A stretch of DNA of 64,000 nt, taken from NCBI GenBank assembly GCA_004298665.1, contig SCQY01000356.1, positions 17,485 through 81,484 on the forward strand, given 5' to 3'. The DNA is from a bacterium. GTDB taxonomy: Bacteria > Vulcanimicrobiota > Vulcanimicrobiia > Vulcanimicrobiales > SCRA01. Below, in pieces: positions 1-64,000 of this stretch. How positions within the stretch are numbered: the first letter of the stretch is position 1; each line of letters starts with the position of its first letter. Made by a program: the position numbers and the translations under genes. The notes below the pieces were generated by a model, which worked only from the letters and a program-made list of their open reading frames with translations, did not search any database and was not told the origin of the DNA.

Positions 1-39
1 GGCTCCGGTCTTGTCGGCGATACGCGCAATCGATTTCAT
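1..39 (-). CDS. merC: MerC mercury transporter, first 13 codons only (gene runs off window start)
   Basis: Reverse strand from ATG (37-39) reads MKSIARIADKTGA. This matches the conserved MerC N-terminus (..TRIADKTGA..) and lies directly downstream of merP. Confidence 0.55.
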   Translation of the reverse strand, partial: MKSIARIADKTGA

Positions 40-56
40 GGCAAGACTCCTCGCAA

Positions 57-335
57 TCAATGCTCGACACTGGACGGATAGCCGGTTTGGGTCGTGGCCT
101 CGGTCAGCTTCTGGACAGTGGTCTTGGCGTCGTCGAAGGTCACGACGGCCTCGCGCGCGTCGTAGCGCACGTCGACCCGGCTCACGCCCTCGACTCTGGA
201 GAGCGCCGTCTTCACCGTGATCGGGCAGGCCGGGCAGGTCATGCCGGGTACGGAGAGCGTAACGGTCTGCATGGCGGCCCAGGCGGGCGTTGCCAGAGTC
301 GCGGCTAGGGCAGCAACGGCAGCGAGTTTCTTCAT
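57..335 (-). CDS. merP: MerP periplasmic mercury-binding protein
   Basis: Internal start MKKL at 335 is preceded by aaggag. Signal peptide followed by the GMTCPAC heavy-metal-associated motif (LSVPGMTCPACPITVK). The upstream part of ORF 57..389 is rejected. Confidence 0.9.
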   Translation of the reverse strand: MKKLAAVAALAATLATPAWAAMQTVTLSVPGMTCPACPITVKTALSRVEGVSRVDVRYDAREAVVTFDDAKTTVQKLTEATTQTGYPSSVEH

Positions 336-348
336 GACAATTCTCCTT

Positions 349-699
349 TCAGTAAAACAGCGGAAGGATGTAGGGGTAGGCGAGCGCAACCACTACCAGG
401 GCGGCCACGATCCAGAAAATGAACTTGTAGGCCGTGCGGACCTGTGGCACGGCGCACACCTCGCCGGGCTTGCAGGCGTGCGCAGACCGGAAGATGCGGC
501 GCCCGGCGAAGAACAGCGCGATCAGCGCCGCGCCGATGAAGATCGGCCGGTACGGCTCCAGCAGCGTCAGGTTGCCGATCCAGGCTCCCGAGAAGCCGAG
601 TGCGACGAGCACGAGCGGACCGAGACAACAGGTTGAGGCGAGGATGGCGGCAAGGCCGCCAGCCGCCAAGGCGCTACGGGTGTTCGCGGGTTCAGGCAT
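349..699 (-). CDS. merT: MerT mercuric ion transport membrane protein
   Basis: 116 aa. First TM helix carries the Cys pair (ASTCCLGPLVLV), with a second Cys pair in CKPGEVC. Order merT-merP-merC. Confidence 0.9.
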   Translation of the reverse strand: MPEPANTRSALAAGGLAAILASTCCLGPLVLVALGFSGAWIGNLTLLEPYRPIFIGAALIALFFAGRRIFRSAHACKPGEVCAVPQVRTAYKFIFWIVAALVVVALAYPYILPLFY

Positions 700-732
700 G
701 GAGGTCTCCTTCCGGTTCTTCGCTTGATGCTG

Positions 733-768
733 TAACGTTACTTCCGTAGTTGACTACGGAGTCAAGCG
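733..768. promoter_or_regulatory. mer operator/promoter (MerR-binding dyad inside a long-spacer PmerT)
   Basis: Reverse complement of 733-768 reads cgcTTGACTccgtagtcaactacggaagTAACGTtaca. This gives -35 TTGACT, the dyad TCCGTAG..CTACGGA within the spacer, and -10 TAACGT. It is laid out like the Tn501/Tn21 merOP (TTGACTCCGTACATGAGTACGGAAGTAAGGT). Confidence 0.8.
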
Positions 769-1178
769 TGACGAACGACGAGCGGGAGAACCTGACGATT
801 GGCGCCTTCGCCAAGGTGGCCGGCGTGAATGTGGAGACGATTCGCTTCTACCAGCACAAGGGATTGCTGCCCACGCCGGAGCGGCCCCACGGCGGCATCC
901 GCCGCTACAGCGACGCCGACGTCGAGCGAGTGAGGTTCGTGAAAGCGGCGCAGCGGCTGGGTTTCAGCCTGGAGGAAATCGGACAGCTCCTGAAGCTGGA
1001 AGACGGCACGCATTGCGGCGAGGCGGCCGAGCTGGCGGCGCAGCGCCTCGTCGACGTGCGGGCCAAACTTGCGGACCTTTCGCGGATCGAGGCGGCACTC
1101 GCCGGCCTCGTGAGCGAGTGCCGCTCGCGCCACGGCAACGTGTCCTGCCCGCTGATCGCCGCCTTGCATAGCCGCTAG
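768..1178 (+). CDS. merR: MerR Hg(II)-responsive transcriptional regulator
   Basis: The GTG at 768 sits immediately after GGAGTCAAGC, as in Tn501 (GGAGTCAAGCGAT-ATG). HTH region [23 protein letters not shown], and the Hg-ligand Cys residues (THCGEA ... GNVSCPLI). The ORF track offers TTG 750 as an alternative start. Confidence 0.9.
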
Positions 1179-1318
1179 GTCATGAAATTGATTGGCCTTG
1201 TATACGAGAGCGCTCACGCACCGGTGGGTGCGCGCAGTCTGATCACGCTCGCGTGGCGAAATGATGCGTGCCTCGAAAGAGCGCCAGTGTAGCCGGGCCG
1301 ACGGCCCAGCTACAGCGT

Positions 1319-1497
1319 TCAGATCCTCTCCCTCAGGATCTGTCCGCCCGTCATTTTGGCGACGCGGTCCACCTGTTCCATCAAACTGTGATCGCGTGTG
1401 ACCACCAGCACCGCCGCGTGGTTCTCGCGCGATATCTCCCGCAGCAATCGCATCACATTCAGCGCCCAGTCCGTAGCGCGCCCCTGGTTTCGCACGC
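1319..1497 (-). pseudogene. C-terminal fragment of an ABC-transporter ATP-binding protein
   Basis: My own reverse translation: ..ATDWALNVMRLLREISRENHAAVLVVTRDHSLMEQVDRVAKMTGGQILRERI*. This is a typical post-Walker-B/H-loop tail (..vlvVTHD...adrv..m.dG.i). Upstream reading is blocked by stops and there is no N-terminal domain. Confidence 0.5.
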
Positions 1498-1551
1498 AAA
1501 CCCATGTAATAAGTGCGACCTAACTACGACTAACATGCAGACGACGCGGAG

Positions 1552-1998
1552 TTGAGCTTGAGTGCCATGATTATTTTTCTTGTTGTTCTGCTCGTCGCCT
1601 ACACCAACGGCCGGAACGACAACTTCAAGGGTGTCACCCTATATGGCAGCGGGGCGGCTTCTTACCGCGTGTCCCTCGCGGGGACAACGGCGTTTTCGTT
1701 CCTAGGTGCAGTGGCTTCCGTGTTTCTCTCCATGACGCTCGTCGAGCGCTTTTCAGGACAAGGACTCGTCCCCGATGACATTGTTCACACTTACCCATTG
1801 GTCGCCGTCGCGTTGGAAACGGGCCTTACCGTAGTGCTGGCGTCATGCATCGACATGCCGGTTTCGACAACGCAGGCAATCACAGGTGACCGTATGGAGT
1901 TGAGCTTGCTGCGGCAGTGTGTTGCTCGCGTGGCCTCAACGATGCCCCAAAGGTCGCCGGTCTGCTCCTGCTCCTTCAGCCCGTGCAGATGTTGTTGA
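1552..1998 (+). pseudogene. PiT/PHO4-family phosphate transporter, disrupted
   Basis: N-terminus resembles PiT (YTNGRNDNFKGVTLYGSGAASYR ... MPVSTTQAITG) and then loses frame. A PiT-like ...LNDAPKVAGLLLLLQPV... continues in another frame near 1940-2000. Total length is far below about 330 aa. Confidence 0.5.
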
Positions 1999-2027
1999 AC
2001 CTCGCAGGGAGTCGGTGAATCAGGACT

Positions 2028-2717
2028 TTGATTATGGGCCGGAACGCGCAACAGACGGCAACGCTGTCCGTCCTTGCTGCCGTGCTATTGGTGACGGTCA
2101 CAGGCGGAATTCTCATCTGGGGATGGCTATCGCGCGCCGGCTTAACCGGGTTGGGGCACTCAGTCGATGAATCGGTGGCCCTGATCCGGTCATGGGGTGC
2201 GTGGGGCGTAATTGGCTCCATTGTGCTGATGACGCTTCACTCCTTCCTGCCGTTTCCTGCGGAAGTCGTCGCGCTCGCCAATGGCATGGTATACGGGCCC
2301 GTGTGGGGCGCGGCGCTTACTTGGGTGGGGGCAATGATTGGCGCATCGGTAGCCTTCGGCGTGGCACGCCTTTTGGGCCGGCCATTTGTGCAACGTCTTT
2401 CGTCTGTCGAGCACAGACGGCGTCTGGCAATGTGGTCCCACGATCGCGGCGGGGTCACCTTGCTTGTAAGCCGGCTCATCCCGGTGATCGCGTTCAATTT
2501 CATCAATTTCGCGGCGGCGCTTACGGACATTTCTTGGTGGACGTTCCTTTGGGCCACAGGCTTGGGTATCTTGCCGCTCACCGTGGTGCTCGCCATCCTG
2601 GGCGATCGGATGATCAGGCTGCCGCTCTGGTCGGGTCTCGTTATTGGCACGACGATACTGGTTGCAGTTCTTACCGCCGCGGTCGTGCGCAGACGTCGCC
2701 GCGGGCGGTCCGGTTAA
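2028..2717 (+). CDS. DedA / TVP38-TMEM64 (SNARE-associated) family membrane protein
   Basis: 229 aa polytopic protein with typical family strings: FLPFPAEVVALANGMVYGPVWG, RLIPVIAFNFINFAAALT. Confidence 0.75.
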   Translation: MIMGRNAQQTATLSVLAAVLLVTVTGGILIWGWLSRAGLTGLGHSVDESVALIRSWGAWGVIGSIVLMTLHSFLPFPAEVVALANGMVYGPVWGAALTWVGAMIGASVAFGVARLLGRPFVQRLSSVEHRRRLAMWSHDRGGVTLLVSRLIPVIAFNFINFAAALTDISWWTFLWATGLGILPLTVVLAILGDRMIRLPLWSGLVIGTTILVAVLTAAVVRRRRRGRSG

Positions 2718-2851
2718 TGCGGGCCACCAACGGTTTGCGTGCGCCGGCGATTGCTGCGTCTTCCGCTATCGCTCGGACAACACGTGATCTGCACGTTCCT
2801 CGTTCGGCACAGCGCTTAGTTGACTGTTAGTCTGTCGATCATTTTTGAACC

Positions 2852-3709
2852 ATGGACAAGCTGACCGCCCTGTTGACGCGTTTTTCAATGAGCGCCGGGG
2901 TGTTCTATGCGGGTGAGATCTGCGGCGCCCACGTATTTCACGAAGATGTGGCGCAAGGACACATCCACCTGATCAAGCGCGGACCCGTCCGGCTCATCGG
3001 CGTCGGAGAACAGGACGTCCAGATCGCTGAGCCCACGGTCATGTTCCTGCCGCGTCCGGATAAACATCGCCTGGTTGCAGATGACACGGTGGGCGCACAT
3101 GTGGTCTGTGGCACGGTCCGGTTAGGAGGCGGGGCAAGGAATCCCATCACGGACTCGCTTCCAACTCTTGTTCTGATCAAGCTCGTTGACCTCCCGGGAG
3201 CGGCTGCCTTGCTGGACCTGATTTTCGAGGAGGCATTTTCTGGGCAGTGCGGCCGCCAGGCGGCTCTGGATCGGCTTTGCGAAGTTTTGATGATCCGCTT
3301 GCTTCGCTACTGCATTGATCGGGGATTGACCCAAGGTGGCACCTTGGCGGGACTTGCGGACAGGCGCATAGCGAAAGCGCTCATTGCTATCCACGACGAT
3401 GCGGCGCGCCAATGGCAGTTGGCGGACCTGGCGGCGCTGGCTGGCATGTCGCGGGCGCGCTTTGCCGTGCAGTTCCGGGAGATCACCGGTGAAACGCCAG
3501 TCGACTATTTGGCCTCGTGGCGCCTTATGAGTGCGCAGACCTTGTTAAAACGAGGCGTGCCAATCAAGCACATCGCCGGGGACGTCGGTTACGGTAGCGC
3601 GAGCGCATTGACTCGGGCGTTTGTTCGGAAGTTCGGCTGCTCCCCCAGAGAATGGCTCAAGCTCGAACAGGGAGCGGGTCCCCTCTCTAAACCCGATACG
3701 CGCGGGTAG
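2852..3709 (+). CDS. AraC family transcriptional regulator (cupin N-domain)
   Basis: C-terminal double HTH: WQLADLAALAGMSRARFAVQFREITGETPVDYLASWRL...GYGSASALTRAFVRKFGCSPREW. Confidence 0.85.
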   Translation: MDKLTALLTRFSMSAGVFYAGEICGAHVFHEDVAQGHIHLIKRGPVRLIGVGEQDVQIAEPTVMFLPRPDKHRLVADDTVGAHVVCGTVRLGGGARNPITDSLPTLVLIKLVDLPGAAALLDLIFEEAFSGQCGRQAALDRLCEVLMIRLLRYCIDRGLTQGGTLAGLADRRIAKALIAIHDDAARQWQLADLAALAGMSRARFAVQFREITGETPVDYLASWRLMSAQTLLKRGVPIKHIAGDVGYGSASALTRAFVRKFGCSPREWLKLEQGAGPLSKPDTRG

Positions 3710-3833
3710 TCGAACGAGACGCACGGTCGCCTTCGCTGGCCCTGGCGGACATACCATCGGACCGTGCGCCAGCGGTCCGACGGATCGTGTGGCGACGAAA
3801 GCTTTCGCAACCACCTTTCAGGAGACCACGTTC

Positions 3834-4400
3834 ATGTCTGCAATGCCTTACGTCAATCTGCATCCCGTTGATCCTGCTGCTGCGCAGGGTGCGCAAAAGG
3901 AAGTGTTGGACTTCGCGCTGAAGCAGGTGGGATTCATCCCCAACATGTACGCTAACATGGCAAACGCGCCGGCCGTGCTGAGTACCTATCTGCACGGCTA
4001 TGGACTGTTTCGCAGCGAATCGGGGCTTAAGCCCGCCGAGCAGGAAGTGGTATTCCTTGCGATCAGTCAAGTGAATGGCTGCAATTACTGCATGGCTGCG
4101 CACAGCATGATTGCCGATCGGATGTCCGGTGTGCCGCATGAGGTTTTGCAGGCGATACGTACAAAACAACCGATCCCGGATGCGAAGCTCAATGCCTTGC
4201 ACGCAACGAGCAGAGAAATGGTGCAAACGCACGGCCAGCCCAGCCCTGCGACCGTTCGCGCCTTTCTAGAGGCAGGCTACCAGGAGCGCGACCTGCTCTA
4301 TATCGTGCTCGCCATTGCGGTGAAGACGTTGAGTAACTACAGCAACCATGCATTCGCTACTCAGGTCGACGAACGGTTTGCCGCTTACAAAGTCGATTAA
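3834..4400 (+). CDS. Carboxymuconolactone decarboxylase / AhpD-like family protein
   Basis: ATG 3834 is preceded by aggaga. The ISQVNGCNYCMAAH motif is CxxC in an AhpD-like context. The longer ORF from 3621 is rejected because its N-extension is low-complexity. Confidence 0.75.
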   Translation: MSAMPYVNLHPVDPAAAQGAQKEVLDFALKQVGFIPNMYANMANAPAVLSTYLHGYGLFRSESGLKPAEQEVVFLAISQVNGCNYCMAAHSMIADRMSGVPHEVLQAIRTKQPIPDAKLNALHATSREMVQTHGQPSPATVRAFLEAGYQERDLLYIVLAIAVKTLSNYSNHAFATQVDERFAAYKVD

Positions 4401-4756
4401 CTGCGTTCCTCGTTGCTTGTAGCGAGTTCGGCTTGGCCCCATGCGACATGCCGACATGATCGTCGTTCAGTCCGGACTGTGCCGTGCATCGTACATGGGC
4501 TGTCCGGTGAAGAACGCTATTCGATTTGACCTTGCGCGGCCAACCAAATGTGAACGATGGTCTCGCACGACGCTCAATTTCAAGGATCCGGACGCTGCTC
4601 CCAGGGGCACGCGGTTCAAGGTTACGACAGCTGCCGTCAATGACCCGGATCGGTTCGCGTAAAGTGAACCGGAAATGATGTGTGATCCACACGGTGCAGC
4701 GCGCTGCGCGCGCGAGCCTGACCTCGGTACCTGGCGGGTCGACAGGTCCCCAACAA

Positions 4757-5446
4757 TCAGTCATCCAATGAAATAATCCGGCTTGCAACTGCTAGCAGAT
4801 CTGGTTCGACGATGTCTGGCTGATCGCCAACGAGGAGGGGAGCGTTACCGGGACGGGCTACGAGTGCTGCCGCATAACCTGCTGCGCTCGCCCCCAGCGT
4901 ATCCCAGGTGTGCGCAGCGATGAGTCGCAGCATGCCAGCCTCGACGCCCAGCTCGCTTGCAACGAGGCCGTACGTTTGGCGCGACGGTTTGTAGAGCTTT
5001 ACTTCGTCGACGGAGAACAGACGTTCGAAATGATGGGAGAGTCCCGCCTTGTCAAGCAATGCCTTGCCCGATTCGGGCGGGGAGTTCGTGAGCGTCACCA
5101 TCCGGAACCCTGCATCTCCGAGACGCTCGAGCGCTTCGGGAACCTCAGGATGCGGCGGCAAACTGCGCATGATGTCCGCGAAGCCGTTGATGTCTCGGCC
5201 GTTGAGGGTCACGCGACGAATCTTCGCGACCATCTGCAATACGGCTATTGAAAGCGTGCCGAACCCGGCGTATGCGCCGCTCAGGCTCAGCGCCTGCGAA
5301 TAGAGAATCAGTTCCGCGAACCATTGTCGCATCACCCGTGCGTCACCGAACGTCCGTTCGAAGAACGGATTGAGTACATCGATGTCAAGCAGCGTCTCGT
5401 TGACATCGAAGACGAGAATGCGACGACGGCGGGGTCCGGCAGCCAT
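4757..5446 (-). CDS. HAD-superfamily hydrolase (haloacid dehalogenase type II-like)
   Basis: Start MAAGPRRRRILVFDVNETLLD (DxNxT-type motif I). Also LTNS (motif II) and YKPSRQTY. Internal start chosen within ORF 4757..5629. Confidence 0.75.
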   Translation of the reverse strand: MAAGPRRRRILVFDVNETLLDIDVLNPFFERTFGDARVMRQWFAELILYSQALSLSGAYAGFGTLSIAVLQMVAKIRRVTLNGRDINGFADIMRSLPPHPEVPEALERLGDAGFRMVTLTNSPPESGKALLDKAGLSHHFERLFSVDEVKLYKPSRQTYGLVASELGVEAGMLRLIAAHTWDTLGASAAGYAAALVARPGNAPLLVGDQPDIVEPDLLAVASRIISLDD

Positions 5447-5914
5447 GGGTATCTCCTGTTTCACGATGATAAGACTCGCCAGCGCCCGGAGCGATTCACG
5501 TTGCCTGCTGGCGTTGATGCCGGTCGGACCTTGCGCAGCTACATCCGGATGACGCCAGCATAGCGATATTTTTACGCGACTGCCGCCCGACGAAGCGGTA
5601 GCCGTCGAGATCGTGCGACCGCCTTGCAATTCGTTGTAAACCGCCCGGAGCTATGCCGACTAATCCGCGACCGGATGCGTTTGTTATCGGGCATCGTTTA
5701 CCAGCCGATTACGTCCAAAGCTGGACTGCAAGGAGTACTGCACCTTGGATATCAGGCGCCGCGTTTTTATGGCCGCTGCGATGGCCGGAGCGCTGGGTGC
5801 AGGACACGGCGTTCTACTTTGCTACTAACTGGCGTATATGAATTGAGCAGGCGATCGTGATCGCCCCGAACTTGCCTCGACAACTGGAGAACCCGATTTC
5901 AAAGGGAGACCACA

Positions 5915-6382
5915 TTGAATGCAATTACACGGTCCAGCTTTTTATCCGAACGCTTCGACGACGTTTTCTGGCGCGACGGCGGAGCCTTGCTGAACCTGGG
6001 GCTTCGCGTGTTCGTCGGCTGGCAGTCCTTCAAATCGCGGATGCTCGAGCTGAGTGACTGGGGCGCAACCCTGTCGATGTTCCATGACGTATATCACACA
6101 CCATTGTTGCCGCGGGCCGTCGCGGCCTCGCTCGGCGCGTTCGGGGAAATCACCTTTCCAACACTGCTCTTCGTCGGCTTTCTGTCGCGTCCAGCCGCTT
6201 TAGGCCTCTTTTTCGTCAACCTGGTCGCGGTGATCTCCTGTCCGGACCTGCTTCACCTCGAGGGTCCGGCAGCGATCAACGTTCACAGGTACTGGGGCAT
6301 ACTGCTGCTGGTACTGCTTGTGTGGGGACCGCGCAGGCTGTATATGGACAGCTGGCTGACAAGGGGGCAATCCCGTGGCTGA
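5915..6382 (+). CDS. DoxX family membrane protein
   Basis: 155 aa with 4 predicted TM segments. LRVFVGWQSFKSRM ... FGEITFPTLLFVGFLSRPAALGLFFVNLVAV is typical of DoxX. Confidence 0.6.
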   Translation: MNAITRSSFLSERFDDVFWRDGGALLNLGLRVFVGWQSFKSRMLELSDWGATLSMFHDVYHTPLLPRAVAASLGAFGEITFPTLLFVGFLSRPAALGLFFVNLVAVISCPDLLHLEGPAAINVHRYWGILLLVLLVWGPRRLYMDSWLTRGQSRG

Positions 6383-8603
6383 TATGAAGTCAGCGTCTGC
6401 TACGTCGGCGGGGGCGGGCGGCCGCGCAGAGCATCCGGTCAGGAGCAAGACCGCCGGCCGACTGGCGCTGCTCGCTTTTGCCGGCGTGCTCGCGGCCGGG
6501 TTCTTTGCGTTTGGCGGCCAGCACTACCTGTCACTCGAATATATCAAGTCCCAGCAAGCGGCCTTTGCTCACACACGGGACGCGCATCCGGTTGCAACAT
6601 CGTTGTTCTTTTTCCTTGCGTACGTTGGTGTGACCGCTCTGTCGATCCCAGGCGCGACCGTAATGACGCTGGCCGCGGGCGCACTGTTTGGAACGGGATG
6701 GGGCGCTTCGCTCGTTTCCTTCGCCTCGACAACGGGCGCGACGCTGGCGTTTGCTGCATCCCGGTATGTCCTGCGCGATTCGATACGCGCGCGCTTTTCC
6801 GAGCGCCTCGACGCAATCAATGCGGGAGTGGAGCGAGAGGGTTGGATGTATGTTCTGTCGCTGCGGCTCATCCCGGCGATGCCGTTCTGGCTGGTCAACC
6901 TGCTGATGGGTGTCACCGCAATCCGTACGTTGACCTTCTATTGGGCCAGTCAACTCGGCATGCTGCCCGCGACGCTGGTGTACGTCAACGTCGGCACGCA
7001 ACTGTCCGGTCTGACATCGCTGCGCGGTGTCGTCTCGCCGGAGATGCTCGCCGCCTTCGTGGCGCTGGCGGTGCTCCCCTACGGCGTCAAACGCGTGATG
7101 GCGGCAATCAAAGTTCGGCGATTGCTATCCGCATGGAGACGTCCTGATCGGTTCGACTATAACGTTGTCGTCATCGGCGCGGGGGCGGCCGGACTCGTGT
7201 CCTCTTACATCGCTGCAGCAGCGAAAGCGAAAGTTGCGCTTGTCGAGCGGGGCGCGATGGGCGGAGACTGCCTTAATACAGGGTGTGTGCCATCGAAGGC
7301 CCTTCTGCGCTGCGCAGACGTCGCGCAGGAATTGCGGCGCGCGGCGGAATTCGGCGTTGACGTGAGCAGCGAGGTAAGCGTCGACTTCGGCGCAGTCATG
7401 CGGCGTGTCGCCGAAAAGCAGGCGGAGGTGGCACCGCACGACTCCGTTGAGCGCTTCACCCGTCTTGGTGTCGAGTGTCATCTAGGCAGCGCAAAGATAA
7501 CGTCGCCATTCACGGTCGATGTGACGGGAGACGATGGCGTGGTTCGGACCCTGACCACCCGCAGCATTGTAATCGCGGCGGGCTCGAAACCTGCCGTGCC
7601 GGATCTTCCAGGCTTGGCGGATCTCGGGTTCCTCACATCCGACTCCGTGTGGTCGCTGCGCGAGCTGCCGAAGCGGCTCGTAGTGCTGGGCGGTGGTCCA
7701 ATCGGTTGCGAACTGGCACAAGGCTTCGCGCGGCTCGGTTCCAAAGTCACCCAGATCCAACGCGGCCCCAGGCTCCTTCCAAAAGAAGATGCGGACGCGT
7801 CCGCATTGGTATTGAAACGCTTTATGTCAGAGGGCATCGCAGTTCATCTCGGGTGTACGGCGCTCAGGTGCGAGCGTCGAGGATCCGAAAAGTTCATCAT
7901 TCTTAGGACCCCGGAGGGCGAGCGCATGATTGCCTTTGACGAAATTCTCTGTGCCGTGGGACGCGAGGCCAATACCGAAGGGTATGGCCTGAAGGAACTT
8001 GGCATCGGCCTCACGCCGGCGCGCACGGTTGAAGTTGACCCATGGATGCGGACCCGCTATCCCAACATTTACGCGTGCGGTGATATTGCCGGGCCATTCC
8101 AGTTCACGCATATGGCGGCGCATCAGGCATGGTATGCATCCGTAAATGCTTTGTTTGGTAGGCTGCACCGTTTCAGAATCGACTACAGTGTCACGCCGTG
8201 GGTCACCTTCACTTCACCGGAGGTGGCGAGGGTCGGCCTCAACGAGGACGAGGCATCGGCGAAAGGCGTTCCGTGCGAGGTGACCCTCTATAGTTTGGCG
8301 GAACTCGATAGAGCAATCGCTGATGGAAGTGCCGAAGGATTCGTCAAGGTGTTGACTCCACCAGGAAAGGATCGGATTCTGGGCGTCACGATCGTTGGCG
8401 AGCATGCGTCGGCACAACTGGCCGAGTTCGTTTTAGCGATGCGCAATGGAATAGGACTAAACAGGATTCTGGGTACGATTCATGTTTATCCGACGCATTC
8501 CGAGGCCGTGAAGTATGTCGCGGGGCAGTGGAAATTGAACCATGCCCCGCAGCGGATTCTTCGCTTGCTGGCGCGTTACCACGCTTGGATGAGGAGGGCA
8601 TGA
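6375..8603 (+). CDS. Bifunctional DedA/TVP38 membrane domain + FAD-dependent pyridine nucleotide-disulfide oxidoreductase
   Basis: The N-terminal ~250 aa are DedA-like TM segments. Then come GAGAAG (FAD), the redox-active GGDCLNTGCVPSK, a second GGGPIGCE dinucleotide fold, and C-terminal HVYPTHSEA. Start is GTG 6375 or ATG 6384. Confidence 0.85.
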   Translation: MADMKSASATSAGAGGRAEHPVRSKTAGRLALLAFAGVLAAGFFAFGGQHYLSLEYIKSQQAAFAHTRDAHPVATSLFFFLAYVGVTALSIPGATVMTLAAGALFGTGWGASLVSFASTTGATLAFAASRYVLRDSIRARFSERLDAINAGVEREGWMYVLSLRLIPAMPFWLVNLLMGVTAIRTLTFYWASQLGMLPATLVYVNVGTQLSGLTSLRGVVSPEMLAAFVALAVLPYGVKRVMAAIKVRRLLSAWRRPDRFDYNVVVIGAGAAGLVSSYIAAAAKAKVALVERGAMGGDCLNTGCVPSKALLRCADVAQELRRAAEFGVDVSSEVSVDFGAVMRRVAEKQAEVAPHDSVERFTRLGVECHLGSAKITSPFTVDVTGDDGVVRTLTTRSIVIAAGSKPAVPDLPGLADLGFLTSDSVWSLRELPKRLVVLGGGPIGCELAQGFARLGSKVTQIQRGPRLLPKEDADASALVLKRFMSEGIAVHLGCTALRCERRGSEKFIILRTPEGERMIAFDEILCAVGREANTEGYGLKELGIGLTPARTVEVDPWMRTRYPNIYACGDIAGPFQFTHMAAHQAWYASVNALFGRLHRFRIDYSVTPWVTFTSPEVARVGLNEDEASAKGVPCEVTLYSLAELDRAIADGSAEGFVKVLTPPGKDRILGVTIVGEHASAQLAEFVLAMRNGIGLNRILGTIHVYPTHSEAVKYVAGQWKLNHAPQRILRLLARYHAWMRRA

Positions 8604-8618
8604 TCGTGCTTCACGAGC

Positions 8619-8846
8619 TTGCCTGATGCCATGGCCAATCGCAAGCAAGTGCCGGAGATTGCCGCGTCGACCTGCCGGCACGTCCATCGACTGATCGTTG
8701 AACGGTTCGATCGCGAACTATGCCCGGACGAGGAAAATCGAGTCGATCTGCATATCGCAGCATGCCACGACTGCCTTGTTTTCTACGACCAACTGACGTT
8801 GATACATAAGGCAATGGAAGCACTGAGGCAAGGCTTGGCGGGATAG
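8619..8846 (+). CDS. Small zf-HC2 (anti-sigma-like) protein
   Basis: 75 aa. The pattern C..H.......(x)...H..AC..C (CRHVHRLIVERFDRELCPDEENRVDLHIAACHDC) resembles zf-HC2 anti-sigma N-domains. No adjacent sigma factor. Confidence 0.4.
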   Translation: MPDAMANRKQVPEIAASTCRHVHRLIVERFDRELCPDEENRVDLHIAACHDCLVFYDQLTLIHKAMEALRQGLAG

Positions 8847-9100
8847 GCGTGAGCGGCCTGACTCGACATTATCGAGGAGGCCGTTGACGAGTTGAGCGCG
8901 CGGATCGATCGGATTCAGCGGAAGCTCGCCGGCCTGCAAGGGTGCCGTGCGAGTCCGAGTGGATTGGTCGGCAGGGTATCCGGCATCCCGAAATTGTTTT
9001 CGGTGGCGCCAGCCAAATGAGCACAGGCTTTCTCTGCAAGGCGTGCCAGTGTACCATCCAGCCAGCAGTTAAACCGAGCGACAGTCGAGAACGGAAAATC

Positions 9101-9763
9101 ATGAAAGCACTGAAGGATATCAAACTGAAATGTGTCGTCGCGTCCAGTCTGATTGGCCTGGGAAGCCTGATGTGTATGGCAGCGTATGGCCAAGCCAGCG
9201 TATTGCCTTTCGTCACCCACGCGTCATTTTTCTCTGCTGAAACGCATCAGAATCCCATACTGGATCCGCAGGTTTTCGTCGCTGAACCGTCGGCCACCGC
9301 GGGAGTCGGACCGCAGGGCATTAAGCACGTCGTGGGCGTGCGCAACGCACGTCCGTCTGATCCGCCGACCTTGCCGATTCTGAATGCTGCCGGCAAACCG
9401 CTAGGCATGTCGCTAGGCGCGTGGCTGGACGCTAACGGCGAAGCCGTCCTCACTCCTCAGGCGAATGGGCAAGAAAAGGTCACGGTAATCCTTTCGGACC
9501 TGAAGCCAGGCGGCCGCTACAGTCTCTTCGAGAATCACTTCGACCAGAAGCCGGTTGGATTCACGCCGCTGGATGGGACTGGTGAGGCAAACAGCTTCGT
9601 CGCTGATGCCAGCGGCAAGGCCGTCGTGACAACGATCGCCCCGGCACCGCTCACGCATGACAATGCCGTGCTCGTTGTCTATCACTCGGATGGCAGGTCG
9701 TACGGAAAGTCTCGCGGGGATATCGGTGTCAACGCACATCATCAACTGATCGCGCGGCCGTAG
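9101..9763 (+). CDS. Secreted hypothetical protein
   Basis: ATG 9101 gives MKALKDIKLKCVVASSLIGLGSLMCMAAYGQA (signal peptide). No family recognised. The longer ORF from 8942 is rejected. Confidence 0.55.
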   Translation: MKALKDIKLKCVVASSLIGLGSLMCMAAYGQASVLPFVTHASFFSAETHQNPILDPQVFVAEPSATAGVGPQGIKHVVGVRNARPSDPPTLPILNAAGKPLGMSLGAWLDANGEAVLTPQANGQEKVTVILSDLKPGGRYSLFENHFDQKPVGFTPLDGTGEANSFVADASGKAVVTTIAPAPLTHDNAVLVVYHSDGRSYGKSRGDIGVNAHHQLIARP

Positions 9764-9893
9764 TGGCTACGGTCGCGAATCGCGCCACGCGTCACTACGA
9801 GGGCTTGCAGCCCGATCGGGTGCCAAGTCTTCCCTTGCGCGCCGCAAGCCGACAGCGTGAACATGTCGTTGGCGCAGGTACCGTTGCTTTGTG

Positions 9894-10985
9894 TCAGTAG
9901 GCGGAGAACCGCCGCACAAACTGGCGGTCAATAAGGTCCTTCCACTTCCAGACCCACTCTCCCTGGAATGACCAGGGTCCCCAGGTGCCGATGGCGTGCC
10001 GGGTACCGGTCGATATGAGATAGAGCGCGCGGCGCTGAGGCCGGAAGCGGTGTAGGACGCCCGTTGTCATCACAGCCCGGATGTTGCGCGCCAGAACAGA
10101 GCCCTGACGGACCGCATAGACGCCTGATCGCGTAATCTTGTCGAAAGGCAGGGAGGCGCAGTCGCCCGCTGCCAGAACATCCGGGTGACTCAGTGAGCGC
10201 AGGCACGCGTCGACTTTCAGATAGCCGGCCGAATCCAGTTTCAGGCCGCTTCCGTGGAGCAAGTGCGGTGCTTGTGGACCAGTGGCGAGCACAACGAACG
10301 ATGTCGGGAAACGCCTGCCGGCCCGCGTCTCAACATGCGTTGCATCCACCCGGCGCACCTCATCGGTGATGACAGCCACATCACGATTTTGCAACGTGTG
10401 AAGCAGGCGTGCCCGAAGGGGGCGGGGATGGGAAGGGACCAGCCCGCTGCGGCCGACAAATGCCGTTATTTCGATACCCTGTCCGAGCCCGGCGCGGAGC
10501 GCGCAGGCTAATTCCACACTGCCCATGCCCCCGCCGACGACCGCGATCGGACCTGAGTCCCCTGTGCACACGAATCTCCGATAACGTTCTGCGAAAAGTT
10601 GAGCGGGACGAACCGGAACAACATACTCCGGTTCACACAGGATCGCATCAGTGCGGATGGCGGAGCCGATGTCGACGGCCAGCACGTCGTAGCTGATCGT
10701 GTTGCCGCCGCCCAGGCAGATACGCCTGTGGTTGGCATCGATTGAGCAGGCGGGAGTGTGCAGGAAATCCGCGCCTGCCGCTGCCGCCAGCTGGTCGAGT
10801 GGGATCTGACATTCGTCGAGCCGGTAGTGTCCGGCGACCCATCCCGGTAGCATGCCGGAGTAGATTTGCCCACACCAGGGGGATACCAGCGTAACTTTGC
10901 AGTCCTCTAGCGGATCGTGCGCCAGCGCTTCAAGCACGTGCAGGTTGGCATGTCCGCCGCCAAGCAATACCAGATGCTTGCTCAT
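9894..10985 (-). CDS. FAD-dependent pyridine nucleotide-disulfide oxidoreductase ('N-term-to-SelD' TIGR03169-like)
   Basis: LVLLGGGHANLHVLEAL...VTLVSP...YSGMLPGWVAGHY is the N-terminal signature I associate with TIGR03169. A second GGGMGSVE fold follows. Its start overlaps the upstream gene's stop (10982/10985). Confidence 0.7.
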   Translation of the reverse strand: MSKHLVLLGGGHANLHVLEALAHDPLEDCKVTLVSPWCGQIYSGMLPGWVAGHYRLDECQIPLDQLAAAAGADFLHTPACSIDANHRRICLGGGNTISYDVLAVDIGSAIRTDAILCEPEYVVPVRPAQLFAERYRRFVCTGDSGPIAVVGGGMGSVELACALRAGLGQGIEITAFVGRSGLVPSHPRPLRARLLHTLQNRDVAVITDEVRRVDATHVETRAGRRFPTSFVVLATGPQAPHLLHGSGLKLDSAGYLKVDACLRSLSHPDVLAAGDCASLPFDKITRSGVYAVRQGSVLARNIRAVMTTGVLHRFRPQRRALYLISTGTRHAIGTWGPWSFQGEWVWKWKDLIDRQFVRRFSAY

Positions 10986-11638
10986 CTGGGCTCGACACTG
11001 GGCTCACGGAGCGTGTTGTTCAGGCGCATGAGATCCTCAGGCCGGTCGACATCCCAAAGATCCGGCAGTTCGTGCCATGTCGCCGAGATCGCCTGCAGGC
11101 GATCTCGCGTGAGTGACATGACACGGTCTGTGCTCCACGGCATGTCGTCGAACAGCGCACCCAGGATCGTGTCGAGTCTGGTGTCCCCGGTGTGCGCGAC
11201 GCCAATCAGCACGTACCCGCCGTCCGCGGCCGGTATCACCGCGACTTCAGCGCCACTGTGCAACGCGGCTGAGACCTGTTCGAGATGGCGTGCTTCCAGA
11301 ACCGGGCAATCCGTCCCAATCAGTGCCACCGTTTCGGCATGCGGCAGCAGATGCAGCATAGCCTGTTTCATCCGTGCGCCGAGATCGCCGCCCTCCTGCT
11401 TTCTCAGTCCGATACCGAAGTCGTGACTTGCATCGAGGAGAGTCGGATGGGCGATTTCGCCGGCAATCCATAGCGATCGCGCGCAACTCGTTTGACACAC
11501 GGTTCGCAGGGTGTGCCTCAGCAGACGATGGTGCAGTTCTGCGGCTCCATCCGGCCCGATGGCTGGTATCAGCCGCGTTTTGACCTCGCCGGCCACGGGC
11601 GGTTTGGAAAAAATGGCAACGTGGTAAGTGGCGGACAT
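10982..11638 (-). CDS. DUF2064 / TIGR04282-like 'rSAM/selenodomain-associated transferase 1'
   Basis: MSATYHVAIFSKPPVAGEVKTRLIPAIG...LIGTDCP...GGYVLIG are typical DUF2064 strings. Internal ATG 11638 chosen within ORF 10982..11734. Confidence 0.7.
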   Translation of the reverse strand: MSATYHVAIFSKPPVAGEVKTRLIPAIGPDGAAELHHRLLRHTLRTVCQTSCARSLWIAGEIAHPTLLDASHDFGIGLRKQEGGDLGARMKQAMLHLLPHAETVALIGTDCPVLEARHLEQVSAALHSGAEVAVIPAADGGYVLIGVAHTGDTRLDTILGALFDDMPWSTDRVMSLTRDRLQAISATWHELPDLWDVDRPEDLMRLNNTLREPSVEPR

Positions 11639-11693
11639 TCTGGCCCTCAGGCTTCGGAGTTTTGGTGATGCTTCGATGGTCGCTTCACTGACG

Positions 11694-12413
11694 TTATCGA
11701 TACCATCGTGACAGGGTCGCTGGTGGTACTCCAATGACGTAAGCGAGCCTCAACCACCACATCAGCACGATGGTCCGGATCACGCCGTGCGTTTCCCACC
11801 GCCGGCCAGAAGTTATCGCTTGCGCATCCAGGCATAGCGGCAGAGACCTGCGACGCAGTTGCTTGCTCAATGCCACATCTTCCATGACAGGAATCTCGGG
11901 AAAGCCGTTTTCCAGCATGAAGACGTCCCGATAGCAGAAGATGGCCTGATCGCCGGTCGCGACGCCGGTCAGACGGGATCGAATGCAGATCATCTTTCCG
12001 ACAAGACCCAAAAGACGCGCACGCCCGCTGATCCGAACGTCAAATCTTCCCCAGAGATGGGACGGATCGCGCCGAAGCGCGTCCAGAATCAGCGAGTGCG
12101 CATCGGCAGGCAGTTCAGTGTCGGCGTGGAGAAAAAGCAGGACATTGCCGCTCGCGGCTCGTGCACCCGCATTCATTTGCATGGCGCGACCTCGGACAGA
12201 CCGGACCAGAACGTCGCAAAGCGGTCGCGCGAGTCCGACGGTGTCGTCAACGCTTCCGCCGTCCACGACGATCACTTCGAACCCGCGTGCCCGAAGCGAA
12301 GCGAGACGTCGCAGGCATGCCTCAATGATCGCTGCCTCGTTCAGCGTGGGGATGATCACGCTCAGTGTGGACGGCGCGGAGTCATGATCGGCTGGTGACA
12401 TGGCGCGGGTCAA
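11694..12413 (-). CDS. Family-2 glycosyltransferase (TIGR04283-like 'rSAM/selenodomain-associated transferase 2')
   Basis: [18 protein letters not shown]..., [12 protein letters not shown], and [10 protein letters not shown] (DxD-type). ATGA overlap with the upstream phosphorylase gene (12410-12413). Confidence 0.75.
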
Positions 12414-13285
12414 TTGTGGAGATACTTGCCGATGATCGCCGCCAGACGTTCGCGGGATGTCCCGCTGATCTGCGCCGGTGGTGTGACCAGCGCAGTGCGG
12501 AGCGCTTCATGGGCGGGCGAAACGGGGGCAGCTTCGGTGATCTGCGTAATGGCGTGGGCGAGAATTTTCCTGGCGTTCGATGCGTTGTGCTGCAGATTGG
12601 CAATGGCCATCTCAACCGTGACGCTTTCATGGGACGGGTGCCAGCAGTCGTAGTCAGTCACCAGTGCCAGTGTCGCATAAGCCATTTCGGCTTCGCGGGC
12701 GAGCTTGGCCTCCGGCAGATTCGTCATCCCGACGACGGCCGCGCCCCAGCTTCGATGCAGTGTCGCTTCGGCCAGCGTGGAGAATGCCGGACCTTCGATG
12801 CACACGTAGGTGCCGCCAAAGTGGAACGACACGTTCGGTGTTGCCAGCCGAATCGCATCCGCGAGGATCGTGCTTAGCGCCGGGCAGACCGGGTTTGCAA
12901 AAGCCACGTGCGCGACGACCCCGCCGCCGAAGAAGCTGGACTCACGCCTCTGCGTGCGATCGATAAACTGGTCAGGCAGCACGATGTCTCGTGGACGCAC
13001 CTCTTCTTTCAGTGAGCCGACTGCGGACACGGAGAGCAGGTATCTGACGCCGAGCTGCTTCAATGCATAGATGTTTGCCCGGTAGGGTACTTCGGATGGC
13101 ATCAGCGAGTGATTCCGGCCATGTCTTGCCAGGAAGGCGACCCGGGCATTTCGGAGCCTTCCCACCATGATCGTGTCGGACGGCGCGCCAAAAGGCGTGC
13201 TGATCCCGGTCTCCCGTACGTCGGTCAACTCGTCCATCTGGTAGAGCCCACTGCCGCCAACGATACCAATCGTTGCCTCATTCAT
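12410..13285 (-). CDS. mtnP: S-methyl-5'-thioadenosine phosphorylase (purine nucleoside phosphorylase family 2)
   Basis: [10 protein letters not shown]...FLARHGRNH...[18 protein letters not shown]...[31 protein letters not shown] is a classical MTAP sequence. Confidence 0.85.
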
Positions 13286-13369
13286 TCGTCATCTCCAGTC
13301 GTGGAACGTCGTGCGCTGCTTCGGGTGAGCGCAGCGAGCCGAGTGTATGGACCGCGGGAGTCACTGCGC

Positions 13370-14098
13370 TCAGGCTACGCGGCATGAGCCGCGCAGGGCT
13401 GCGTCAACGTCAGCGGCAAATGACAAAGCTGCGGCGGATAGCACCTCGATCGAGTGATCTTGGGTGATTCGGTGATCCTGGCCGTTCGCGGCGATGAGCC
13501 TGCGAATGCGCTGATCGCGGGCGTCGATCAGGTCCCGGATTTCGGTCTCGTACAGGGTGAAGAAAGATGCAAGCCAGTCGGCCACGAGACGTGGCCCGGC
13601 GCGATCGACCCGGAAAGCCTGCGCGAGGCTCGCGATGCTCTCGCCGGTGCACCATCGGTCCCCTGTCACCCATTGATTCACCGTAAAGATTTCGAAGGGA
13701 AGTCCATGCGCGTCGACGGAAATGGCGACAAGGTGCACAGTTGTATCGTCCTGTTCACACACTTGCGGGACGTTGTCAGTGGCGGGCATGAACCAATCCT
13801 GAACCGGACGGGCTTTGTGGTCGAGGCGCGCGAACGTGTGGAAATGACCGTTCTCCCGGACGCCGGGCCGGTCGTCTGGACTGTGGGCATGATAGTAGTA
13901 CTGAAAGCCTGAGTGTTCGTCGACGTGGTCCGGCGACGGATACCGGCCCCAGTGTTCGAAGGTCTGGTTACCGACGACGCGCTGCAGGAGGTTCTCGTTG
14001 CGCTTCGCAAGTTCTTCGTAACAGTGAATCAGTCGCGTAGCGGCTTCCTGACGTCTCTCGTTGGCTGTTTCAAGTGCGTGATCCACGCTTGCCTCCAT
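13370..14098 (-). CDS. Conserved hypothetical protein (His-rich core YYYHAHSPDD...NGHFHTF)
   Basis: 242-aa ORF, co-directional and tightly spaced within the array. No family assigned with confidence. Confidence 0.55.
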   Translation of the reverse strand: MEASVDHALETANERRQEAATRLIHCYEELAKRNENLLQRVVGNQTFEHWGRYPSPDHVDEHSGFQYYYHAHSPDDRPGVRENGHFHTFARLDHKARPVQDWFMPATDNVPQVCEQDDTTVHLVAISVDAHGLPFEIFTVNQWVTGDRWCTGESIASLAQAFRVDRAGPRLVADWLASFFTLYETEIRDLIDARDQRIRRLIAANGQDHRITQDHSIEVLSAAALSFAADVDAALRGSCRVA

Positions 14099-14200
14099 CC
14101 ATTTCCCGCGCCGCTCGGCGGCATGACGGGGAGCGTATCGCCCGCCGCGAAGCCGGACCGTGTCGCAACTGCAAAACAGCCCGGTCCTACCAGCGCTATG

Positions 14201-14407
14201 TTATTTGGCGCCGCATTTCGCACCGCACTTGGCACCGCATTTCGCACCACACTTCGCAGCGCATTTGGCGCCGCATTTTGCACCACACTTTGCTCCACAT
14301 TTCGACATGGTTGCGGCGGTTGTGCCGCTAGCGGCAGCTGCCGGGAACGCGACCGTTGCGGCGGTCAATGCTGCGATCGACAGGGCGACCATCGAGGACT
14401 TCTTCAT
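14201..14407 (-). CDS. Secreted Cys/Lys-repeat peptide: signal peptide + (K-C-G/A-A)x8
   Basis: aaggagag lies 6 nt upstream of ATG 14407. Product is MKKSSMVALSIAALTAATVAFPAAAASGTTAATMSKCGAKCGAKCGAKCAAKCGAKCGAKCGAKCGAK*. The signal peptide has no lipobox. Eight Cys residues at exact i,i+4 spacing. Confidence 0.7.
   Translation of the reverse strand: MKKSSMVALSIAALTAATVAFPAAAASGTTAATMSKCGAKCGAKCGAKCAAKCGAKCGAKCGAKCGAK
14204..14302 (-). repeat. Eight imperfect 12-bp tandem repeats encoding K-C-G-A
   Basis: Plus strand reads ttggcgccgcat/ttcgcaccgcac/ttggcaccgcat/ttcgcaccacac/ttcgcagcgcat/ttggcgccgcat/tttgcaccacac/tttgctccacat. The differences are synonymous apart from one G->A residue change. 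Confidence 0.9.
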
Positions 14408-14521
14408 TGTGCTCTCCTTGGACATTTTGGATGTATTGGGATGTTTCCCATTGATTAGTCGTTGGAGGCCATGAACTTTTACGGAAATATTGCCTGTGAG
14501 TCGGGTGACGCTGAACGTGGT

Positions 14522-15901
14522 TCAGTTGACCATCGCTTCGAGCGACGTACCTTTTCCTTCGACCCCACGGAAGTACCACGGAATCATCGCGATCGCGCCA
14601 ATCAACCAGAAGAGCGCGAGGACGAGCAACGCGGGCACCATTCCCGCTGAATCTGCAATGGCCGTAAGCAGCAGGGGGGCGGTGAACGCACCGATCCGGC
14701 CGATGGCAACCGAGATACCGATGCCCGTCGATCGCAGATGGGTGGGGAATATCTCGGAAAACGTCGGATAGGCGGAAATCCAGGCGCCCGTTGCGAACAG
14801 GTTTGCAAGGGTGAAAGCTGCGAGGACCCAGCGCCAGTCGTGCGTCGCGGTGGCTGCCGCCATGAGCAGTACACCGATGGCTGCGAGTACGTACGACGCG
14901 GGCACGGTGATCTTGCGTCCAGCGCTGTCGAGTAGCCACGCCACGATGACACCGCCAATGAACGCTCCCACGTTGCCGATTAGATAGAACCATGGCACGA
15001 AGGTGGGCTCGACGTGGACAGCCGGAAGAATGAACAGGGCTAGAAAAGCAAATAGTCCGTAGTATCCGGCGGCCTCGGAGAAATCGAGCGCGCAACCGAG
15101 GGCCAATCGTCCGGGGTAGAGTCGTACAAGATCGCGCGACTGACTCCAGAAGCCTGGGCGTGTTGCTCCGTCCTGGCCTGGCACGACTGCCCGCGATCTC
15201 GCAGCCGGCGTTTTCGTAAAGCGGGCATGTTCGATGTCGTCAACGACAGCTGCCGCTGCCTGCGCGTCACCGTGTGCGAGCAGCCAGCGGGGAGATTCCG
15301 GTATATAGCGGCGCGCCAGCGCGGCAGCGATAGCCACGACAGCGCCGAATCCGAAGGCCGCACGCCACCCGTAGGCCGGCGGCAACTGGTTAATCAGCAA
15401 CAATGTCACAAGGGCCGCGAGAATGCCGCCGGCTGACCAGAAGTTCATCACGGTCGCGTTGGTCTTCCCCCGATGCCGCGCGGGAATGAATTCGCTGATC
15501 GCGGCATTGATCGCCGCGTATTCCGCTCCGACGCCGATCGCCGTCACGAGGCGAAGAATCATGAGCGACGGGTAGTCCCAGGCGAAGGCGGTGAGAAAGG
15601 TAAATGTGCCATACAGCAGCAGCGTGGCAAGAAACAATCGCTTGCGGCCATAACGGTCGGCCAGGTATCCGAACCCGTACGCGCCGATCATGATGCCGAC
15701 GAACCAGATACTGAGGACCCAGGAGGCCTGGAGGTTACTCAGGTGCCACAGATCTTTGAAGACCGAAATGACGTTGTTGACGATCGTGACCTCGAACGCA
15801 TCCAGCAGCCATCCAACGCCTAAGGCTATCGTGATGGCTGTGTGAACGCGGTTCCACGCGATTCCGTCCAGCCTGTGCAAGAGATGCATGCGCGTGTTCA
15901 T
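14522..15901 (-). CDS. MFS transporter (metabolite/sugar:H+ symporter-like, 12 TM)
   Basis: 459 aa. GYLADRYGRKRLF (MFS motif A), with a second-half repeat LLDSAGRKITV. Confidence 0.85.
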   Translation of the reverse strand: MNTRMHLLHRLDGIAWNRVHTAITIALGVGWLLDAFEVTIVNNVISVFKDLWHLSNLQASWVLSIWFVGIMIGAYGFGYLADRYGRKRLFLATLLLYGTFTFLTAFAWDYPSLMILRLVTAIGVGAEYAAINAAISEFIPARHRGKTNATVMNFWSAGGILAALVTLLLINQLPPAYGWRAAFGFGAVVAIAAALARRYIPESPRWLLAHGDAQAAAAVVDDIEHARFTKTPAARSRAVVPGQDGATRPGFWSQSRDLVRLYPGRLALGCALDFSEAAGYYGLFAFLALFILPAVHVEPTFVPWFYLIGNVGAFIGGVIVAWLLDSAGRKITVPASYVLAAIGVLLMAAATATHDWRWVLAAFTLANLFATGAWISAYPTFSEIFPTHLRSTGIGISVAIGRIGAFTAPLLLTAIADSAGMVPALLVLALFWLIGAIAMIPWYFRGVEGKGTSLEAMVN

Positions 15902-15986
15902 TTGGGTTATTCCCGGGTCGTAGGTGGCGCCCGGCGCAGGCGTCTGCCGTTACACCGGATGCTGATAGAAATCACCTTGCTTTACG

Positions 15987-16187
15987 TCAGCCCTTCGTTT
16001 CGTCGATATGACGGCCTGGCGTAGCCGCGTCCTTGCACACGTACCGCAGGAAGCGGATATTGCTGCGATAGTTCCGGCAGGCGCTGCACATCATGATGTG
16101 CAACCCCATGTCGAGTCTTTCCTTGAGAGTGAGGCTGTCGTCGACTTCTTTGGATACCAGTTCGGTTGTTTCCTTACACGTCAACAT
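15987..16187 (-). CDS. zf-HC2 anti-sigma factor (small, cytoplasmic)
   Basis: 66 aa. MLTCKETTELVSKEVDDSLTLKERLDMGLHIMMCSACRNY has the H..(x3)C..C motif. 7-nt overlap with the sigma gene's stop. Confidence 0.65.
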   Translation of the reverse strand: MLTCKETTELVSKEVDDSLTLKERLDMGLHIMMCSACRNYRSNIRFLRYVCKDAATPGRHIDETKG

Positions 16188-16774
16188 TTTCGGGAACCCC
16201 GCTCATCGAACCATCGAGTCTGAAGACACACACGCAACGCCATGCGCGCGCGGTGCAGTATTACGCCGCAATTGGACTTGCTGATCGCCAGTTCGGCGGC
16301 CACCTCATCCGGCTCCAGATCCAGGAACTCGCGCATCATGAATACCCGTGCGGTAGCGGGCGGGAGCCTGTCCAGACACAGCTTGAGCACGATCCAGAAC
16401 TGTTGCTGCACCAGCGTCGCCTCAGGATCGCCCCAGAACGCCGGTCGATCATCAGCGCTCCAGCGATCCCGTTCGTCGAAAAGCCCGTCAAAGCTGTCCG
16501 CGGGTAACTCATCGACGTCGCCCTCCGCGGGCCGGAAGCGGCTGCGGGAACGCAGGATGTCCACGATCTTGTTCTTCAGGATCGCAAACACCCAGGTACT
16601 CAGTTGGGCCTGCCCGCGGAATTCATTGATCTTGCTCATCGCGGCGAGCATCGCTTCCTGCACAGCATCCTCCGCCGAGGCGTGGTCGCGCAGTTGCAGG
16701 GTGGCAAAACGAAGCAGATCCCCGCGCAATCGGGCGAGGTCCTCGTGGGAAGCATTTGCGCTCACGTCGCTCAT
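16181..16774 (-). CDS. ECF-type RNA polymerase sigma-70 factor
   Basis: Start MSDVS (16774) chosen. Region 2 is AEDAVQEAMLAAMSKINEFRGQAQLSTWVFAILKNKIVDILR. Region 4 is LPPATARVFMMREFLDLEPDEVAAELAISKSNCGVILHRARMALR. The 335-aa ORF extension overlaps ccdA and is rejected. Confidence 0.85.
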   Translation of the reverse strand: MSDVSANASHEDLARLRGDLLRFATLQLRDHASAEDAVQEAMLAAMSKINEFRGQAQLSTWVFAILKNKIVDILRSRSRFRPAEGDVDELPADSFDGLFDERDRWSADDRPAFWGDPEATLVQQQFWIVLKLCLDRLPPATARVFMMREFLDLEPDEVAAELAISKSNCGVILHRARMALRVCLQTRWFDERGSRKC

Positions 16775-16872
16775 TGTTGACGTCGCCCGGCTGTGGCAGG
16801 TATGCGTCGCGACTGCCCACATCGTGTACGTGCGCGACTTTGAGTCAATCGCCCCACATTCGTCTCCGTGTT

Positions 16873-17619
16873 CTAAAGTGATGTCGTGAGTTGGGTTAGC
16901 CATGCAGGGGTGTTCGAGACGATCGCGGCTTGCACCGCCTTGTCCGCACCGGTCAGCACAAGCGCGCCGATGACAACGAAAAGTCCCCCGAGCACGCTGC
17001 GCCCAGCTGCGCCCACCCGGCCCAGCCGGATGCGCATCTTCGTCAGGGACGCGCGCGACACCGAGCCTAGCAGCAGCAACGGCAGGGCAGCACCGACGCC
17101 AAACACGGCCATCAGCGCCGCGATATGACCCAGACTTCTTCCCTGAGACGCGAGCGTCGATGCAGCGCCTAATGTCGGTCCCACGCAAGGACTCCAGACG
17201 ACACCCAGAAGCAATCCAACGGCAAACTGCCCGAGCAGGCCCTCGCCCTTGATCCTGGCCAAGATACCTTGCCCGGCGACACCGAGCACCGCTGTGGTGC
17301 GCGCAAATGTCCGCTGCAACGCCGCAAACACCATCACCAGCCCGAAGACCACCATCAGTGCGGCAGCGACGTACCTGAACGTATCGTCAGTCAGGCCAAG
17401 TGCCGCTCCGAGCGTCGCCATGAGAATGCCCACGGCGGCAAAAGAGACGCTCAGACCGCCTGCCAGCGCGACCGGTCCATAACGGTGGGCGGACACCGCA
17501 GACGCTGCGAGAATGGGCACGAGGGGCAGGACGCAGGGCGACACTGTCGACAGTGCACCCGCGGCCAGGCCCAACCCGTACGTACCGGGTCCGAAATCGA
17601 TCACAGCGCCTTCTCCCAA
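16873..17619 (-). CDS. ccdA: CcdA/DsbD-type thiol:disulfide electron-transfer membrane protein
   Basis: 248 aa with 6-8 TM segments. Conserved membrane Cys residues in LSTVSPCVLPLVPIL and GVVWSPCVGPTLG. Confidence 0.8.
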   Translation of the reverse strand: MGEGAVIDFGPGTYGLGLAAGALSTVSPCVLPLVPILAASAVSAHRYGPVALAGGLSVSFAAVGILMATLGAALGLTDDTFRYVAAALMVVFGLVMVFAALQRTFARTTAVLGVAGQGILARIKGEGLLGQFAVGLLLGVVWSPCVGPTLGAASTLASQGRSLGHIAALMAVFGVGAALPLLLLGSVSRASLTKMRIRLGRVGAAGRSVLGGLFVVIGALVLTGADKAVQAAIVSNTPAWLTQLTTSL

Positions 17620-17987
17620 GTATCGCGGATATCCTGCTCGTCGGTCTGCCCAGTCGACCGCGTCACCTCATGGCCGCCCTTGAACACAACAAAGGTGGAC
17701 TGATAGTTCACCCGCAGTGCCTTCTTCAGTGCCGCTTCCTTGTCGTAGTCGGCGACGAAAACGGTGACGTTCTTCATTTCCGGGGCCGCGGCGAGGCGGT
17801 CGACAATGGGTTGCTGCGCGCGGCAGGTGGGGCACCAGTCCGCGTGGAAATACACGACCGTCGGCTTGCCCTGTGCCAGCGCCTTGTCAAAAAGCGCCTG
17901 GTCGAACGGGCGTTCCCCCGCGAATGCGGTTGCCGCGGAGCCCAGAAAAGCCAACATCATCAGGCCTTTAAAAAGCATCTTGAGCAT
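17601..17987 (-). CDS. Periplasmic thioredoxin-family protein
   Basis: Signal peptide MLKMLFKGLMMLAFLGSAATAFA, then the WCPTC active site (YFHADWCPTCRAQ). 19-nt overlap with ccdA. Confidence 0.8.
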   Translation of the reverse strand: MLKMLFKGLMMLAFLGSAATAFAGERPFDQALFDKALAQGKPTVVYFHADWCPTCRAQQPIVDRLAAAPEMKNVTVFVADYDKEAALKKALRVNYQSTFVVFKGGHEVTRSTGQTDEQDIRDTWEKAL

Positions 17988-18148
17988 TATGTTCCCCGAT
18001 CACGGTTTCGATGCACATCCTTTAGTCGTCGCAGCGCGCAAATTTTTACAGCTATTCGCATGGGCTGTCCTGCGTGCAAGGTGAAAGTACAGGCTCCGCA
18101 GGCTGCGGTGTCGCCGGGCATATGGCTTGAAGCTGGGACTCGCCAGCC

Positions 18149-19105
18149 TCATCGCAACTCAAGTGCGTCCGGAAGCCTCAACAGAAGAGGGCGAGCGAGC
18201 AGGAAGGAGGCCGTCAGCGTGAGCGTACCGGTCGCGACGGCTACCGCGAAGTGCCAGTCTGCGTGGGGCATCACCTGCGGTAGCAGGCCTACGGCGAGAG
18301 CCGGTGGGATGTGGAGGCGTAGCAGACGCAGCGTCGCGATTCCGATCAGCATCGCGACTGCGACCGACAGCGGTCCGGCCCCGAGTACGAGAATTGCACC
18401 CGCTCCGGCGGCTGCTGTGACGGTGCACGCCAGCGGCAGGGCACAAGGGCGTCTCGCCCAGAGACAGACTTCCGCGTGCGCGAACATTTCGAATGCGATG
18501 ACAACAAGCGGGGGAAACAGGATCAACCTGAGTCCGGTGACGACGGCTAGTCCGTAGGAGAGCAGGAGGAAAGCGATGAATACTGGCAACCAGGTGTAGC
18601 GTCGGGGCGTTCGCTCCATCTCGTCGTCTTCGGCGTCCGTAACGCTGGACGGCATCAGGTGAATCTGCGAGGCGAGCGTCCGGTTATAGGCGACGGACAG
18701 CAGCGAAAGCACGCCAGTCCCGGTCGCAATCGATAGGGGGTACCACCAGCTGGCGACCCCGAGTGTGAGCGGCAGGAACGCGGCAGAGATGGCCGGCGCG
18801 ACCGGCGAGCGCAGCAGCCGGATGAGCAGCATCGCGCCCGCGATGCAGATGGCCGCCGACCACATTCCGTAAGGCATCGTCTGTGCAACCAGGGTGCCCA
18901 CGGTCGCCGCAGCTGCGGGCGTAATCGCGAGCATCACCGGCGACCGGGCCCAAACGCCTGCCGGGCGTGTGAAGACGTCATAGGCTAAGGCTGCCAGCTC
19001 GGGAAAGAGCACGTACATCGCACCCGTGAGCAGTGCCGATTTCGCGACACCGCCAAGGAAAGCCAGCGAAGCCAGTTCGCCCAGGACCAGAAAAGGGAAG
19101 GGCAT
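18149..19105 (-). CDS. Polytopic membrane protein, possibly HPP-family (two repeated halves)
   Basis: 318 aa with about 8 TM segments. The H-I-P-P string (RLLRLHIPPALAVGLLPQV) and the related SPVAPAISAAFLPL suggest an HPP-like duplication. The family call is weak. Confidence 0.45.
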   Translation of the reverse strand: MPFPFLVLGELASLAFLGGVAKSALLTGAMYVLFPELAALAYDVFTRPAGVWARSPVMLAITPAAAATVGTLVAQTMPYGMWSAAICIAGAMLLIRLLRSPVAPAISAAFLPLTLGVASWWYPLSIATGTGVLSLLSVAYNRTLASQIHLMPSSVTDAEDDEMERTPRRYTWLPVFIAFLLLSYGLAVVTGLRLILFPPLVVIAFEMFAHAEVCLWARRPCALPLACTVTAAAGAGAILVLGAGPLSVAVAMLIGIATLRLLRLHIPPALAVGLLPQVMPHADWHFAVAVATGTLTLTASFLLARPLLLRLPDALELR

Positions 19106-19302
19106 CTTTTCGCTTGCAAGATCGTGACTACAGAAGAGAATCGAACCGGATGTTTCATGCGTTAGTCGTATGGCCGACGCCGATATTACGATCTTTTTGT
19201 TATAAGAAGCGCTGTCGGGCGACGTGTGTCTTTTCTACGTAAACAACGGGTGCGCGGTACGTCTAATGAAGACCAGCCGCACGCAAAGAGGACCCCCGGG
19301 TT

Positions 19303-20271
19303 ATGCATAGCACTTTTCCGTTGTTGCGCGAGACGGACTTCCCGCACATTCGACGCCGCTCACTGGAGTCACTGCAGGTCAACCTCGGCTACCGGTGCAA
19401 TCAGTCCTGCGTTCACTGTCACGTCGCTGCCGGGCCGAATCGCACCGAGGAAATGGGCCGCGATGTGGTCGATGTCATCGTGGCGGTGCTCGCAAGGCAC
19501 CGCATCCAGACGCTTGATCTAACGGGCGGCGCTCCTGAGCTGAATCCCCACTTCCGCTTTCTGGTGACGCAGGCGAGAGCGCTCGGCGTGCATGTCATTG
19601 ATCGATGCAACCTGACCATTCTTGAGGAGCCCGGGCAGGAGACACTGGCTTCGTTCCTGGCGAGCGAAGGGGTCGAGATTGTGGCTTCCCTGCCTTGCTA
19701 CTCGGAGGAGAACGTTGACAGGCAGCGTGGCGAGGGAGTGTTCGAGGCGAGCATTCGCGCGCTGAAACTGCTCAACCGCCTTGGGTACGGAGAGCAGGGC
19801 GCAGATCGTCTGGCTCTCAGCCTTGTCTACAACCCGCAGGGGCCGTCTCTGCCCCCACCGCAGAGAAGCCTCGAAGCCGATTATCGGCGGATACTCGGCG
19901 AGCGCTTCGGTATCCGATTTTCGCGTTTGATCACCATCGCGAATATGCCGATACAGCGGTTCGGCAGCACCCTGGTGTCGAAGGGTACGTTCGCCGCCTA
20001 CATGAAACTGCTCAAGGATAACTATGTTGCGTCGAACCTGGGCAGTGTCATGTGTCGCAGCCTGATCAGTGTCGACTGGCAAGGCTATCTGTACGACTGC
20101 GACTTTAACCAGATGTTGGGGTTGCCCGTACCGCGTGACGGAGCCAGTCGCGCGCAAGTGGCCGACCTGTTAAACGACGACCTCGTTGACAGCGTGATAC
20201 GGGTTGCAGACCACTGCTACGGGTGTACCGCCGGGCAGGGCAGCAGCTGCTCGGGCGCCCTGAAGGCATAG
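19303..20271 (+). CDS. arsS: ArsS-family radical SAM / Cys-rich-domain protein (TIGR04167-like)
   Basis: CNQSCVHCH radical-SAM triad, TGGAPELNP, and the C-terminal Cys-rich tail HCYGCTAGQGSSCSGALKA typical of this family. Confidence 0.8.
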   Translation: MHSTFPLLRETDFPHIRRRSLESLQVNLGYRCNQSCVHCHVAAGPNRTEEMGRDVVDVIVAVLARHRIQTLDLTGGAPELNPHFRFLVTQARALGVHVIDRCNLTILEEPGQETLASFLASEGVEIVASLPCYSEENVDRQRGEGVFEASIRALKLLNRLGYGEQGADRLALSLVYNPQGPSLPPPQRSLEADYRRILGERFGIRFSRLITIANMPIQRFGSTLVSKGTFAAYMKLLKDNYVASNLGSVMCRSLISVDWQGYLYDCDFNQMLGLPVPRDGASRAQVADLLNDDLVDSVIRVADHCYGCTAGQGSSCSGALKA

Positions 20272-21344
20272 TGCGGTATCCGGCGCGGGCGATCGACGGG
20301 GTCACCATTGATCAGGAGCGCCATCACCACAGAGGCAAGACCGTGGCACTTCCAGAACCAGGCAGAGTGTGTCCCCAGGACTACTATTACGGCGCAGGAT
20401 CACTGTCGCGGGTTGCTGAAATCGATGCGACCACGCTATATGTCGTAGGCGGCCTGTATGGCAACAGACCCGCACTCGACGCGATCGAGCTGCTGGCCAC
20501 GTCCGAGCGGGCGACACTCGTCTTCAACGGTGATTTCCACTGGTTCGACCGGAACGCGGCGAACTTCGCAGAGGTCAACCATCGTGTGCTGCGTCAGCAT
20601 GCCATCCGCGGCAACGTCGAAACGGAACTGAGCCGCACCGAGGAACTGGGAGCAGGATGCGGCTGCGCCTATCCGCCCGAGGTCGATCAGCAGATTGTCG
20701 ACTGGTCAAACGGTATCCTCCGCGAGTTGAGGGTTGCCGCCCAGGCGCGAGGCGGGCAATGCCAGGCGCTTGCGGCGCTGCCGACGACTCTCGTGGCCAC
20801 TGTCGGCGGAGTGCGGGTGGGTATCGTGCATGGTGACTGTGAGTCGCTTGCGGGGTGGCGGTTTTCCGCTGCATCCCTAAGACTTCCCGGTACACAGGAA
20901 TGGCTGGATAAGGTTCGCCTCCGTTCGCAAATTGATGTCTTTGCATCGTCGCATACCTGCCTGCCCGTGATGAGGTCGTTCGCGCTGCCTTCCGGTCCTA
21001 TGGTCGTGGCGAACAACGGCGCGGCAGGCATGGCGAATTTTGCGGGAACAACGTATGGCATTGTGACGCGGATCAGTACACGCCCGTGGCGCGGCCGCCC
21101 CCTGCACCGGGCGCAGATAGGCCGGGTGTTCGTTGAAGCGGTTCCCCTCCTGTTTGATCACGCGCATTGGCATTCGGAGTTTCTGTCGCAATGGCCGGCG
21201 GGCTCCGCCGCGCGGCTCTCGTACTGGGAGAGGATCGCTTCCGGGCCGGCGTACACCGCACTTGATGCATATCATCTTACGGATGAAGTCGGCCCACTTC
21301 ATGATCCAACGCATCGCGTTTGGATTCATCGAGCCAGCGCGTGA
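20271..21344 (+). CDS. Metallophosphoesterase-like protein
   Basis: The motif series LVFNGDFHWFD, IRGNVE, GIVHGD and ASSHTC resembles calcineurin-like phosphoesterases. The start is uncertain: GTG 20271 overlaps the arsS TAG, and alternatives are ATG 20223 or GTG near 20343. Confidence 0.6.
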   Translation: MRYPARAIDGVTIDQERHHHRGKTVALPEPGRVCPQDYYYGAGSLSRVAEIDATTLYVVGGLYGNRPALDAIELLATSERATLVFNGDFHWFDRNAANFAEVNHRVLRQHAIRGNVETELSRTEELGAGCGCAYPPEVDQQIVDWSNGILRELRVAAQARGGQCQALAALPTTLVATVGGVRVGIVHGDCESLAGWRFSAASLRLPGTQEWLDKVRLRSQIDVFASSHTCLPVMRSFALPSGPMVVANNGAAGMANFAGTTYGIVTRISTRPWRGRPLHRAQIGRVFVEAVPLLFDHAHWHSEFLSQWPAGSAARLSYWERIASGPAYTALDAYHLTDEVGPLHDPTHRVWIHRASA

Positions 21345-21627
21345 TCTGATCAGTTCGGGCCAGATGCTGTTCGCGACACCCACCTGATGACGATCGTGGT
21401 CTTTTCGTCCTGTCCCGGCACAGAACTGGCGTAAGCGATGTTCGGCGGATCAGGGAGGGACACTCCAGATCCTGTAAGCAATGCCTGAGCGAAACGACTA
21501 ATCAGTAGGGTTATTCGATTCGGGTGGGCTGTTCGCTTGCTGTGCCCTCGGGTCTCGCCGGCGCCGACAGTTTTCAGGGCATCGTCGTGCCACCCTGCGA
21601 ACAGACTGTTTCCGCAAGGAGGGATAA

Positions 21628-22530
21628 ATGGATTTCTTCTGTTCAACTGTCGGACGCCGTCTGGCTCATTTCCTGTCGGCACGTGTCGAAGTCAGAACAA
21701 TCGCACCAGCCACTTCTTCTAGCCTCCTGCTGTCATGTCTAATTCCCGGGGATGTCATTCTTGTCGAGGGCAATACACGAATCAGCGGTGCGATCAGATA
21801 CCTGACGCAGTCCACGTGGTCACACGCCGCGCTATTCGTCGGCGACCACGTTGCCGGAAGGCCCCGGGCGTTTGTTGAAGCTGACCTCGTTGAGGGCGTG
21901 CGCATCGCAGGCGCAGACCAATTCGAAGGACTCAATACTCGGATATGCCGTCCGGTCGGTCTGACAGACGGCGATAGAACGCGATTGTGCCAGTTCGCGA
22001 TTTCCCGGGTCGGGCAGCAGTACGACCTGAGAAATATCATCGACCTTGCGCGCTACCTGCTGCCGACGCCGCCCGTCCCACAACGGTTTCGCAGAAAACT
22101 GCTGGCCCTCGGGAGCGGCAGTCCGACCCGGGCAATATGCTCCACACTGATCGCGCTTGCCTTTCAGGAGATCGGCTATCCGATACTGCCTGGCGTGCAC
22201 CGGGAGAAGGCCGGGGTGCCGGGGTGCGATGCATGTTTTGACGAGATACTGTCGGTACGTCACCACAGTCTCTTCGTTCCGCGTGACTTCGACGTGTCGC
22301 CGTATTTTGCGATCGTGAAGCCCACTATCGAGGTGGGCTTTGACTACTTGACCCTGATGTGGGAAGTGGCGGATGCCCGTTCTTCGGCCCAGGAAGTTGA
22401 GGCGATGGTTGTGGCCCCACGGTGTGCGGATCCGCATACCGTCGACCACGAGCGCCCCGTCTTGCATGCAAGGACAAGCTGTTGCGAGCCAGAGGACCCC
22501 GAAAGACCGGCGGGTCGACGGTTGATCTAA
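21628..22530 (+). CDS. YiiX/lipo-like (permuted papain/NlpC-P60 fold) hydrolase-like protein
   Basis: GDVILVEG...SGAIRYLTQSTWSHAALFVG ... AICSTLIALAFQEIGYP is the pattern I associate with the YiiX/C92 'lipo-like' family. The C-terminal ~70 aa are low-complexity. Confidence 0.5.
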   Translation: MDFFCSTVGRRLAHFLSARVEVRTIAPATSSSLLLSCLIPGDVILVEGNTRISGAIRYLTQSTWSHAALFVGDHVAGRPRAFVEADLVEGVRIAGADQFEGLNTRICRPVGLTDGDRTRLCQFAISRVGQQYDLRNIIDLARYLLPTPPVPQRFRRKLLALGSGSPTRAICSTLIALAFQEIGYPILPGVHREKAGVPGCDACFDEILSVRHHSLFVPRDFDVSPYFAIVKPTIEVGFDYLTLMWEVADARSSAQEVEAMVVAPRCADPHTVDHERPVLHARTSCCEPEDPERPAGRRLI

Positions 22531-23077
22531 CGTCGTCTTCGACATCGCCGGCACTCTCACCAACGGCACTAGCGCGAGATTGCTCGGACCCGTGTGCATG
22601 GTCTCCGAAGGGGCCGGGCAGTGCAGGTAGCCGCACAGAACTCCTGTAATCAATGGGGTTGTAGACCGTCCAAAGAACATGGAGCAATCGAGTGCCCGAC
22701 AAACGCTGGGCTCACCATCCCGGCTCCCGCGGCTGAAGCGAGGATGCGTGGGGCATGACTGCATGATCGCATCCTGGCGCGTGTCCCGTTTGTGCTTCGC
22801 CTGGCAACAGGGTGATAGCGCAGCGTGCCCGGATCGTTTGCCGAAGTCCTCCACCATGTCATGCCCCTATGACATGGCCCTTCCCCCGCTTCCGAGCGGG
22901 TTTTTTTTAAGGGTGGGTTTCCTGGTTCCGTGCGGGACGGCGGTGGTGCGCTTCTGCTGTTTAGAATTTGTAGACGGCTGCGGCCTTCGAGGCTGGAACC
23001 CGGTCGGGCCACGCTGAAACGCAGCACGCAGCGCGACCGTGCATCACTTCCGTCATCACTTGAGAGGAGCCTGATCG

Positions 23078-23683
23078 ATGCTGGATACACGCGCGCGCGC
23101 GCTGGTGCAACCTGTACTAGAAATCATTGCCCGTGCGTGTGCGCGCGTCGGCATTTCGGCGAACGCGTTGACGCTGACGGGCATGCTCTCGGGTGTCGCG
23201 GCAGCCGGTCTCGTCGCCAGTGGGTGGAGTAGGTGGGGTGTGGCGACGTTGTGGATTTCGGGCACGCTGGACGCGGCCGACGGCACCTTGGCGCGAATGA
23301 CCCGATCGAGTCCCCTCGGCGCTATCATGGACATCACGTCCGACCGCGTGGTAGAGGTCGCCATGATCCTCGCGCTTGCGTGGCGGTATCCTGCCGCGCG
23401 ACTAGAACTGCTGGTGCTCACGGGCGTGATCGTGATCGCCATGTCACTATTTCTGTCTATCGCCGCCGCGGTTGTGAATCACTCTGCCAAGTCCTTTCAT
23501 TACGCTCCTGGCCTCGGCGAACGCACCGAGGCGTTCGTCTGCCTGTCCTTGATGACACTCAATGGCACTCATCTGCGCGTCTGGACATGGGTGTTCATCG
23601 GCGTAATCGTCGTGACGATTGTCCAGCGCTTTGCCCAGGTCCGCAGACTGTTGTCGGGTTCGAATGGGACGAAGCGCGGTTGA
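23078..23683 (+). CDS. CDP-alcohol phosphatidyltransferase family protein
   Basis: Signature D-G-x2-A-R-x8-G-x3-D-x3-D is present: LDAADGTLARMTRSSPLGAIMDITSDRVVE. 201 aa with about 5 TM segments. Confidence 0.85.
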   Translation: MLDTRARALVQPVLEIIARACARVGISANALTLTGMLSGVAAAGLVASGWSRWGVATLWISGTLDAADGTLARMTRSSPLGAIMDITSDRVVEVAMILALAWRYPAARLELLVLTGVIVIAMSLFLSIAAAVVNHSAKSFHYAPGLGERTEAFVCLSLMTLNGTHLRVWTWVFIGVIVVTIVQRFAQVRRLLSGSNGTKRG

Positions 23684-23994
23684 GCGCCTGATCATGCACG
23701 GTCCCGTGTTGCCCACACCTGCCGGACACTGCGGACGCCGCGGAATCCCGTTGGCGCTGGAAGCAGGAGCCGTTGGCGACGCGCTTTTCGTTGGCGGACC
23801 GGAGTAAGGGGCGTGGCTCATACCCAGCTATTATCCATCAAGGTTCGGGCCTTGCGGCGGGTGAGAGCGAAACCGTTGCCAACTGGGCTAGCGTGCCCTT
23901 GGGCCAGGAGATACACGACGTTGCCGTCGGTGCCGATACCTCGGCGAAGCGTCGAGCGCGATACAAACTGATTGATCGTGAAGGGGTAACTCTC

Positions 23995-25377
23995 ATGCCT
24001 TACATGTCTGACGATGAGGTGCGTGCTTACGGGGTAGAGATATGGCCACGGTCGCCTGCTGAAGCGCTTGCGCGCACCCGAACAATGCTCGACAAGCTTG
24101 GGCTAGCACGGCCTGGCCAGCAGATGGGCCAGCGGTGGCCAATCGGATGCGTGGCGCTGGAAATCACCCAGCGCTGCAACCTGGACTGCACGCTGTGCTA
24201 CCTGTCCGAAAATTCGGAGGCGGTCAAGGATATTCCGCTCGACGTGGTGCTTGCCAGAGTCGACAGGATTTACCGATCCTACGGTAAAAACACTGACGTG
24301 CAGGTCACCGGCGGCGAGCCGACGTTGCGCAAGTCCGACGAACTGCTCGCCATCGTGCGCAGGATTCACGCGCTGGGCATGCGGGCGACACTGATGACAA
24401 ATGGCATTTGCGCCACGCGTGCGCTGCTCGAGGAACTGGTGGCTGCCGGTCTCTCGGATGTTGCGTTCCATGTCGATACGACGCAGCAGCGACGAGGCTA
24501 TGAGACCGAAGCCGAATTGGACACCCTGCGCCAGCGGTATCTCGACCGCGCCGCAGGCCTGCCGCTGTCGGTGATGTTCAACACGACGGTCCACGACGGA
24601 AACTTCGACCAGATTCCATCTGTTGTCGCGTTCTTCCGCTCTCGCGCGGGTCAGGTCCGCACGGCCTCATTCCAGTTGCAGGCCGATATCGGCCGCGGGG
24701 TGCGACGCAGGCGTGGTCCGGGCATTACACCCGATACTGCCGCGGTACAGATCGAGCAGGGTGCGGGAACGTCGATCCAGTTCGCCGCTTCGCTGATTGG
24801 TCATCCCTCGTGCAGCCGCTACAGCATGTGCCTGGCGGCGAACGGCAACTTGTATGACGCTTTCGACAACCTGCACTTTGTGAGCACCATGCAGAAGGCT
24901 ACGGCCGCCGTGGTGTTTGACCGGACCCGCCCGCTCGCGACCGCTGGTCGTCTGGCTCTCTGGCTGGGCCGGCACCCCATCCTGTGGCCGCGCGTTATAT
25001 CGTGGCTGTTGAGAAAGGGGTGGGAAATGAGGAAGGATCTCGTGGCGAGCAGGGGGCACGTGCGCACCCTCTCGTTTGTCATTCACAATTTCATGGACGG
25101 GAGAAGGCTGGAAGAGGATCGGATTGCCGCCTGCGCCTTCAAGGTAGTCACCGACGACGGCCCCGTCTCCATGTGTCTACACAACGCACGGCGCGACACG
25201 TTCATCTTGCGGCCAATCCGGCTCCATCGCACCACGCTCCCACTGTTTTGGGACCCGGTGCGCGGTGTCGAGACAACGGAGTTCATTGAGCCGGCTAGGA
25301 CAGATGTCGACGCGAGTCAACGCGGACGACAGAAAAGTCGCTCGCGCAACAAGGCACCGCAGCCGGCGAACGTATAG
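23995..25377 (+). CDS. Radical SAM protein (second one in the cluster)
   Basis: ATG 23995 follows gaagggg. EITQRCNLDCTLCYL (CxxxCxxC), VQVTGGEPTL, and a C-terminal Cys-containing region (AACAFKVVTDDGPVSMCLHN). The longer ORF from 23773 is rejected. Confidence 0.8.
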   Translation: MPYMSDDEVRAYGVEIWPRSPAEALARTRTMLDKLGLARPGQQMGQRWPIGCVALEITQRCNLDCTLCYLSENSEAVKDIPLDVVLARVDRIYRSYGKNTDVQVTGGEPTLRKSDELLAIVRRIHALGMRATLMTNGICATRALLEELVAAGLSDVAFHVDTTQQRRGYETEAELDTLRQRYLDRAAGLPLSVMFNTTVHDGNFDQIPSVVAFFRSRAGQVRTASFQLQADIGRGVRRRRGPGITPDTAAVQIEQGAGTSIQFAASLIGHPSCSRYSMCLAANGNLYDAFDNLHFVSTMQKATAAVVFDRTRPLATAGRLALWLGRHPILWPRVISWLLRKGWEMRKDLVASRGHVRTLSFVIHNFMDGRRLEEDRIAACAFKVVTDDGPVSMCLHNARRDTFILRPIRLHRTTLPLFWDPVRGVETTEFIEPARTDVDASQRGRQKSRSRNKAPQPANV

Positions 25378-25385
25378 GACAACGG

Positions 25386-26201
25386 ATGCATTCCTTCTGG
25401 CGGCATCTGCGAAGGCTGTTTGCCAGACTTCGCAACCCTCTGCTCCACCTGTGCATGGCGCTGGCGCTGGGCTGGGCGGCGCCATGCGTCGCACAGAACG
25501 CGGCGGCTGACGCAGACGTTCATTGGGCGCGTGTGCTCCACAAGTATGTGAATGATCGCGGGCAGGTTGACTTCTGTGGGCTCGTCAATGACCAGGCCGA
25601 TCTTCGAGCTTACGTCGACTATATCGGACGCGTGAGTCCAGAAAACACGCCGGCCGCATTTCCGACCCGCGACGCAGCGCTTGCCTACTACATCAATTCC
25701 TACAATTCGCTCGCCATGCTCAACGTCATCGTCTCGGGCATGCCGAAGGAATTGGGATTACTCACCCGCGTGTGGTTTTTTGGTGGCAGGCGTTTTACGA
25801 TCGGCGGAAAACCGATGACACTCTATACCTATGAAAACAGCGTGATCCGCGCAGTCGGGGATGAACGGGTTCATTTTGCGCTGAATTGCATGTCGGTCGG
25901 TTGTCCGCAACTGCCCAACGAGCCATTCTCCAGCATACGCCTGGATGCGCAGCTTGACGCGGCGGCGCGGCATTTTTTCAGCGAGTCACGAAATCTCCAA
26001 ATTGATCCGGTACGCCACACTGTCCGGGTGTCGTCGATCCTGAAATTCTATAAGGACGATTTTCTGAAACGCAGCCCGACGCTGATCGCCTACATCGGTC
26101 GCTACGCGCTGGTTAAGATACCCGCGAACGCGCAGCTTGAATTCATACCGTACGACTGGACCGTCAACGCGCAAAGCCGCAGCTGTCAGTCTTCGGGTTG
26201 A
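25386..26201 (+). CDS. DUF547 domain protein (signal peptide)
   Basis: LAYYINSYNSLAMLNVI ... ENSVIRAVGDERVHFALNCMSVGCPQLPNEPF are typical DUF547 strings. Starts 8 nt after the radical-SAM stop. Confidence 0.75.
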   Translation: MHSFWRHLRRLFARLRNPLLHLCMALALGWAAPCVAQNAAADADVHWARVLHKYVNDRGQVDFCGLVNDQADLRAYVDYIGRVSPENTPAAFPTRDAALAYYINSYNSLAMLNVIVSGMPKELGLLTRVWFFGGRRFTIGGKPMTLYTYENSVIRAVGDERVHFALNCMSVGCPQLPNEPFSSIRLDAQLDAAARHFFSESRNLQIDPVRHTVRVSSILKFYKDDFLKRSPTLIAYIGRYALVKIPANAQLEFIPYDWTVNAQSRSCQSSG

Positions 26202-26394
26202 CGTAACCTTTGGCTCGCCAGAACGAAGTAGTAAGTACGGAAACACGCCGGGACTGATGTCCGTTTGGACGGCTCTCGATCGGCATGCTCTTCCTTCCGC
26301 ACCTCACACCGCGATTCGCGGCCCGATCAATCGGAATCGCGTTTTCTTCACCGATCGCACCTACGTCATCTTCCGGATGACCGGGAGTCCTACC

Positions 26395-26841
26395 ATGAGA
26401 CATTCATTTTTTAGCGGCGCTCCAGTACGCGCCACCCTTGCTGCGTCGGCTCTGGCGCTGTACGCAGTCGCACTCGCTACGCCCGCATCGGCCCAAGGTA
26501 ATCCGGCCGCTTCGATGCCGGTCACCCGCGCGCAGGTCAGGGCGGAACTGGGGGAACTGGTTGGCGCCGGCTACAACCCGCGGGACTGGTACCACTATCC
26601 GGACAATCTCCAAGCGGCTGAGCTGATTATCGAGCAGCGGCACTCAGCGAGCGCGCTTGCAAGCGGACAGCCCTTACCGCAGACCCGAGCCGTCGCGGAT
26701 ACCTCGAGCGCAGCGATGACCAATGAGGCGGTCGGCGGTGTGAAGAGCGGGACGTCCATGTCCGGCAGCCCGAATTCCGACGTGATCCCGTCGACATGTC
26801 ACGGCTTCCCCGTCTGCACGTTGCCTTACATTGGGCGGTAA
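26395..26841 (+). CDS. DUF4148 domain secreted protein
   Basis: MRHSFFSGAPVRATLAASALALYAVALATPASA signal peptide, then TRAQVRAELGELVGAGYNP (DUF4148 core). Internal ATG chosen. Confidence 0.7.
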   Translation: MRHSFFSGAPVRATLAASALALYAVALATPASAQGNPAASMPVTRAQVRAELGELVGAGYNPRDWYHYPDNLQAAELIIEQRHSASALASGQPLPQTRAVADTSSAAMTNEAVGGVKSGTSMSGSPNSDVIPSTCHGFPVCTLPYIGR

Positions 26842-27016
26842 GATGAAAAGCGAGGAAGCAAGGGCGCTCAGTGTCGTGCGCTAGGCGCGGCGCCGAGCGC
26901 TCGTTGACGCAAGACAAGAGGCGTCTCTGTCGAGCAGGTAGGCTAGGGACGATTCAAGGCGCAGAAAGATGTGGCGGAACGGGTCGCCGACCGGCGGCGT
27001 AACTGGAGCCAGAAAA

Positions 27017-27286
27017 ATGACGTGGTCCAACCAGCCAGGAGAATTCGGCTGCGGGTACGGGATGATGGGAGGCTTTGGTTGGCTCTTCGTTGTCCTGGTC
27101 GCCGTGGTCGTGGTCGCTGCGGTTCTTGTTCTGTACCGTCGCTCGGATGACTATCGAAACCGACAGATACGCGGCAGTTCGCCGCTCGACATTCTTGATG
27201 AGCGTTATGCTCGAGGTGAGATCGATGGTGACGAGTACAAGAAACGGCGCGCCGATTTGGAGCGCCGAAGTGGAGGTCAATCATGA
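27017..27286 (+). CDS. SHOCT domain membrane protein
   Basis: One TM segment (FGWLFVVLVAVVVVAAVLVLY), then LDILDERYARGEIDGDEYKKRRADL (SHOCT). Confidence 0.7.
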   Translation: MTWSNQPGEFGCGYGMMGGFGWLFVVLVAVVVVAAVLVLYRRSDDYRNRQIRGSSPLDILDERYARGEIDGDEYKKRRADLERRSGGQS

Positions 27287-27540
27287 ACATGATCTATAAC
27301 AGCGCCCACTACTATGTGCTTGAGTACGATGTGCAATCCGGTCATGACACACTGGGTTGTGGTGCCTATGAAATCGCAGATAAGGCTGCTCAGCGCGAGG
27401 CGCTTCTCTATGGGAAGCTTGCCTGTCGCTTCCGCGAGCAAGCGCGCCAATTGGCTGAAGTCGAGGCTACGCAAGACGAAATAGACGACTTCCTCGGCCA
27501 GTTCGACGGCCTGATGGGGCAGTCGGTCACGCTCCAGTAG
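27283..27540 (+). CDS. DUF3567 family protein
   Basis: MNMIYNSAHYYVLEY...YEIADK...DEIDDFLGQFDGLMGQ matches my recollection of the Burkholderiales DUF3567 family. ATGA overlap with the SHOCT gene. Confidence 0.6.
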   Translation: MNMIYNSAHYYVLEYDVQSGHDTLGCGAYEIADKAAQREALLYGKLACRFREQARQLAEVEATQDEIDDFLGQFDGLMGQSVTLQ

Positions 27541-27585
27541 TCGTGATGGCGTTCCCTTGACACGACCCCGGACTTCGGAGCCACG

Positions 27586-27790
27586 TCACGGCGTCTGGTA
27601 GACCACGCAATGGCGCTCGGTGAACTCGAGCAGCTTGGCGCGCTCCTCGGCGCTCGCGTCGGTTCCGAGCGTAATCGTCAACCGAATCTGGCAAAAACCG
27701 ACTGGGGCATCTTTGGCGACACCGAGCGGGCCGCGGAAGTCGCGTGAGTGCAGAAAAACGCGAGCGGAAGATGCGCATGGACGGATACCG
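27586..27790 (-). pseudogene. OsmC/Ohr-like C-terminal fragment
   Basis: My own reverse translation, in a frame different from ORF 27527..28243: ...VGFCQIRLTITLGTDASAEERAKLLEFTERHCVVYQTP*. This is the OsmC-type tail pattern (I.L......s.ee...ll..aE..CpV..t). No N-terminal part is present. Confidence 0.35.
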
Positions 27791-28243
27791 TGGAGCAGAG
27801 AAGCGCGGCCCGATCCTCAGGGATGCTGCACAGCGCGCCGGGATCAAGCGAAAAGGCCTCTGCCGAATGATAGGCTTCGGTCCAGGCATCGCTCGATGCG
27901 GGCGAAATCGACCGGATAGGGCAGAGGCGCCGCCGGTTCGAACCGCAATGAAATACGGAAAGGCGGCGCCATAATCGAGCGGGACGGGCGAAGCCGGTGG
28001 TTCCGAAACCGCGTAGTTGTGCGGGATGGCTTCGAAAGATTCCGCGCCGACGATCCGGCAGATAGTGGGAAAGTTGGCTCGCATGGGGCGGTCGATCAGA
28101 GCGACCTGCATGTTGTCGCGGTAGACGGCAAAGCGCCGCGCACTGTCCTGTCCCTCCGGACCGATCAAACGTCGCGTCGCCGCAAGCGTCGGGTCCAACA
28201 CGGCTGCGGCAAGGGTGCGCTGCCGCTCAGCTAAACATGGCAT
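27750..28243 (-). pseudogene. DUF2063 (HvfC/BufC-like) protein, frameshifted and truncated
   Basis: The N-terminal part is intact-looking (QRTLAAAVLDP...RRFAVYRDNMQVALI...FPTICRIVGAESFEAIPHNYAVSEPPASPVPLDYGAAFPYFI). Downstream homology (..DFARIER / AWTEAYHSAEAFSLDPGAL) is split over two other frames. Confidence 0.55.
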
Positions 28244-28866
28244 GAGGAGGATCCTTTCGACATACCGCGAGCATGATTATCTCGGCAAGACTGGCTCCGG
28301 CCTGGCGCTCGATCAAACCCGGCACCTTTGCGTTCCACTCGATCAGCGTCGCGCGGCCCCGAACAGTGCGATGGCATGGTGAAACAAGCTACAGACGACA
28401 TCGGCGACCGTCCGGTCATGGCTGTCGATGAGGAACGGCCGGCTTTTCCCATCGAGTTCACACCCATGGTCGGCGACATGAATGTCCTGCACATTAACCA
28501 GCGGAAATTCGTTGATATAGGGTACCGATTCCCATTGGTGGATGCGACATGGACGTTATTGACATCGAGGGGAGGCCCGCACATCATTCGCCGAACGATC
28601 TCGGCGATGAAATCGAGCTCCGAGAAGGTGCTCCCTGCGAAGGAAATACGTCGTCGGATTCTCCGGCGGCTCAGTGCTTCCTGGGTCTCGTCGATATGCG
28701 CCCAGACCCGTGTGAGCGCCTCGGTCGTGTAAGGCATTGGTAACCGGTCATCGAGAAATGCCAAGCTATGCGTCGACCAGGTGAGATGGCCACATCGTGC
28801 GCGACCTCTGGGACCGAACCTTACCCGAAGTGCCTGCGCCTTATGCGAGTACAAACGCCGGAGCAT
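28231..28866 (-). pseudogene. DUF692 (MbnB/BufB-type MNIO enzyme), 5'-truncated and degraded
   Basis: GHLTWS...LPMPYTTEAL...LDVNNVHVAS match DUF692 blocks (EHLSW, LPLPYT, LDVNNxYV). The N-terminal ~90 aa have no counterpart, and the C-terminal half is out of register (low-complexity S/R-rich text). Confidence 0.55.
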
Positions 28867-29523
28867 CAGTGATTTGGTGGATTGAATTCGACGGGTACGT
28901 GGCGCCCAAAACCGGCGATCGCCTATCCTGCCATCACTTTTGCAATATCGATTTTCCGTTGCTTAGCTCGACGCTTTCCGTGAGGTTTGCCCCTAGAGTG
29001 TGTGAGATCGTTCACGCGATTCCGTTAGCCTTCTGCAGAAAGTCTGCTCGCGTCTCCGGTCTGTACAGACGGCTGGTCGAGTTAAGTTCGTGAGATCGGT
29101 ACCCTGAGTTCGTCCCATTCGACGCTGCAGTTCGTGAGTTATCGGCGACGAATCTGCGAAGGGTACTGTCGCGCGTCGCTTCAATCGGTAGTCACAGTCT
29201 GACTGGTTGCAGCCAGATGTCGGATCACCCCAGCGGCTCGGTTTGCGATGTGTGGTTATGTAGTCTGTATCGGTGCGTCATAACGTCTGCAAGTGCGAAC
29301 GCTGGCGTTTGTCAGCTTCGTCCGTCGCGGTTGCATATTCGGCGACCGTAGTTCGCGGCTGGCGGCGCTTGTGGTTTGCCGACCACCCTGCGGTGGTTTG
29401 CGGAGTCGCCCGGTCCATTCTGCGTGCCTCGATCTTCGAAGTTGTTCGCTCGCGAAGGTCGACAAAAATATTTTTCTGCTCCGTCTACTTCCGACGTTTT
29501 CCAAGCGTTTCCGAAAGTGCTGA

Positions 29524-30054
29524 TTGCGCGCCGGAGGGGGTATTGACGAGCCCTTTGTTGATTCGCATGATGATCTCGAAGGTGACGTATGGGAGCGAAT
29601 CGTGCGGGGTACAAACAGCTATACGCGGGCGGAGTGGGACGAATTTTTCCGTGCGCTCGAAGCATTGCCCGAGAAACCTCGGAACAAGCAGCGCCTCACG
29701 GTCAGCGATGCGATGAAAGAGAAGCGCGCGCAGATCGCTGCGACGCAGGCGAAGGGCTACACGCTCGAAGAGATCGTCCAAGAGGCCGAGCGTAAAGGGA
29801 TCGACGTTAGCGTTGGCGCGGTCAAATATGCGCTGTATCGTCCTGCGCCTGCCGATGCGAACTCCGACGTAACCGATACGCGAGGCAGGGGTAGAGGACA
29901 ACCGCAGTCGAGTCGAAAGAAGGCTGAAAAGCGCGCAAGCAATGCGCGTGACGATGCACGACAACAAAGGGAAAGGGGCGTAAATCAGCCGGGATCGATG
30001 CAGATTCAGGACGCGTTCTCGTTTGAGATCAGACCTGATATCGAAAACCTATAG
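29524..30054 (+). CDS. TraK-like (IncP-type oriT-binding accessory) protein
   Basis: Layout resembles RP4 TraK. The mid-region is ...AQIAATQAKGYTLEEIVQEAERKGIDVSVGAVKYAL (compare RP4 ..DVEAALASGYALVTIWEHMRETGKVKFSYETF). A basic low-complexity stretch follows, then the C-terminal F.F...PD...L (AFSFEIRPDIENL). It precedes a TraL-like gene. Confidence 0.45.
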   Translation: MRAGGGIDEPFVDSHDDLEGDVWERIVRGTNSYTRAEWDEFFRALEALPEKPRNKQRLTVSDAMKEKRAQIAATQAKGYTLEEIVQEAERKGIDVSVGAVKYALYRPAPADANSDVTDTRGRGRGQPQSSRKKAEKRASNARDDARQQRERGVNQPGSMQIQDAFSFEIRPDIENL

Positions 30055-30067
30055 CAGGAGGTTTGGC

Positions 30068-30775
30068 ATGGATACGACCCAACCCATATATCTGGTCGGC
30101 GGTAGCAAGGGCGGCGTAGGCAAAAGCATGGTGACGCTTGCTCTCGCAGATCACCTGCAGCGGCGGGACACCCATGCCGTTCTGGTCGAAACGGATACGT
30201 CCAATCCCGATGTCATGAAAGCGCTTCGGGATGAGATGAAATGCGCAGCCTATGACCTCGACGATGCGGATGGCTGGATCGGCTTCGTCAACTTTTGCGA
30301 TACGCACAGGGGTGCCACCGTGATCGTCAACACGGCGGCACGCAATCAGACAGGCGTGGCCCGATACGGCGGGACACTGGCCCGGACGCTCGATGAACTG
30401 GAGCGACAACTCGTCGTGCTGTGGGTGATCAACAGGCAGCGCGACAGTTTAGAGTTGCTGCACATCTTCGGGCAGACGTTCCCCGATACAGTGACGCACG
30501 TCGTTCGCAACGGTTACTTCGGCACGCCCGAGAAATTCGCGCTATATCAGGAATCGCAGCTTCGCAAGTCGATCGAGACGAAGGGACGGTCGCTTGATTT
30601 CCCTGATCTCGCGGATCGGGTTGCCGACGAGTTGCGCAGTCAGCGTATCTCGATCCGCAAGGCGGCAGAGACGATGCAGATCGGGCAGCGCGCGGAGCTG
30701 TTTCGCTGGCGTGAGTTGTGCGATGCCATGTTCTCTAAAGTAATCGGCACCGACGGGCCAGACCATGAGCAATAG
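30068..30775 (+). CDS. TraL-like P-loop NTPase (ParA/MinD superfamily)
   Basis: ATG 30068 follows aggagg. IYLVGGSKGGVGKSMVTLALADHL is a deviant Walker A, as in RP4 TraL (MVLQGKGGVGKSAIAAIIAQY). Then ETDTSNPD. Confidence 0.6.
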   Translation: MDTTQPIYLVGGSKGGVGKSMVTLALADHLQRRDTHAVLVETDTSNPDVMKALRDEMKCAAYDLDDADGWIGFVNFCDTHRGATVIVNTAARNQTGVARYGGTLARTLDELERQLVVLWVINRQRDSLELLHIFGQTFPDTVTHVVRNGYFGTPEKFALYQESQLRKSIETKGRSLDFPDLADRVADELRSQRISIRKAAETMQIGQRAELFRWRELCDAMFSKVIGTDGPDHEQ

Positions 30776-31499
30776 GCGATCAAGGCCCGTCGATCCGCTC
30801 ATCCGCCTATTCCGCGAGGTGTCGGGCGATGTTCCGGACGAAGCCAGCCTGGCCCGCATGCACCGCGTGTCCGGTGCTCTGAATCTACGTGACAACGACG
30901 CGCTATGGGCGATGATTGCTGTGCTCGAATACTACGCACGCCTGTACGAGGCCATGCCCGAACGTATCCGGTGGGCAAGCGAGGGAAGCTTCGAAGCCGC
31001 GCGCCGGGAAGTCGGTGGTGCGACCGATGCATTGATGCAGCAACATCAGGATGCGCTTGAGCGATGCAAGGCGACGATCGAATTGGCGGAGAACCTGATA
31101 AAGGAACATGAGGCTCGGTATCGGGCAGCGCTGGCGAACATGAATGAGACGGCGATGACGGCCTTGATCGAACGCATGTCGAATCGGGTTTCGCGCGTGG
31201 CAGGTAACCGGCTGATCGGTGCGGCGGCGATCTCGGCGCGCGAGCAACGTGAGCGATTGGATGAGAGCATTGGCTCATTCGAGCGGAAGGTCGAGGCGTC
31301 GGCGTCGCGGGCGGAGACGATGGCGACGCGAATGGAAAAGCGCTTCGCGCGCTCGGTGCATCGGCTATTGGTGTTTGGCGGTGCCGCGTTCTGTCTGCTA
31401 CTGGTTATCGGCGGAGGCGCAGATTGGTGGACTGGGGGCCATGTGGCTGGCGCGAACTGTCGTGCAGTGCAGTTCCGGCAGGCAGACGGCAGACCATAA
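30765..31499 (+). CDS. Hypothetical coiled-coil/membrane protein in the TraM position
   Basis: 244 aa. Overlaps the TraL-like stop. C-terminal TM segment (LLVFGGAAFCLLLVIGGGA). No family recognised. Confidence 0.5.
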   Translation: MSNRRSRPVDPLIRLFREVSGDVPDEASLARMHRVSGALNLRDNDALWAMIAVLEYYARLYEAMPERIRWASEGSFEAARREVGGATDALMQQHQDALERCKATIELAENLIKEHEARYRAALANMNETAMTALIERMSNRVSRVAGNRLIGAAAISAREQRERLDESIGSFERKVEASASRAETMATRMEKRFARSVHRLLVFGGAAFCLLLVIGGGADWWTGGHVAGANCRAVQFRQADGRP

Positions 31500-31547
31500 A
31501 GGGCGCTGCCGTCTGATGCGTCGCGCTCTCGGGCGCAAGGGTCTATG

Positions 31548-33290
31548 CTACGCGGTGCGCGAGTCAGTTTGCGCTGAGTTCAGCATAGTGTCAGTTGGGA
31601 AGGGCCACGGCGGCTGTTCAGTGTGGGTAGCGGAAGGCGCTTCCGGGTCGCGAGGTGTGTTGTTAACGTGCTTCTCGCCGTTGCCAGTATCCGACTCAGC
31701 ATCCGCATCGTCGTCGCTCTCTGCACCGCCGCCATCTTCCCCGGTACCGGGGTCGTCCTCATCCTCGTTGTCCTCGCGGATAGCCCACGAGGGCATAGCC
31801 GGGGTATCGCGGTCGGTGAGGATTTCCGGGACCCATGCGATCTTGGCGAGGCGCAGTTCAGCGGCGGCTGCGGCGTCGGCCTTTTTCATTTTTGCGAGAT
31901 CGGCAGCCACCTTCGGTGACACGGCGGCGGACACGACCTCGGCGATGCGAGCCTTGCTGACATGATCGAAATACGTGGCGCGAGTCGCCTTCCAGTACTT
32001 GGTTATATCGAGGTTCAGCGCATCTGCGAGCGCATTGATGGCAAGCGGCTTTTCCTCGCCCGCGATGCCGTCGAGTAGCGTACCGGTGCAGAACGCGAGA
32101 AGATCGAGCAATGTCGTGCCGGGGTCTTGCTGGATCAGCCAAGGGAGCAGATCGGATCGTTTCGCCGGCAGTTCCTCGACCCACCTTGCGCGCTGCGCTT
32201 CGATAGCGCCCCATGCCTGACTCTCGGGCAGGTCGTCTGCCGCACGCAGCAGCCGGTCGTGATTGTTCTCTCCGGACAGTGTCAGATAGTCCGGCGCGGA
32301 CATATTGTCATAGTGCTCGGGCAGCGCCTGCGGGATCAGGTGTCGGAGCAGCGCTGCGAGCGCAATGGTAGGCTGCGCGACCAATTCGGCATGGATGGCG
32401 GCGGCGCGGTGTGCGGTCAGCCGCTGACACAGCTTCGCGCTGTGGACGGGTTTGATCTTCGGAGCCTGTGTGTCCACTCGGTTGGGGGCGTTGGCGGTGG
32501 GCATACCCGTGACGGTCGCACCTGCCGCGTCCAGCGCCGGGCAATTGTCGCGTCGCACGAGGGCCCGCTCAACGGTGAGTTCACCCTGTGAGCCGACGAT
32601 CACGTATGCGCCAGCCTCGGCCATCTGCGACGTATCCCACAGGACGGCGCGGCTTTCGATCGCCGTGATTGCGGCATTCGCCCGCTCAACTTCGAGGTCG
32701 AGGCGTTCGCCTTCTTCGTAGGCGTTTTCATCGTCCTCCGACAGTGCGTCGAGCTTTTCGGCGAGTTCATCACGCTGCGCCGTAAGCGCGTCGATTTCCC
32801 GCTGCTCGTCCTCAGTGTACGGGCGTTGGACCGGTTGCAGTTTGCCGTAGCGGTTCAGTTCCAGCAGGTCGCGCTCGACACGAGTCTCGACCCAGCCCCA
32901 ACCTTCGGCGCGGACTTCCTCGGCGGCTGCATCAAGCTTTTGCGCGACCAAGCGTTGCAGCAGGTCGGCGTCGGCAATGTAGCCCGCGTTTTCGTCGTCA
33001 CTGAACAAATCTCGACGCACATAGCCACCCGCTGCCTCGTAGGCGGCGAGGCCAACGAAACGCACGAGACGGCTTCGGCTCGCGTCGATCTCGGCGCGGG
33101 TGATCGCCTGTCGCAAATAGAGCGGCTGACGCTGCCACTCGTTCGCGTCAAACCAGAGACGTTCCTGGGTTTCGTGGTCATCTGCAAGGGCGAGCGCGGC
33201 CAGTTGGTCGAGCGTGATCGCATCCTCGCGCAGCAGCGCGAGCAGCTTGGGCGATACGTTGGCGAGTTTCATGCGCCGTTTGCGCGCTGC
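31548..33290 (-). pseudogene. ICE/plasmid-type large ParB-family protein, N-terminally truncated
   Basis: Homology-like text starts at KLANVSPKLLALLREDAITLDQLAALALADDHETQERLW... and continues to an acidic tail. The ParB/Srx N-domain is absent. The upstream part of the ORF overlaps the IS66 tnpA fragment in another frame. Confidence 0.5.
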
Positions 33291-33662
33291 GCCACGGACA
33301 TCGCGTCGTTGACGGTCACGACCGGTACGAATGCCGATGGCACTGGCCCGCCAGCCGCCGTCATTGCAGTCCCGGTCGCGCGCTCGCGCAGGTGAATCCA
33401 TTTATGCAGTTGGTTCGCGTTGACGCCGGCCTTCAGCGCAAGCCCGGCAATTGATGCGCCCGGCTGCATACAGGCCTCGATCAGCTTGCGCTTACCTTCC
33501 GGATCAAAGCGTCGCTTGCCGGCGGCGGTCACGCTCGTCACGCGCAGCGGAAAGAAATCAACTTCGTTCTCTGTCATCGGTTGCGTCCGCAAGTTGTGGT
33601 TGCGGACGCAAGCCTGCGCGCATTCAGCCCGGAATTCTAGGTGTGCTTAAATTCGCGCTTAC
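33269..33662 (-). mobile_element. IS66-family remnant: terminal IR (GTAAGCG...) plus 3'-truncated tnpA (orf1)
   Basis: Reverse strand at 33662 begins GTAAGCGCGAATTTAAGCAC (IS66-type IR terminus GTAAGCG). ORF 33269..33592 has ..GKRRFDPEGKRKLIEACMQPGASIAGLALKAGVNANQLHKWI...AFVPVVTV, like IS66 TnpA. No tnpB or tnpC follow. Confidence 0.55.
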
Positions 33663-33667
33663 GGGTA

Positions 33668-34326
33668 AGCCATGATCCCACGACCGATCTTCACGAGGCA
33701 CTCAAGCCCGCGCCAAAGCAACATTACCCGTCGATCACGGATCCAAAGGAAGTCGGCGCACTGATGCGTGCGATTCGGGGCTACACCGGTGGCTTTGAAA
33801 CGAAATGCGCGTTCCTTATCGGTATTCTGACCTTTGTTCGCCCCGGGAACTCCGTAAGGCTGAATGGTCCGAGTTCGACTTTGATCATGCGGAGTGGCGC
33901 ATCTCCGCCAGCAGGATGAAGATGAAAGAGCCGCATGTCGTGCCTTTATCGAAGCAGTCGCTTGCCGTTTTGAAGGAACTCTATTCGGCAACAGGGCATG
34001 GACGGTACGTCTTTCCTAGTGTCAGGACCAGTGCGCGACCGATGAGCGAAAACACCGTCAACGCGGCACTGCGGAGACTCGGCTACACGAGTGAACAAAT
34101 GACGGGTCATGGATTTCGCAGCACCGCCTCGACGTTGTTCAATGAGCAGGGCTGGCCATCCGATGCAATCGAGCGGCAGCTATCTCACGGCGAGCGGGAT
34201 GAGGTGAGGGGTGCTTACAACTTCGCGGAATATCTGCCGCTGCGCAGGAAGATGATGCAGGCGTGGGCTGATTATCTTGAGGCACTTGAACGTAATGTGA
34301 CGACAATTCGCTCGAGGTCCCGGTAG
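33668..34326 (+). pseudogene. P4/CP4-57-type tyrosine integrase, 5'-truncated by the IS66 end and frameshifted
   Basis: Two frames (33641..33919 and 33805..34326) together read ..DPTTDLHEALKPAPKQHYPSITDPKEVGALMRAI...LTFVRPG / ELRKAEWSEFDFDHAEWRISASRMKMKEPHVVPLSKQ...HGFRSTASTLFNEQGW...IERQLSHGERDEVRGAYN. The catalytic R..HxxR..Y box is present, but the N-terminal ~150 aa are missing. Confidence 0.7.
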
Positions 34327-34631
34327 GGCATGCACAATGCATTGGCGTATTGCGATTCCGGCGGCTTTGCGCCGGATCTGCCAGCGCCGCCCGCCTCGGA
34401 AGACTGCTGCTTCGCGTCCGCAACCAGTTCCTTGAGCGCCTCAATGCCAGCGTCCGTGAACGCGGTTACCGAGATCAGCTGTTCCGCGGGGCCGTCCAGA
34501 TCGTCAATGATCCCAAGACATCCGTCCTCGGGCCCCAAGTTCATACTCGCCAGTTCGTCCAGCCACTCCTCCGGCTCTCCGAGCATCTTTGCGACGCAGG
34601 CGACGGTATAGACAAAGCTCGGTGCGGCCAT
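34272..34631 (-). CDS. Hypothetical protein
   Basis: 119-aa ORF with an acidic N-half (GEPEEWLDELASMNLGPEDGCLGIIDDLDG). Its 3' end overlaps the integrase relic. No family recognised. Confidence 0.35.
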   Translation of the reverse strand: MAAPSFVYTVACVAKMLGEPEEWLDELASMNLGPEDGCLGIIDDLDGPAEQLISVTAFTDAGIEALKELVADAKQQSSEAGGAGRSGAKPPESQYANALCMPYRDLERIVVTLRSSASR

Positions 34632-34840
34632 GGTATGAGGTTCTCCTGGTAATCACGAGCCCCAGCCCTATTCTGCCGTTTTTCAATGACGAGCCCTGAT
34701 GTGAGTCCCGCCTCCGACTTCTACGTGGGCCGGCCACGATCGACGATGCGCAGTTACCATTCTCGCTCTTTCGCCGTCAATCAAGCGTGGCGAGTTCTGA
34801 GCGCGCAGATCTCCGATTCGGCCACCTCCGGAACCCGTCA

Positions 34841-35677
34841 TCACGGCGCACACCGTTTCCAGATGCATCGCCAGCCATTGCGCGCGTGAACTGCCTCCGC
34901 CAGGATCGCCAGGTACTGCCCATGATCGACCCGCTCATCCGGCGGCAACTCGGACTCCATATGCCGTTCGAGCGCCGCCTGTCGAGCTTCACGACCCTGC
35001 GTCATCGCGAGAATCCGGCTGTAGGCCTCGCACGCGTATGCAAAGGTTTCGCGCTGATGGAAAGCGATGTCGAGCGGTGTCGGGCATTGCCGACGCTCCG
35101 GCAGACCGATTGATGTCCGACGACAATTGTGCAGTACGTGTGCCGCCTCGTGCACGACGAAATCCGCAAATGGATCGGTCTCGTCGAAGTATGCGAGCGA
35201 CACATAGCAGGTGGTGTCCTGGCTCAACCCGACTAGATCGTCGGCGTTTGAGCCTAACCGGGACGCGCCCAGACTATTTAGATACAGGTTGGCGAGACGC
35301 CACGCGGTCGACAGCCATGGTTCCGCGGTGAGCACATCGACAATGTTGTGGGGCGTGAGGAAAACGACTCCTCGCACGAGCGCGTCGAGCACACAATCCC
35401 GTTCCTGGACGGTGAAAAATCCGTCCACCATGGGGCCAAGCTTGTCTCGCAGCCACGGATCAATCGGTCCCGGCAAGGAGGGCGTTTGTCGCTCGAAACC
35501 ACGCGCCTCGCGCAGTGTTGCGTCTACAAGCGCGGCCCGGAGCCGTTGAGTAGCGTGGGCCGCGGCGTCAACCATGGAGCTTCCCGGCCAGTTGACGAAG
35601 AAGCCATCATAGTCGCCGGTTGCCAGATATTGTCGGACCTGGGCTTCGATCCATAAATGCGAACCGACCTCGGGCAT
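34841..35677 (-). CDS. Hypothetical HExxH protein (putative zinc-dependent peptidase-like)
   Basis: ATG 35677 follows aaggag. It contains DFVVHEAAHVLHNC (HExxH). The longer ORF to 35851 is rejected. Confidence 0.55.
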   Translation of the reverse strand: MPEVGSHLWIEAQVRQYLATGDYDGFFVNWPGSSMVDAAAHATQRLRAALVDATLREARGFERQTPSLPGPIDPWLRDKLGPMVDGFFTVQERDCVLDALVRGVVFLTPHNIVDVLTAEPWLSTAWRLANLYLNSLGASRLGSNADDLVGLSQDTTCYVSLAYFDETDPFADFVVHEAAHVLHNCRRTSIGLPERRQCPTPLDIAFHQRETFAYACEAYSRILAMTQGREARQAALERHMESELPPDERVDHGQYLAILAEAVHARNGWRCIWKRCAP

Positions 35678-35852
35678 GCTCAGGTTTCTCCTTTCATTGC
35701 CACCTCGTTCTGCGGAGCCACCAGGCACTCCGTGCCGAACCACGTTGCACCGGCACCATTCAAAGAGTTCCGGGGAAGGGCAGGGTGTTTCGTTTGGGCC
35801 GTTGTGTGCCTGTAAGGCGTGTTCGGAAGGCAGCCGCGAGCCATTCTTCAAG

Positions 35853-36152
35853 CTACGCGTGGGCTGTTTCCGGCATAGCGGTCAACTTGACGCCAAGCGC
35901 ACGCATCAACTTGAACACGGTTTCGAGTTTTGGCTTGGAACCCGGGGCTAGTGTCTTATGCAGGCTTTCCCGTCCAACACCTGCGTCGGCTGCAACCTTG
36001 GCGATGCCGCGCGCCTTGGCGACATCTGCGATCGCTGCCATGAGCAAATCTGAGTCACCTTCCTCAAGGGCCGCATTGAGGTAAGCGGCGATGACTTCCT
36101 CGCTGTCCAAGTGCTCTGATACGTCGAAGCGGGAGATCTTGACTTTGCTCAT
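35853..36152 (-). CDS. higA: HigA-type addiction-module antidote protein (TIGR02684-like HTH)
   Basis: MSKVKISRFDVSEHLDSEEVIAAYLNAALEEGD...IAKVAADAGVGRESLHKTLAPGSKPKLETVFKLMRALGVKL is the family-typical sequence. Confidence 0.75.
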   Translation of the reverse strand: MSKVKISRFDVSEHLDSEEVIAAYLNAALEEGDSDLLMAAIADVAKARGIAKVAADAGVGRESLHKTLAPGSKPKLETVFKLMRALGVKLTAMPETAHA

Positions 36153-36286
36153 GCCTGCTCCTTGATTGTCTTCCACATGGCCCTGGCGTTCTTGATGTCG
36201 GACTTCTGGGGCGACTCGTCACCACCACACAGAAGTAGGCGGAGAACCCGCTTCAGCCTTCGCTCTTTCGCCAGTTCAAGACCGGA
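36149..36286 (-). pseudogene. 5'-truncated RelE/HigB-type killer (TIGR02683-like) stump
   Basis: My own reverse translation: SGLELAKERRLKRVLRLLLCGGDESPQKSDIKNARAMWKTIKEQA*. This matches the family C-terminus (..vvlLLcGGdKstQ.kDI..A..l..). An in-frame stop lies at 36287-36289 and there is no start codon. The stop overlaps the higA ATG (ATGA). Confidence 0.6.
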
Positions 36287-36337
36287 CTAAAGCGTGCCGA
36301 GCAACTTATTGGCAACGTCCTTGAACACGCCGAATGC

Positions 36338-37243
36338 CTAATTGAAGGGCGACTTGTGCTGGCCATAAATCAACGGGATGAGCTTGTCGGCATACTCGCC
36401 AATCGTTTGGGCGTCGGACTCGATCTCGCCGAGCGCGGTCTTCATGCATGTTGCGGGATCGTCGACGAATGCCTTGTGCTTCGGAAACTCGATTCGATCA
36501 AAATCGACGAGATCCTTGAAGTGAGCGACTGCCCGATCAGCGGCGCCTGGGTCGACAGCCACGATGCGCCAGGTGTCGTAGATATGGCGCACCAGCGCTT
36601 TGTCCCGGTCCTCGCGCACCTTTGCACGGTGTTCGGCAAAGCGGCGCAGAAACGAGAGGACTTTTTCTGCCAGTGTCTCCTCTACGGAAACACATTGCAT
36701 GGCGAAGGGTTCGCCAGCCTGATCAGCCAGTCGATCGATCAGATAGCCGAGCTGATGCTCGGACGTCTCGAAGGCGGGTGCGCGGACCGTGAACTCGACA
36801 CTCAGGTGAGTGCGCAGGCTCTGACGCGGCCCGTAAACCGACGAATACATCCAGCTGCTTGCGAAATACCGGTTGGCATTTCTGGCGCGAGCCTCTTCCG
36901 GAATCTCCTGGAAATCCAGCTCCATCAGCGTTGCGGCCACCCTCCCTTTCAACGCGGAAAGGTGCTTCTTTAATGCGTTGTCGCTGAGACCATGTGCAGG
37001 CGCCAGCACAACTTTGAGATCGACATCCTCCGACATCCGCTCAATGATGCCGTGCGCCTTGGAGAGACTCGTCCCGCCACAGAAGACCAATTTGACGTGC
37101 TCGTGAACGATGGCCGACAACGCGCGCAAAGCGTCAGTTACATGAATGTCCTTCTCGAGAATGGCGGCGGAGATCCCGCCGACGTCTTCTTCAGCGAGTA
37201 GGGCGTCGATCAACTCCCGTTGGTCGGTTGTAATTGTTTTCAT
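36338..37243 (-). CDS. abiEii: AbiEii/AbiGii-family nucleotidyltransferase toxin (type IV TA, DUF1814)
   Basis: FCGGTSLSKAHGIIERMSEDVDLKV (NTase G-G-x-S..., D.D), then ETLAEKVLSFLRR. Confidence 0.8.
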   Translation of the reverse strand: MKTITTDQRELIDALLAEEDVGGISAAILEKDIHVTDALRALSAIVHEHVKLVFCGGTSLSKAHGIIERMSEDVDLKVVLAPAHGLSDNALKKHLSALKGRVAATLMELDFQEIPEEARARNANRYFASSWMYSSVYGPRQSLRTHLSVEFTVRAPAFETSEHQLGYLIDRLADQAGEPFAMQCVSVEETLAEKVLSFLRRFAEHRAKVREDRDKALVRHIYDTWRIVAVDPGAADRAVAHFKDLVDFDRIEFPKHKAFVDDPATCMKTALGEIESDAQTIGEYADKLIPLIYGQHKSPFN

Positions 37244-37631
37244 ATTCGATGGTCTTGGGTCCGAAGCCCAGCTTGCGGGAGATGCGCCGATTCCCGGTAT
37301 TGATTACCACGCCGGCGGCGATTTGCGTCGTCGTGCCCGCGTTATATTCGGCAGTCTGACGGCGTGGATACACTTTCACGCCAAGCTTTTTCAGTGCTTC
37401 TGGTGCCAGGAACTCGACCGGCTCGACCGGGATCGGCTTCCCGCTCAACACGCTGCGCTTCGCCTTGGCGTAGACGCCTACCCCGATTTTAACCACTGCG
37501 CCTTCATCGACCAGATTGCGCAGCGCACGGCTCAGCTGGGCCTCGCTGCCCAAGTCCAAGAAATCGGCCCGCAGGAAGACATTTGTCCTTTTCCGGCCGA
37601 GCGCCTTTCTCAATTTGTCTCGTAGGGTCAT
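37191..37631 (-). CDS. abiEi: AbiEi-family antitoxin/transcriptional regulator
   Basis: ATG 37631 follows ggagg. MTLRDKLRKALGRKRTNVFLRADFLDLGSEAQLSRALRNLVDEGAVVKIGVGVYAK is a winged-HTH AbiEi N-domain. The 3' end overlaps the abiEii start. Confidence 0.7.
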   Translation of the reverse strand: MTLRDKLRKALGRKRTNVFLRADFLDLGSEAQLSRALRNLVDEGAVVKIGVGVYAKAKRSVLSGKPIPVEPVEFLAPEALKKLGVKVYPRRQTAEYNAGTTTQIAAGVVINTGNRRISRKLGFGPKTIEYENNYNRPTGVDRRPTR

Positions 37632-38180
37632 GATGACCTCCGTCAAACATCAATCGCAATTCTAACCGATTGATTCTACGATGAAAATACGTCACGCGAC
37701 GCTCACCGGCCAAGCTGGTCCAGTATAGCCTTTGTGGACGTCTTCGTCTGCTCCACGGCCGTCAAAAGATGAGGGCGAGACGCTGCAGGCGGCACAGGGT
37801 GCACGAGCACGCACCCCCACCCGGGTTGACTGGCAGACGGAGGCTGTCCTGAAAATGGGGGCCGTAAGTTCGCGATCTGGACAACAAGGTGTCGACGAGC
37901 CGCGTGCGCCACGAATAGGCCAACTTGTTCCATTTTGTTCCGGTTCCCCTTCGGGGTAGATTTGGGGGTAACCGATGCGTCATCGAATCCGAAGTCACCC
38001 GCGGGGCAGGCCTGAGCGACCTGAGTGTGAATCCCACCCGGCCCACCAAAGAATCTCCGAACTATCCCCAACGTCTCTGTGCCGTTAAGCATAAAGTGGC
38101 CACTTGGACAGGTTATGCTTGATTTCCCGATGGGACACGTTTTGCTTTATCGGGTAACGGTGCTAGGGTCAAAGGTTTTG

Positions 38181-38234
38181 CCCCGCGGAGCGGGGCGTAG
38201 ATATGACAAAGCCGGCGCGTAGCCGGCTTTGTCA
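38181..38234 (-). terminator. Two strong hairpins just downstream of tniQ
   Basis: CCCCGC-gga-GCGGGG (38181-38195), and a perfect 13-bp stem TGACAAAGCCGGC-gcgta-GCCGGCTTTGTCA (38204-38234). No U-tract, so terminator function is an inference. Confidence 0.4.
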
Positions 38235-38256
38235 TTGATGGAGGGGGGAGCCTCGA

Positions 38257-39555
38257 TTAGCTTACGCCGAGCGTCTCCTTGACCTCCTGTAGGACGTCTA
38301 TGACACCTCGGATGCTGCCCAGGACCTCCTTCGGTACGCGGGCATCGAGCTCTCGTAGGTTGATTGCCTTGCCGTCGGCGAGGATATCCCTGCACGCGGC
38401 CTCGATGACGGTGCGAGCATTGTCGACGCTTCGTTCTTTCCGGCGCTGCATGTATTGCGTCCAGCGCTCGGCCAAAACGCGTGCCTCCTTGTTCGCGTGT
38501 TGATAAAGCAGTCGGGCGTCGACGTCGAGCCTGCGTGCGGCTTCGGACACGCTGATGATTGACGGTAGCTTGCTGAATGTCCGCAGTTCAGCCCGGACGT
38601 TATCCCAGTCGATTGCGCGAGCAGCCGCACGTTTTGTTTCGTCCGGAAACAGCAGTGCCAGCTGGTGGATTTCCGCCGAACACGGAGCCCAGCCGATTAA
38701 ATCGCCCATGAGCAACTGTGGCAGTGCCAATCCTGTCTGTGAGGCGATGCGCAGATGCGCCGGCAATGCAGGGGCCCCCGCCTGCTTCAGCCAATAGTGA
38801 ACCGTTGTCTTGCTCAGGCCTACACGCCGAGCGAAGAGCGCCCCTTTGCCGTTGTCTAGCCGGGTGACGAGCGTTTGTATTGCGTCCTGCATTGCGTGCC
38901 GGGTTGGCGGCGTCTCGAGGGACCCTTGCGCCTTCAGCATCGCCCCGACCTGGGTTGCCTTCCAAAGCTCTTCTGGCGTAGCAGCAGGAGGCGGCTCTCC
39001 GTCTCCGAGAAAGGCGCCGCAGTGCGCGCACCAGCCGGGCACGACGTACGCGGACTTGTGTCGCGCGTCGGGGCGGCCGCAATCCGGGCAGATATGCACC
39101 AATTCGGTCTTGTGTCTTGCGCACACAGTCACCGCACCCACGTCCCATGCCAGGCGGAAATACGGTGTCTTGCCGCTTTCCTTGTCTTCGGCGAAGCACG
39201 CTGGACACCAGCGTGCCCGCGTCGCAGCGAGGCTCGTCTGTGCGATAACGTCACGCCATGGCAACAGCGTGAGTCTGTCCAGCCGCTCGACGCTCGTTAG
39301 GGCAGAGAGAGCGGCCGACCAGTTGCTGGCTGCTTCTCCGATGCCGCCAATGTTTCCCACGTGCCATTCGTGTTTCTCGGAAAGCTCCCAGCCAACGGTC
39401 CCGGCGACTTGCCTGCAAAGCGCTGCGACGGACACGCTATGCGATACGGCCAGCCGGCAGAAGTAGCTGAGCAGGCTCTCGACCTCGGGCGTGTCGAGGC
39501 CGATGGGCGCCAGAGCGTGCAGCGTCGAGCGCGGATTCGAAATCGAATAGCTCAT
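38257..39555 (-). CDS. tniQ: TniQ/TnsD-family target-selection protein
   Basis: Start MSYSISNP (39555) forms an ATGA overlap with the tnsC stop. TniQ N-domain (LAPIGLDTPEVESLLSYFCRLA), Cys clusters CPACF..CARH..CPDCG..CAHCG, and a C-terminal HTH-like region. The upstream extension to 39777 is rejected. Confidence 0.8.
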   Translation of the reverse strand: MSYSISNPRSTLHALAPIGLDTPEVESLLSYFCRLAVSHSVSVAALCRQVAGTVGWELSEKHEWHVGNIGGIGEAASNWSAALSALTSVERLDRLTLLPWRDVIAQTSLAATRARWCPACFAEDKESGKTPYFRLAWDVGAVTVCARHKTELVHICPDCGRPDARHKSAYVVPGWCAHCGAFLGDGEPPPAATPEELWKATQVGAMLKAQGSLETPPTRHAMQDAIQTLVTRLDNGKGALFARRVGLSKTTVHYWLKQAGAPALPAHLRIASQTGLALPQLLMGDLIGWAPCSAEIHQLALLFPDETKRAAARAIDWDNVRAELRTFSKLPSIISVSEAARRLDVDARLLYQHANKEARVLAERWTQYMQRRKERSVDNARTVIEAACRDILADGKAINLRELDARVPKEVLGSIRGVIDVLQEVKETLGVS

Positions 39556-40592
39556 GCTGCGCTCCTTCTGCTGGTCGATGCGTGCCGCCGCTGGGTGGGC
39601 ATGATGCGGGTGAGGCCGGGATTGATGGCCTCCTCGCCCTCGAGGATTTCGGTGAGAATCCGGTCGCGCTGCGCCTCCGTGAGCAGCGCGCGCCGTAGCG
39701 CATCGGTTGACCAACGACCGTCGGCATCGGCCAGTCGGGAGGCTCGGACAAGCACGCTGCTCAGCGTGCCGATGCAACCGAGCGTGTTTTCATGAAGCGC
39801 CTCCGCGTAACGCGTCAACTCGCCGCCCCACAGCGCGGGCAGCATCTTTTCGAATGCCTGGATACAGGCGATGAATGCGCGAACGTCTTCGGGGCGGTCC
39901 TGCCGATAGCGTTCGAAATGGAGGACATGCGAGCGTCTGGCGAGTTGACCAGACAGCGACATAAGCCGGTAAAGGTCGTAGGAGCCGACCAACACCATCT
40001 GCGTGCCGCATTGGTTCACCAGGGACTTCAGCGTATCGAGCTGAATCTCCAGCTTTGAACTGCCGCGCGTCTGGTGAATGATGTGTGCTGCTTCGTCGAT
40101 GACCAGGAACTGGACTTTCCGCTCGCGCAGCGAGCGCTCGACGGCCGTCCGTAATGCCGCGAGACTGTTGCCACTGGCACCGCGCGGCCGCACCATGCGT
40201 CCCGATTGGGCGTCGACGCCATAGGCCGCTTTCGGCGAGTCGAGGTCGTCACCGAGTTGGGAGAGAATCTGGCGATAGAAAAGTCTCCACGAGAAATCGT
40301 TCTCGCCAGAGGCCGGTGCTTCGACGAAGAGGGCCGGAATCGTGCCGGCGTTCGCCTCCATGTCCGCGGCGGCGCGTTCGACCGCCGCCTCGACCATGTA
40401 CCTGGCCAGCGTGGTCTTGCCCGCTCCCGTCGGACCACAAACGAGGAGTGTGCTGTCCTGGCTGCCGGGGTAAATCAGGGTCTCCAGTTCAGACATGACC
40501 TGTGCAATGCGCGGGTGTCTGATGCGCTTGCCGAGCAGAGCGCTCGCCGAATTTGGTACCGGCGAGAGCGGGGCGGAATGTTTTTGTTGCAT
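39552..40592 (-). CDS. tnsC: TnsC/TniB-family AAA+ transposition ATPase
   Basis: Walker A is VCGPTGAGKTTLA and Walker B is FLVIDEAAH. 346 aa. Located between the transposase and tniQ. Confidence 0.85.
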   Translation of the reverse strand: MQQKHSAPLSPVPNSASALLGKRIRHPRIAQVMSELETLIYPGSQDSTLLVCGPTGAGKTTLARYMVEAAVERAAADMEANAGTIPALFVEAPASGENDFSWRLFYRQILSQLGDDLDSPKAAYGVDAQSGRMVRPRGASGNSLAALRTAVERSLRERKVQFLVIDEAAHIIHQTRGSSKLEIQLDTLKSLVNQCGTQMVLVGSYDLYRLMSLSGQLARRSHVLHFERYRQDRPEDVRAFIACIQAFEKMLPALWGGELTRYAEALHENTLGCIGTLSSVLVRASRLADADGRWSTDALRRALLTEAQRDRILTEILEGEEAINPGLTRIMPTQRRHASTSRRSAA

Positions 40593-40600
40593 GAATCACC

Positions 40601-43312
40601 TCAAAAAGTGTCAAGGTCAGGAATGTCGTCCCACGCCGCTGCCTCGGGCGGCGATTGGACCGGATTGTTTGTTGATGTCGTTGATGACCTTGTCTCTGCC
40701 GGCGATTCGGCAGCGCTGGATGTTTCCTCGATGAGGCTAAATCGATTTAGAGGAGCAACGGGGGCGATGCTCGCAAACTGCAAACTGTTATAAAGCGACT
40801 TGTTTTCCGCCTGGCGTTCGAGAGCAACAGCCATCGCGCCTTCTGGCGTGAAGGTGCGCATGAACTCCTTAAGGCGCTGCGCGTCCTGCTCGTCAGCGAC
40901 CGATGTGCGGTAGCGTCGGTCGTATTCTTGGGTCAGTGCTTTCCTCTCGTTTTCGGTTAGCTGGCCAAGACCGCTCAAGCTCGGGCAGACGGCTTGAATC
41001 CATTGGTCCTTTATCCGTACATAGACGGACGATGCATCCCACGGGTCATACCTGACGGGAAGCCGTTGACCGGCGACTTGATAAGACCGGAATGCGGGGT
41101 GGTGATAGAGCCGCTCGTTCACCTTTACGCCGCGCTGCGGATGAATTTGTCGCAGTCCTTCCCGGTCAACCGGGGGGCATGTCGCAATCAGGAAGTCCCT
41201 GTTGAACTGGATATGCAGGTGCTCCCGCGAGCCGCTTTCACGAAGGCCACGCTGAAACGCCTCACGCGGCGATTCGCCGAGGACGGGGTGCTGTTGCTGG
41301 TCATAGAAATCCGTAGCCCAGTGTTCAATGCCGTAATACATTGGTTCGAGCGTCCACTCGGCGAGGTTCTTGGGTAGATGCGAACCGGACACCATGCGGA
41401 CTTGCTTTGTGGCCTTCGTGTTGCCCGCGAGACCGTGTATGTAATCGACGTTCAGCCGGCCGAACATTCGTTCGAGCACCGCACCGTGACGTGGGTTGCC
41501 GGACGGACGGAAACGCAGATGGCAACCCATTGCCTTGAGAAATGATTTGAATGCTGAAGACCGAAAGTCGCTGCCGTTATCGACGACCATAATTTCAGGC
41601 AGCCGATGAAAGCGACGGACCATGTCGCGGACCGCCATCATCACCGAGTGATATGAAGGCGGGTCATACGTTAGGAATATGCCCACGATGCGCCGGGTAT
41701 ACGCGTCCACGGCAAGCGATAACCACGGCCTGCCGAGGTTCTTGCCCGTGCGGCTGGAAATGAGTTCGATGTCCAGTTCGGTGTGGTCGATATGCACATA
41801 CTGGAACGGTCGGCTACCGTGAATCGGCGTGTGATAGTGCAGGGCGTCCACGAAGGCATCTTTCTGGTATGCCAAGCGTTTGCCTTCGCGAACCCGAGTG
41901 TCATGGTTGGTCGTCTGCCCTTTGATGCGTGCAATCAAGGTTGGGTATGACGGCGCCGGCACATTTTCTTGTTCGCACATCACTAGCAGGTGCCGATGGC
42001 AGGTCTTGTAGTTAATTGCCTTGCTGGTTCGCCATTCTTTGTCAATGACCCGGTCCATCATGTCAATCTGCTCTTCACTCAGCCGAGCCGTGTGGTTTCC
42101 GCGAGCACTGATGTGCGGTACCAAAGCCAGAATCTCATGGTCGCCATTCGCTCGAGCGACGGCCTGGCGAGCATTCCAGCGACGCAATGTCCTGGCGGAA
42201 ACAGTCGCCACTGCCGATTCGGACTGGAGTAGCGTCTGGCGCCGAAGTGCTTCCGCGTACTCTTCTTCGGTATACCGGCTCAGACCGAGGTCGGCGGGCG
42301 GTGCTGCTTCGAGGACCCGGATGCGATTTTTGTCATGAGCCGCAAGGAGCCAGTCACGCTGAAGCTCCATGGTGGTTTGGTCCTGCCTATTGCAGACCAC
42401 GCTTTTTTCGCCGACCAGCGTGATGGTCAGTTCCTGGCCTTCGAATTCGAACCGCGTGCCGATGGCGATATGAAGTGCGAAGCGTTCGTAGCCGGGCGGC
42501 GTTGCGCGATGTGACTCGGCATAAAGGAACTCGCGAAGCGTTTTGTCCCGGTAGATTCGGAAGCGTCGAGGATTGCGTAGGGACTCGTGGTCAAGGTCCG
42601 TCACAACGAGTTGGTCAGCGATGGCCTTGTTCACATGGTCGGCGCTGAACGCGTACGGCGGCTCGAGCAATTCGTAGAAATGCAGGGCACCATGTTCCTT
42701 CAGTGCGGCATCGAGACGAGCGAGAACATCCTCGGGGCAGGGTTCTGCGGCCGGGAGGTAGTAGTCGGCGAGATGCTGCAGGTTTTCGATGCGGCGCCGG
42801 GGAATCGCGGCGTCGCTGCGAATCCGGTACCGAATACCGCGTTCGGCGAGCTGCTCCTCGATTTGCGGCGAACACCAGTTCCCATCAGGATGTCGCTGGT
42901 AGCGATAGGGGTACTTCTCGGCCAGCCGGGTCAGCTTTGCCTCGGACTTCCATTCCTCGAGCGTGATGCCGTCCTTGGAAATGACGAGAAAGTCCGGCGT
43001 GTGATGTATCGCACGGATTTCACCGGTGGAGTCGTCGACCAGGGTGAACTGCAACTTGCACGGCTGCGGATAGAACTCCAGCACATGTTCGTCGTATTCG
43101 AACCCGATAGCGGCGGCGAACTCGATGCCGTAGCTCTCCGTGGCGATTTCGCGCGCCATCTTCCTGCTTGCCACATAGGTAATGACATTGCCTCCCCGGG
43201 AGGCCACATCGCGCACGGGCGCGTGGATGCGCGCCTCCTGGACCAGCTTGCGGCCCGGGAGCGGCGTGCCCAGATGGTCGAACAGGTCGGTCAGTTGTGC
43301 CTTGTTCAGCAT
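40601..43312 (-). CDS. Tn7-like transposase: single 903-aa ORF fusing a TnsA-type endonuclease N-domain to a TnsB/MuA-type DDE transposase
   Basis: N-terminal part: ESYGIEFAAAIGFEYDEHVLEFYPQPCKL...HHTPDFLVISKDGITLEEWKSEAKL (TnsA E..D..K pattern). Centre: YVHIDHTELDIEL, IMVVDNGSDFRS (DDE), with Mu-transposase C-terminal-like sequence. Confidence 0.85.
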   Translation of the reverse strand: MLNKAQLTDLFDHLGTPLPGRKLVQEARIHAPVRDVASRGGNVITYVASRKMAREIATESYGIEFAAAIGFEYDEHVLEFYPQPCKLQFTLVDDSTGEIRAIHHTPDFLVISKDGITLEEWKSEAKLTRLAEKYPYRYQRHPDGNWCSPQIEEQLAERGIRYRIRSDAAIPRRRIENLQHLADYYLPAAEPCPEDVLARLDAALKEHGALHFYELLEPPYAFSADHVNKAIADQLVVTDLDHESLRNPRRFRIYRDKTLREFLYAESHRATPPGYERFALHIAIGTRFEFEGQELTITLVGEKSVVCNRQDQTTMELQRDWLLAAHDKNRIRVLEAAPPADLGLSRYTEEEYAEALRRQTLLQSESAVATVSARTLRRWNARQAVARANGDHEILALVPHISARGNHTARLSEEQIDMMDRVIDKEWRTSKAINYKTCHRHLLVMCEQENVPAPSYPTLIARIKGQTTNHDTRVREGKRLAYQKDAFVDALHYHTPIHGSRPFQYVHIDHTELDIELISSRTGKNLGRPWLSLAVDAYTRRIVGIFLTYDPPSYHSVMMAVRDMVRRFHRLPEIMVVDNGSDFRSSAFKSFLKAMGCHLRFRPSGNPRHGAVLERMFGRLNVDYIHGLAGNTKATKQVRMVSGSHLPKNLAEWTLEPMYYGIEHWATDFYDQQQHPVLGESPREAFQRGLRESGSREHLHIQFNRDFLIATCPPVDREGLRQIHPQRGVKVNERLYHHPAFRSYQVAGQRLPVRYDPWDASSVYVRIKDQWIQAVCPSLSGLGQLTENERKALTQEYDRRYRTSVADEQDAQRLKEFMRTFTPEGAMAVALERQAENKSLYNSLQFASIAPVAPLNRFSLIEETSSAAESPAETRSSTTSTNNPVQSPPEAAAWDDIPDLDTF

Positions 43313-43448
43313 TACGTCCTCACAGAAATTGCCTACAAAGGACGTGTAGTGCTGCGCGCATCCGACCGGTCATATACGACCGATTAAAGTGTGCGAGAAT
43401 TCGCGCTTCCTCAAAAATCTGAGGCCAATTCAAGGCAAAGGTGCAACG

Positions 43449-43712
43449 ATGGGCGAGAGGCTGCGCAAAAGGACTGCGTCCCAAACGGACGTGTACGGCT
43501 CGTGGGAGGAGACGGCGAAGGAGCTGATAGTGGAGAAAATGTACCGACGGCGCCTGACCTATAAGGAACTGGCGAGGCGGCTGGATCAATACGGCATAGA
43601 CGAGTCGCCGGACCAGATAAACCGGAAGGTCAACCGGAAGACGTTCTCGGCGGCGTTTCTGCTTGCGTGTCTGGCGGCGATGGGTGTCAAGGCCGTTCGG
43701 ATTACGCAGTGA
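43449..43712 (+). CDS. DUF6471 domain protein (small HTH-like), divergent from the transposase
   Basis: MGERL...RRRLTYKELARRLDQYGIDESPDQINRKVNRKTFSAAFLLACLAAMG matches my recollection of DUF6471 (..N K.SRG.FSA.FFLQCL.AIG). Internal ATG chosen. Confidence 0.6.
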   Translation: MGERLRKRTASQTDVYGSWEETAKELIVEKMYRRRLTYKELARRLDQYGIDESPDQINRKVNRKTFSAAFLLACLAAMGVKAVRITQ

Positions 43713-44810
43713 GCGGGCGCTCGGGACACAAGCGTCCGTACAGAACCTGCGCGGGTTCACCCATCGGAATCGCTCCGCCTGTCGCATGGCCGTCTCACCT
43801 CGTACCCTCTCATAAAATGGGGAACGATGCCATTGACTAAAGGGCCATAGCACAGAGGTTGCGAATACTCAGGTCGGCGTTGCGCCGAACTTCCAAGCTA
43901 GTAAATTTGACGGTCGGGTTCAAGGATTGTTGACGGGCGATGTTTGGCGGGCGCTCGTCCTTGGTGGCACATCGGAACAGCGACCGCGTCTTGTCCCCAT
44001 AAACTGTTGACAAACCCGTGGATAAGTGCTTGAGGACGCTGCTAAGCCATTGATGCTGCTATGTTTTGTGACGGTGACCTTCCAGTGAGCGCCGGCGGAC
44101 GATATACACATTCACCCGTCGGTGGCGGCGACGTTCACGAAAGCCTTCGCGATTCGAATATCGTCCTCGATGACGGCAACACGGCGTGATGCGTTGGAAC
44201 GAAGCCGGAGCGGCGTCCGCGCCAACGGCGGAGCCTCCTGCGTCGAAGACGCCGCTTGCTTGCAGTGCTTCAATTGCGTTGGCGGCAACAGAGCATGCTC
44301 ATGCGCACGAAAGACACTATACGGTTGTGCCACACGTCGGCCGAGCACAAGCCGTCCGACGACAGGGCCGCCCCGTCCGACTGACGGGCTTCGGTGAGTG
44401 GCCGCTTGCGTGGACGGGGGCTGAAACCACCACTAGCACGCAGGGGATAGCCGAGACTAGGGGGATAGCGTCTGAGATATCGGCAACGGGATGGCGAAGC
44501 TAGCGTCCCGGAGGACGCGTAGAGGCTGGCGGGCGAGGCGGCTCCATACCGGTGACAACTTGGGCGGAGAGGCTGAGTGGAAGGTTTTCCCGGGCGTAGA
44601 TGCCGTAGGGAGGGCTGGGCTCAGCCTCACCACCCGGAGACACAAACCTGCGGTAGTGCTCAGGGCTGAGCCATTCAAGGGAACAGTGGGTACGAGGAGG
44701 AAGATTGATACTGATTGGTCGAGCGCGCAGCGCAACGACTCGAACGAAACTACCTCGCTTCGGCGACGGTGTAGCTATAATCGGCTAAAACATCGAACCC
44801 AAGAACTATC

Positions 44811-45920
44811 GTGAGAGACCCCAAATCGCGCCGCCCCGGGGGAGTAGCCGCATCGAGCGGGGCGTCGGCCAGCAATCCACTCTACATGCCACAGCGAGAA
44901 AAAGCTGGAGCCGCCACGTTCGACCGCTTCAACTTCCAGTACGACTGGGCTCTCTACGAGTTTCTGGAGCAGTACAAGGAAGACCGCGCAAGCATCGTAT
45001 TCGTCGAGTTCCATGAAGATGTAGTCTTCAGTTCATCGTTGGATGCGGCTGAGGCCAGATTTGTTTTTTGCCAGGTCAAAGCTGGCGCGAGTGCCAATTT
45101 CAACAAGAAATCGCTCGTCAAACGAGTAAAGCAGAAGCCGTCCGTTCTCGGGAAAATGTTCACTAGCGTGGGTGACAAAAGGATAGCCGAACGGGTCGAC
45201 AAGGTTCGCCTTGTTGCCACCGGCGGATTCAAACTCGAGCTTGCGGAGAAAGGCTTCCAACTCGAAGAAATCCCGTGGGATGCGCTAACACCGGAGACCG
45301 CGAACGAGATAGGCGCGGCACTCGCAGCGGAACTTGGGACGGACTGTGCGCTGGAAAAACTTCACTTTCACAAGCCTCGACTTGCCGAGTTGCAGCACCG
45401 AAGAACCGTCATCGGGTTGATAGCCGACCTTATAAGCGAGCGGGTTCCGAATGAAGGCGGAAACTGCCAGGCCATTTATCTTGCTCTACAGGATGAACTC
45501 CGACGAAAAGGTGTCGTGACTTGGGACTACTCCGACTGGGAGAGCCTAGTGCGCAACAAGGGGCTCACTGGCCAGCGGGTGGACGCACTGTTCGAACAGT
45601 TTGCTTCATCGGACACGGCCGAAGAGCTGCTCTCCGACTTCGACTATGCAACGGCCGACCTTCAATTCGAACCGCGAGAGCGGCGAAAACTTCGACACGC
45701 GGCGCAAACCTACGTCCTGAATACACTGGATGGTGGGTCTCTCGCGCACCTGCAAGTACGAGGGTCAATTTGCAGGCACCTGCAGAGCGATTTTCCCCTG
45801 AGGCTAAGCGTTGAGCATCTGACGCGTCTGGTGGATGCTTGCCCTGATGTCGCGCGCGGACAACTCGTCGACCGGACCTCCCTGACCGCCGCTTACATTA
45901 TCGAATACCTGAGAGCGTGA
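44811..45920 (+). CDS. lmuA: Cap4-type dsDNA nuclease (DUF4297) protein; LmuA-like effector
   Basis: FDRFNFQYDWALYEFL...IVFVEFHEDVVF...FVFCQVKAG is the DUF4297/Cap4 nuclease pattern (GF.YQ ... E..ED ... QVK). Start uncertain: GTG 44811 or ATG 44886. The Lamassu assignment is tentative. Confidence 0.6.
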   Translation: MRDPKSRRPGGVAASSGASASNPLYMPQREKAGAATFDRFNFQYDWALYEFLEQYKEDRASIVFVEFHEDVVFSSSLDAAEARFVFCQVKAGASANFNKKSLVKRVKQKPSVLGKMFTSVGDKRIAERVDKVRLVATGGFKLELAEKGFQLEEIPWDALTPETANEIGAALAAELGTDCALEKLHFHKPRLAELQHRRTVIGLIADLISERVPNEGGNCQAIYLALQDELRRKGVVTWDYSDWESLVRNKGLTGQRVDALFEQFASSDTAEELLSDFDYATADLQFEPRERRKLRHAAQTYVLNTLDGGSLAHLQVRGSICRHLQSDFPLRLSVEHLTRLVDACPDVARGQLVDRTSLTAAYIIEYLRA

Positions 45921-47677
45921 GATGGCGTTGCCAAACTACAAACTGCTCGTCAGAAAGCTACGCACCAAAGCCTATGAGCGCATTGATATTCAAGAGACTG
46001 TTCGTTCAATCGACTACCCAAAAACTCGCAGGTCAGTTCCGATTCGAACCCGGCTTAAACCTGATAACGGGCGATGACAATTCCATCGGCAAATCTACGC
46101 TCGTACGATTGCCGCTATGGACTCTGGGCTGCGATTTCAATTTCGACGCCAGCTGGACCGCACTCGACGTCAGAACAATTCTGGAGTTCGAGGTTGATGG
46201 CCATGCGCTTCTTGCCGCACGCCATCGTAACAAGATACGTCTCAAGGTAGGACAAGAGGAATGGCACGATTATCACAGCACCAGTGATGCCTACGAGCAG
46301 GAATTTGCGAGCATGGTGCACTTCGGTGCGTTGTTGCCACGCCGTAAGCAAAAATGGATTCATGAGGTACCTCCGCCGGCGTGCTACTTTTCGGCTTTCT
46401 ACGTCGACCAGCGTCGTGGATGGACGGAACCGTGGGGCAGCTTCGTCATGCACAAATACGAGGATTGGCGACGCCCCGTTATCAGCTTCCACGCCGGCTA
46501 TCATTCGGCGACCTATTTTGAGGTCGGTGCCGAGATAGCGAAGCAGCGGCAAAATATCGACGATGACGAGGGGCTCATCGGGAAGTATGGGCGCGCCGTT
46601 GAGGTTCTGAACTTGCTTGCTCCGCCGGAAGAACTCCCGGAAACCGATGTTGAGCTCGATTCTGCAATCTCAGACATTCAGAACTCTATGGTTGCCGTTA
46701 AGCGCCGTGAACAGCGCGCGTTATCGTTGCTGCGTGGCAAGCAGGAAGAACTCGAAGTCACGAAGGTCCAGCGTGGAATTGCACAAGCAGCCGTTGACGA
46801 CCTCGAGAAAGACTACGACTTTGCCGTCACGCAGCTGCGCGACGATGTCCTCATCTGTCCACTTTGCGGCACCTCGCACGACAATACCCTGCTCGAGCGT
46901 GCATCGCTTTTGCAAGACCGCGCTCAAGCGGAGCAGCAGGTAGCCGTGCTCACGGCAGCGCAGTCGAAAATCGAAACCACAATCGAAACGACGCTCCGGC
47001 GACTCGACGCTGTTCGCGAAGAACTATCGAAACTCAACCGCCGCTTCAAGCGCCTCGACAAAGACGTGACAGTCAAGAGCATCCTCGAAACCATGGGGAC
47101 GGATTCTGTGCGCCGTCGCGCGGAGGAGGTAACGGCCACCACGAGATTGCGACTGCGCGCTAACAAGAAGACCCTCGCACAACAGCGTGCGGCACAGAAC
47201 GACCTCATCGAGGAGGGAAAAGCGGAGAGTATCAACGTCTACTATCAAAGAGAGCTAGCCGGCCTATGCGATGCCCTGCGCCTCTCCCCGGCCTTCGATG
47301 TGAAGACGGCATTGCCAACTGGATACAAGGAGTTAGCTGTCTCCGGTGGTGGTGCGGACAGCTCTCGCCTGCAGTTGGCCTATCACCTGGCGATGCATAG
47401 TCTTATTCGCCACTTCAAGACCGAGGTACTTGCTCCGTTGATTCTCGACACGCCGAATCAGCAGGACCAGGGAGCGCTCAACTACAGCCTTGTTTCGGTG
47501 GAACTCAAGCGCCGTGCGACGAAAGACACGCAGTTTTTTGTATGCGCGACTCGTCATCCGGCAATGCAGGCACTTGAGAACGATTCCACGGTCATCGAAC
47601 TTGGCCAGAACCGGCTGCTCTCTGCGGAATCGCACAAACGTCTCGAGGCTGGGTTTGCTCGTGTTTTCAGTCAATAG
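45917..47677 (+). CDS. lmuB: SMC/Rad50-like ABC ATPase with long coiled coil; LmuB-like
   Basis: LNLITGDDNSIGKSTLV (Walker A), a ~250-aa heptad-rich middle with a central CPLCG, and C-terminal LILDTPNQQDQ (Walker B-like, compare LmuB LDQPSQ). The GTGA overlap with the upstream gene gives one start; ATG 45974 (MSALIFKRLF) is the alternative. Confidence 0.6.
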   Translation: MRWRCQTTNCSSESYAPKPMSALIFKRLFVQSTTQKLAGQFRFEPGLNLITGDDNSIGKSTLVRLPLWTLGCDFNFDASWTALDVRTILEFEVDGHALLAARHRNKIRLKVGQEEWHDYHSTSDAYEQEFASMVHFGALLPRRKQKWIHEVPPPACYFSAFYVDQRRGWTEPWGSFVMHKYEDWRRPVISFHAGYHSATYFEVGAEIAKQRQNIDDDEGLIGKYGRAVEVLNLLAPPEELPETDVELDSAISDIQNSMVAVKRREQRALSLLRGKQEELEVTKVQRGIAQAAVDDLEKDYDFAVTQLRDDVLICPLCGTSHDNTLLERASLLQDRAQAEQQVAVLTAAQSKIETTIETTLRRLDAVREELSKLNRRFKRLDKDVTVKSILETMGTDSVRRRAEEVTATTRLRLRANKKTLAQQRAAQNDLIEEGKAESINVYYQRELAGLCDALRLSPAFDVKTALPTGYKELAVSGGGADSSRLQLAYHLAMHSLIRHFKTEVLAPLILDTPNQQDQGALNYSLVSVELKRRATKDTQFFVCATRHPAMQALENDSTVIELGQNRLLSAESHKRLEAGFARVFSQ

Positions 47678-47857
47678 CTTGGGCGTCGCCGTAACGCTGC
47701 AATCTAAAAACAGGCGGATATCGGTGGCGCAAACTAGTCATGTGGGCAAATCCCCTATGCGGTCGGCGTTCGCGCGAATGTCGGCGGGCAGTACAGCCCG
47801 GCAAAGTCCGCGGACAGGCTAGAATTCGTTGCTACGACAAATTCGCGGTCTCGCATC

Positions 47858-49420
47858 ATGAATATTTCCGAAATTCTCGCTCGCCAGCTTCACGCACATA
47901 GTTCAGGCCCATTCTTGTTCGCGGGCTCAGGACTTTCTCGACGGTACCTTGCCCTGGATGACTGGGCGGGATTACTGCGTCGGTTCTGTCAGCATGTCAA
48001 GCCGTACGAGTATTACTTTTCATCAGCAAACGGAGACTTGCCGACTGTTGCGGCCACCATGGCGGAGGATTTTCATGAAGTATGGTGGACGCGTGAGGAG
48101 TACGCGGGCAGCCGTGAGAAGCATTCGAAGAAGATTGCCGACCGGACCGGGCCGCTCCGTGTGGAGATTTGCGATTACCTGCGGAGTGTCGGAATTGCGG
48201 ACCTTAGCCAGAGCGCTTTCGCTGACGAACTCGCCGCGCTGAGCCGGTTAAATGTTGACGGTATCATTACAACAAACTGGGATACATTCCTTCAATCGCT
48301 CTTTCCTGACTACAGGGTGTACGTCGGTCAAGACGAATTGCTATTTTCAAATCCACAATCCATCGGTGAAATATACAAAATCCACGGGTGCGTGAACACT
48401 CCGAGGAGTTTGGTTCTAACAAGCGCCGACTATAGCAATTTCAATGAGCGGAATGCTTATCTCGCGGCGAAACTCATCACAATCTTTGTCGAGCATCCCG
48501 TGATTTTCATGGGTTACTCACTGAATGACGCAAATATCATATCTCTGCTTAAAGCAATCTGCACGTGCATCGGTCAGGACAAGCTGCAGCAGTTGAACAA
48601 CAACCTGATTTTCGTTCAACGCTCCCGCGACGGTGAGAACGATTCGATTTCACAAACGGTCATCGCGCTAGAAAAAGTGCAAATCCCAATAACGCTAATT
48701 AAGGCGGGGTCATTTGTTGGTGTCTATGAGGCCATCGAGTCGACGAAGCGGAAGATTCCTGCTCGGGTTCTTCGCTACTGCAAAGAACAGCTTTACGAGC
48801 TAGTCAAAACTACCGAGCCGCATGGCAAGCTGGTGGTCGTCGATGTCGACCAGGTTAATGGTCGCGAGGACATTGAGTTTGTTGTCGGCGTTGGGGTTGC
48901 TGCCGAGAGGGAGGAGGAGGAGCAGCGTCTCCTTGGGGACGTTGGTTATCGCGGTATCAAGCCAATTGACCTCTTCGAGGACCTCATATTCAAGAATAAG
49001 GAGTATGAGGCACGCCGGGTTCTTCTGGAGGCGATGCCGCAAATTTCAAAGGGGCTGACGTACCTTCCAATGTTCTATCTCTTGCGAGCAGCAGGTATCA
49101 ATAACGCAGAAGAATACGCGGCGTCGGGATACGATGTGGACAAGTATGTACGGTTGACGCCCGCGGCATTTAAGGCAAAGAGTCTGGCAAAGGGGTTCAT
49201 GCGCAACTATCGGGAATTGAGCGTCACTGAAATGATTCAGAAATGCACTCCCGAAATTGTCGCTCAGTACCTACCGTTTACCGAATGGAGACGTGAAGAC
49301 TACGATGTAATCGGAAAGTTTCTTGCCGCGAACATCGACCGATTCCGTACCTCAAACTATTCCACTGCATTTCGTAAATTGGCCTGTCTGTACGACCGCG
49401 CGGTGTTTGGGTGGGAGTAG
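47858..49420 (+). CDS. SIR2-like (SIR2_2) domain protein with unknown C-terminal domain
   Basis: FLFAGSGLSRRY, GIITTNWDTF (Asn), IYKIHGCVNTP (His), and IFMGYSLNDANI form the SIR2_2 block order. The C-terminal ~250 aa are unassigned. The gene is visibly AT-richer than its surroundings. Confidence 0.75.
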   Translation: MNISEILARQLHAHSSGPFLFAGSGLSRRYLALDDWAGLLRRFCQHVKPYEYYFSSANGDLPTVAATMAEDFHEVWWTREEYAGSREKHSKKIADRTGPLRVEICDYLRSVGIADLSQSAFADELAALSRLNVDGIITTNWDTFLQSLFPDYRVYVGQDELLFSNPQSIGEIYKIHGCVNTPRSLVLTSADYSNFNERNAYLAAKLITIFVEHPVIFMGYSLNDANIISLLKAICTCIGQDKLQQLNNNLIFVQRSRDGENDSISQTVIALEKVQIPITLIKAGSFVGVYEAIESTKRKIPARVLRYCKEQLYELVKTTEPHGKLVVVDVDQVNGREDIEFVVGVGVAAEREEEEQRLLGDVGYRGIKPIDLFEDLIFKNKEYEARRVLLEAMPQISKGLTYLPMFYLLRAAGINNAEEYAASGYDVDKYVRLTPAAFKAKSLAKGFMRNYRELSVTEMIQKCTPEIVAQYLPFTEWRREDYDVIGKFLAANIDRFRTSNYSTAFRKLACLYDRAVFGWE

Positions 49421-49662
49421 GGGGAAACATTCCGGACATAGAAACGTCCAGAACATACGCCGCCGCACTCCGACGATGCAAGGGCGTGGTGAACTTAGTT
49501 CGTCGCCTTCGACCATCTGCTCGGGGATGAAGCACTTGCTTTTTGCAAGAAGGTACTGGTAGAGGAAATGAGGCGCACCGCTCGAACCTCTTCTGCGAGG
49601 AACCGCCTCAGCGATAGACCACTCGCTTCCTGCGGTTCGTCCCACCGTTGAGCGAACCCCGT

Positions 49663-50181
49663 TCAAAGCGCTCCGGTGAGCAACTGGTGCATCAACGCGA
49701 GATGGTGATAAATCTGCCGCTCCTTGTTCTTTGGCAACCCCGGAAAGTGCTGCTCGGCAACGTCATTTGCATATGCTTGTAGCGCTTCGTCATTTCCGAA
49801 TGCCCGCGGAGCCTCGCGGACGCGCTGAATCAATTTTCCAGCCGCTTGCAGAAACTTCTCGCCGACGGTGCCGACGTCGCGCTCGATGTCGTCGGAAACG
49901 AAATGTTCAACCCAGACCTCCGCTCCTCGTTCCTTATAGGTTGCGTGAATCGCGACGGCTGACGGTTGACCGCCACCTGCTTCAAAGGCTGCACCCAGGA
50001 TTGTGTAGTCGCCGAATCCGAGCGCGACGTTCCGAAAATTCAGGTGACGGTCGGTGAAGAACTCAATACCTTCATAGTCGGAATTGCGTGCTTTACGCTG
50101 GAATTCGTCGTGGATGTCGACGACCTTGTCTCGGGGCAGGAGCGCACGATGTGCAGCGCTCATCCGCTCCTGCAGATTCAT
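49663..50181 (-). CDS. C-terminal half of a sce7725 / T4 'beta protein'-like protein (split ORF)
   Basis: 172 aa. ATGA overlap with the upstream 149-aa ORF. Together about 320 aa, which I recall as the usual size of the family. It is either a frameshifted pseudogene or a coupled two-ORF arrangement. Confidence 0.5.
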   Translation of the reverse strand: MNLQERMSAAHRALLPRDKVVDIHDEFQRKARNSDYEGIEFFTDRHLNFRNVALGFGDYTILGAAFEAGGGQPSAVAIHATYKERGAEVWVEHFVSDDIERDVGTVGEKFLQAAGKLIQRVREAPRAFGNDEALQAYANDVAEQHFPGLPKNKERQIYHHLALMHQLLTGAL

Positions 50182-50627
50182 GTGGAAGCGGACATTCGCC
50201 CTCTCGCCAACCGCTGCGCGTTCGCCTCAGTGAGCCGGGAGTTCAGGTAAAGTAAGGCTACGTCGCGCCCGCGATACCGCGCAAGAAAGTCCCTGATTTC
50301 GGGAATCGTTGTCGTATGCGTACATAGCAGGCCCGGAATCAACGCGCCATGCGTGTTGATGGCTTCTTCGACTGGCCCAATCCAGCCGTCAAAGTTGCCG
50401 GCGTGAAAATCGTGCTGATGTGGGTTAGTAACCACAACCAGGTTGTCACCGCCTTCGCCGAACTCATTCAGCACTCGAACCAAAGGGGCCGCGGCGCGAT
50501 TAACCGGTTCGAGGATTGGAATCAGAACGTCCCGGACAGGATAATTGACGCGCAGCGAGCGCAACGCCAGAAGCTCTGACTGGCGAGCATAAAGATATGG
50601 GAAGTACAAAATCCGGCCCTTTCGCAT
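50178..50627 (-). CDS. N-terminal half of a sce7725 / T4 'beta protein' (PF14350-like) protein
   Basis: ILYFPYLYARQSELLALRSL matches the family N-terminus as I recall it (Y.P.l+.+.gEl.AL+.l). Confidence 0.5.
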   Translation of the reverse strand: MRKGRILYFPYLYARQSELLALRSLRVNYPVRDVLIPILEPVNRAAAPLVRVLNEFGEGGDNLVVVTNPHQHDFHAGNFDGWIGPVEEAINTHGALIPGLLCTHTTTIPEIRDFLARYRGRDVALLYLNSRLTEANAQRLARGRMSAST

Positions 50628-50653
50628 TCCGCTGTTTTAGCGGAGAGAGGGTT

Positions 50654-51655
50654 TCAGGCAAGCCTGTACTTGATATCCTCTCTCAGAGCAGAGAGTGCGG
50701 TTTCTCTCTGTCGCCCCGACAACGGGGTGGCATAGCCGAGCACGCGCAAACTTTCCGGCGGCGCGGTCACGAAGTGCACAGTGTCCCCGTCGGTTTTCCT
50801 TTTTCTTAATGCGTGTACGAAGATATCATGTGCTTCCAACGGGGTAAACTCCTGGAATACGCTGCTGCAATACGCTTGAATAATCGCCGACGGCTTCACG
50901 ACCGGCATACCAGTCTTAAGCGATACCGCCTCGACATACTCAGCTCTCTGAAGGCAATTGAAGACAGCTTTCGGGGCGATGTTCTGCCGGTTGGTCGACG
51001 GCTCGCGAATCGGTCGCAGCGAGCCCCGGTCTGTGAGCGCGAGAACCCCGACCCGTGGGTCAACGATTTCTGCATAGCTGTCGGCGCAGTGCGGATGAGT
51101 CACGAGGCACACCCGGTCGAACGCCGTCAGATAGTCTGATGTCTGTGTCGTGAGCCGTCGTGGGGTATCAAATTCCGTTTTGATTTCGTAAGCTGTCGAT
51201 GTCCCGTTGAAAACGGCAACATCAACGATTGAGCGTCCCACTGGCAACTCGACGTGCAGGGCTGCCGTGTTTGGACTGTGTCTCCCGAAAACAATGCGGT
51301 TCGCGATTTCGGTCTTGTAGACAAACTCGTTACGGTATGCGCGACGCATCTCCTGCCACGCCGAATCGAATAGGGACGCCAGCGATTGTCTCTTCGACGT
51401 CGCAGTCAGTAGTTGGCGCTCGGCTAAGAAGCTGAGCGCCAACTGCCAGTTACCGGACCGAGCGATGTTCGCGAAAACCGGCCGCGTGAACATGCGCGCG
51501 AGAATGCGCAAGCGCTCGGCCGGGCTCAGGGCCCTCAGCATGGCACTCGATTTGGCTGACTGTCTAACGAGGTCGGGAGCAGGCATTCGGTAGGACGTTT
51601 TCGTTGGCGTCGATGTTCCGCGTGGGATGGGCGCTATTGTAATGCCGGTGTACAT
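50654..51655 (-). CDS. sce7726-like protein with PD-(D/E)xK nuclease-like core
   Basis: VELPVGRSIVDVAVFNGTSTAYEIKTEFD has the D...(E-x-K) restriction-endonuclease-fold motif. It ends 26 nt upstream of the sce7725-like ORF. Start uncertain (51655, or the internal Met residues MPAPDL / MLRAL). Confidence 0.55.
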   Translation of the reverse strand: MYTGITIAPIPRGTSTPTKTSYRMPAPDLVRQSAKSSAMLRALSPAERLRILARMFTRPVFANIARSGNWQLALSFLAERQLLTATSKRQSLASLFDSAWQEMRRAYRNEFVYKTEIANRIVFGRHSPNTAALHVELPVGRSIVDVAVFNGTSTAYEIKTEFDTPRRLTTQTSDYLTAFDRVCLVTHPHCADSYAEIVDPRVGVLALTDRGSLRPIREPSTNRQNIAPKAVFNCLQRAEYVEAVSLKTGMPVVKPSAIIQAYCSSVFQEFTPLEAHDIFVHALRKRKTDGDTVHFVTAPPESLRVLGYATPLSGRQRETALSALREDIKYRLA

Positions 51656-51816
51656 TCGGTCGCCAAGTCGACGGAATCAGTGCCAAACGATATCTATGAC
51701 CGCGGTGCTGCAGCCCGGCTCGGATTTGTACATCCCGGCGCCGAATCGCCAGCGCTGACCTCGTCCTTGCGTGCTGGGGCCGGGTTGGTACCCGCGGTGA
51801 GGCTCGGGACTCGCTG

Positions 51817-52662
51817 CTACGACCGCTTGCGTCGTGAAGCTTTAGCTTCCACCTCGTCCTGAGGTTCATCCGCTTCGATGACGCTGAGGATTTTGGTTAT
51901 GCGGAGCGCTGCCGCCTCGAGCATCGGTACGAGCAACGTCACTTCTTCGAGTGATTTCCGCGCCTTCGGCGCTGAAATACTTAGGCACGCAATGACGCGA
52001 CCGCTTGGCCCGGCAATTGGCACTGCCGCACCCACGACGCCAATCGCGAATTCGGAGTCGTTGGTGGCGTAGCCTTGCTTGCGAACAAGCTCGATTTCCT
52101 GACGCAGTCGGTCGGGGTCGACAATGGTGTAGGGAGTGATAGGTTCCCACGGGCCACTCAACATGTATGCGTCAAGCTGCTTCTTCTCCATGTAAGCGAG
52201 GAAGACCCGGCCGCTTGACGTGCAATGCACGGGCGCTCGATGGCCCTTCTGGAAGTTCAGCGTGAGTGGAGAGTTGCCGATGGCGCTGTCGATGTAGACG
52301 ACCTCCGACCCGCGCATCACCCCCAGGCTCACCGTCTCAGCGGTTCGTCGAGACAGCTCCATCAGGAGCGCATGAATCGGGCCATGCATCGTGGATGCGG
52401 CCAAGATATTGGTCGCGAGTTCCAGAAGCCGTGGCCCCACTTGGTAGCGCCCCCGCTCTATCCCATGTTCAAGGAATCCGAATTCTTCAAGATTGCTCAC
52501 AAGGCGGTGCGCGGTCGTCTTCGGAATACCAAGTGCAGTCACGATATCCGACGTCGCTACACGGCCGAGCTGCGCCGTCATTTCGATGATGTGGAAAGCG
52601 CGCTCGGTGGGGGATACTTCGGGTTCCGGCGGTTCGGGGGCTGAATTATCTGCCTTGCGCAT
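51817..52662 (-). CDS. IclR family transcriptional regulator
   Basis: Start MRKADN chosen. HTH is VATSDIVTALGIPKTTAHRLVSNLEEFGFL, followed by the IclR effector domain (GAAVPIAGPSGRVIACLSISAP). Confidence 0.85.
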   Translation of the reverse strand: MRKADNSAPEPPEPEVSPTERAFHIIEMTAQLGRVATSDIVTALGIPKTTAHRLVSNLEEFGFLEHGIERGRYQVGPRLLELATNILAASTMHGPIHALLMELSRRTAETVSLGVMRGSEVVYIDSAIGNSPLTLNFQKGHRAPVHCTSSGRVFLAYMEKKQLDAYMLSGPWEPITPYTIVDPDRLRQEIELVRKQGYATNDSEFAIGVVGAAVPIAGPSGRVIACLSISAPKARKSLEEVTLLVPMLEAAALRITKILSVIEADEPQDEVEAKASRRKRS

Positions 52663-52800
52663 GGCTGCTGACGTATCACGCTCGATGGACGAGGCCTCGT
52701 GCCTGGTCCGGGCGGCTGGTGCAATATATGGACGCATAGAATACCCGAAATCAAATCAAGGTCCTGGCGCCCAGCCTCCGCTAGACGCCGCTCTGCCCTA

Positions 52801-54291
52801 CTAAACGCTCCTGGCGGCGGGGGCGACGTCACCTTCCGTGGGCTCACAACTGACCGGAATCTCCGGCGTGAGCAGGTAAGACCGAGGCTGGTTTTCGGGA
52901 ACGGTCAGTGACAGCGGGTCAAGGATGCGGTCGAGGTCCGCTTTCGAAAGGAGCCCGCGGGAGAGCACGAGGTCGTACACCCGCGCACCCGTCTCCAATG
53001 CTTCCCGGGCGATTTCGGTCGCGTTGGCGTAACCAATGTATGGGTTGAGCGCAGTCACAATGCCTATGGAGCGTTCAACGCTCTCACGAAGTTGCTCACG
53101 GTTTGCCACGATGCCCCGGACGCAACGGTCTGCGAGCGTCTTGCAGCCTGCGGCTAGGTGCTGAATGCTCTTGAAAAGGCTGAAGGCGATGATGGGCTCG
53201 AACGCGTTGAGCTGAAGTTGCCCTCCTTCGGCGGCAAGCGTAATCGTGAGGTCGTTGCCGATGACCTCGAACGCAATTTGGTTCACCACCTCGGGGATGA
53301 CGGGATTGACCTTGCCGGGCATGATGCTCGAGCCAGCCTGCATCGGCGGCAAGTGAATTTCTCCCAAGCCGCAGCGCGGGCCTGACGAGAGTAGGCGGAG
53401 GTCGTTGCACGTTTTCGATAGCTTGACCGCGATTCGCTTCAGCACTCCCGAAAGCTGAACGAAGGCGCCGCAATCTTGTGTCGCTTCGACGAGGTTACCG
53501 GCCGTCAGGAACGCATAGCCAGTGTTCTCTCGTAAGCGGCGACAAACGATGGCCGCATAATCGGGATGCGCCGTAATACCCGTGCCGATAGCGGTTGCGC
53601 CAAGATTAATTTCGAGGAGCAGCATGCGTGCTTCGGCAAGCCGTGCCTCATCTTCTTGGAGCATGACGGCATAGGTGCTGAACTCCTGGCCAAGCGTCAT
53701 GGGGACGGCGTCCTGCAACTGTGTACGTCCCATTTTCAGCACGCTGCGGAATTCTTCGGCCTTCGACTCGAACCGGTGGCGCAGATATGCCATCGAACTC
53801 AGCAATTCGTCGATATAGAACTGAATCGCAAGCTTGATGGCTGACGGATATACATCGTTGGTGCTCTGACCAATGTTGACATGCTCGTTGGGGTGCAACC
53901 GTTTGTAGTCTCCCCGCACAGCGCCGAGGATTTCGAGTGCGCGGTTTGCGACGACCTCGTTCGCATTCATGTTGCTCGACGTGCCCGCTCCTCCCTGAAT
54001 CACGTCCACGACGAAATGTTCATGGTGCTTGCCGTTGATGATTTCCTTGCAGGCTTCGGCGATTGCATCCGTGCGCTCCTGGTCGATAAGTCCCAATTCC
54101 GCGTTGGCCTGGACAGCGGCCAGCTTTACTTCCGCAAGTGCGCGGACAAGGCCGCTGTACTGGCTGATAGGAATCCCACTGATGGGGAAATTCTCCACGG
54201 CTCGCAGCGTATGGACGCCGTAGAGAGCGGTGTATGGGACTTCACGGTCTCCCAGTAGGTCGTGCTCGATACGTACCTTTTCGGTTTGCAT
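52801..54291 (-). CDS. aspA: Aspartate ammonia-lyase
   Basis: Start MQTEKVRIEHDLLGDREVP. Signature GSSIMPGKVNPVIPE. Fumarase/aspartase family length. Confidence 0.9.
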   Translation of the reverse strand: MQTEKVRIEHDLLGDREVPYTALYGVHTLRAVENFPISGIPISQYSGLVRALAEVKLAAVQANAELGLIDQERTDAIAEACKEIINGKHHEHFVVDVIQGGAGTSSNMNANEVVANRALEILGAVRGDYKRLHPNEHVNIGQSTNDVYPSAIKLAIQFYIDELLSSMAYLRHRFESKAEEFRSVLKMGRTQLQDAVPMTLGQEFSTYAVMLQEDEARLAEARMLLLEINLGATAIGTGITAHPDYAAIVCRRLRENTGYAFLTAGNLVEATQDCGAFVQLSGVLKRIAVKLSKTCNDLRLLSSGPRCGLGEIHLPPMQAGSSIMPGKVNPVIPEVVNQIAFEVIGNDLTITLAAEGGQLQLNAFEPIIAFSLFKSIQHLAAGCKTLADRCVRGIVANREQLRESVERSIGIVTALNPYIGYANATEIAREALETGARVYDLVLSRGLLSKADLDRILDPLSLTVPENQPRSYLLTPEIPVSCEPTEGDVAPAARSV

Positions 54292-54621
54292 GTTTGTGTC
54301 TCCTGTGTTGGCTTGCGTGAAGCGCCTCGTCACCGTTCGTCGCTGCAGTATATTAGATAAATATCGAAAAATGGAACTAGTAATCGTCCCGAGCCGAGAT
54401 ATGTTGTAGGTGTTATCCCTAGCGTTGAACTCCCGTCACTCTCCCCCGTTTACCCATATCAGCCTTTATTAGTGGTGCAGACGCGGGCTGACCCGTCAGT
54501 TTTTGGCGTCGGTCGCGACATGATGTGTTCTTGACAATGGAATTTGGAAGACCAAAAATTGGAACAAATCGTCAGAAACGATGGCGTCAGATGCATGGCT
54601 TGACCTACTTGAGAGGAACGA

Positions 54622-55731
54622 ATGGACGTACGAGCAGCAGTTGCATTGAAGGCCGGGGCACCCCTGAGCATTGAGACTGTTCGATTGGAGGGCCCGCGCG
54701 CTGGGGAGGTCTTGGTTGAAATCAAAGCGACTGGTGTTTGTCACACCGATGCATTCACCCTGTCCGGTGAAGACCCGGAAGGGATGTTCCCGGCCATCCT
54801 CGGTCATGAGGGGGCGGGGGTTGTCGTCGAGGTGGGCGACGGAGTGAAGTCACTGAAGCCGGGAGACCACGTCATCCCCCTCTATACGCCCGAGTGTCGC
54901 CACTGTGAGTACTGTCTTTCGCGGAAAACCAATCTTTGTCAGGCGATTCGCTCCACGCAGGGCCGTGGCGTGATGCCGGATGGCAGCAGTCGTTTCAGCC
55001 TGAATGGCGAGCCTGTGCTGCACTACATGGGCACGTCGACGTTTGCAAACTACACCGTCGTTCCGGAAATCGCGCTCGCCAAGATTCGCGAAGACGCTCC
55101 GTTCGACAAAGTGTGCTACATCGGCTGCGGCGTGACGACGGGTATCGGCGCGGTCCTCTACACAGCAAAGGTCGAAGTGGGCTCCAAGGTTGTCGTGTTT
55201 GGCTTGGGTGGCATCGGCCTGAACGTCATACAAGGTGCTCGACTCGCCGGCGCGGACATGATTGTTGGCGTGGACATCAATCCCGCGCGCAAGGAACTGG
55301 CCGAAAAATTCGGCATGACCCACTTCGTCAACCCGAAGGAAGTCGACGGCGACATTGTCCAATATCTCGTTGGACTGACGAAGGGTGGCGCGGACTACAC
55401 ATTCGAGTGCGTCGGTAACACGACGCTGATGCGCCAGGCGCTGGAATCCTGCCATAAAGGCTGGGGCGTGAGCACTGTCATTGGCGTTGCAGGCGCAGGA
55501 CAGGAAATTTCCACCCGGCCGTTTCAACTGGTCACGGGACGTGTATGGAAGGGCTCAGCGTTCGGTGGCGCTCGCGGCCGAACGGACGTACCGAAAATCG
55601 TCGACTGGTACATGGAAGGAAAAATCAACATCGACGACCTCATTACCCACGTCATGCCGCTCGAACGCATCAACGAGGCGTTCGACCTTATGCATCAGGG
55701 CAAATCGATTCGTTCCGTCGTCACTTTCTGA
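54622..55731 (+). CDS. frmA: S-(hydroxymethyl)glutathione dehydrogenase / class III alcohol dehydrogenase
   Basis: [48 protein letters not shown], and GLGGIGL. 369 aa. Confidence 0.9.
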
Positions 55732-55773
55732 CGTCGGCTTGCGCACGCTTACTCACTGCAACCAGGAACCTAA

Positions 55774-56370
55774 ATGGTCAAGCTCTACGATTTTGAACTG
55801 TCCGGCAGCTGCTACAAGATTCGCCTGCTGGCTAACTTCCTCGGCGTTAAGTACGAGGCGGTGACCGTGGATTTCGTGAACAAGGAACACAAGACTGACA
55901 AGTACACGTCGCTCAACCCGTTCGGCGAAATTCCAATTTTTGAAGACGGTGACCTGCGTTTGCGTGATGCGCAGGCCATCATGGTTTATCTCGCCGCCAA
56001 GTACGACAAGACGAATCAGTGGTATCCGAATACACCGGAAGCCATGGGTCGTATCAATCAGTGGCTGTCGACAGGCGGAGGCGAAGTAATGAACGCCGCC
56101 GGCGCGCGTCTCGTAAAAATCCTGAGTTACCCGTTGGACCTCGCCAAGCTGCATGCAGGCGCCAACCGTGTGTTCAAAATCCTCGACGACCATCTCGCCA
56201 CCCGAGAATGGCTCGAACTGGGTCATCCGACTATCGGCGACATCGCGTGCTTCCCTTACACCGCGCTGGCTGGTGAAGGTGGAATCGACCTGAAGCCGTA
56301 TCCGAACATCCTCGCTTGGATTGAGCGTATCAAGAAGCTGCCGGGCTTCATCCCGATGCCGGGCATCTAA
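55774..56370 (+). CDS. Glutathione S-transferase
   Basis: MVKLYDFELSGSCYKIRLL...NPFGEIPIFEDGDLRLRDAQAIMVYL is a GST N-domain, followed by a C-terminal helical domain. Confidence 0.8.
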   Translation: MVKLYDFELSGSCYKIRLLANFLGVKYEAVTVDFVNKEHKTDKYTSLNPFGEIPIFEDGDLRLRDAQAIMVYLAAKYDKTNQWYPNTPEAMGRINQWLSTGGGEVMNAAGARLVKILSYPLDLAKLHAGANRVFKILDDHLATREWLELGHPTIGDIACFPYTALAGEGGIDLKPYPNILAWIERIKKLPGFIPMPGI

Positions 56371-56457
56371 GCGGAGTTCCACCAACGGCCGGGGAGGAAT
56401 CCTACTCGGTCCGTACACGGCATGCCGGCATACGGCAACCTAGTCCTACGATGTGCC

Positions 56458-57300
56458 ATGAGCCTCGACCTTATCTCTAGTACGTGCTGTTTTGACGGCA
56501 CGCAGCGGATTTACTCGCATTGGTCCGAAACGTTGCAGTGCAATATGCGTTTCGGCGTCTTTTTGCCGCCGGCTGCGGAAGGCCGGCCTGTGCCTGCCAT
56601 GTTCTGGCTGTCGGGGCTCACCTGTACGGAACAGAATTTCATTACGAAAGCCGGAGCGCAGCGTGCAGCAAGTGCGCTTGGAATCGCGCTCGTCGTTCCT
56701 GATACAAGTCCGCGGGGTCCCGGAGTTCCGGACGACGAAGCCTATGACTTCGGCGTAGGCGCCGGCTTCTATGTCGACGCGATACGGGAGCCGTGGTCGA
56801 AGCATTTCCGCATGTACTCGTACATCGTCGATGAGCTCCGTTCCGTAGTAGCCAATCAGTTCCCCGTTGACATCGAACGCTTCGGTATCTCTGGGCACTC
56901 GATGGGTGGTCATGGGGCATTGATTATTGCGCTCAGGAATCCTTCACTATTCCGTACGGTGTCCGCGTTTTCACCCATCAGTGCGCCGATGCAGTGCCCT
57001 TGGGGGCAGAAAGCCTTAGCAGGCTATCTGGGAGGCGATGTGGATGAGTGGCGCAAGTACGATGCAGCGCAGTTGATGCTTGAGCACGGGTGGGCTGGCC
57101 CCGAGATTCTGGTTGACCAAGGGGAGGCAGACGAATTCCTCCACTCCCAGCTCAAGCCGGAGTTGCTTGCGGATGCGGCCGCGCATCTCAATGTCCCTTT
57201 GCGTTTGCGCCGCCAACTCGGCTACGACCATAGCTACTTCTTTGTTTCCACTTTCATTGGGTCACATCTCGAGCACCACGCCCGCTACCTCGGGGCATGA
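56458..57300 (+). CDS. fghA: S-formylglutathione hydrolase (esterase D family)
   Basis: Start MSLDLISST. WLSGLTCTEQNF, GHSMGGHGAL (nucleophile elbow), and GYDHSYFF. Confidence 0.9.
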   Translation: MSLDLISSTCCFDGTQRIYSHWSETLQCNMRFGVFLPPAAEGRPVPAMFWLSGLTCTEQNFITKAGAQRAASALGIALVVPDTSPRGPGVPDDEAYDFGVGAGFYVDAIREPWSKHFRMYSYIVDELRSVVANQFPVDIERFGISGHSMGGHGALIIALRNPSLFRTVSAFSPISAPMQCPWGQKALAGYLGGDVDEWRKYDAAQLMLEHGWAGPEILVDQGEADEFLHSQLKPELLADAAAHLNVPLRLRRQLGYDHSYFFVSTFIGSHLEHHARYLGA

Positions 57301-57371
57301 AACTGTCGGGCACTGACACTTCCGAGCCGAACGCTGGCTCCATCGCAGGTTTTCGTTGCAGGGTTTGCATC

Positions 57372-58673
57372 ATGAAGCGCAGTCGACTCTCCACCTGGAT
57401 TTTTATCGGTCTTATTGCGGGTCTCGCAGTGGGAGCTGTCGTTCACGGTGCTACGGGCTCACCCGACATCAACAAACAGGTCGCCGGATACCTGTCGATG
57501 CTGACCGATATTTTCTTGCGGCTCATCAAAATGATAATCGCGCCCCTGGTCTTTACAGGGGTCGTGGCGGGCATGAGACATAGCGAAGGGCCCGGCGAAG
57601 TGGGACGCATCGGGACGCGTGCCATCCTGTGGTTCATTGCCGCCTCAGTCATGTCCCTTGTCATTGGACTGCTTCTTTCGAACGTCATGGGGCTCGGCAT
57701 CGGTGTCGAACCGCCTCACGCTGGTGCTGCGGCGGAGGTCAGTACGGCCGCCTTCAGCCTGAAGAACTTCGTCTCTCACATCGTTCCCCAAAGTATCTTT
57801 CTCGCGATGTCTCAGAACGACATCATCGCGATACTCGTTTTTGCGCTGTTCTTTGGTTTCGCGACTTCGGCACTTGGAGCCAAGCAGCCGGCCCTTGCAG
57901 GTCTCTCGCTATCCATCGAGGGCGCCTTCAAGGTGATGTTGAAAGTAACCGACTATGTCATGCGATTCGCACCCGTTGGCGTCTTCGCAGCTGTCGCATC
58001 GGTTGTGACCGTGCAGGGCCTGGGCGTCGTCGTGACCTATGGCAAGTTCATCGGGGGCGTATACGCGGGGATGATTGTCCTCTGCTTGGTCCTCGTCGGC
58101 ATCGGGTTCCTTTTCATCGGTTCGGAAGTGTTCCGTCTTCTCGGATTGGTAAAAGAGCCAATGCTGATTGCCTTCTCGACCTCGAGCAGTGAAGCCACCT
58201 TCCCGAAGATGCTCGAGCAACTGGAAGAGTTTGGCATTTCCAATCGGATTGCAGCATTCGTACTGCCACTTGCTTATTCGTTCAACGCCGACGGCTCCAT
58301 GATGTATCAGGCGTTTGCATCGGTATTTCTATTGCAGGCGTATGGCATCCATATGTCGTTCGTGCAGCAGGTTGGCATGCTGCTGGTGATGCTCGTGTCG
58401 AGCAAAGGAATAGCGGGCGTGCCGCGAGCTTCGATTGTCGTTGTGGCAGCGACCTTGCCGCTCTTCGGCATTCCCGCTGAGGGTATCGCGCTATTGCTGG
58501 CGGCTGACACCTTCATCGACATGGGCCGCACTGTCACTAACGTGGTTGGTAACAGCGTTGCGACCGCTGTCGTCGCGAAGTGGGAAGCCAAGCGTGCCGC
58601 TACCAAGGGGGCGGAAGCCAATCAGCGGTCTGCGGGACACGTCGGGTCTGCAGCCAGCTCCAGCGGCAACTAA
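57372..58673 (+). CDS. Dicarboxylate/amino acid:cation symporter (DAACS family)
   Basis: Start MKRSRLSTWIFIGL. MIIAPLVFTGVV, FSTSSSEATFPKM, and VSSKGIAGVPRAS are DAACS hallmarks. Confidence 0.85.
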   Translation: MKRSRLSTWIFIGLIAGLAVGAVVHGATGSPDINKQVAGYLSMLTDIFLRLIKMIIAPLVFTGVVAGMRHSEGPGEVGRIGTRAILWFIAASVMSLVIGLLLSNVMGLGIGVEPPHAGAAAEVSTAAFSLKNFVSHIVPQSIFLAMSQNDIIAILVFALFFGFATSALGAKQPALAGLSLSIEGAFKVMLKVTDYVMRFAPVGVFAAVASVVTVQGLGVVVTYGKFIGGVYAGMIVLCLVLVGIGFLFIGSEVFRLLGLVKEPMLIAFSTSSSEATFPKMLEQLEEFGISNRIAAFVLPLAYSFNADGSMMYQAFASVFLLQAYGIHMSFVQQVGMLLVMLVSSKGIAGVPRASIVVVAATLPLFGIPAEGIALLLAADTFIDMGRTVTNVVGNSVATAVVAKWEAKRAATKGAEANQRSAGHVGSAASSSGN

Positions 58674-58734
58674 GATTGCACCTCGAATCACCGGCGACGA
58701 TTCGCAGCGGTTGTACATAGGACGATAAAAAGAA

Positions 58735-60531
58735 ATGATTGCGACTCTTAAAGGGCGGGTTGTTGCCGTCAGCATGGCAGTCACTGCGCTGGGCTTGGCG
58801 GCGGTGGCTGGCGTCATTCTTCTCACCACCCAACGCGGCGCAGATGCCACATTGGATTCGAATCTGAGGCAGCTCTCGCAGGCTAGCGCCTCGCAAATCG
58901 CCGACTGGGCGGCTAGTAAGGAGCGCGTCGTCCAGTCGCTTCTACCTGCGGTCTCGCAAAGTGACATTTCGCCCGAATTGAAAGCCGCCGCGGTCGCGGG
59001 TAGCTTCGATGACGTCTATGTCGGCTATGCGGACAAGCGAGCGACTTTTTTTCAAAAGCGCGAACGCCCGGCCGGTTACGACCCGACGAAACGCGGGTGG
59101 TATACCGGCGCCGTTGCTGCGATGGCGTCATTCATCAGTCAACCTTATGTTGGTGCTGGCAGCAAGAAGCTCACGGTAACCTTTGCGGTACCCGTTATTG
59201 AAGGTGGGAAGGTCACGGCCGTCGCCGCCGCCGATGTCCTCATGGGGTCTGTGCAAAAGACGTTGGCGGCAATCAAGCCAACGCCGTCCAGCGTTGCATT
59301 TCTCGAAAGTGCGGACGGCCTCGTCGTCGCGCATCCCGATGCCGCTGCTGTTTTGCATCCGGTACAAGATGTCTTCCCCGGTTTGACAGGGGAATTGCTC
59401 TCCACGCTGGTCCAATCCGAACGGAGCCAACAAGCATCGCTGAACGGTCATCAGGCTTTCGTCCTTGCTCGAACGGTCGAAGGCACGCCTTGGAGACTGG
59501 TCATCCTGGTCGACTTGGCAGAGGCGCTCAGCGCTGTTAATTCGTCTCGGCACGCGGCTCTTGTTATGGTTATCGTCGCGTTGTTCGTGACGGGACTGGT
59601 TCTCTTTCTGTTTCTCTCGCGCTCGATGCGTCGCCTTGACCATGTGCGAGATGCGCTCAGCAAGATTGCCTCGGGCGACGCGGACCTCACGAGGCGGCTG
59701 GAGGCGTCCGGGGGACGCGAGATTGAGGAGATTGCCTCTGCGTTCAACCGATTTGTCGACACCATCGCAAACGTCTTGCGTCAGGTGAAACACGCCGGTG
59801 AGCGGGTGATGTCAGGCGCAAGCCAGTTGGCAGAGGCAAACCAGGACCTTTCCGCCAGAACGGAACGTCAGGCGGCGGCACTTGAGGAGACCTCCGCATC
59901 GACTCAAGCACTGTCTGGAACCGTGACCCAGAACAGCCAGCACACGAGCGAAGCTGCGACCCTCGCGTCGTCCTCCATCGATTCAGCCGCTCGCGGACGA
60001 GACACGGTGCTCGGAATCAGCACGACGATGCTGGAAATCAATCAACTGACGGAACGCATCGGTGCGATTAGCGAGGCGGTCAACGGCATCGCAGCACAAA
60101 CCAACATTCTGGCGTTGAATGCCGCCGTCGAATCGGCGCGAGCGGGCGCAGCGGGGCGGGGGTTCGCAGTAGTCGCTGCCGAAGTCAGACAGTTGGCGCA
60201 GCGAACGTCCGAGTCTGCAAGGGAAATTTCGGTCCTGGCTACTGACGCGCGAGCAAGAGTCCGAAGCGCAGACGAACTGGTCGCCGCTGGCGTTGCAAGA
60301 ACCTCAGAAATCGCGGACAACGCAACCCATCTTTCTGAAATCCTATCGGGCATCGCGAGCGCGGGAAGCGAGCAGGCAGCAGGCCTGGACGAGCTCCGCC
60401 AGGCTTTGCTAGACCTCGACGACGTGACGCAGCAGAACGCGGCGCTCGTTGAAGAGTCGGCTGCTGCGACTGATGCGCTGGCTGAGCAGTCGGCACGGCT
60501 CTCCTCGGCCATCGGCGCATTCCGCATCTAG
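58735..60531 (+). CDS. Methyl-accepting chemotaxis protein (Cache-type periplasmic sensor)
   Basis: N-terminal TM segment, periplasmic Cache-like region ([12 protein letters not shown]), second TM segment, HAMP, and the highly conserved signalling hairpin [39 protein letters not shown]. Confidence 0.9.
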
Positions 60532-60749
60532 GCAACTGCTCGGGGGCGGCGCCAGCCGTCGCCGAGCGATTGATGCCGCCCTTTTATTGCAGTGAAACGT
60601 TCCGTAAAACGGAACTAAGAGTTTCCACTAATCGGGATTTATTTGACTTTAAGTTTTTGGGGAGCTTTAATTTCCACACGGGGTTGTTGAGGACGCTGAC
60701 TTCCTGCAGGGACTGCAAACCCGGTTCGACCATCTTGTGAGGTGACCAA

Positions 60750-61643
60750 ATGTTGAAGAAGTTGGCTGTAAAGGCGGTGCTGGTGAGCGCGGGATGTGTG
60801 GCTGCCACGTCGGCATTCGCAGGCGCGACCCTGGACCAAATCAAGAGCAGCAAGGAAATCACGCTGGGGTACCGGGACGCATCGGTTCCATTTTCTTATA
60901 TAGACCAGAACCAAAAACCGGTTGGATTCTCGCTTGACTTGTGCGCCCACGTGGTGGACGCCTTGAAGCAAACGCTGGGGCTGCCTGCGCTCAAAGTGCA
61001 TTATCTGGCTGTGACTGGCGCGAACCGTATCCCACTCATCCAGAACGGTACCGTGACCATCGAGTGCGGGGGCACGTCGAGCAGTGCTCAGCGTCTGCAG
61101 CAGGTGAGCTTCTCTGTTGCAACGTTTGTCAGTCATTCGAAGTGGCTGACGAAGAGTGACAGCGGCATCAAGAGCGCCGCTGACCTGAAGGGTAAAACTG
61201 TCGTTGTTACCCAGGGCTCGAACGCTGTTCAGCTCGCCAAGGAGGTTAGCGACAAGGATGGGCTTGGCCTGAATATCGTCCAAGCGCACGACCATGCCGA
61301 GTCGATGCTCATGCTTCAATCAGGCCGGGCGGCAGCGTTCATGGAAGACGACATTCTTCTCGCGGCGAAGAAGGCCGAGGCTACAAATCCGACTCAGTAC
61401 AAGTTTCTGCCGGACTCGTACAACACGTTGGCCTACGGTCTGATGATTCCGAAAAACGCCCCGGAACTGAAAGCCATCGTGGACAAGGCCTTGTCCAGCC
61501 TGATGGCATCCGGCGAGTTCACGAAGATTTACGACAAGTGGTTCGAGCAGCCGATTCCGCCGAACAACGTCAATCTGAATTTCCCCATGTCGACCGACCT
61601 TAAGGAGCGTGTGGCTCATCCGAGCGACAAGCTTCCGGCTTGA
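60750..61643 (+). CDS. Amino-acid ABC transporter substrate-binding protein (Glu/Asp GltI-like)
   Basis: Signal peptide, then TLGYRDASVPFSYIDQNQKPVGFSLDLC... (type 2 PBP family 3). Confidence 0.85.
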   Translation: MLKKLAVKAVLVSAGCVAATSAFAGATLDQIKSSKEITLGYRDASVPFSYIDQNQKPVGFSLDLCAHVVDALKQTLGLPALKVHYLAVTGANRIPLIQNGTVTIECGGTSSSAQRLQQVSFSVATFVSHSKWLTKSDSGIKSAADLKGKTVVVTQGSNAVQLAKEVSDKDGLGLNIVQAHDHAESMLMLQSGRAAAFMEDDILLAAKKAEATNPTQYKFLPDSYNTLAYGLMIPKNAPELKAIVDKALSSLMASGEFTKIYDKWFEQPIPPNNVNLNFPMSTDLKERVAHPSDKLPA

Positions 61644-61672
61644 CACGGACTTAGGCGTTGGGGAGAACGAAC

Positions 61673-62398
61673 ATGAGCTTCCTTTTCAACCAGACAACGG
61701 ACGGGAGCACATACTTCAGTTGGCTGATGTCAGGCCTGCTGTGGACGCTGTTCCTGTGGGTGACCTCCGGAGTGGCTGCATTTGCACTTGGCCTAATTGT
61801 TGGCTCGTTCCGCACGGCGCCGTCGATGGCGTTGCAGCTTATCGGCCGATGCTACGTACAGGTATTCCGGAACATTCCGCTCATCGTCCAGGCGTTTCTC
61901 TGGTACTTCGTTCTCCCCGAAGTTGTCCCCCGGCCATTAGGCGACTACATCAAGTCCGTGGCACCGCCGTGGGCGAGTTTCGTGCCTGCGGTGATTGCCT
62001 TGAGCTTGTATACAGGGGCCCGCGTAGCCGAGCAAATTCGGGCCGGCATCAAGGCACTCCCGGAAGGTCAATTGAAGGCTGGCCATGCTTTGGGCATGAG
62101 CACTTTCCAGTGCTATCGCCTCGTCCTAATTCCGCAGGCGTTACGTATTACTGTCCCGACGTTGACGAGCGAAACGCTGGGTCTCCTGAAGAATACCTCC
62201 GTCGCACTGACGATTGGATTGCTGGAGCTGACCGCACAGGCTCAGCAAATCAACGAGTTCACGTTCAACACTTTCGGCTCATTCGGCAGCGTGACGGTCA
62301 TCTATCTGGTGACGGCCCTCCTGGTCTATCAGGTTGCCGCGCTTATTGAGCGACTCGTTGACATCCCAGGAAGCCGCGTCACGGTCTCGCGAGGCTGA
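61673..62398 (+). CDS. Amino-acid ABC transporter permease (GltJ-like)
   Basis: ATG 61673 follows gggaga. EAA-type loop is ARVAEQIRAGIKALPEGQLKAGHALGMS. Confidence 0.85.
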   Translation: MSFLFNQTTDGSTYFSWLMSGLLWTLFLWVTSGVAAFALGLIVGSFRTAPSMALQLIGRCYVQVFRNIPLIVQAFLWYFVLPEVVPRPLGDYIKSVAPPWASFVPAVIALSLYTGARVAEQIRAGIKALPEGQLKAGHALGMSTFQCYRLVLIPQALRITVPTLTSETLGLLKNTSVALTIGLLELTAQAQQINEFTFNTFGSFGSVTVIYLVTALLVYQVAALIERLVDIPGSRVTVSRG

Positions 62399-62408
62399 GG
62401 AGCTAATC

Positions 62409-63134
62409 ATGCATTTCGACTTCATGGCCATAGCGCGTGCGATGCCGTTCTTGATGAACGGTCTCGCTTTCACGGTTCAACTGACTGTGGTCGCATGTTT
62501 GGGCGGGCTAGTGCTCGGCACAGGCATGGCAATTATTCGCCAGTTGGACGTACCTGTAGCGGCGCGAATCGTGAACGGCTACGTCACTCTGATGCGCTGC
62601 ATCCCGTTAATCCTGGTACTTTTTTGGTTCTTCTTTCTCGTCCCACTGGTGCTTGGCTACTTGTCGGGCTCAGGCAGGCCTATTCCGCTAGGGCCGAAAA
62701 ATACCGCATTCGTAACCTTCACGATGTTTGAAGCCGCTTACTACGCGGAGATTGTGCGCTCAGGATTCAAGGCTATCCCCAAGGGCCAGTATGAAGGCGC
62801 AAAGGCTCTCGGCCTGTCCACCGCGACGATGTATGCGTCAGTGATAATTCCTCAGGTGCTCAGTGCGACGGCGCCGATTATTGTCACGCAGACCATCATC
62901 CTTTTTCAGGATACCGCTCTCGTATACGTGCTTTCGCTTGACGACTTCCTTGGGGTCGCGGCGAAGATTGCGCAACGCGATTCGAAGTTGGTCGAGTTCT
63001 ACTCTTTCGTAGCGGTCGTCTATTTCATTCTTTGCTCCGCTGGCTCCGAGCTTGCCGAACGGCTGCGCAAGAAGGCGCCGAACACGGTACGCAGAGTGAA
63101 ATCGTTCCGCGTTCTTGGTCTCCCCCGTCCTTGA
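62409..63134 (+). CDS. Amino-acid ABC transporter permease (GltK-like)
   Basis: Start MHFDFMAIARAMPFLMNGL. EAA loop is AYYAEIVRSGFKAIPKGQYEGAKALGLS. Confidence 0.85.
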   Translation: MHFDFMAIARAMPFLMNGLAFTVQLTVVACLGGLVLGTGMAIIRQLDVPVAARIVNGYVTLMRCIPLILVLFWFFFLVPLVLGYLSGSGRPIPLGPKNTAFVTFTMFEAAYYAEIVRSGFKAIPKGQYEGAKALGLSTATMYASVIIPQVLSATAPIIVTQTIILFQDTALVYVLSLDDFLGVAAKIAQRDSKLVEFYSFVAVVYFILCSAGSELAERLRKKAPNTVRRVKSFRVLGLPRP

Positions 63135-63161
63135 GCAGTCGCGCAAGTGCAGAGGTTCAAA

Positions 63162-63941
63162 ATGAACACCGAAGCAGCAACAACCAACGAAATCATCGTC
63201 ACCGTCTCGGGACTGAAAAAGAGCTACGGCGACCACCGTGTGCTCGACGGCGTGAGCCTGAACGTCAAACGCGGGGAGCGAATTGTTATCTGCGGGCCAT
63301 CGGGTTCGGGCAAGTCGACGTTTATCCGCTGCATTAACGGCCTGGAGACATTCGAGGCCGGAACCGTTGCGGTCCAGGACCTGAAGACCGGTTCACAACT
63401 TACGAAGCTGCCGGATATCCGGCGCGAGGTTGGAATGGTTTTCCAGAGTTTCAACCTCTTTCCGCATATGACCGTTTTGCAGAACTGCATGCTTGCACAA
63501 GTCAAGGTGCGCGGGGAGCAGAAGAGCGTAGCGCGCGACCGTGCCATGCACTTTTTAGAGAAGGTCCGCATTGCAGAGCAGGCAAACAAATACCCCGGGC
63601 AGCTCTCCGGTGGGCAGCAGCAGCGTGTCGCCATCGCCCGTGCTCTATGCATGAGGCCTTCGGTCATGCTCTTTGACGAGCCTACTTCCGCACTCGACCC
63701 GGAGGTCGTCCAGGAGGTTCTCGACACTATGGTTGCACTCGCGAAGGATGGCATGACCATGCTTTGCGTGACTCACGAGATGGGTTTCGCGCAAAAGGTC
63801 GCCGACCGCGTGATTTTTATTGACCGCGGAAACATTGTCGAAGAAGCGCCGCCCTCCGAGTTTTTTAACTCGCCAAGGCATGAGCGGGTCCGAGCCTTCT
63901 TGAGTCGCGTCCACGGTCACGACGAACCGGTTGCTGCTTGA
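63162..63941 (+). CDS. Amino-acid ABC transporter ATP-binding protein (GltL-like)
   Basis: GPSGSGKST (Walker A), [15 protein letters not shown] (signature), [11 protein letters not shown] (Walker B). Confidence 0.9.
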
Positions 63942-64000
63942 GCCCTGAACTTCCGCCGTAGCCGGATTCTATGAGGTTGGTGAACATCCCGCGATTGACC

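Follow-up and report, generated by a model that had tools for sequence, protein, structure and literature searches.

A divergent, probable type I Lamassu locus with a predicted zinc hook in LmuB

Background

The closest described relative of the locus studied here is the type I LmuAB system of Bacillus cellulasensis NIO-1130 (PDB 9ux7/9ux8; a system of Doron 2018), in which lmuA is followed by lmuB and there is no LmuC. The effector, BcLmuA, combines an N-terminal Cap4/DUF4297 nuclease with a helical C-terminal domain, and BcLmuB, of approximately 565 amino acids, possesses a Walker A motif, a deviant Walker B motif, a short, kinked coiled coil and a single apical CxxC. The type II Lamassu (DdmABC, ABC-3C) systems of V. 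cholerae and S. enterica (LmuACB; PDB 9hqu, 9hqx, 9uxh, 9nyg) likewise pair a Cap4-type LmuA with a short LmuB, but they need a small middle component, LmuC, and their LmuB is longer, at about 630-650 amino acids.

Zinc hooks ("CPxCG or similar") were on record for LmuB by 2023, and in 2025 the copy number of CxxC was mapped over the LmuB tree, some clades having zero or two copies (PMC12663957). In a type I LmuB the hook was seen at the tip most remote from the head (bioRxiv 10.1101/2025.06.23.660979). A functional LmuB hook is reported to be needed for defence: the type II LmuB of S. enterica also carries one, and its hook mutant lost phage protection (bioRxiv 10.1101/2025.03.14.643221). The zinc atom itself was not resolved in the published cryo-EM maps of LmuB (bioRxiv 10.1101/2025.03.14.643221, bioRxiv 10.1101/2025.06.23.660979). 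The LmuB of V. cholerae works without a hook (PMC12663957), so the hook is not universally required. Both the lmuAB system and its hook are already known. The initial annotation of the present DNA had suggested that the zinc hook was undescribed for LmuB, which is not supported, such hooks having been described, surveyed, seen in structures and mutated.

Here we describe an lmuAB locus in the window, by which we mean the whole 64,000-nucleotide stretch of contig SCQY01000356.1 that was analysed. It is very probably a type I (two-gene, LmuC-less) Lamassu system against phages and plasmids, one of the short systems that use a Cap4 nuclease. Both open reading frames are present on the + strand where the initial annotation had placed them. 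The analysis establishes what both proteins are, that the pairing of lmuA with lmuB is conserved, that LmuC is absent, that the motifs of the ATPase and the nuclease are intact, and that a CPxCG is conserved at the apex of the coiled coil. Both predicted structures fit the B. cellulasensis LmuAB chains best (Foldseek), but the sequences are very divergent, with approximately 17% identity for LmuB and 15% for LmuA in the structural alignments. The two systems also differ in their hooks (CP[LI]C[GA]TxHDN here, CQYCH in BcLmuB), in their hosts (the relatives of the present genes are found in Burkholderiaceae, while BcLmuAB comes from a Bacillus) and in the pair of PADLOC models that recognizes them (PDLC00240/PDLC00257 for the present clade).

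Results and discussion

LmuA, the putative effector

The first gene and its parts are as follows.

44811..45920, + strand: lmuA, effector of 369 amino acids; Cap4/DUF4297 nuclease at the N-terminus, helical domain at the C-terminus (Pfam, PADLOC, Foldseek)
44901..45512, + strand: Cap4-type PD-(D/E)xK nuclease domain, residues 31-234 (Pfam domain limits)
45006-45020, + strand: EFHED, residues 66-70 (motif position)
45072-45080, + strand: QVK, residues 88-90 (motif position)
45513..45917, + strand: all-helical C-terminal domain, residues 235-369 (AlphaFold2)

Profile searches, proposed earlier as a check on the nuclease, assigned it to LmuA/Cap4. It matches Pfam PF14130, Cap4_nuclease, over profile positions 1-200 of 200 (E-value 4.7e-40) and the PADLOC LmuA model PDLC00240 over positions 4-361 of 364 (E-value 4.7e-114). 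Among 17 homologs E66, H68, E69, D70, Q88, V89 and K90 are invariant. Of the three Cap4 blocks reported initially, E..ED (as EFHED) and QVK are therefore present and invariant; the literal F.YQ is absent, the sequence at this place being F-N-F-Q-Y-D (FQY, residues 42-44). The GTG at 44811 is supported as the start codon by the N-terminal 'MRDPK...NPL', which is common to homologs annotated as 369 amino acids long. A start at M26, as in the 344-amino-acid Logan gene call P0042, was rejected, for the conserved NPL lies upstream of M26.

The AlphaFold2 model of LmuA is wholly helical in secondary structure from residue 243 onwards. In the PDB it matches best 9ux7_C, which is LmuA in the DNA-bound type I LmuAB complex (E-value 7.3e-7, Foldseek), in an alignment of 352 columns which consequently covers both domains. 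The resemblance is a moderate fold match (TM 0.42-0.49). Sequence searches of the PDB, with the single sequence or with a profile of 17 sequences, returned nothing at E <= 0.01, so that the link to a solved LmuA comes from the fold search alone. By analogy with the published LmuA structures (bioRxiv 10.1101/2025.06.23.660979, PMC12663957), the C-terminal domain is presumed to be a docking and tetramerisation module.

The nuclease also resembles Cap4, the effector of CBASS, which belongs to the same Pfam family: its fold matches 6vm5, 6wan and related Cap4 entries, and it too may be activated by oligomerisation. Unlike CBASS Cap4, however, LmuA has the Cap4 nuclease as its sole detected domain, with no SAVED or CARF. 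No neighbouring gene matches a CBASS model, and there is no CD-NTase gene nearby. Activation here would presumably come about by release from LmuB, in contrast to the cyclic oligonucleotide of CBASS.

LmuB, a Rad50/SMC-like ATPase

The second gene was delimited as shown below, LmuB residues being counted throughout from the ATG at 45974.

45921..45973, + strand: lmuA-lmuB intergenic spacer, 53 nt (gene comparison)
45974..47677, + strand: lmuB, Rad50/SMC-like ABC ATPase of 567 amino acids (PADLOC, PDB profile, Foldseek)
46070..46099, + strand: Walker A/P-loop GDDNSIGKST, residues 33-42 (motif position)
47342..47353, + strand: ABC signature-like motif SGGG, residues 457-460 (motif position)
47438..47470, + strand: deviant Walker B LILD-T, then PNQQDQ (LILDTPNQQDQ), residues 489-499 (motif position)

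The ATPase had likewise been put forward for profile searching, and was recovered as LmuB with PADLOC model PDLC00257 (E-value 2.3e-189; profile positions 1-568 of 571). A profile of its homologs matched, over the full length, PDB entry 9ux7_A, 'Lamassu protein LmuB' from the type I system of Bacillus cellulasensis (E-value 1.2e-30). The same chain ranks first in the Foldseek search with the AlphaFold2 model (E-value 7.1e-20). Other Lamassu complexes hold four of the five places from rank 2 to rank 6 (9hqx_B, 9hqu_A, 9uxh_F and 9hqu_B), and 9nyg_B is at rank 9; rank 2 is taken by 9a6c_A, a non-Lamassu integrative model (YYDD-YYDB). The fold match to type II LmuB is weaker than that to type I LmuB, and the Rad50 and SMC heads rank below the Lamassu chains. 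NCBIfam holds no model for either Lamassu protein, and Pfam none for the present LmuB, where a match to Mesothelin, spurious and below threshold, was the only one.

The N-terminal Walker A motif GDDNSIGKST that had been recognized from the sequence was located at 46070-46099, and G39, K40 and S41 within it are invariant among 31 homologs, as are G458 and G459 of the signature-like motif. Equally, the C-terminal LILDTPNQQDQ, described as reminiscent of LmuB, lies at 47438-47470 in a protein which the PADLOC and PDB profiles identify as LmuB; D492, T493, P494, N495, Q496 and Q499 are invariant. Its LILD-T fits the Walker B pattern of short Lamassu systems, hhhhD[Q/S/T/E] (PMC12663957).

The two genes had been thought to overlap by 4 nt (GTGA). 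This is true only of the longest reading frame, which opens at GTG 45917 and is probably an artefact of choosing the longest ORF. Most likely, judging from gene comparison, lmuB starts at ATG 45974, 53 nt past lmuA, since all 41 of the 41 homologs found, including P0001, which is 100% identical, are about 567 amino acids long and begin at the equivalent ATG. The PADLOC LmuB profiles start at residue 20 of the longest ORF. Burkholderia cenocepacia has CTG where the upstream GTG stands here, with a spacer also of 53 nt, and Citrobacter koseri has stop codons in the upstream frame and a spacer of 59 nt.

Coiled coil and the CPLCG motif

Between its ATPase motifs LmuB contains a helical region with three parts.

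46508..46831, + strand: ascending coiled-coil arm, LmuB residues 179-286 (108 residues; AlphaFold2 secondary structure, pLDDT)
46856..46870, + strand: zinc-hook motif CPLCG (zinc binding predicted), residues 295-299, in an apical hairpin of residues 292-303 (conservation, AlphaFold2, alignment)
46889..47203, + strand: descending coiled-coil arm, residues 306-410 (105 residues; AlphaFold2)

The AlphaFold2 model (pLDDT 85) places CPLCG in a hairpin between two antiparallel helical arms, flanked by helices 228-286 and 306-358. This structure prediction, suggested earlier as a check on whether the CxxC sits at the tip, does place the CxxC in the hairpin that links the ascending arm to the descending one. 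The helical region, residues 179-410, is centred on 294.5, which puts CPLC (residues 295-298) exactly in its middle. A low-confidence break at residues 219-232 of the ascending arm, an elbow, lies near the BcLmuB kink at residues 210-225, and a break at residues 359-366 of the descending arm matches the BcLmuB kink at residues 351-357 (bioRxiv 10.1101/2025.06.23.660979).

A CxxC appears in approximately 5% of residue shuffles of LmuB, so its single occurrence would by itself be weak evidence. Judged by conservation, the motif is not there by chance: all 31 homologs, down to 29% identity, keep C295, P296 and C298 unchanged, where the mean column identity is 52%. The motif of the clade is CP[LI]C[GA]TxHDN, with H302, D303 and N304 near-invariant. 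In the profile alignment with 9ux7_A, CPLC falls on 285-CQYC-288 of BcLmuB, which is the published zinc hook, located by cryo-EM at the tip most distant from the ATPase head (bioRxiv 10.1101/2025.06.23.660979). The placement at the apex is based on how helices and hairpin follow one another in the single-chain model, together with this alignment to a solved hook. The initial view that CPLCG lies mid-way along the coiled coil and looks like a Rad50-type hook agrees with the invariant CPxC, the apical hairpin and the BcLmuB alignment; the motif was correctly named, but its position, reported as 46855-46866, was a few bases off. Sequence and model thus support CPLCG as the zinc hook at the LmuB coiled-coil tip, with zinc binding as a prediction.

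Alternatively, CPxCG could be conserved as a structural turn or as a site of contact at the tip and bind no zinc, with LmuB pairing through the coiled coil alone or the motif docking LmuA. We consider this quite unlikely. Zinc knuckles classically carry the signature CPxCG, both cysteines persist in the most distant homologs aligned, the motif falls on the hooks that lie side by side in the BcLmuB dimer, and the S. enterica hook mutant gave no phage protection. On the other side, neither published LmuB map resolves the zinc atom, the V. cholerae LmuB is functional though hookless, the CxxC is missing or doubled in some LmuB clades, and the near-invariant H302, D303 and N304 which follow the motif hint at a role beyond that of a plain four-cysteine site. 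It is conceivable, if quite unlikely, that the apex of the proteobacterial type I clade, a beta-hairpin knuckle in the model, is not a plain Rad50-style four-cysteine zinc site shared by two chains, but has H302 or D303 as extra ligands or acts as a conserved docking or switch surface for the C-terminal domain of LmuA. If so, the hook would be part of effector control, beyond a mere dimerisation clasp.

Two-gene organization

No LmuC-like ORF was found between or around lmuA and lmuB with the ORF list and the PADLOC models, and the small flanking ORFs gave no match to any PADLOC model at E <= 1. The PADLOC LmuA and LmuB matches, taken with this absence, bear out the original proposal of a two-gene Lamassu-type system without LmuC. 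The adjacency of lmuA and lmuB is kept in two further genera, in B. cenocepacia and C. koseri, where the homologous loci comprise only the two genes. Since the pair recurs there with a spacer of 53-59 nt among unrelated neighbours, it is a self-contained two-gene unit.

LmuC is present in most short Lamassu systems (PMC12663957), and such small, diverse proteins could escape profile searches. The locus might accordingly be a three-component (type II/ABC-3C) Lamassu whose LmuC was missed, is encoded elsewhere or has been lost, in the last case leaving a non-functional remnant. This is very improbable: there are just 53 nt between the genes, the small ORFs around them match no PADLOC model at E <= 1, the same layout occurs in distant hosts with other neighbours, all catalytic motifs are kept in both proteins, and the closest solved relative is an LmuC-less type I system that is active against phage.

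Genomic setting

Type I lmuAB, as we read the pair, lies, next to a Tn7-like transposition module, in a low-GC defence island with AbiE, a SIR2 protein matching PDC-S25, and sce7725/sce7726. Some relatives of LmuB are carried by plasmids, others by genomes of Klebsiella phages. Tn7-like transposon ends, which could mark lmuAB as cargo, were sought by their repeats over 26000-53000 and by motif, with matches at chance level only, and a promoter scan predicted no sigma-70-like promoter near the lmuAB operon. The locus also has a Betaproteobacteria-1 RNA, which may belong to an lmuA leader or form a separate transcript. A 14-mer scan of contigs for other copies of this RNA, a pattern too short for the purpose, gave matches in unrelated phyla, with the RNA in none of the 8 loci checked; full-text literature on 'Betaproteobacteria-1' provided nothing relevant.

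LmuB is built like Rad50 and SbcC: an antiparallel coiled coil interrupts the ABC ATPase head and carries at its apex a CxxC, the predicted zinc hook through which two chains would dimerise, and by analogy LmuB would recognize DNA ends. Its Walker B motif is deviant, with D-T instead of their D-E. With its fold like that of the Rad50 and SbcC heads, and Lamassu having been proposed to derive from SbcCD (PMC12663957), one might take the pair for a housekeeping DNA-repair ATPase with an associated nuclease and not an immune system. We regard this as extremely unlikely. Lamassu proteins are the best matches by far, Rad50 matches having E-values weaker by some 10 orders of magnitude; the neighbouring lmuA encodes a Cap4 PD-(D/E)xK enzyme, not the Mre11/SbcD phosphoesterase; and the coiled coil, at about 105 residues per arm, is far shorter than in Rad50/SbcC. 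The company of AbiE, SIR2 and transposition genes in a low-GC island and the patchy occurrence in Burkholderiaceae also speak against it. The outcome here would presumably be immune (abortive infection), in contrast to the repair carried out by Rad50-Mre11 and SbcCD.

Proposed mode of action

The following scheme is carried over from B. cellulasensis LmuAB and from the LmuACB of V. cholerae and S. enterica, as an analogy across about 17% (LmuB) and 15% (LmuA) identity. Type I and type II systems share its proposed logic, in which an inactive nuclease is released, when DNA ends are sensed, to form a tetramer. Two LmuB chains would be joined both through their folded coiled coils and through the apical hook, where two cysteines from each chain presumably share a zinc ion. 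The dimer may keep one LmuA monomer inactive (LmuB2:LmuA1). Free DNA ends, or related structures arising from phage or plasmid replication, would be bound by the LmuB head, and ATP turnover at the slow, deviant Walker B site would then lead to the release of LmuA. Released LmuA could tetramerise through its C-terminal domain, creating an active Cap4 nuclease site, and the tetramer would cut DNA indiscriminately so that the infected cell is killed or ceases to grow, as in abortive infection.

Conclusions

The database labels 'hypothetical protein' and 'dsDNA nuclease domain-containing protein' can be replaced by LmuB and LmuA, respectively, of a type I Lamassu. Beyond annotation the significance is small, since relatives have had their hook described, seen in structures and mutated before. 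The locus documents a defence island built round a Tn7-like transposition module. It also represents a further, divergent proteobacterial case of the LmuC-less architecture with its zinc hook intact, and may be of use in comparing the ways in which type I systems do without LmuC.

Gene organization

ORF calling recovered two genes on the same strand, encoding the Cap4 nuclease LmuA and the Rad50-like ATPase LmuB.

44811–47677, +: the two ORFs together
44811–45920, +: lmuA, 369 aa

The GTG start of lmuA at 44811 is credible, since the N-terminus MRDPK...NPL is common to the 369-aa homologues and a start at M26, the alternative, would leave out its conserved NPL. Of the nuclease blocks reported for this gene in the initial annotation, EFHED (aa 66–70) and QVK (aa 88–90) were found, but the literal F.YQ is missing, the sequence reading FNFQYD. 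In LmuB, GDDNSIGKST is encoded at 46070–46099 and LILDTPNQQDQ at 47438–47470.

A 4-nt GTGA overlap between the genes had also been proposed, but GTG 45917 is likely not the lmuB start; from the lengths of the homologues, the profiles and the upstream sequences of two homologous loci, lmuB probably starts at ATG 45974, from which its residues are numbered here. All 41 homologues are about 567 aa long and begin at the equivalent ATG, among them a database entry 100% identical to LmuB ("MAG: hypothetical protein EPN42_15830 [bacterium]"), and the PADLOC LmuB profiles leave out the first 19 residues of the long ORF. Burkholderia cenocepacia has CTG in place of the upstream GTG, and Citrobacter koseri has in-frame stop codons upstream of lmuB. 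With this start the intergenic gap would be 53 nt, as long as in B. cenocepacia; Citrobacter has 59 nt.

The pair had been read as a two-gene Lamassu system lacking the small component LmuC, and this is borne out. The spacer is too short for a gene, the small ORFs flanking lmuAB gave no match to PADLOC models at E ≤ 1, and the same two-gene unit recurs amid unrelated neighbours: in B. cenocepacia these are helicase-like genes and the gene for a 1264-aa SIR2 protein, in Citrobacter an integrase gene and genes for mobilisation. lmuAB has the type I Lamassu architecture, which has been described as clade S, with "loss of LmuC" (PMC12663957).

Identity of LmuA and LmuB

LmuB matched no family in Pfam or NCBIfam. 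Profile searches nevertheless assign it: PADLOC LmuB PDLC00257 matches end to end (E 2.3e-189), and the PDB chain 9ux7_A, "Lamassu protein LmuB", was found with the single sequence (E 3.4e-5) and at full length with a 31-sequence profile (E 1.2e-30). Foldseek with the AlphaFold2 model (pLDDT 85, pTM 0.73) also ranks 9ux7_A first (E 7.1e-20). Second is 9a6c_A, a non-Lamassu integrative model (YYDD-YYDB); the other four of the next five (9hqx_B, 9hqu_A, 9uxh_F and 9hqu_B) and 9nyg_B at rank 9 are from other Lamassu complexes, with Rad50 and SMC heads ranking lower than the Lamassu chains.

LmuA covers all 200 positions of the Pfam Cap4_nuclease profile (E 4.7e-40) and matches PADLOC LmuA PDLC00240 nearly end to end (E 4.7e-114). 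Sequence searches of the PDB with LmuA, even with a profile, gave no match. The best fold match of its AlphaFold2 model (pLDDT 77) is 9ux7_C, the LmuA chain of the type I complex to which 9ux7_A belongs (E 7.3e-7), followed by Hachiman HamA, Cap4 and Avs3 nucleases.

The zinc-hook motif of LmuB

The CPLCG noted initially at 46855–46866 is present, a few bases away at 46856–46870. Shuffling the residues of LmuB yields a CxxC in about 5% of cases, and one occurrence by itself means little; conservation, position and alignment weigh far more. C295, P296 and C298 are invariant across 31 homologues with identity down to 29%, and the motif of the clade is CP[LI]C[GA]TxHDN. Within this stretch (aa 295–304; 46856–46885, +), conservation is at least 90% at T300, H302 and D303 and complete at N304.

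In the AlphaFold2 model the first part of the head extends to about residue 175; next, an ascending arm spans 179–286 (108 residues, with a low-confidence break at 219–232), a short hairpin at 292–303 bears CPLC, and a descending arm spans 306–410 (105 residues, break at 359–366), after which comes the C-terminal half of the head. CPLCG is thus placed in the hairpin joining the two coiled-coil arms, at their exact midpoint, and CPLC aligns by profile with the CQYC hook of the Bacillus cellulasensis type I LmuB. Neither outcome that the initial annotation would have counted against itself, an ATPase of a non-Lamassu family or a CxxC away from the apex, was thus seen. The arm breaks lie close to the published kinks of that protein, at residues 210–225 and 351–357 (bioRxiv 10.1101/2025.06.23.660979). 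The region around CPLCG is modelled as a beta-hairpin, not as a helix-turn-helix tip.

The hook had been thought possibly new to LmuB; it is, however, established knowledge. LmuB has been presented with "a Zinc-hook dimerization domain", and a functional hook is reported to be needed for defence (bioRxiv 10.1101/2025.03.14.643221). Across the LmuB tree there are zero, one or two copies of CxxC, the hook being lost in Vibrio cholerae (PMC12663957).

Genomic neighbourhood

The neighbours of lmuAB form a defence island, listed here together with other features of the window.

27527–28866, −: adjacent DUF2063 and MbnB/TglH/ChrH-family pair, the MbnB-like ORF covering profile positions 88–180 only
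31548–33401, −: uncharacterised island ORF of 617 aa, no Pfam or PADLOC match
33805–34326, +: 173-aa ORF with partial Phage_integrase catalytic domain (profile positions 40–166)
34841–35851, −: uncharacterised island ORF of 336 aa, no Pfam or PADLOC match
36338–37646, −: complete AbiE pair (AbiEii nucleotidyltransferase toxin, PADLOC E 1e-114; AbiEi, E 4.9e-50)
38257–39777, −: TniQ, 506 aa, Tn7-like module
39552–40592, −: TniB/TnsC-like AAA ATPase, 346 aa, Tn7-like module
40601–43312, −: TnsA-TnsB-like fusion, 903 aa (TnsA-like N-terminal endonuclease, rve integrase, Mu-transposase C-terminal), Tn7-like module
43389–43712, +: small DUF6471 protein (E 2.6e-27), divergent from the fusion gene
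44403–44534, +: Betaproteobacteria-1 RNA (RF02932), full-length Rfam match, 69.3 bits (gathering score 49.4)
47858–49420, +: SIR2_2-domain protein, 520 aa, PADLOC PDC-S25 end to end (E 2.4e-183)
49663–50181, −: sce7725-family ORF, profile positions 145–312
50178–50627, −: sce7725-family ORF, profile positions 1–129
50654–51655, −: sce7726-family gene, adjoining the split sce7725 gene

The window belongs to a metagenome-assembled bacterium. LmuA and LmuB have their nearest relatives in Burkholderia, Paraburkholderia, Caballeronia and Pandoraea, and some plasmids and Klebsiella phage genomes carry relatives of LmuB too. GC content drops from about 0.60 to 0.51–0.56 over 45–51 kb. lmuAB may be cargo of a Tn7-like element; the AbiE pair lies across the transposition genes from lmuAB. 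A search for transposon ends of the module found none. The 173-aa ORF is probably a truncated tyrosine recombinase, an integration remnant close to the island's left-hand side. Pairs of DUF2063 and MbnB/TglH/ChrH proteins typically belong to RiPP-modification or metal-related clusters. The DUF6471 gene is called with a later start (87 aa) in a Logan assembly.

The SIR2_2 gene, whose PADLOC match is a candidate single-gene system, starts 180 nt downstream of lmuB. The SIR2 protein of B. cenocepacia is a different one, just upstream of lmuAB (808–4602 of that sequence), and both look like defence-island neighbours, not Lamassu parts. The RNA is encoded on the lmuA strand, 277 nt ahead of lmuA and within a 1.1-kb ORF-poor gap (43713–44810); it is absent beside lmuAB in B. 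cenocepacia and Citrobacter and is thus not a general Lamassu part. The two sce7725 ORFs overlap by ATGA, and the split, identical in an independent Logan assembly, is either natural or caused by a frameshift. Beyond the sce7726/sce7725 pair lie ordinary metabolic genes.

Proposed mechanism

By analogy with homologues at about 15–17% identity in structural alignment, an LmuB dimer, whose two chains join along the kinked coiled coils and again at the hook, would sequester a single inactive LmuA monomer. DNA ends from phage or plasmid replication would be bound by the LmuB head, and LmuA release would accompany ATP turnover at a deviant Walker B site, here LILD-T, which fits the published short-Lamassu pattern hhhhD[Q/S/T/E] (PMC12663957). 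LmuA might then form a tetramer with an active Cap4 site, degrading DNA and aborting the infection. The residues needed are all conserved in LmuA and LmuB; the zinc atom itself is unseen in published LmuB maps (bioRxiv 10.1101/2025.03.14.643221; 10.1101/2025.06.23.660979).

The initial observation stands with minor corrections and its interpretation is supported, but its novelty is not: exactly this LmuA/LmuB clade was already covered by full-length models in PADLOC-DB v2 (2023), and lmuAB is an ordinary, previously catalogued type I Lamassu system.
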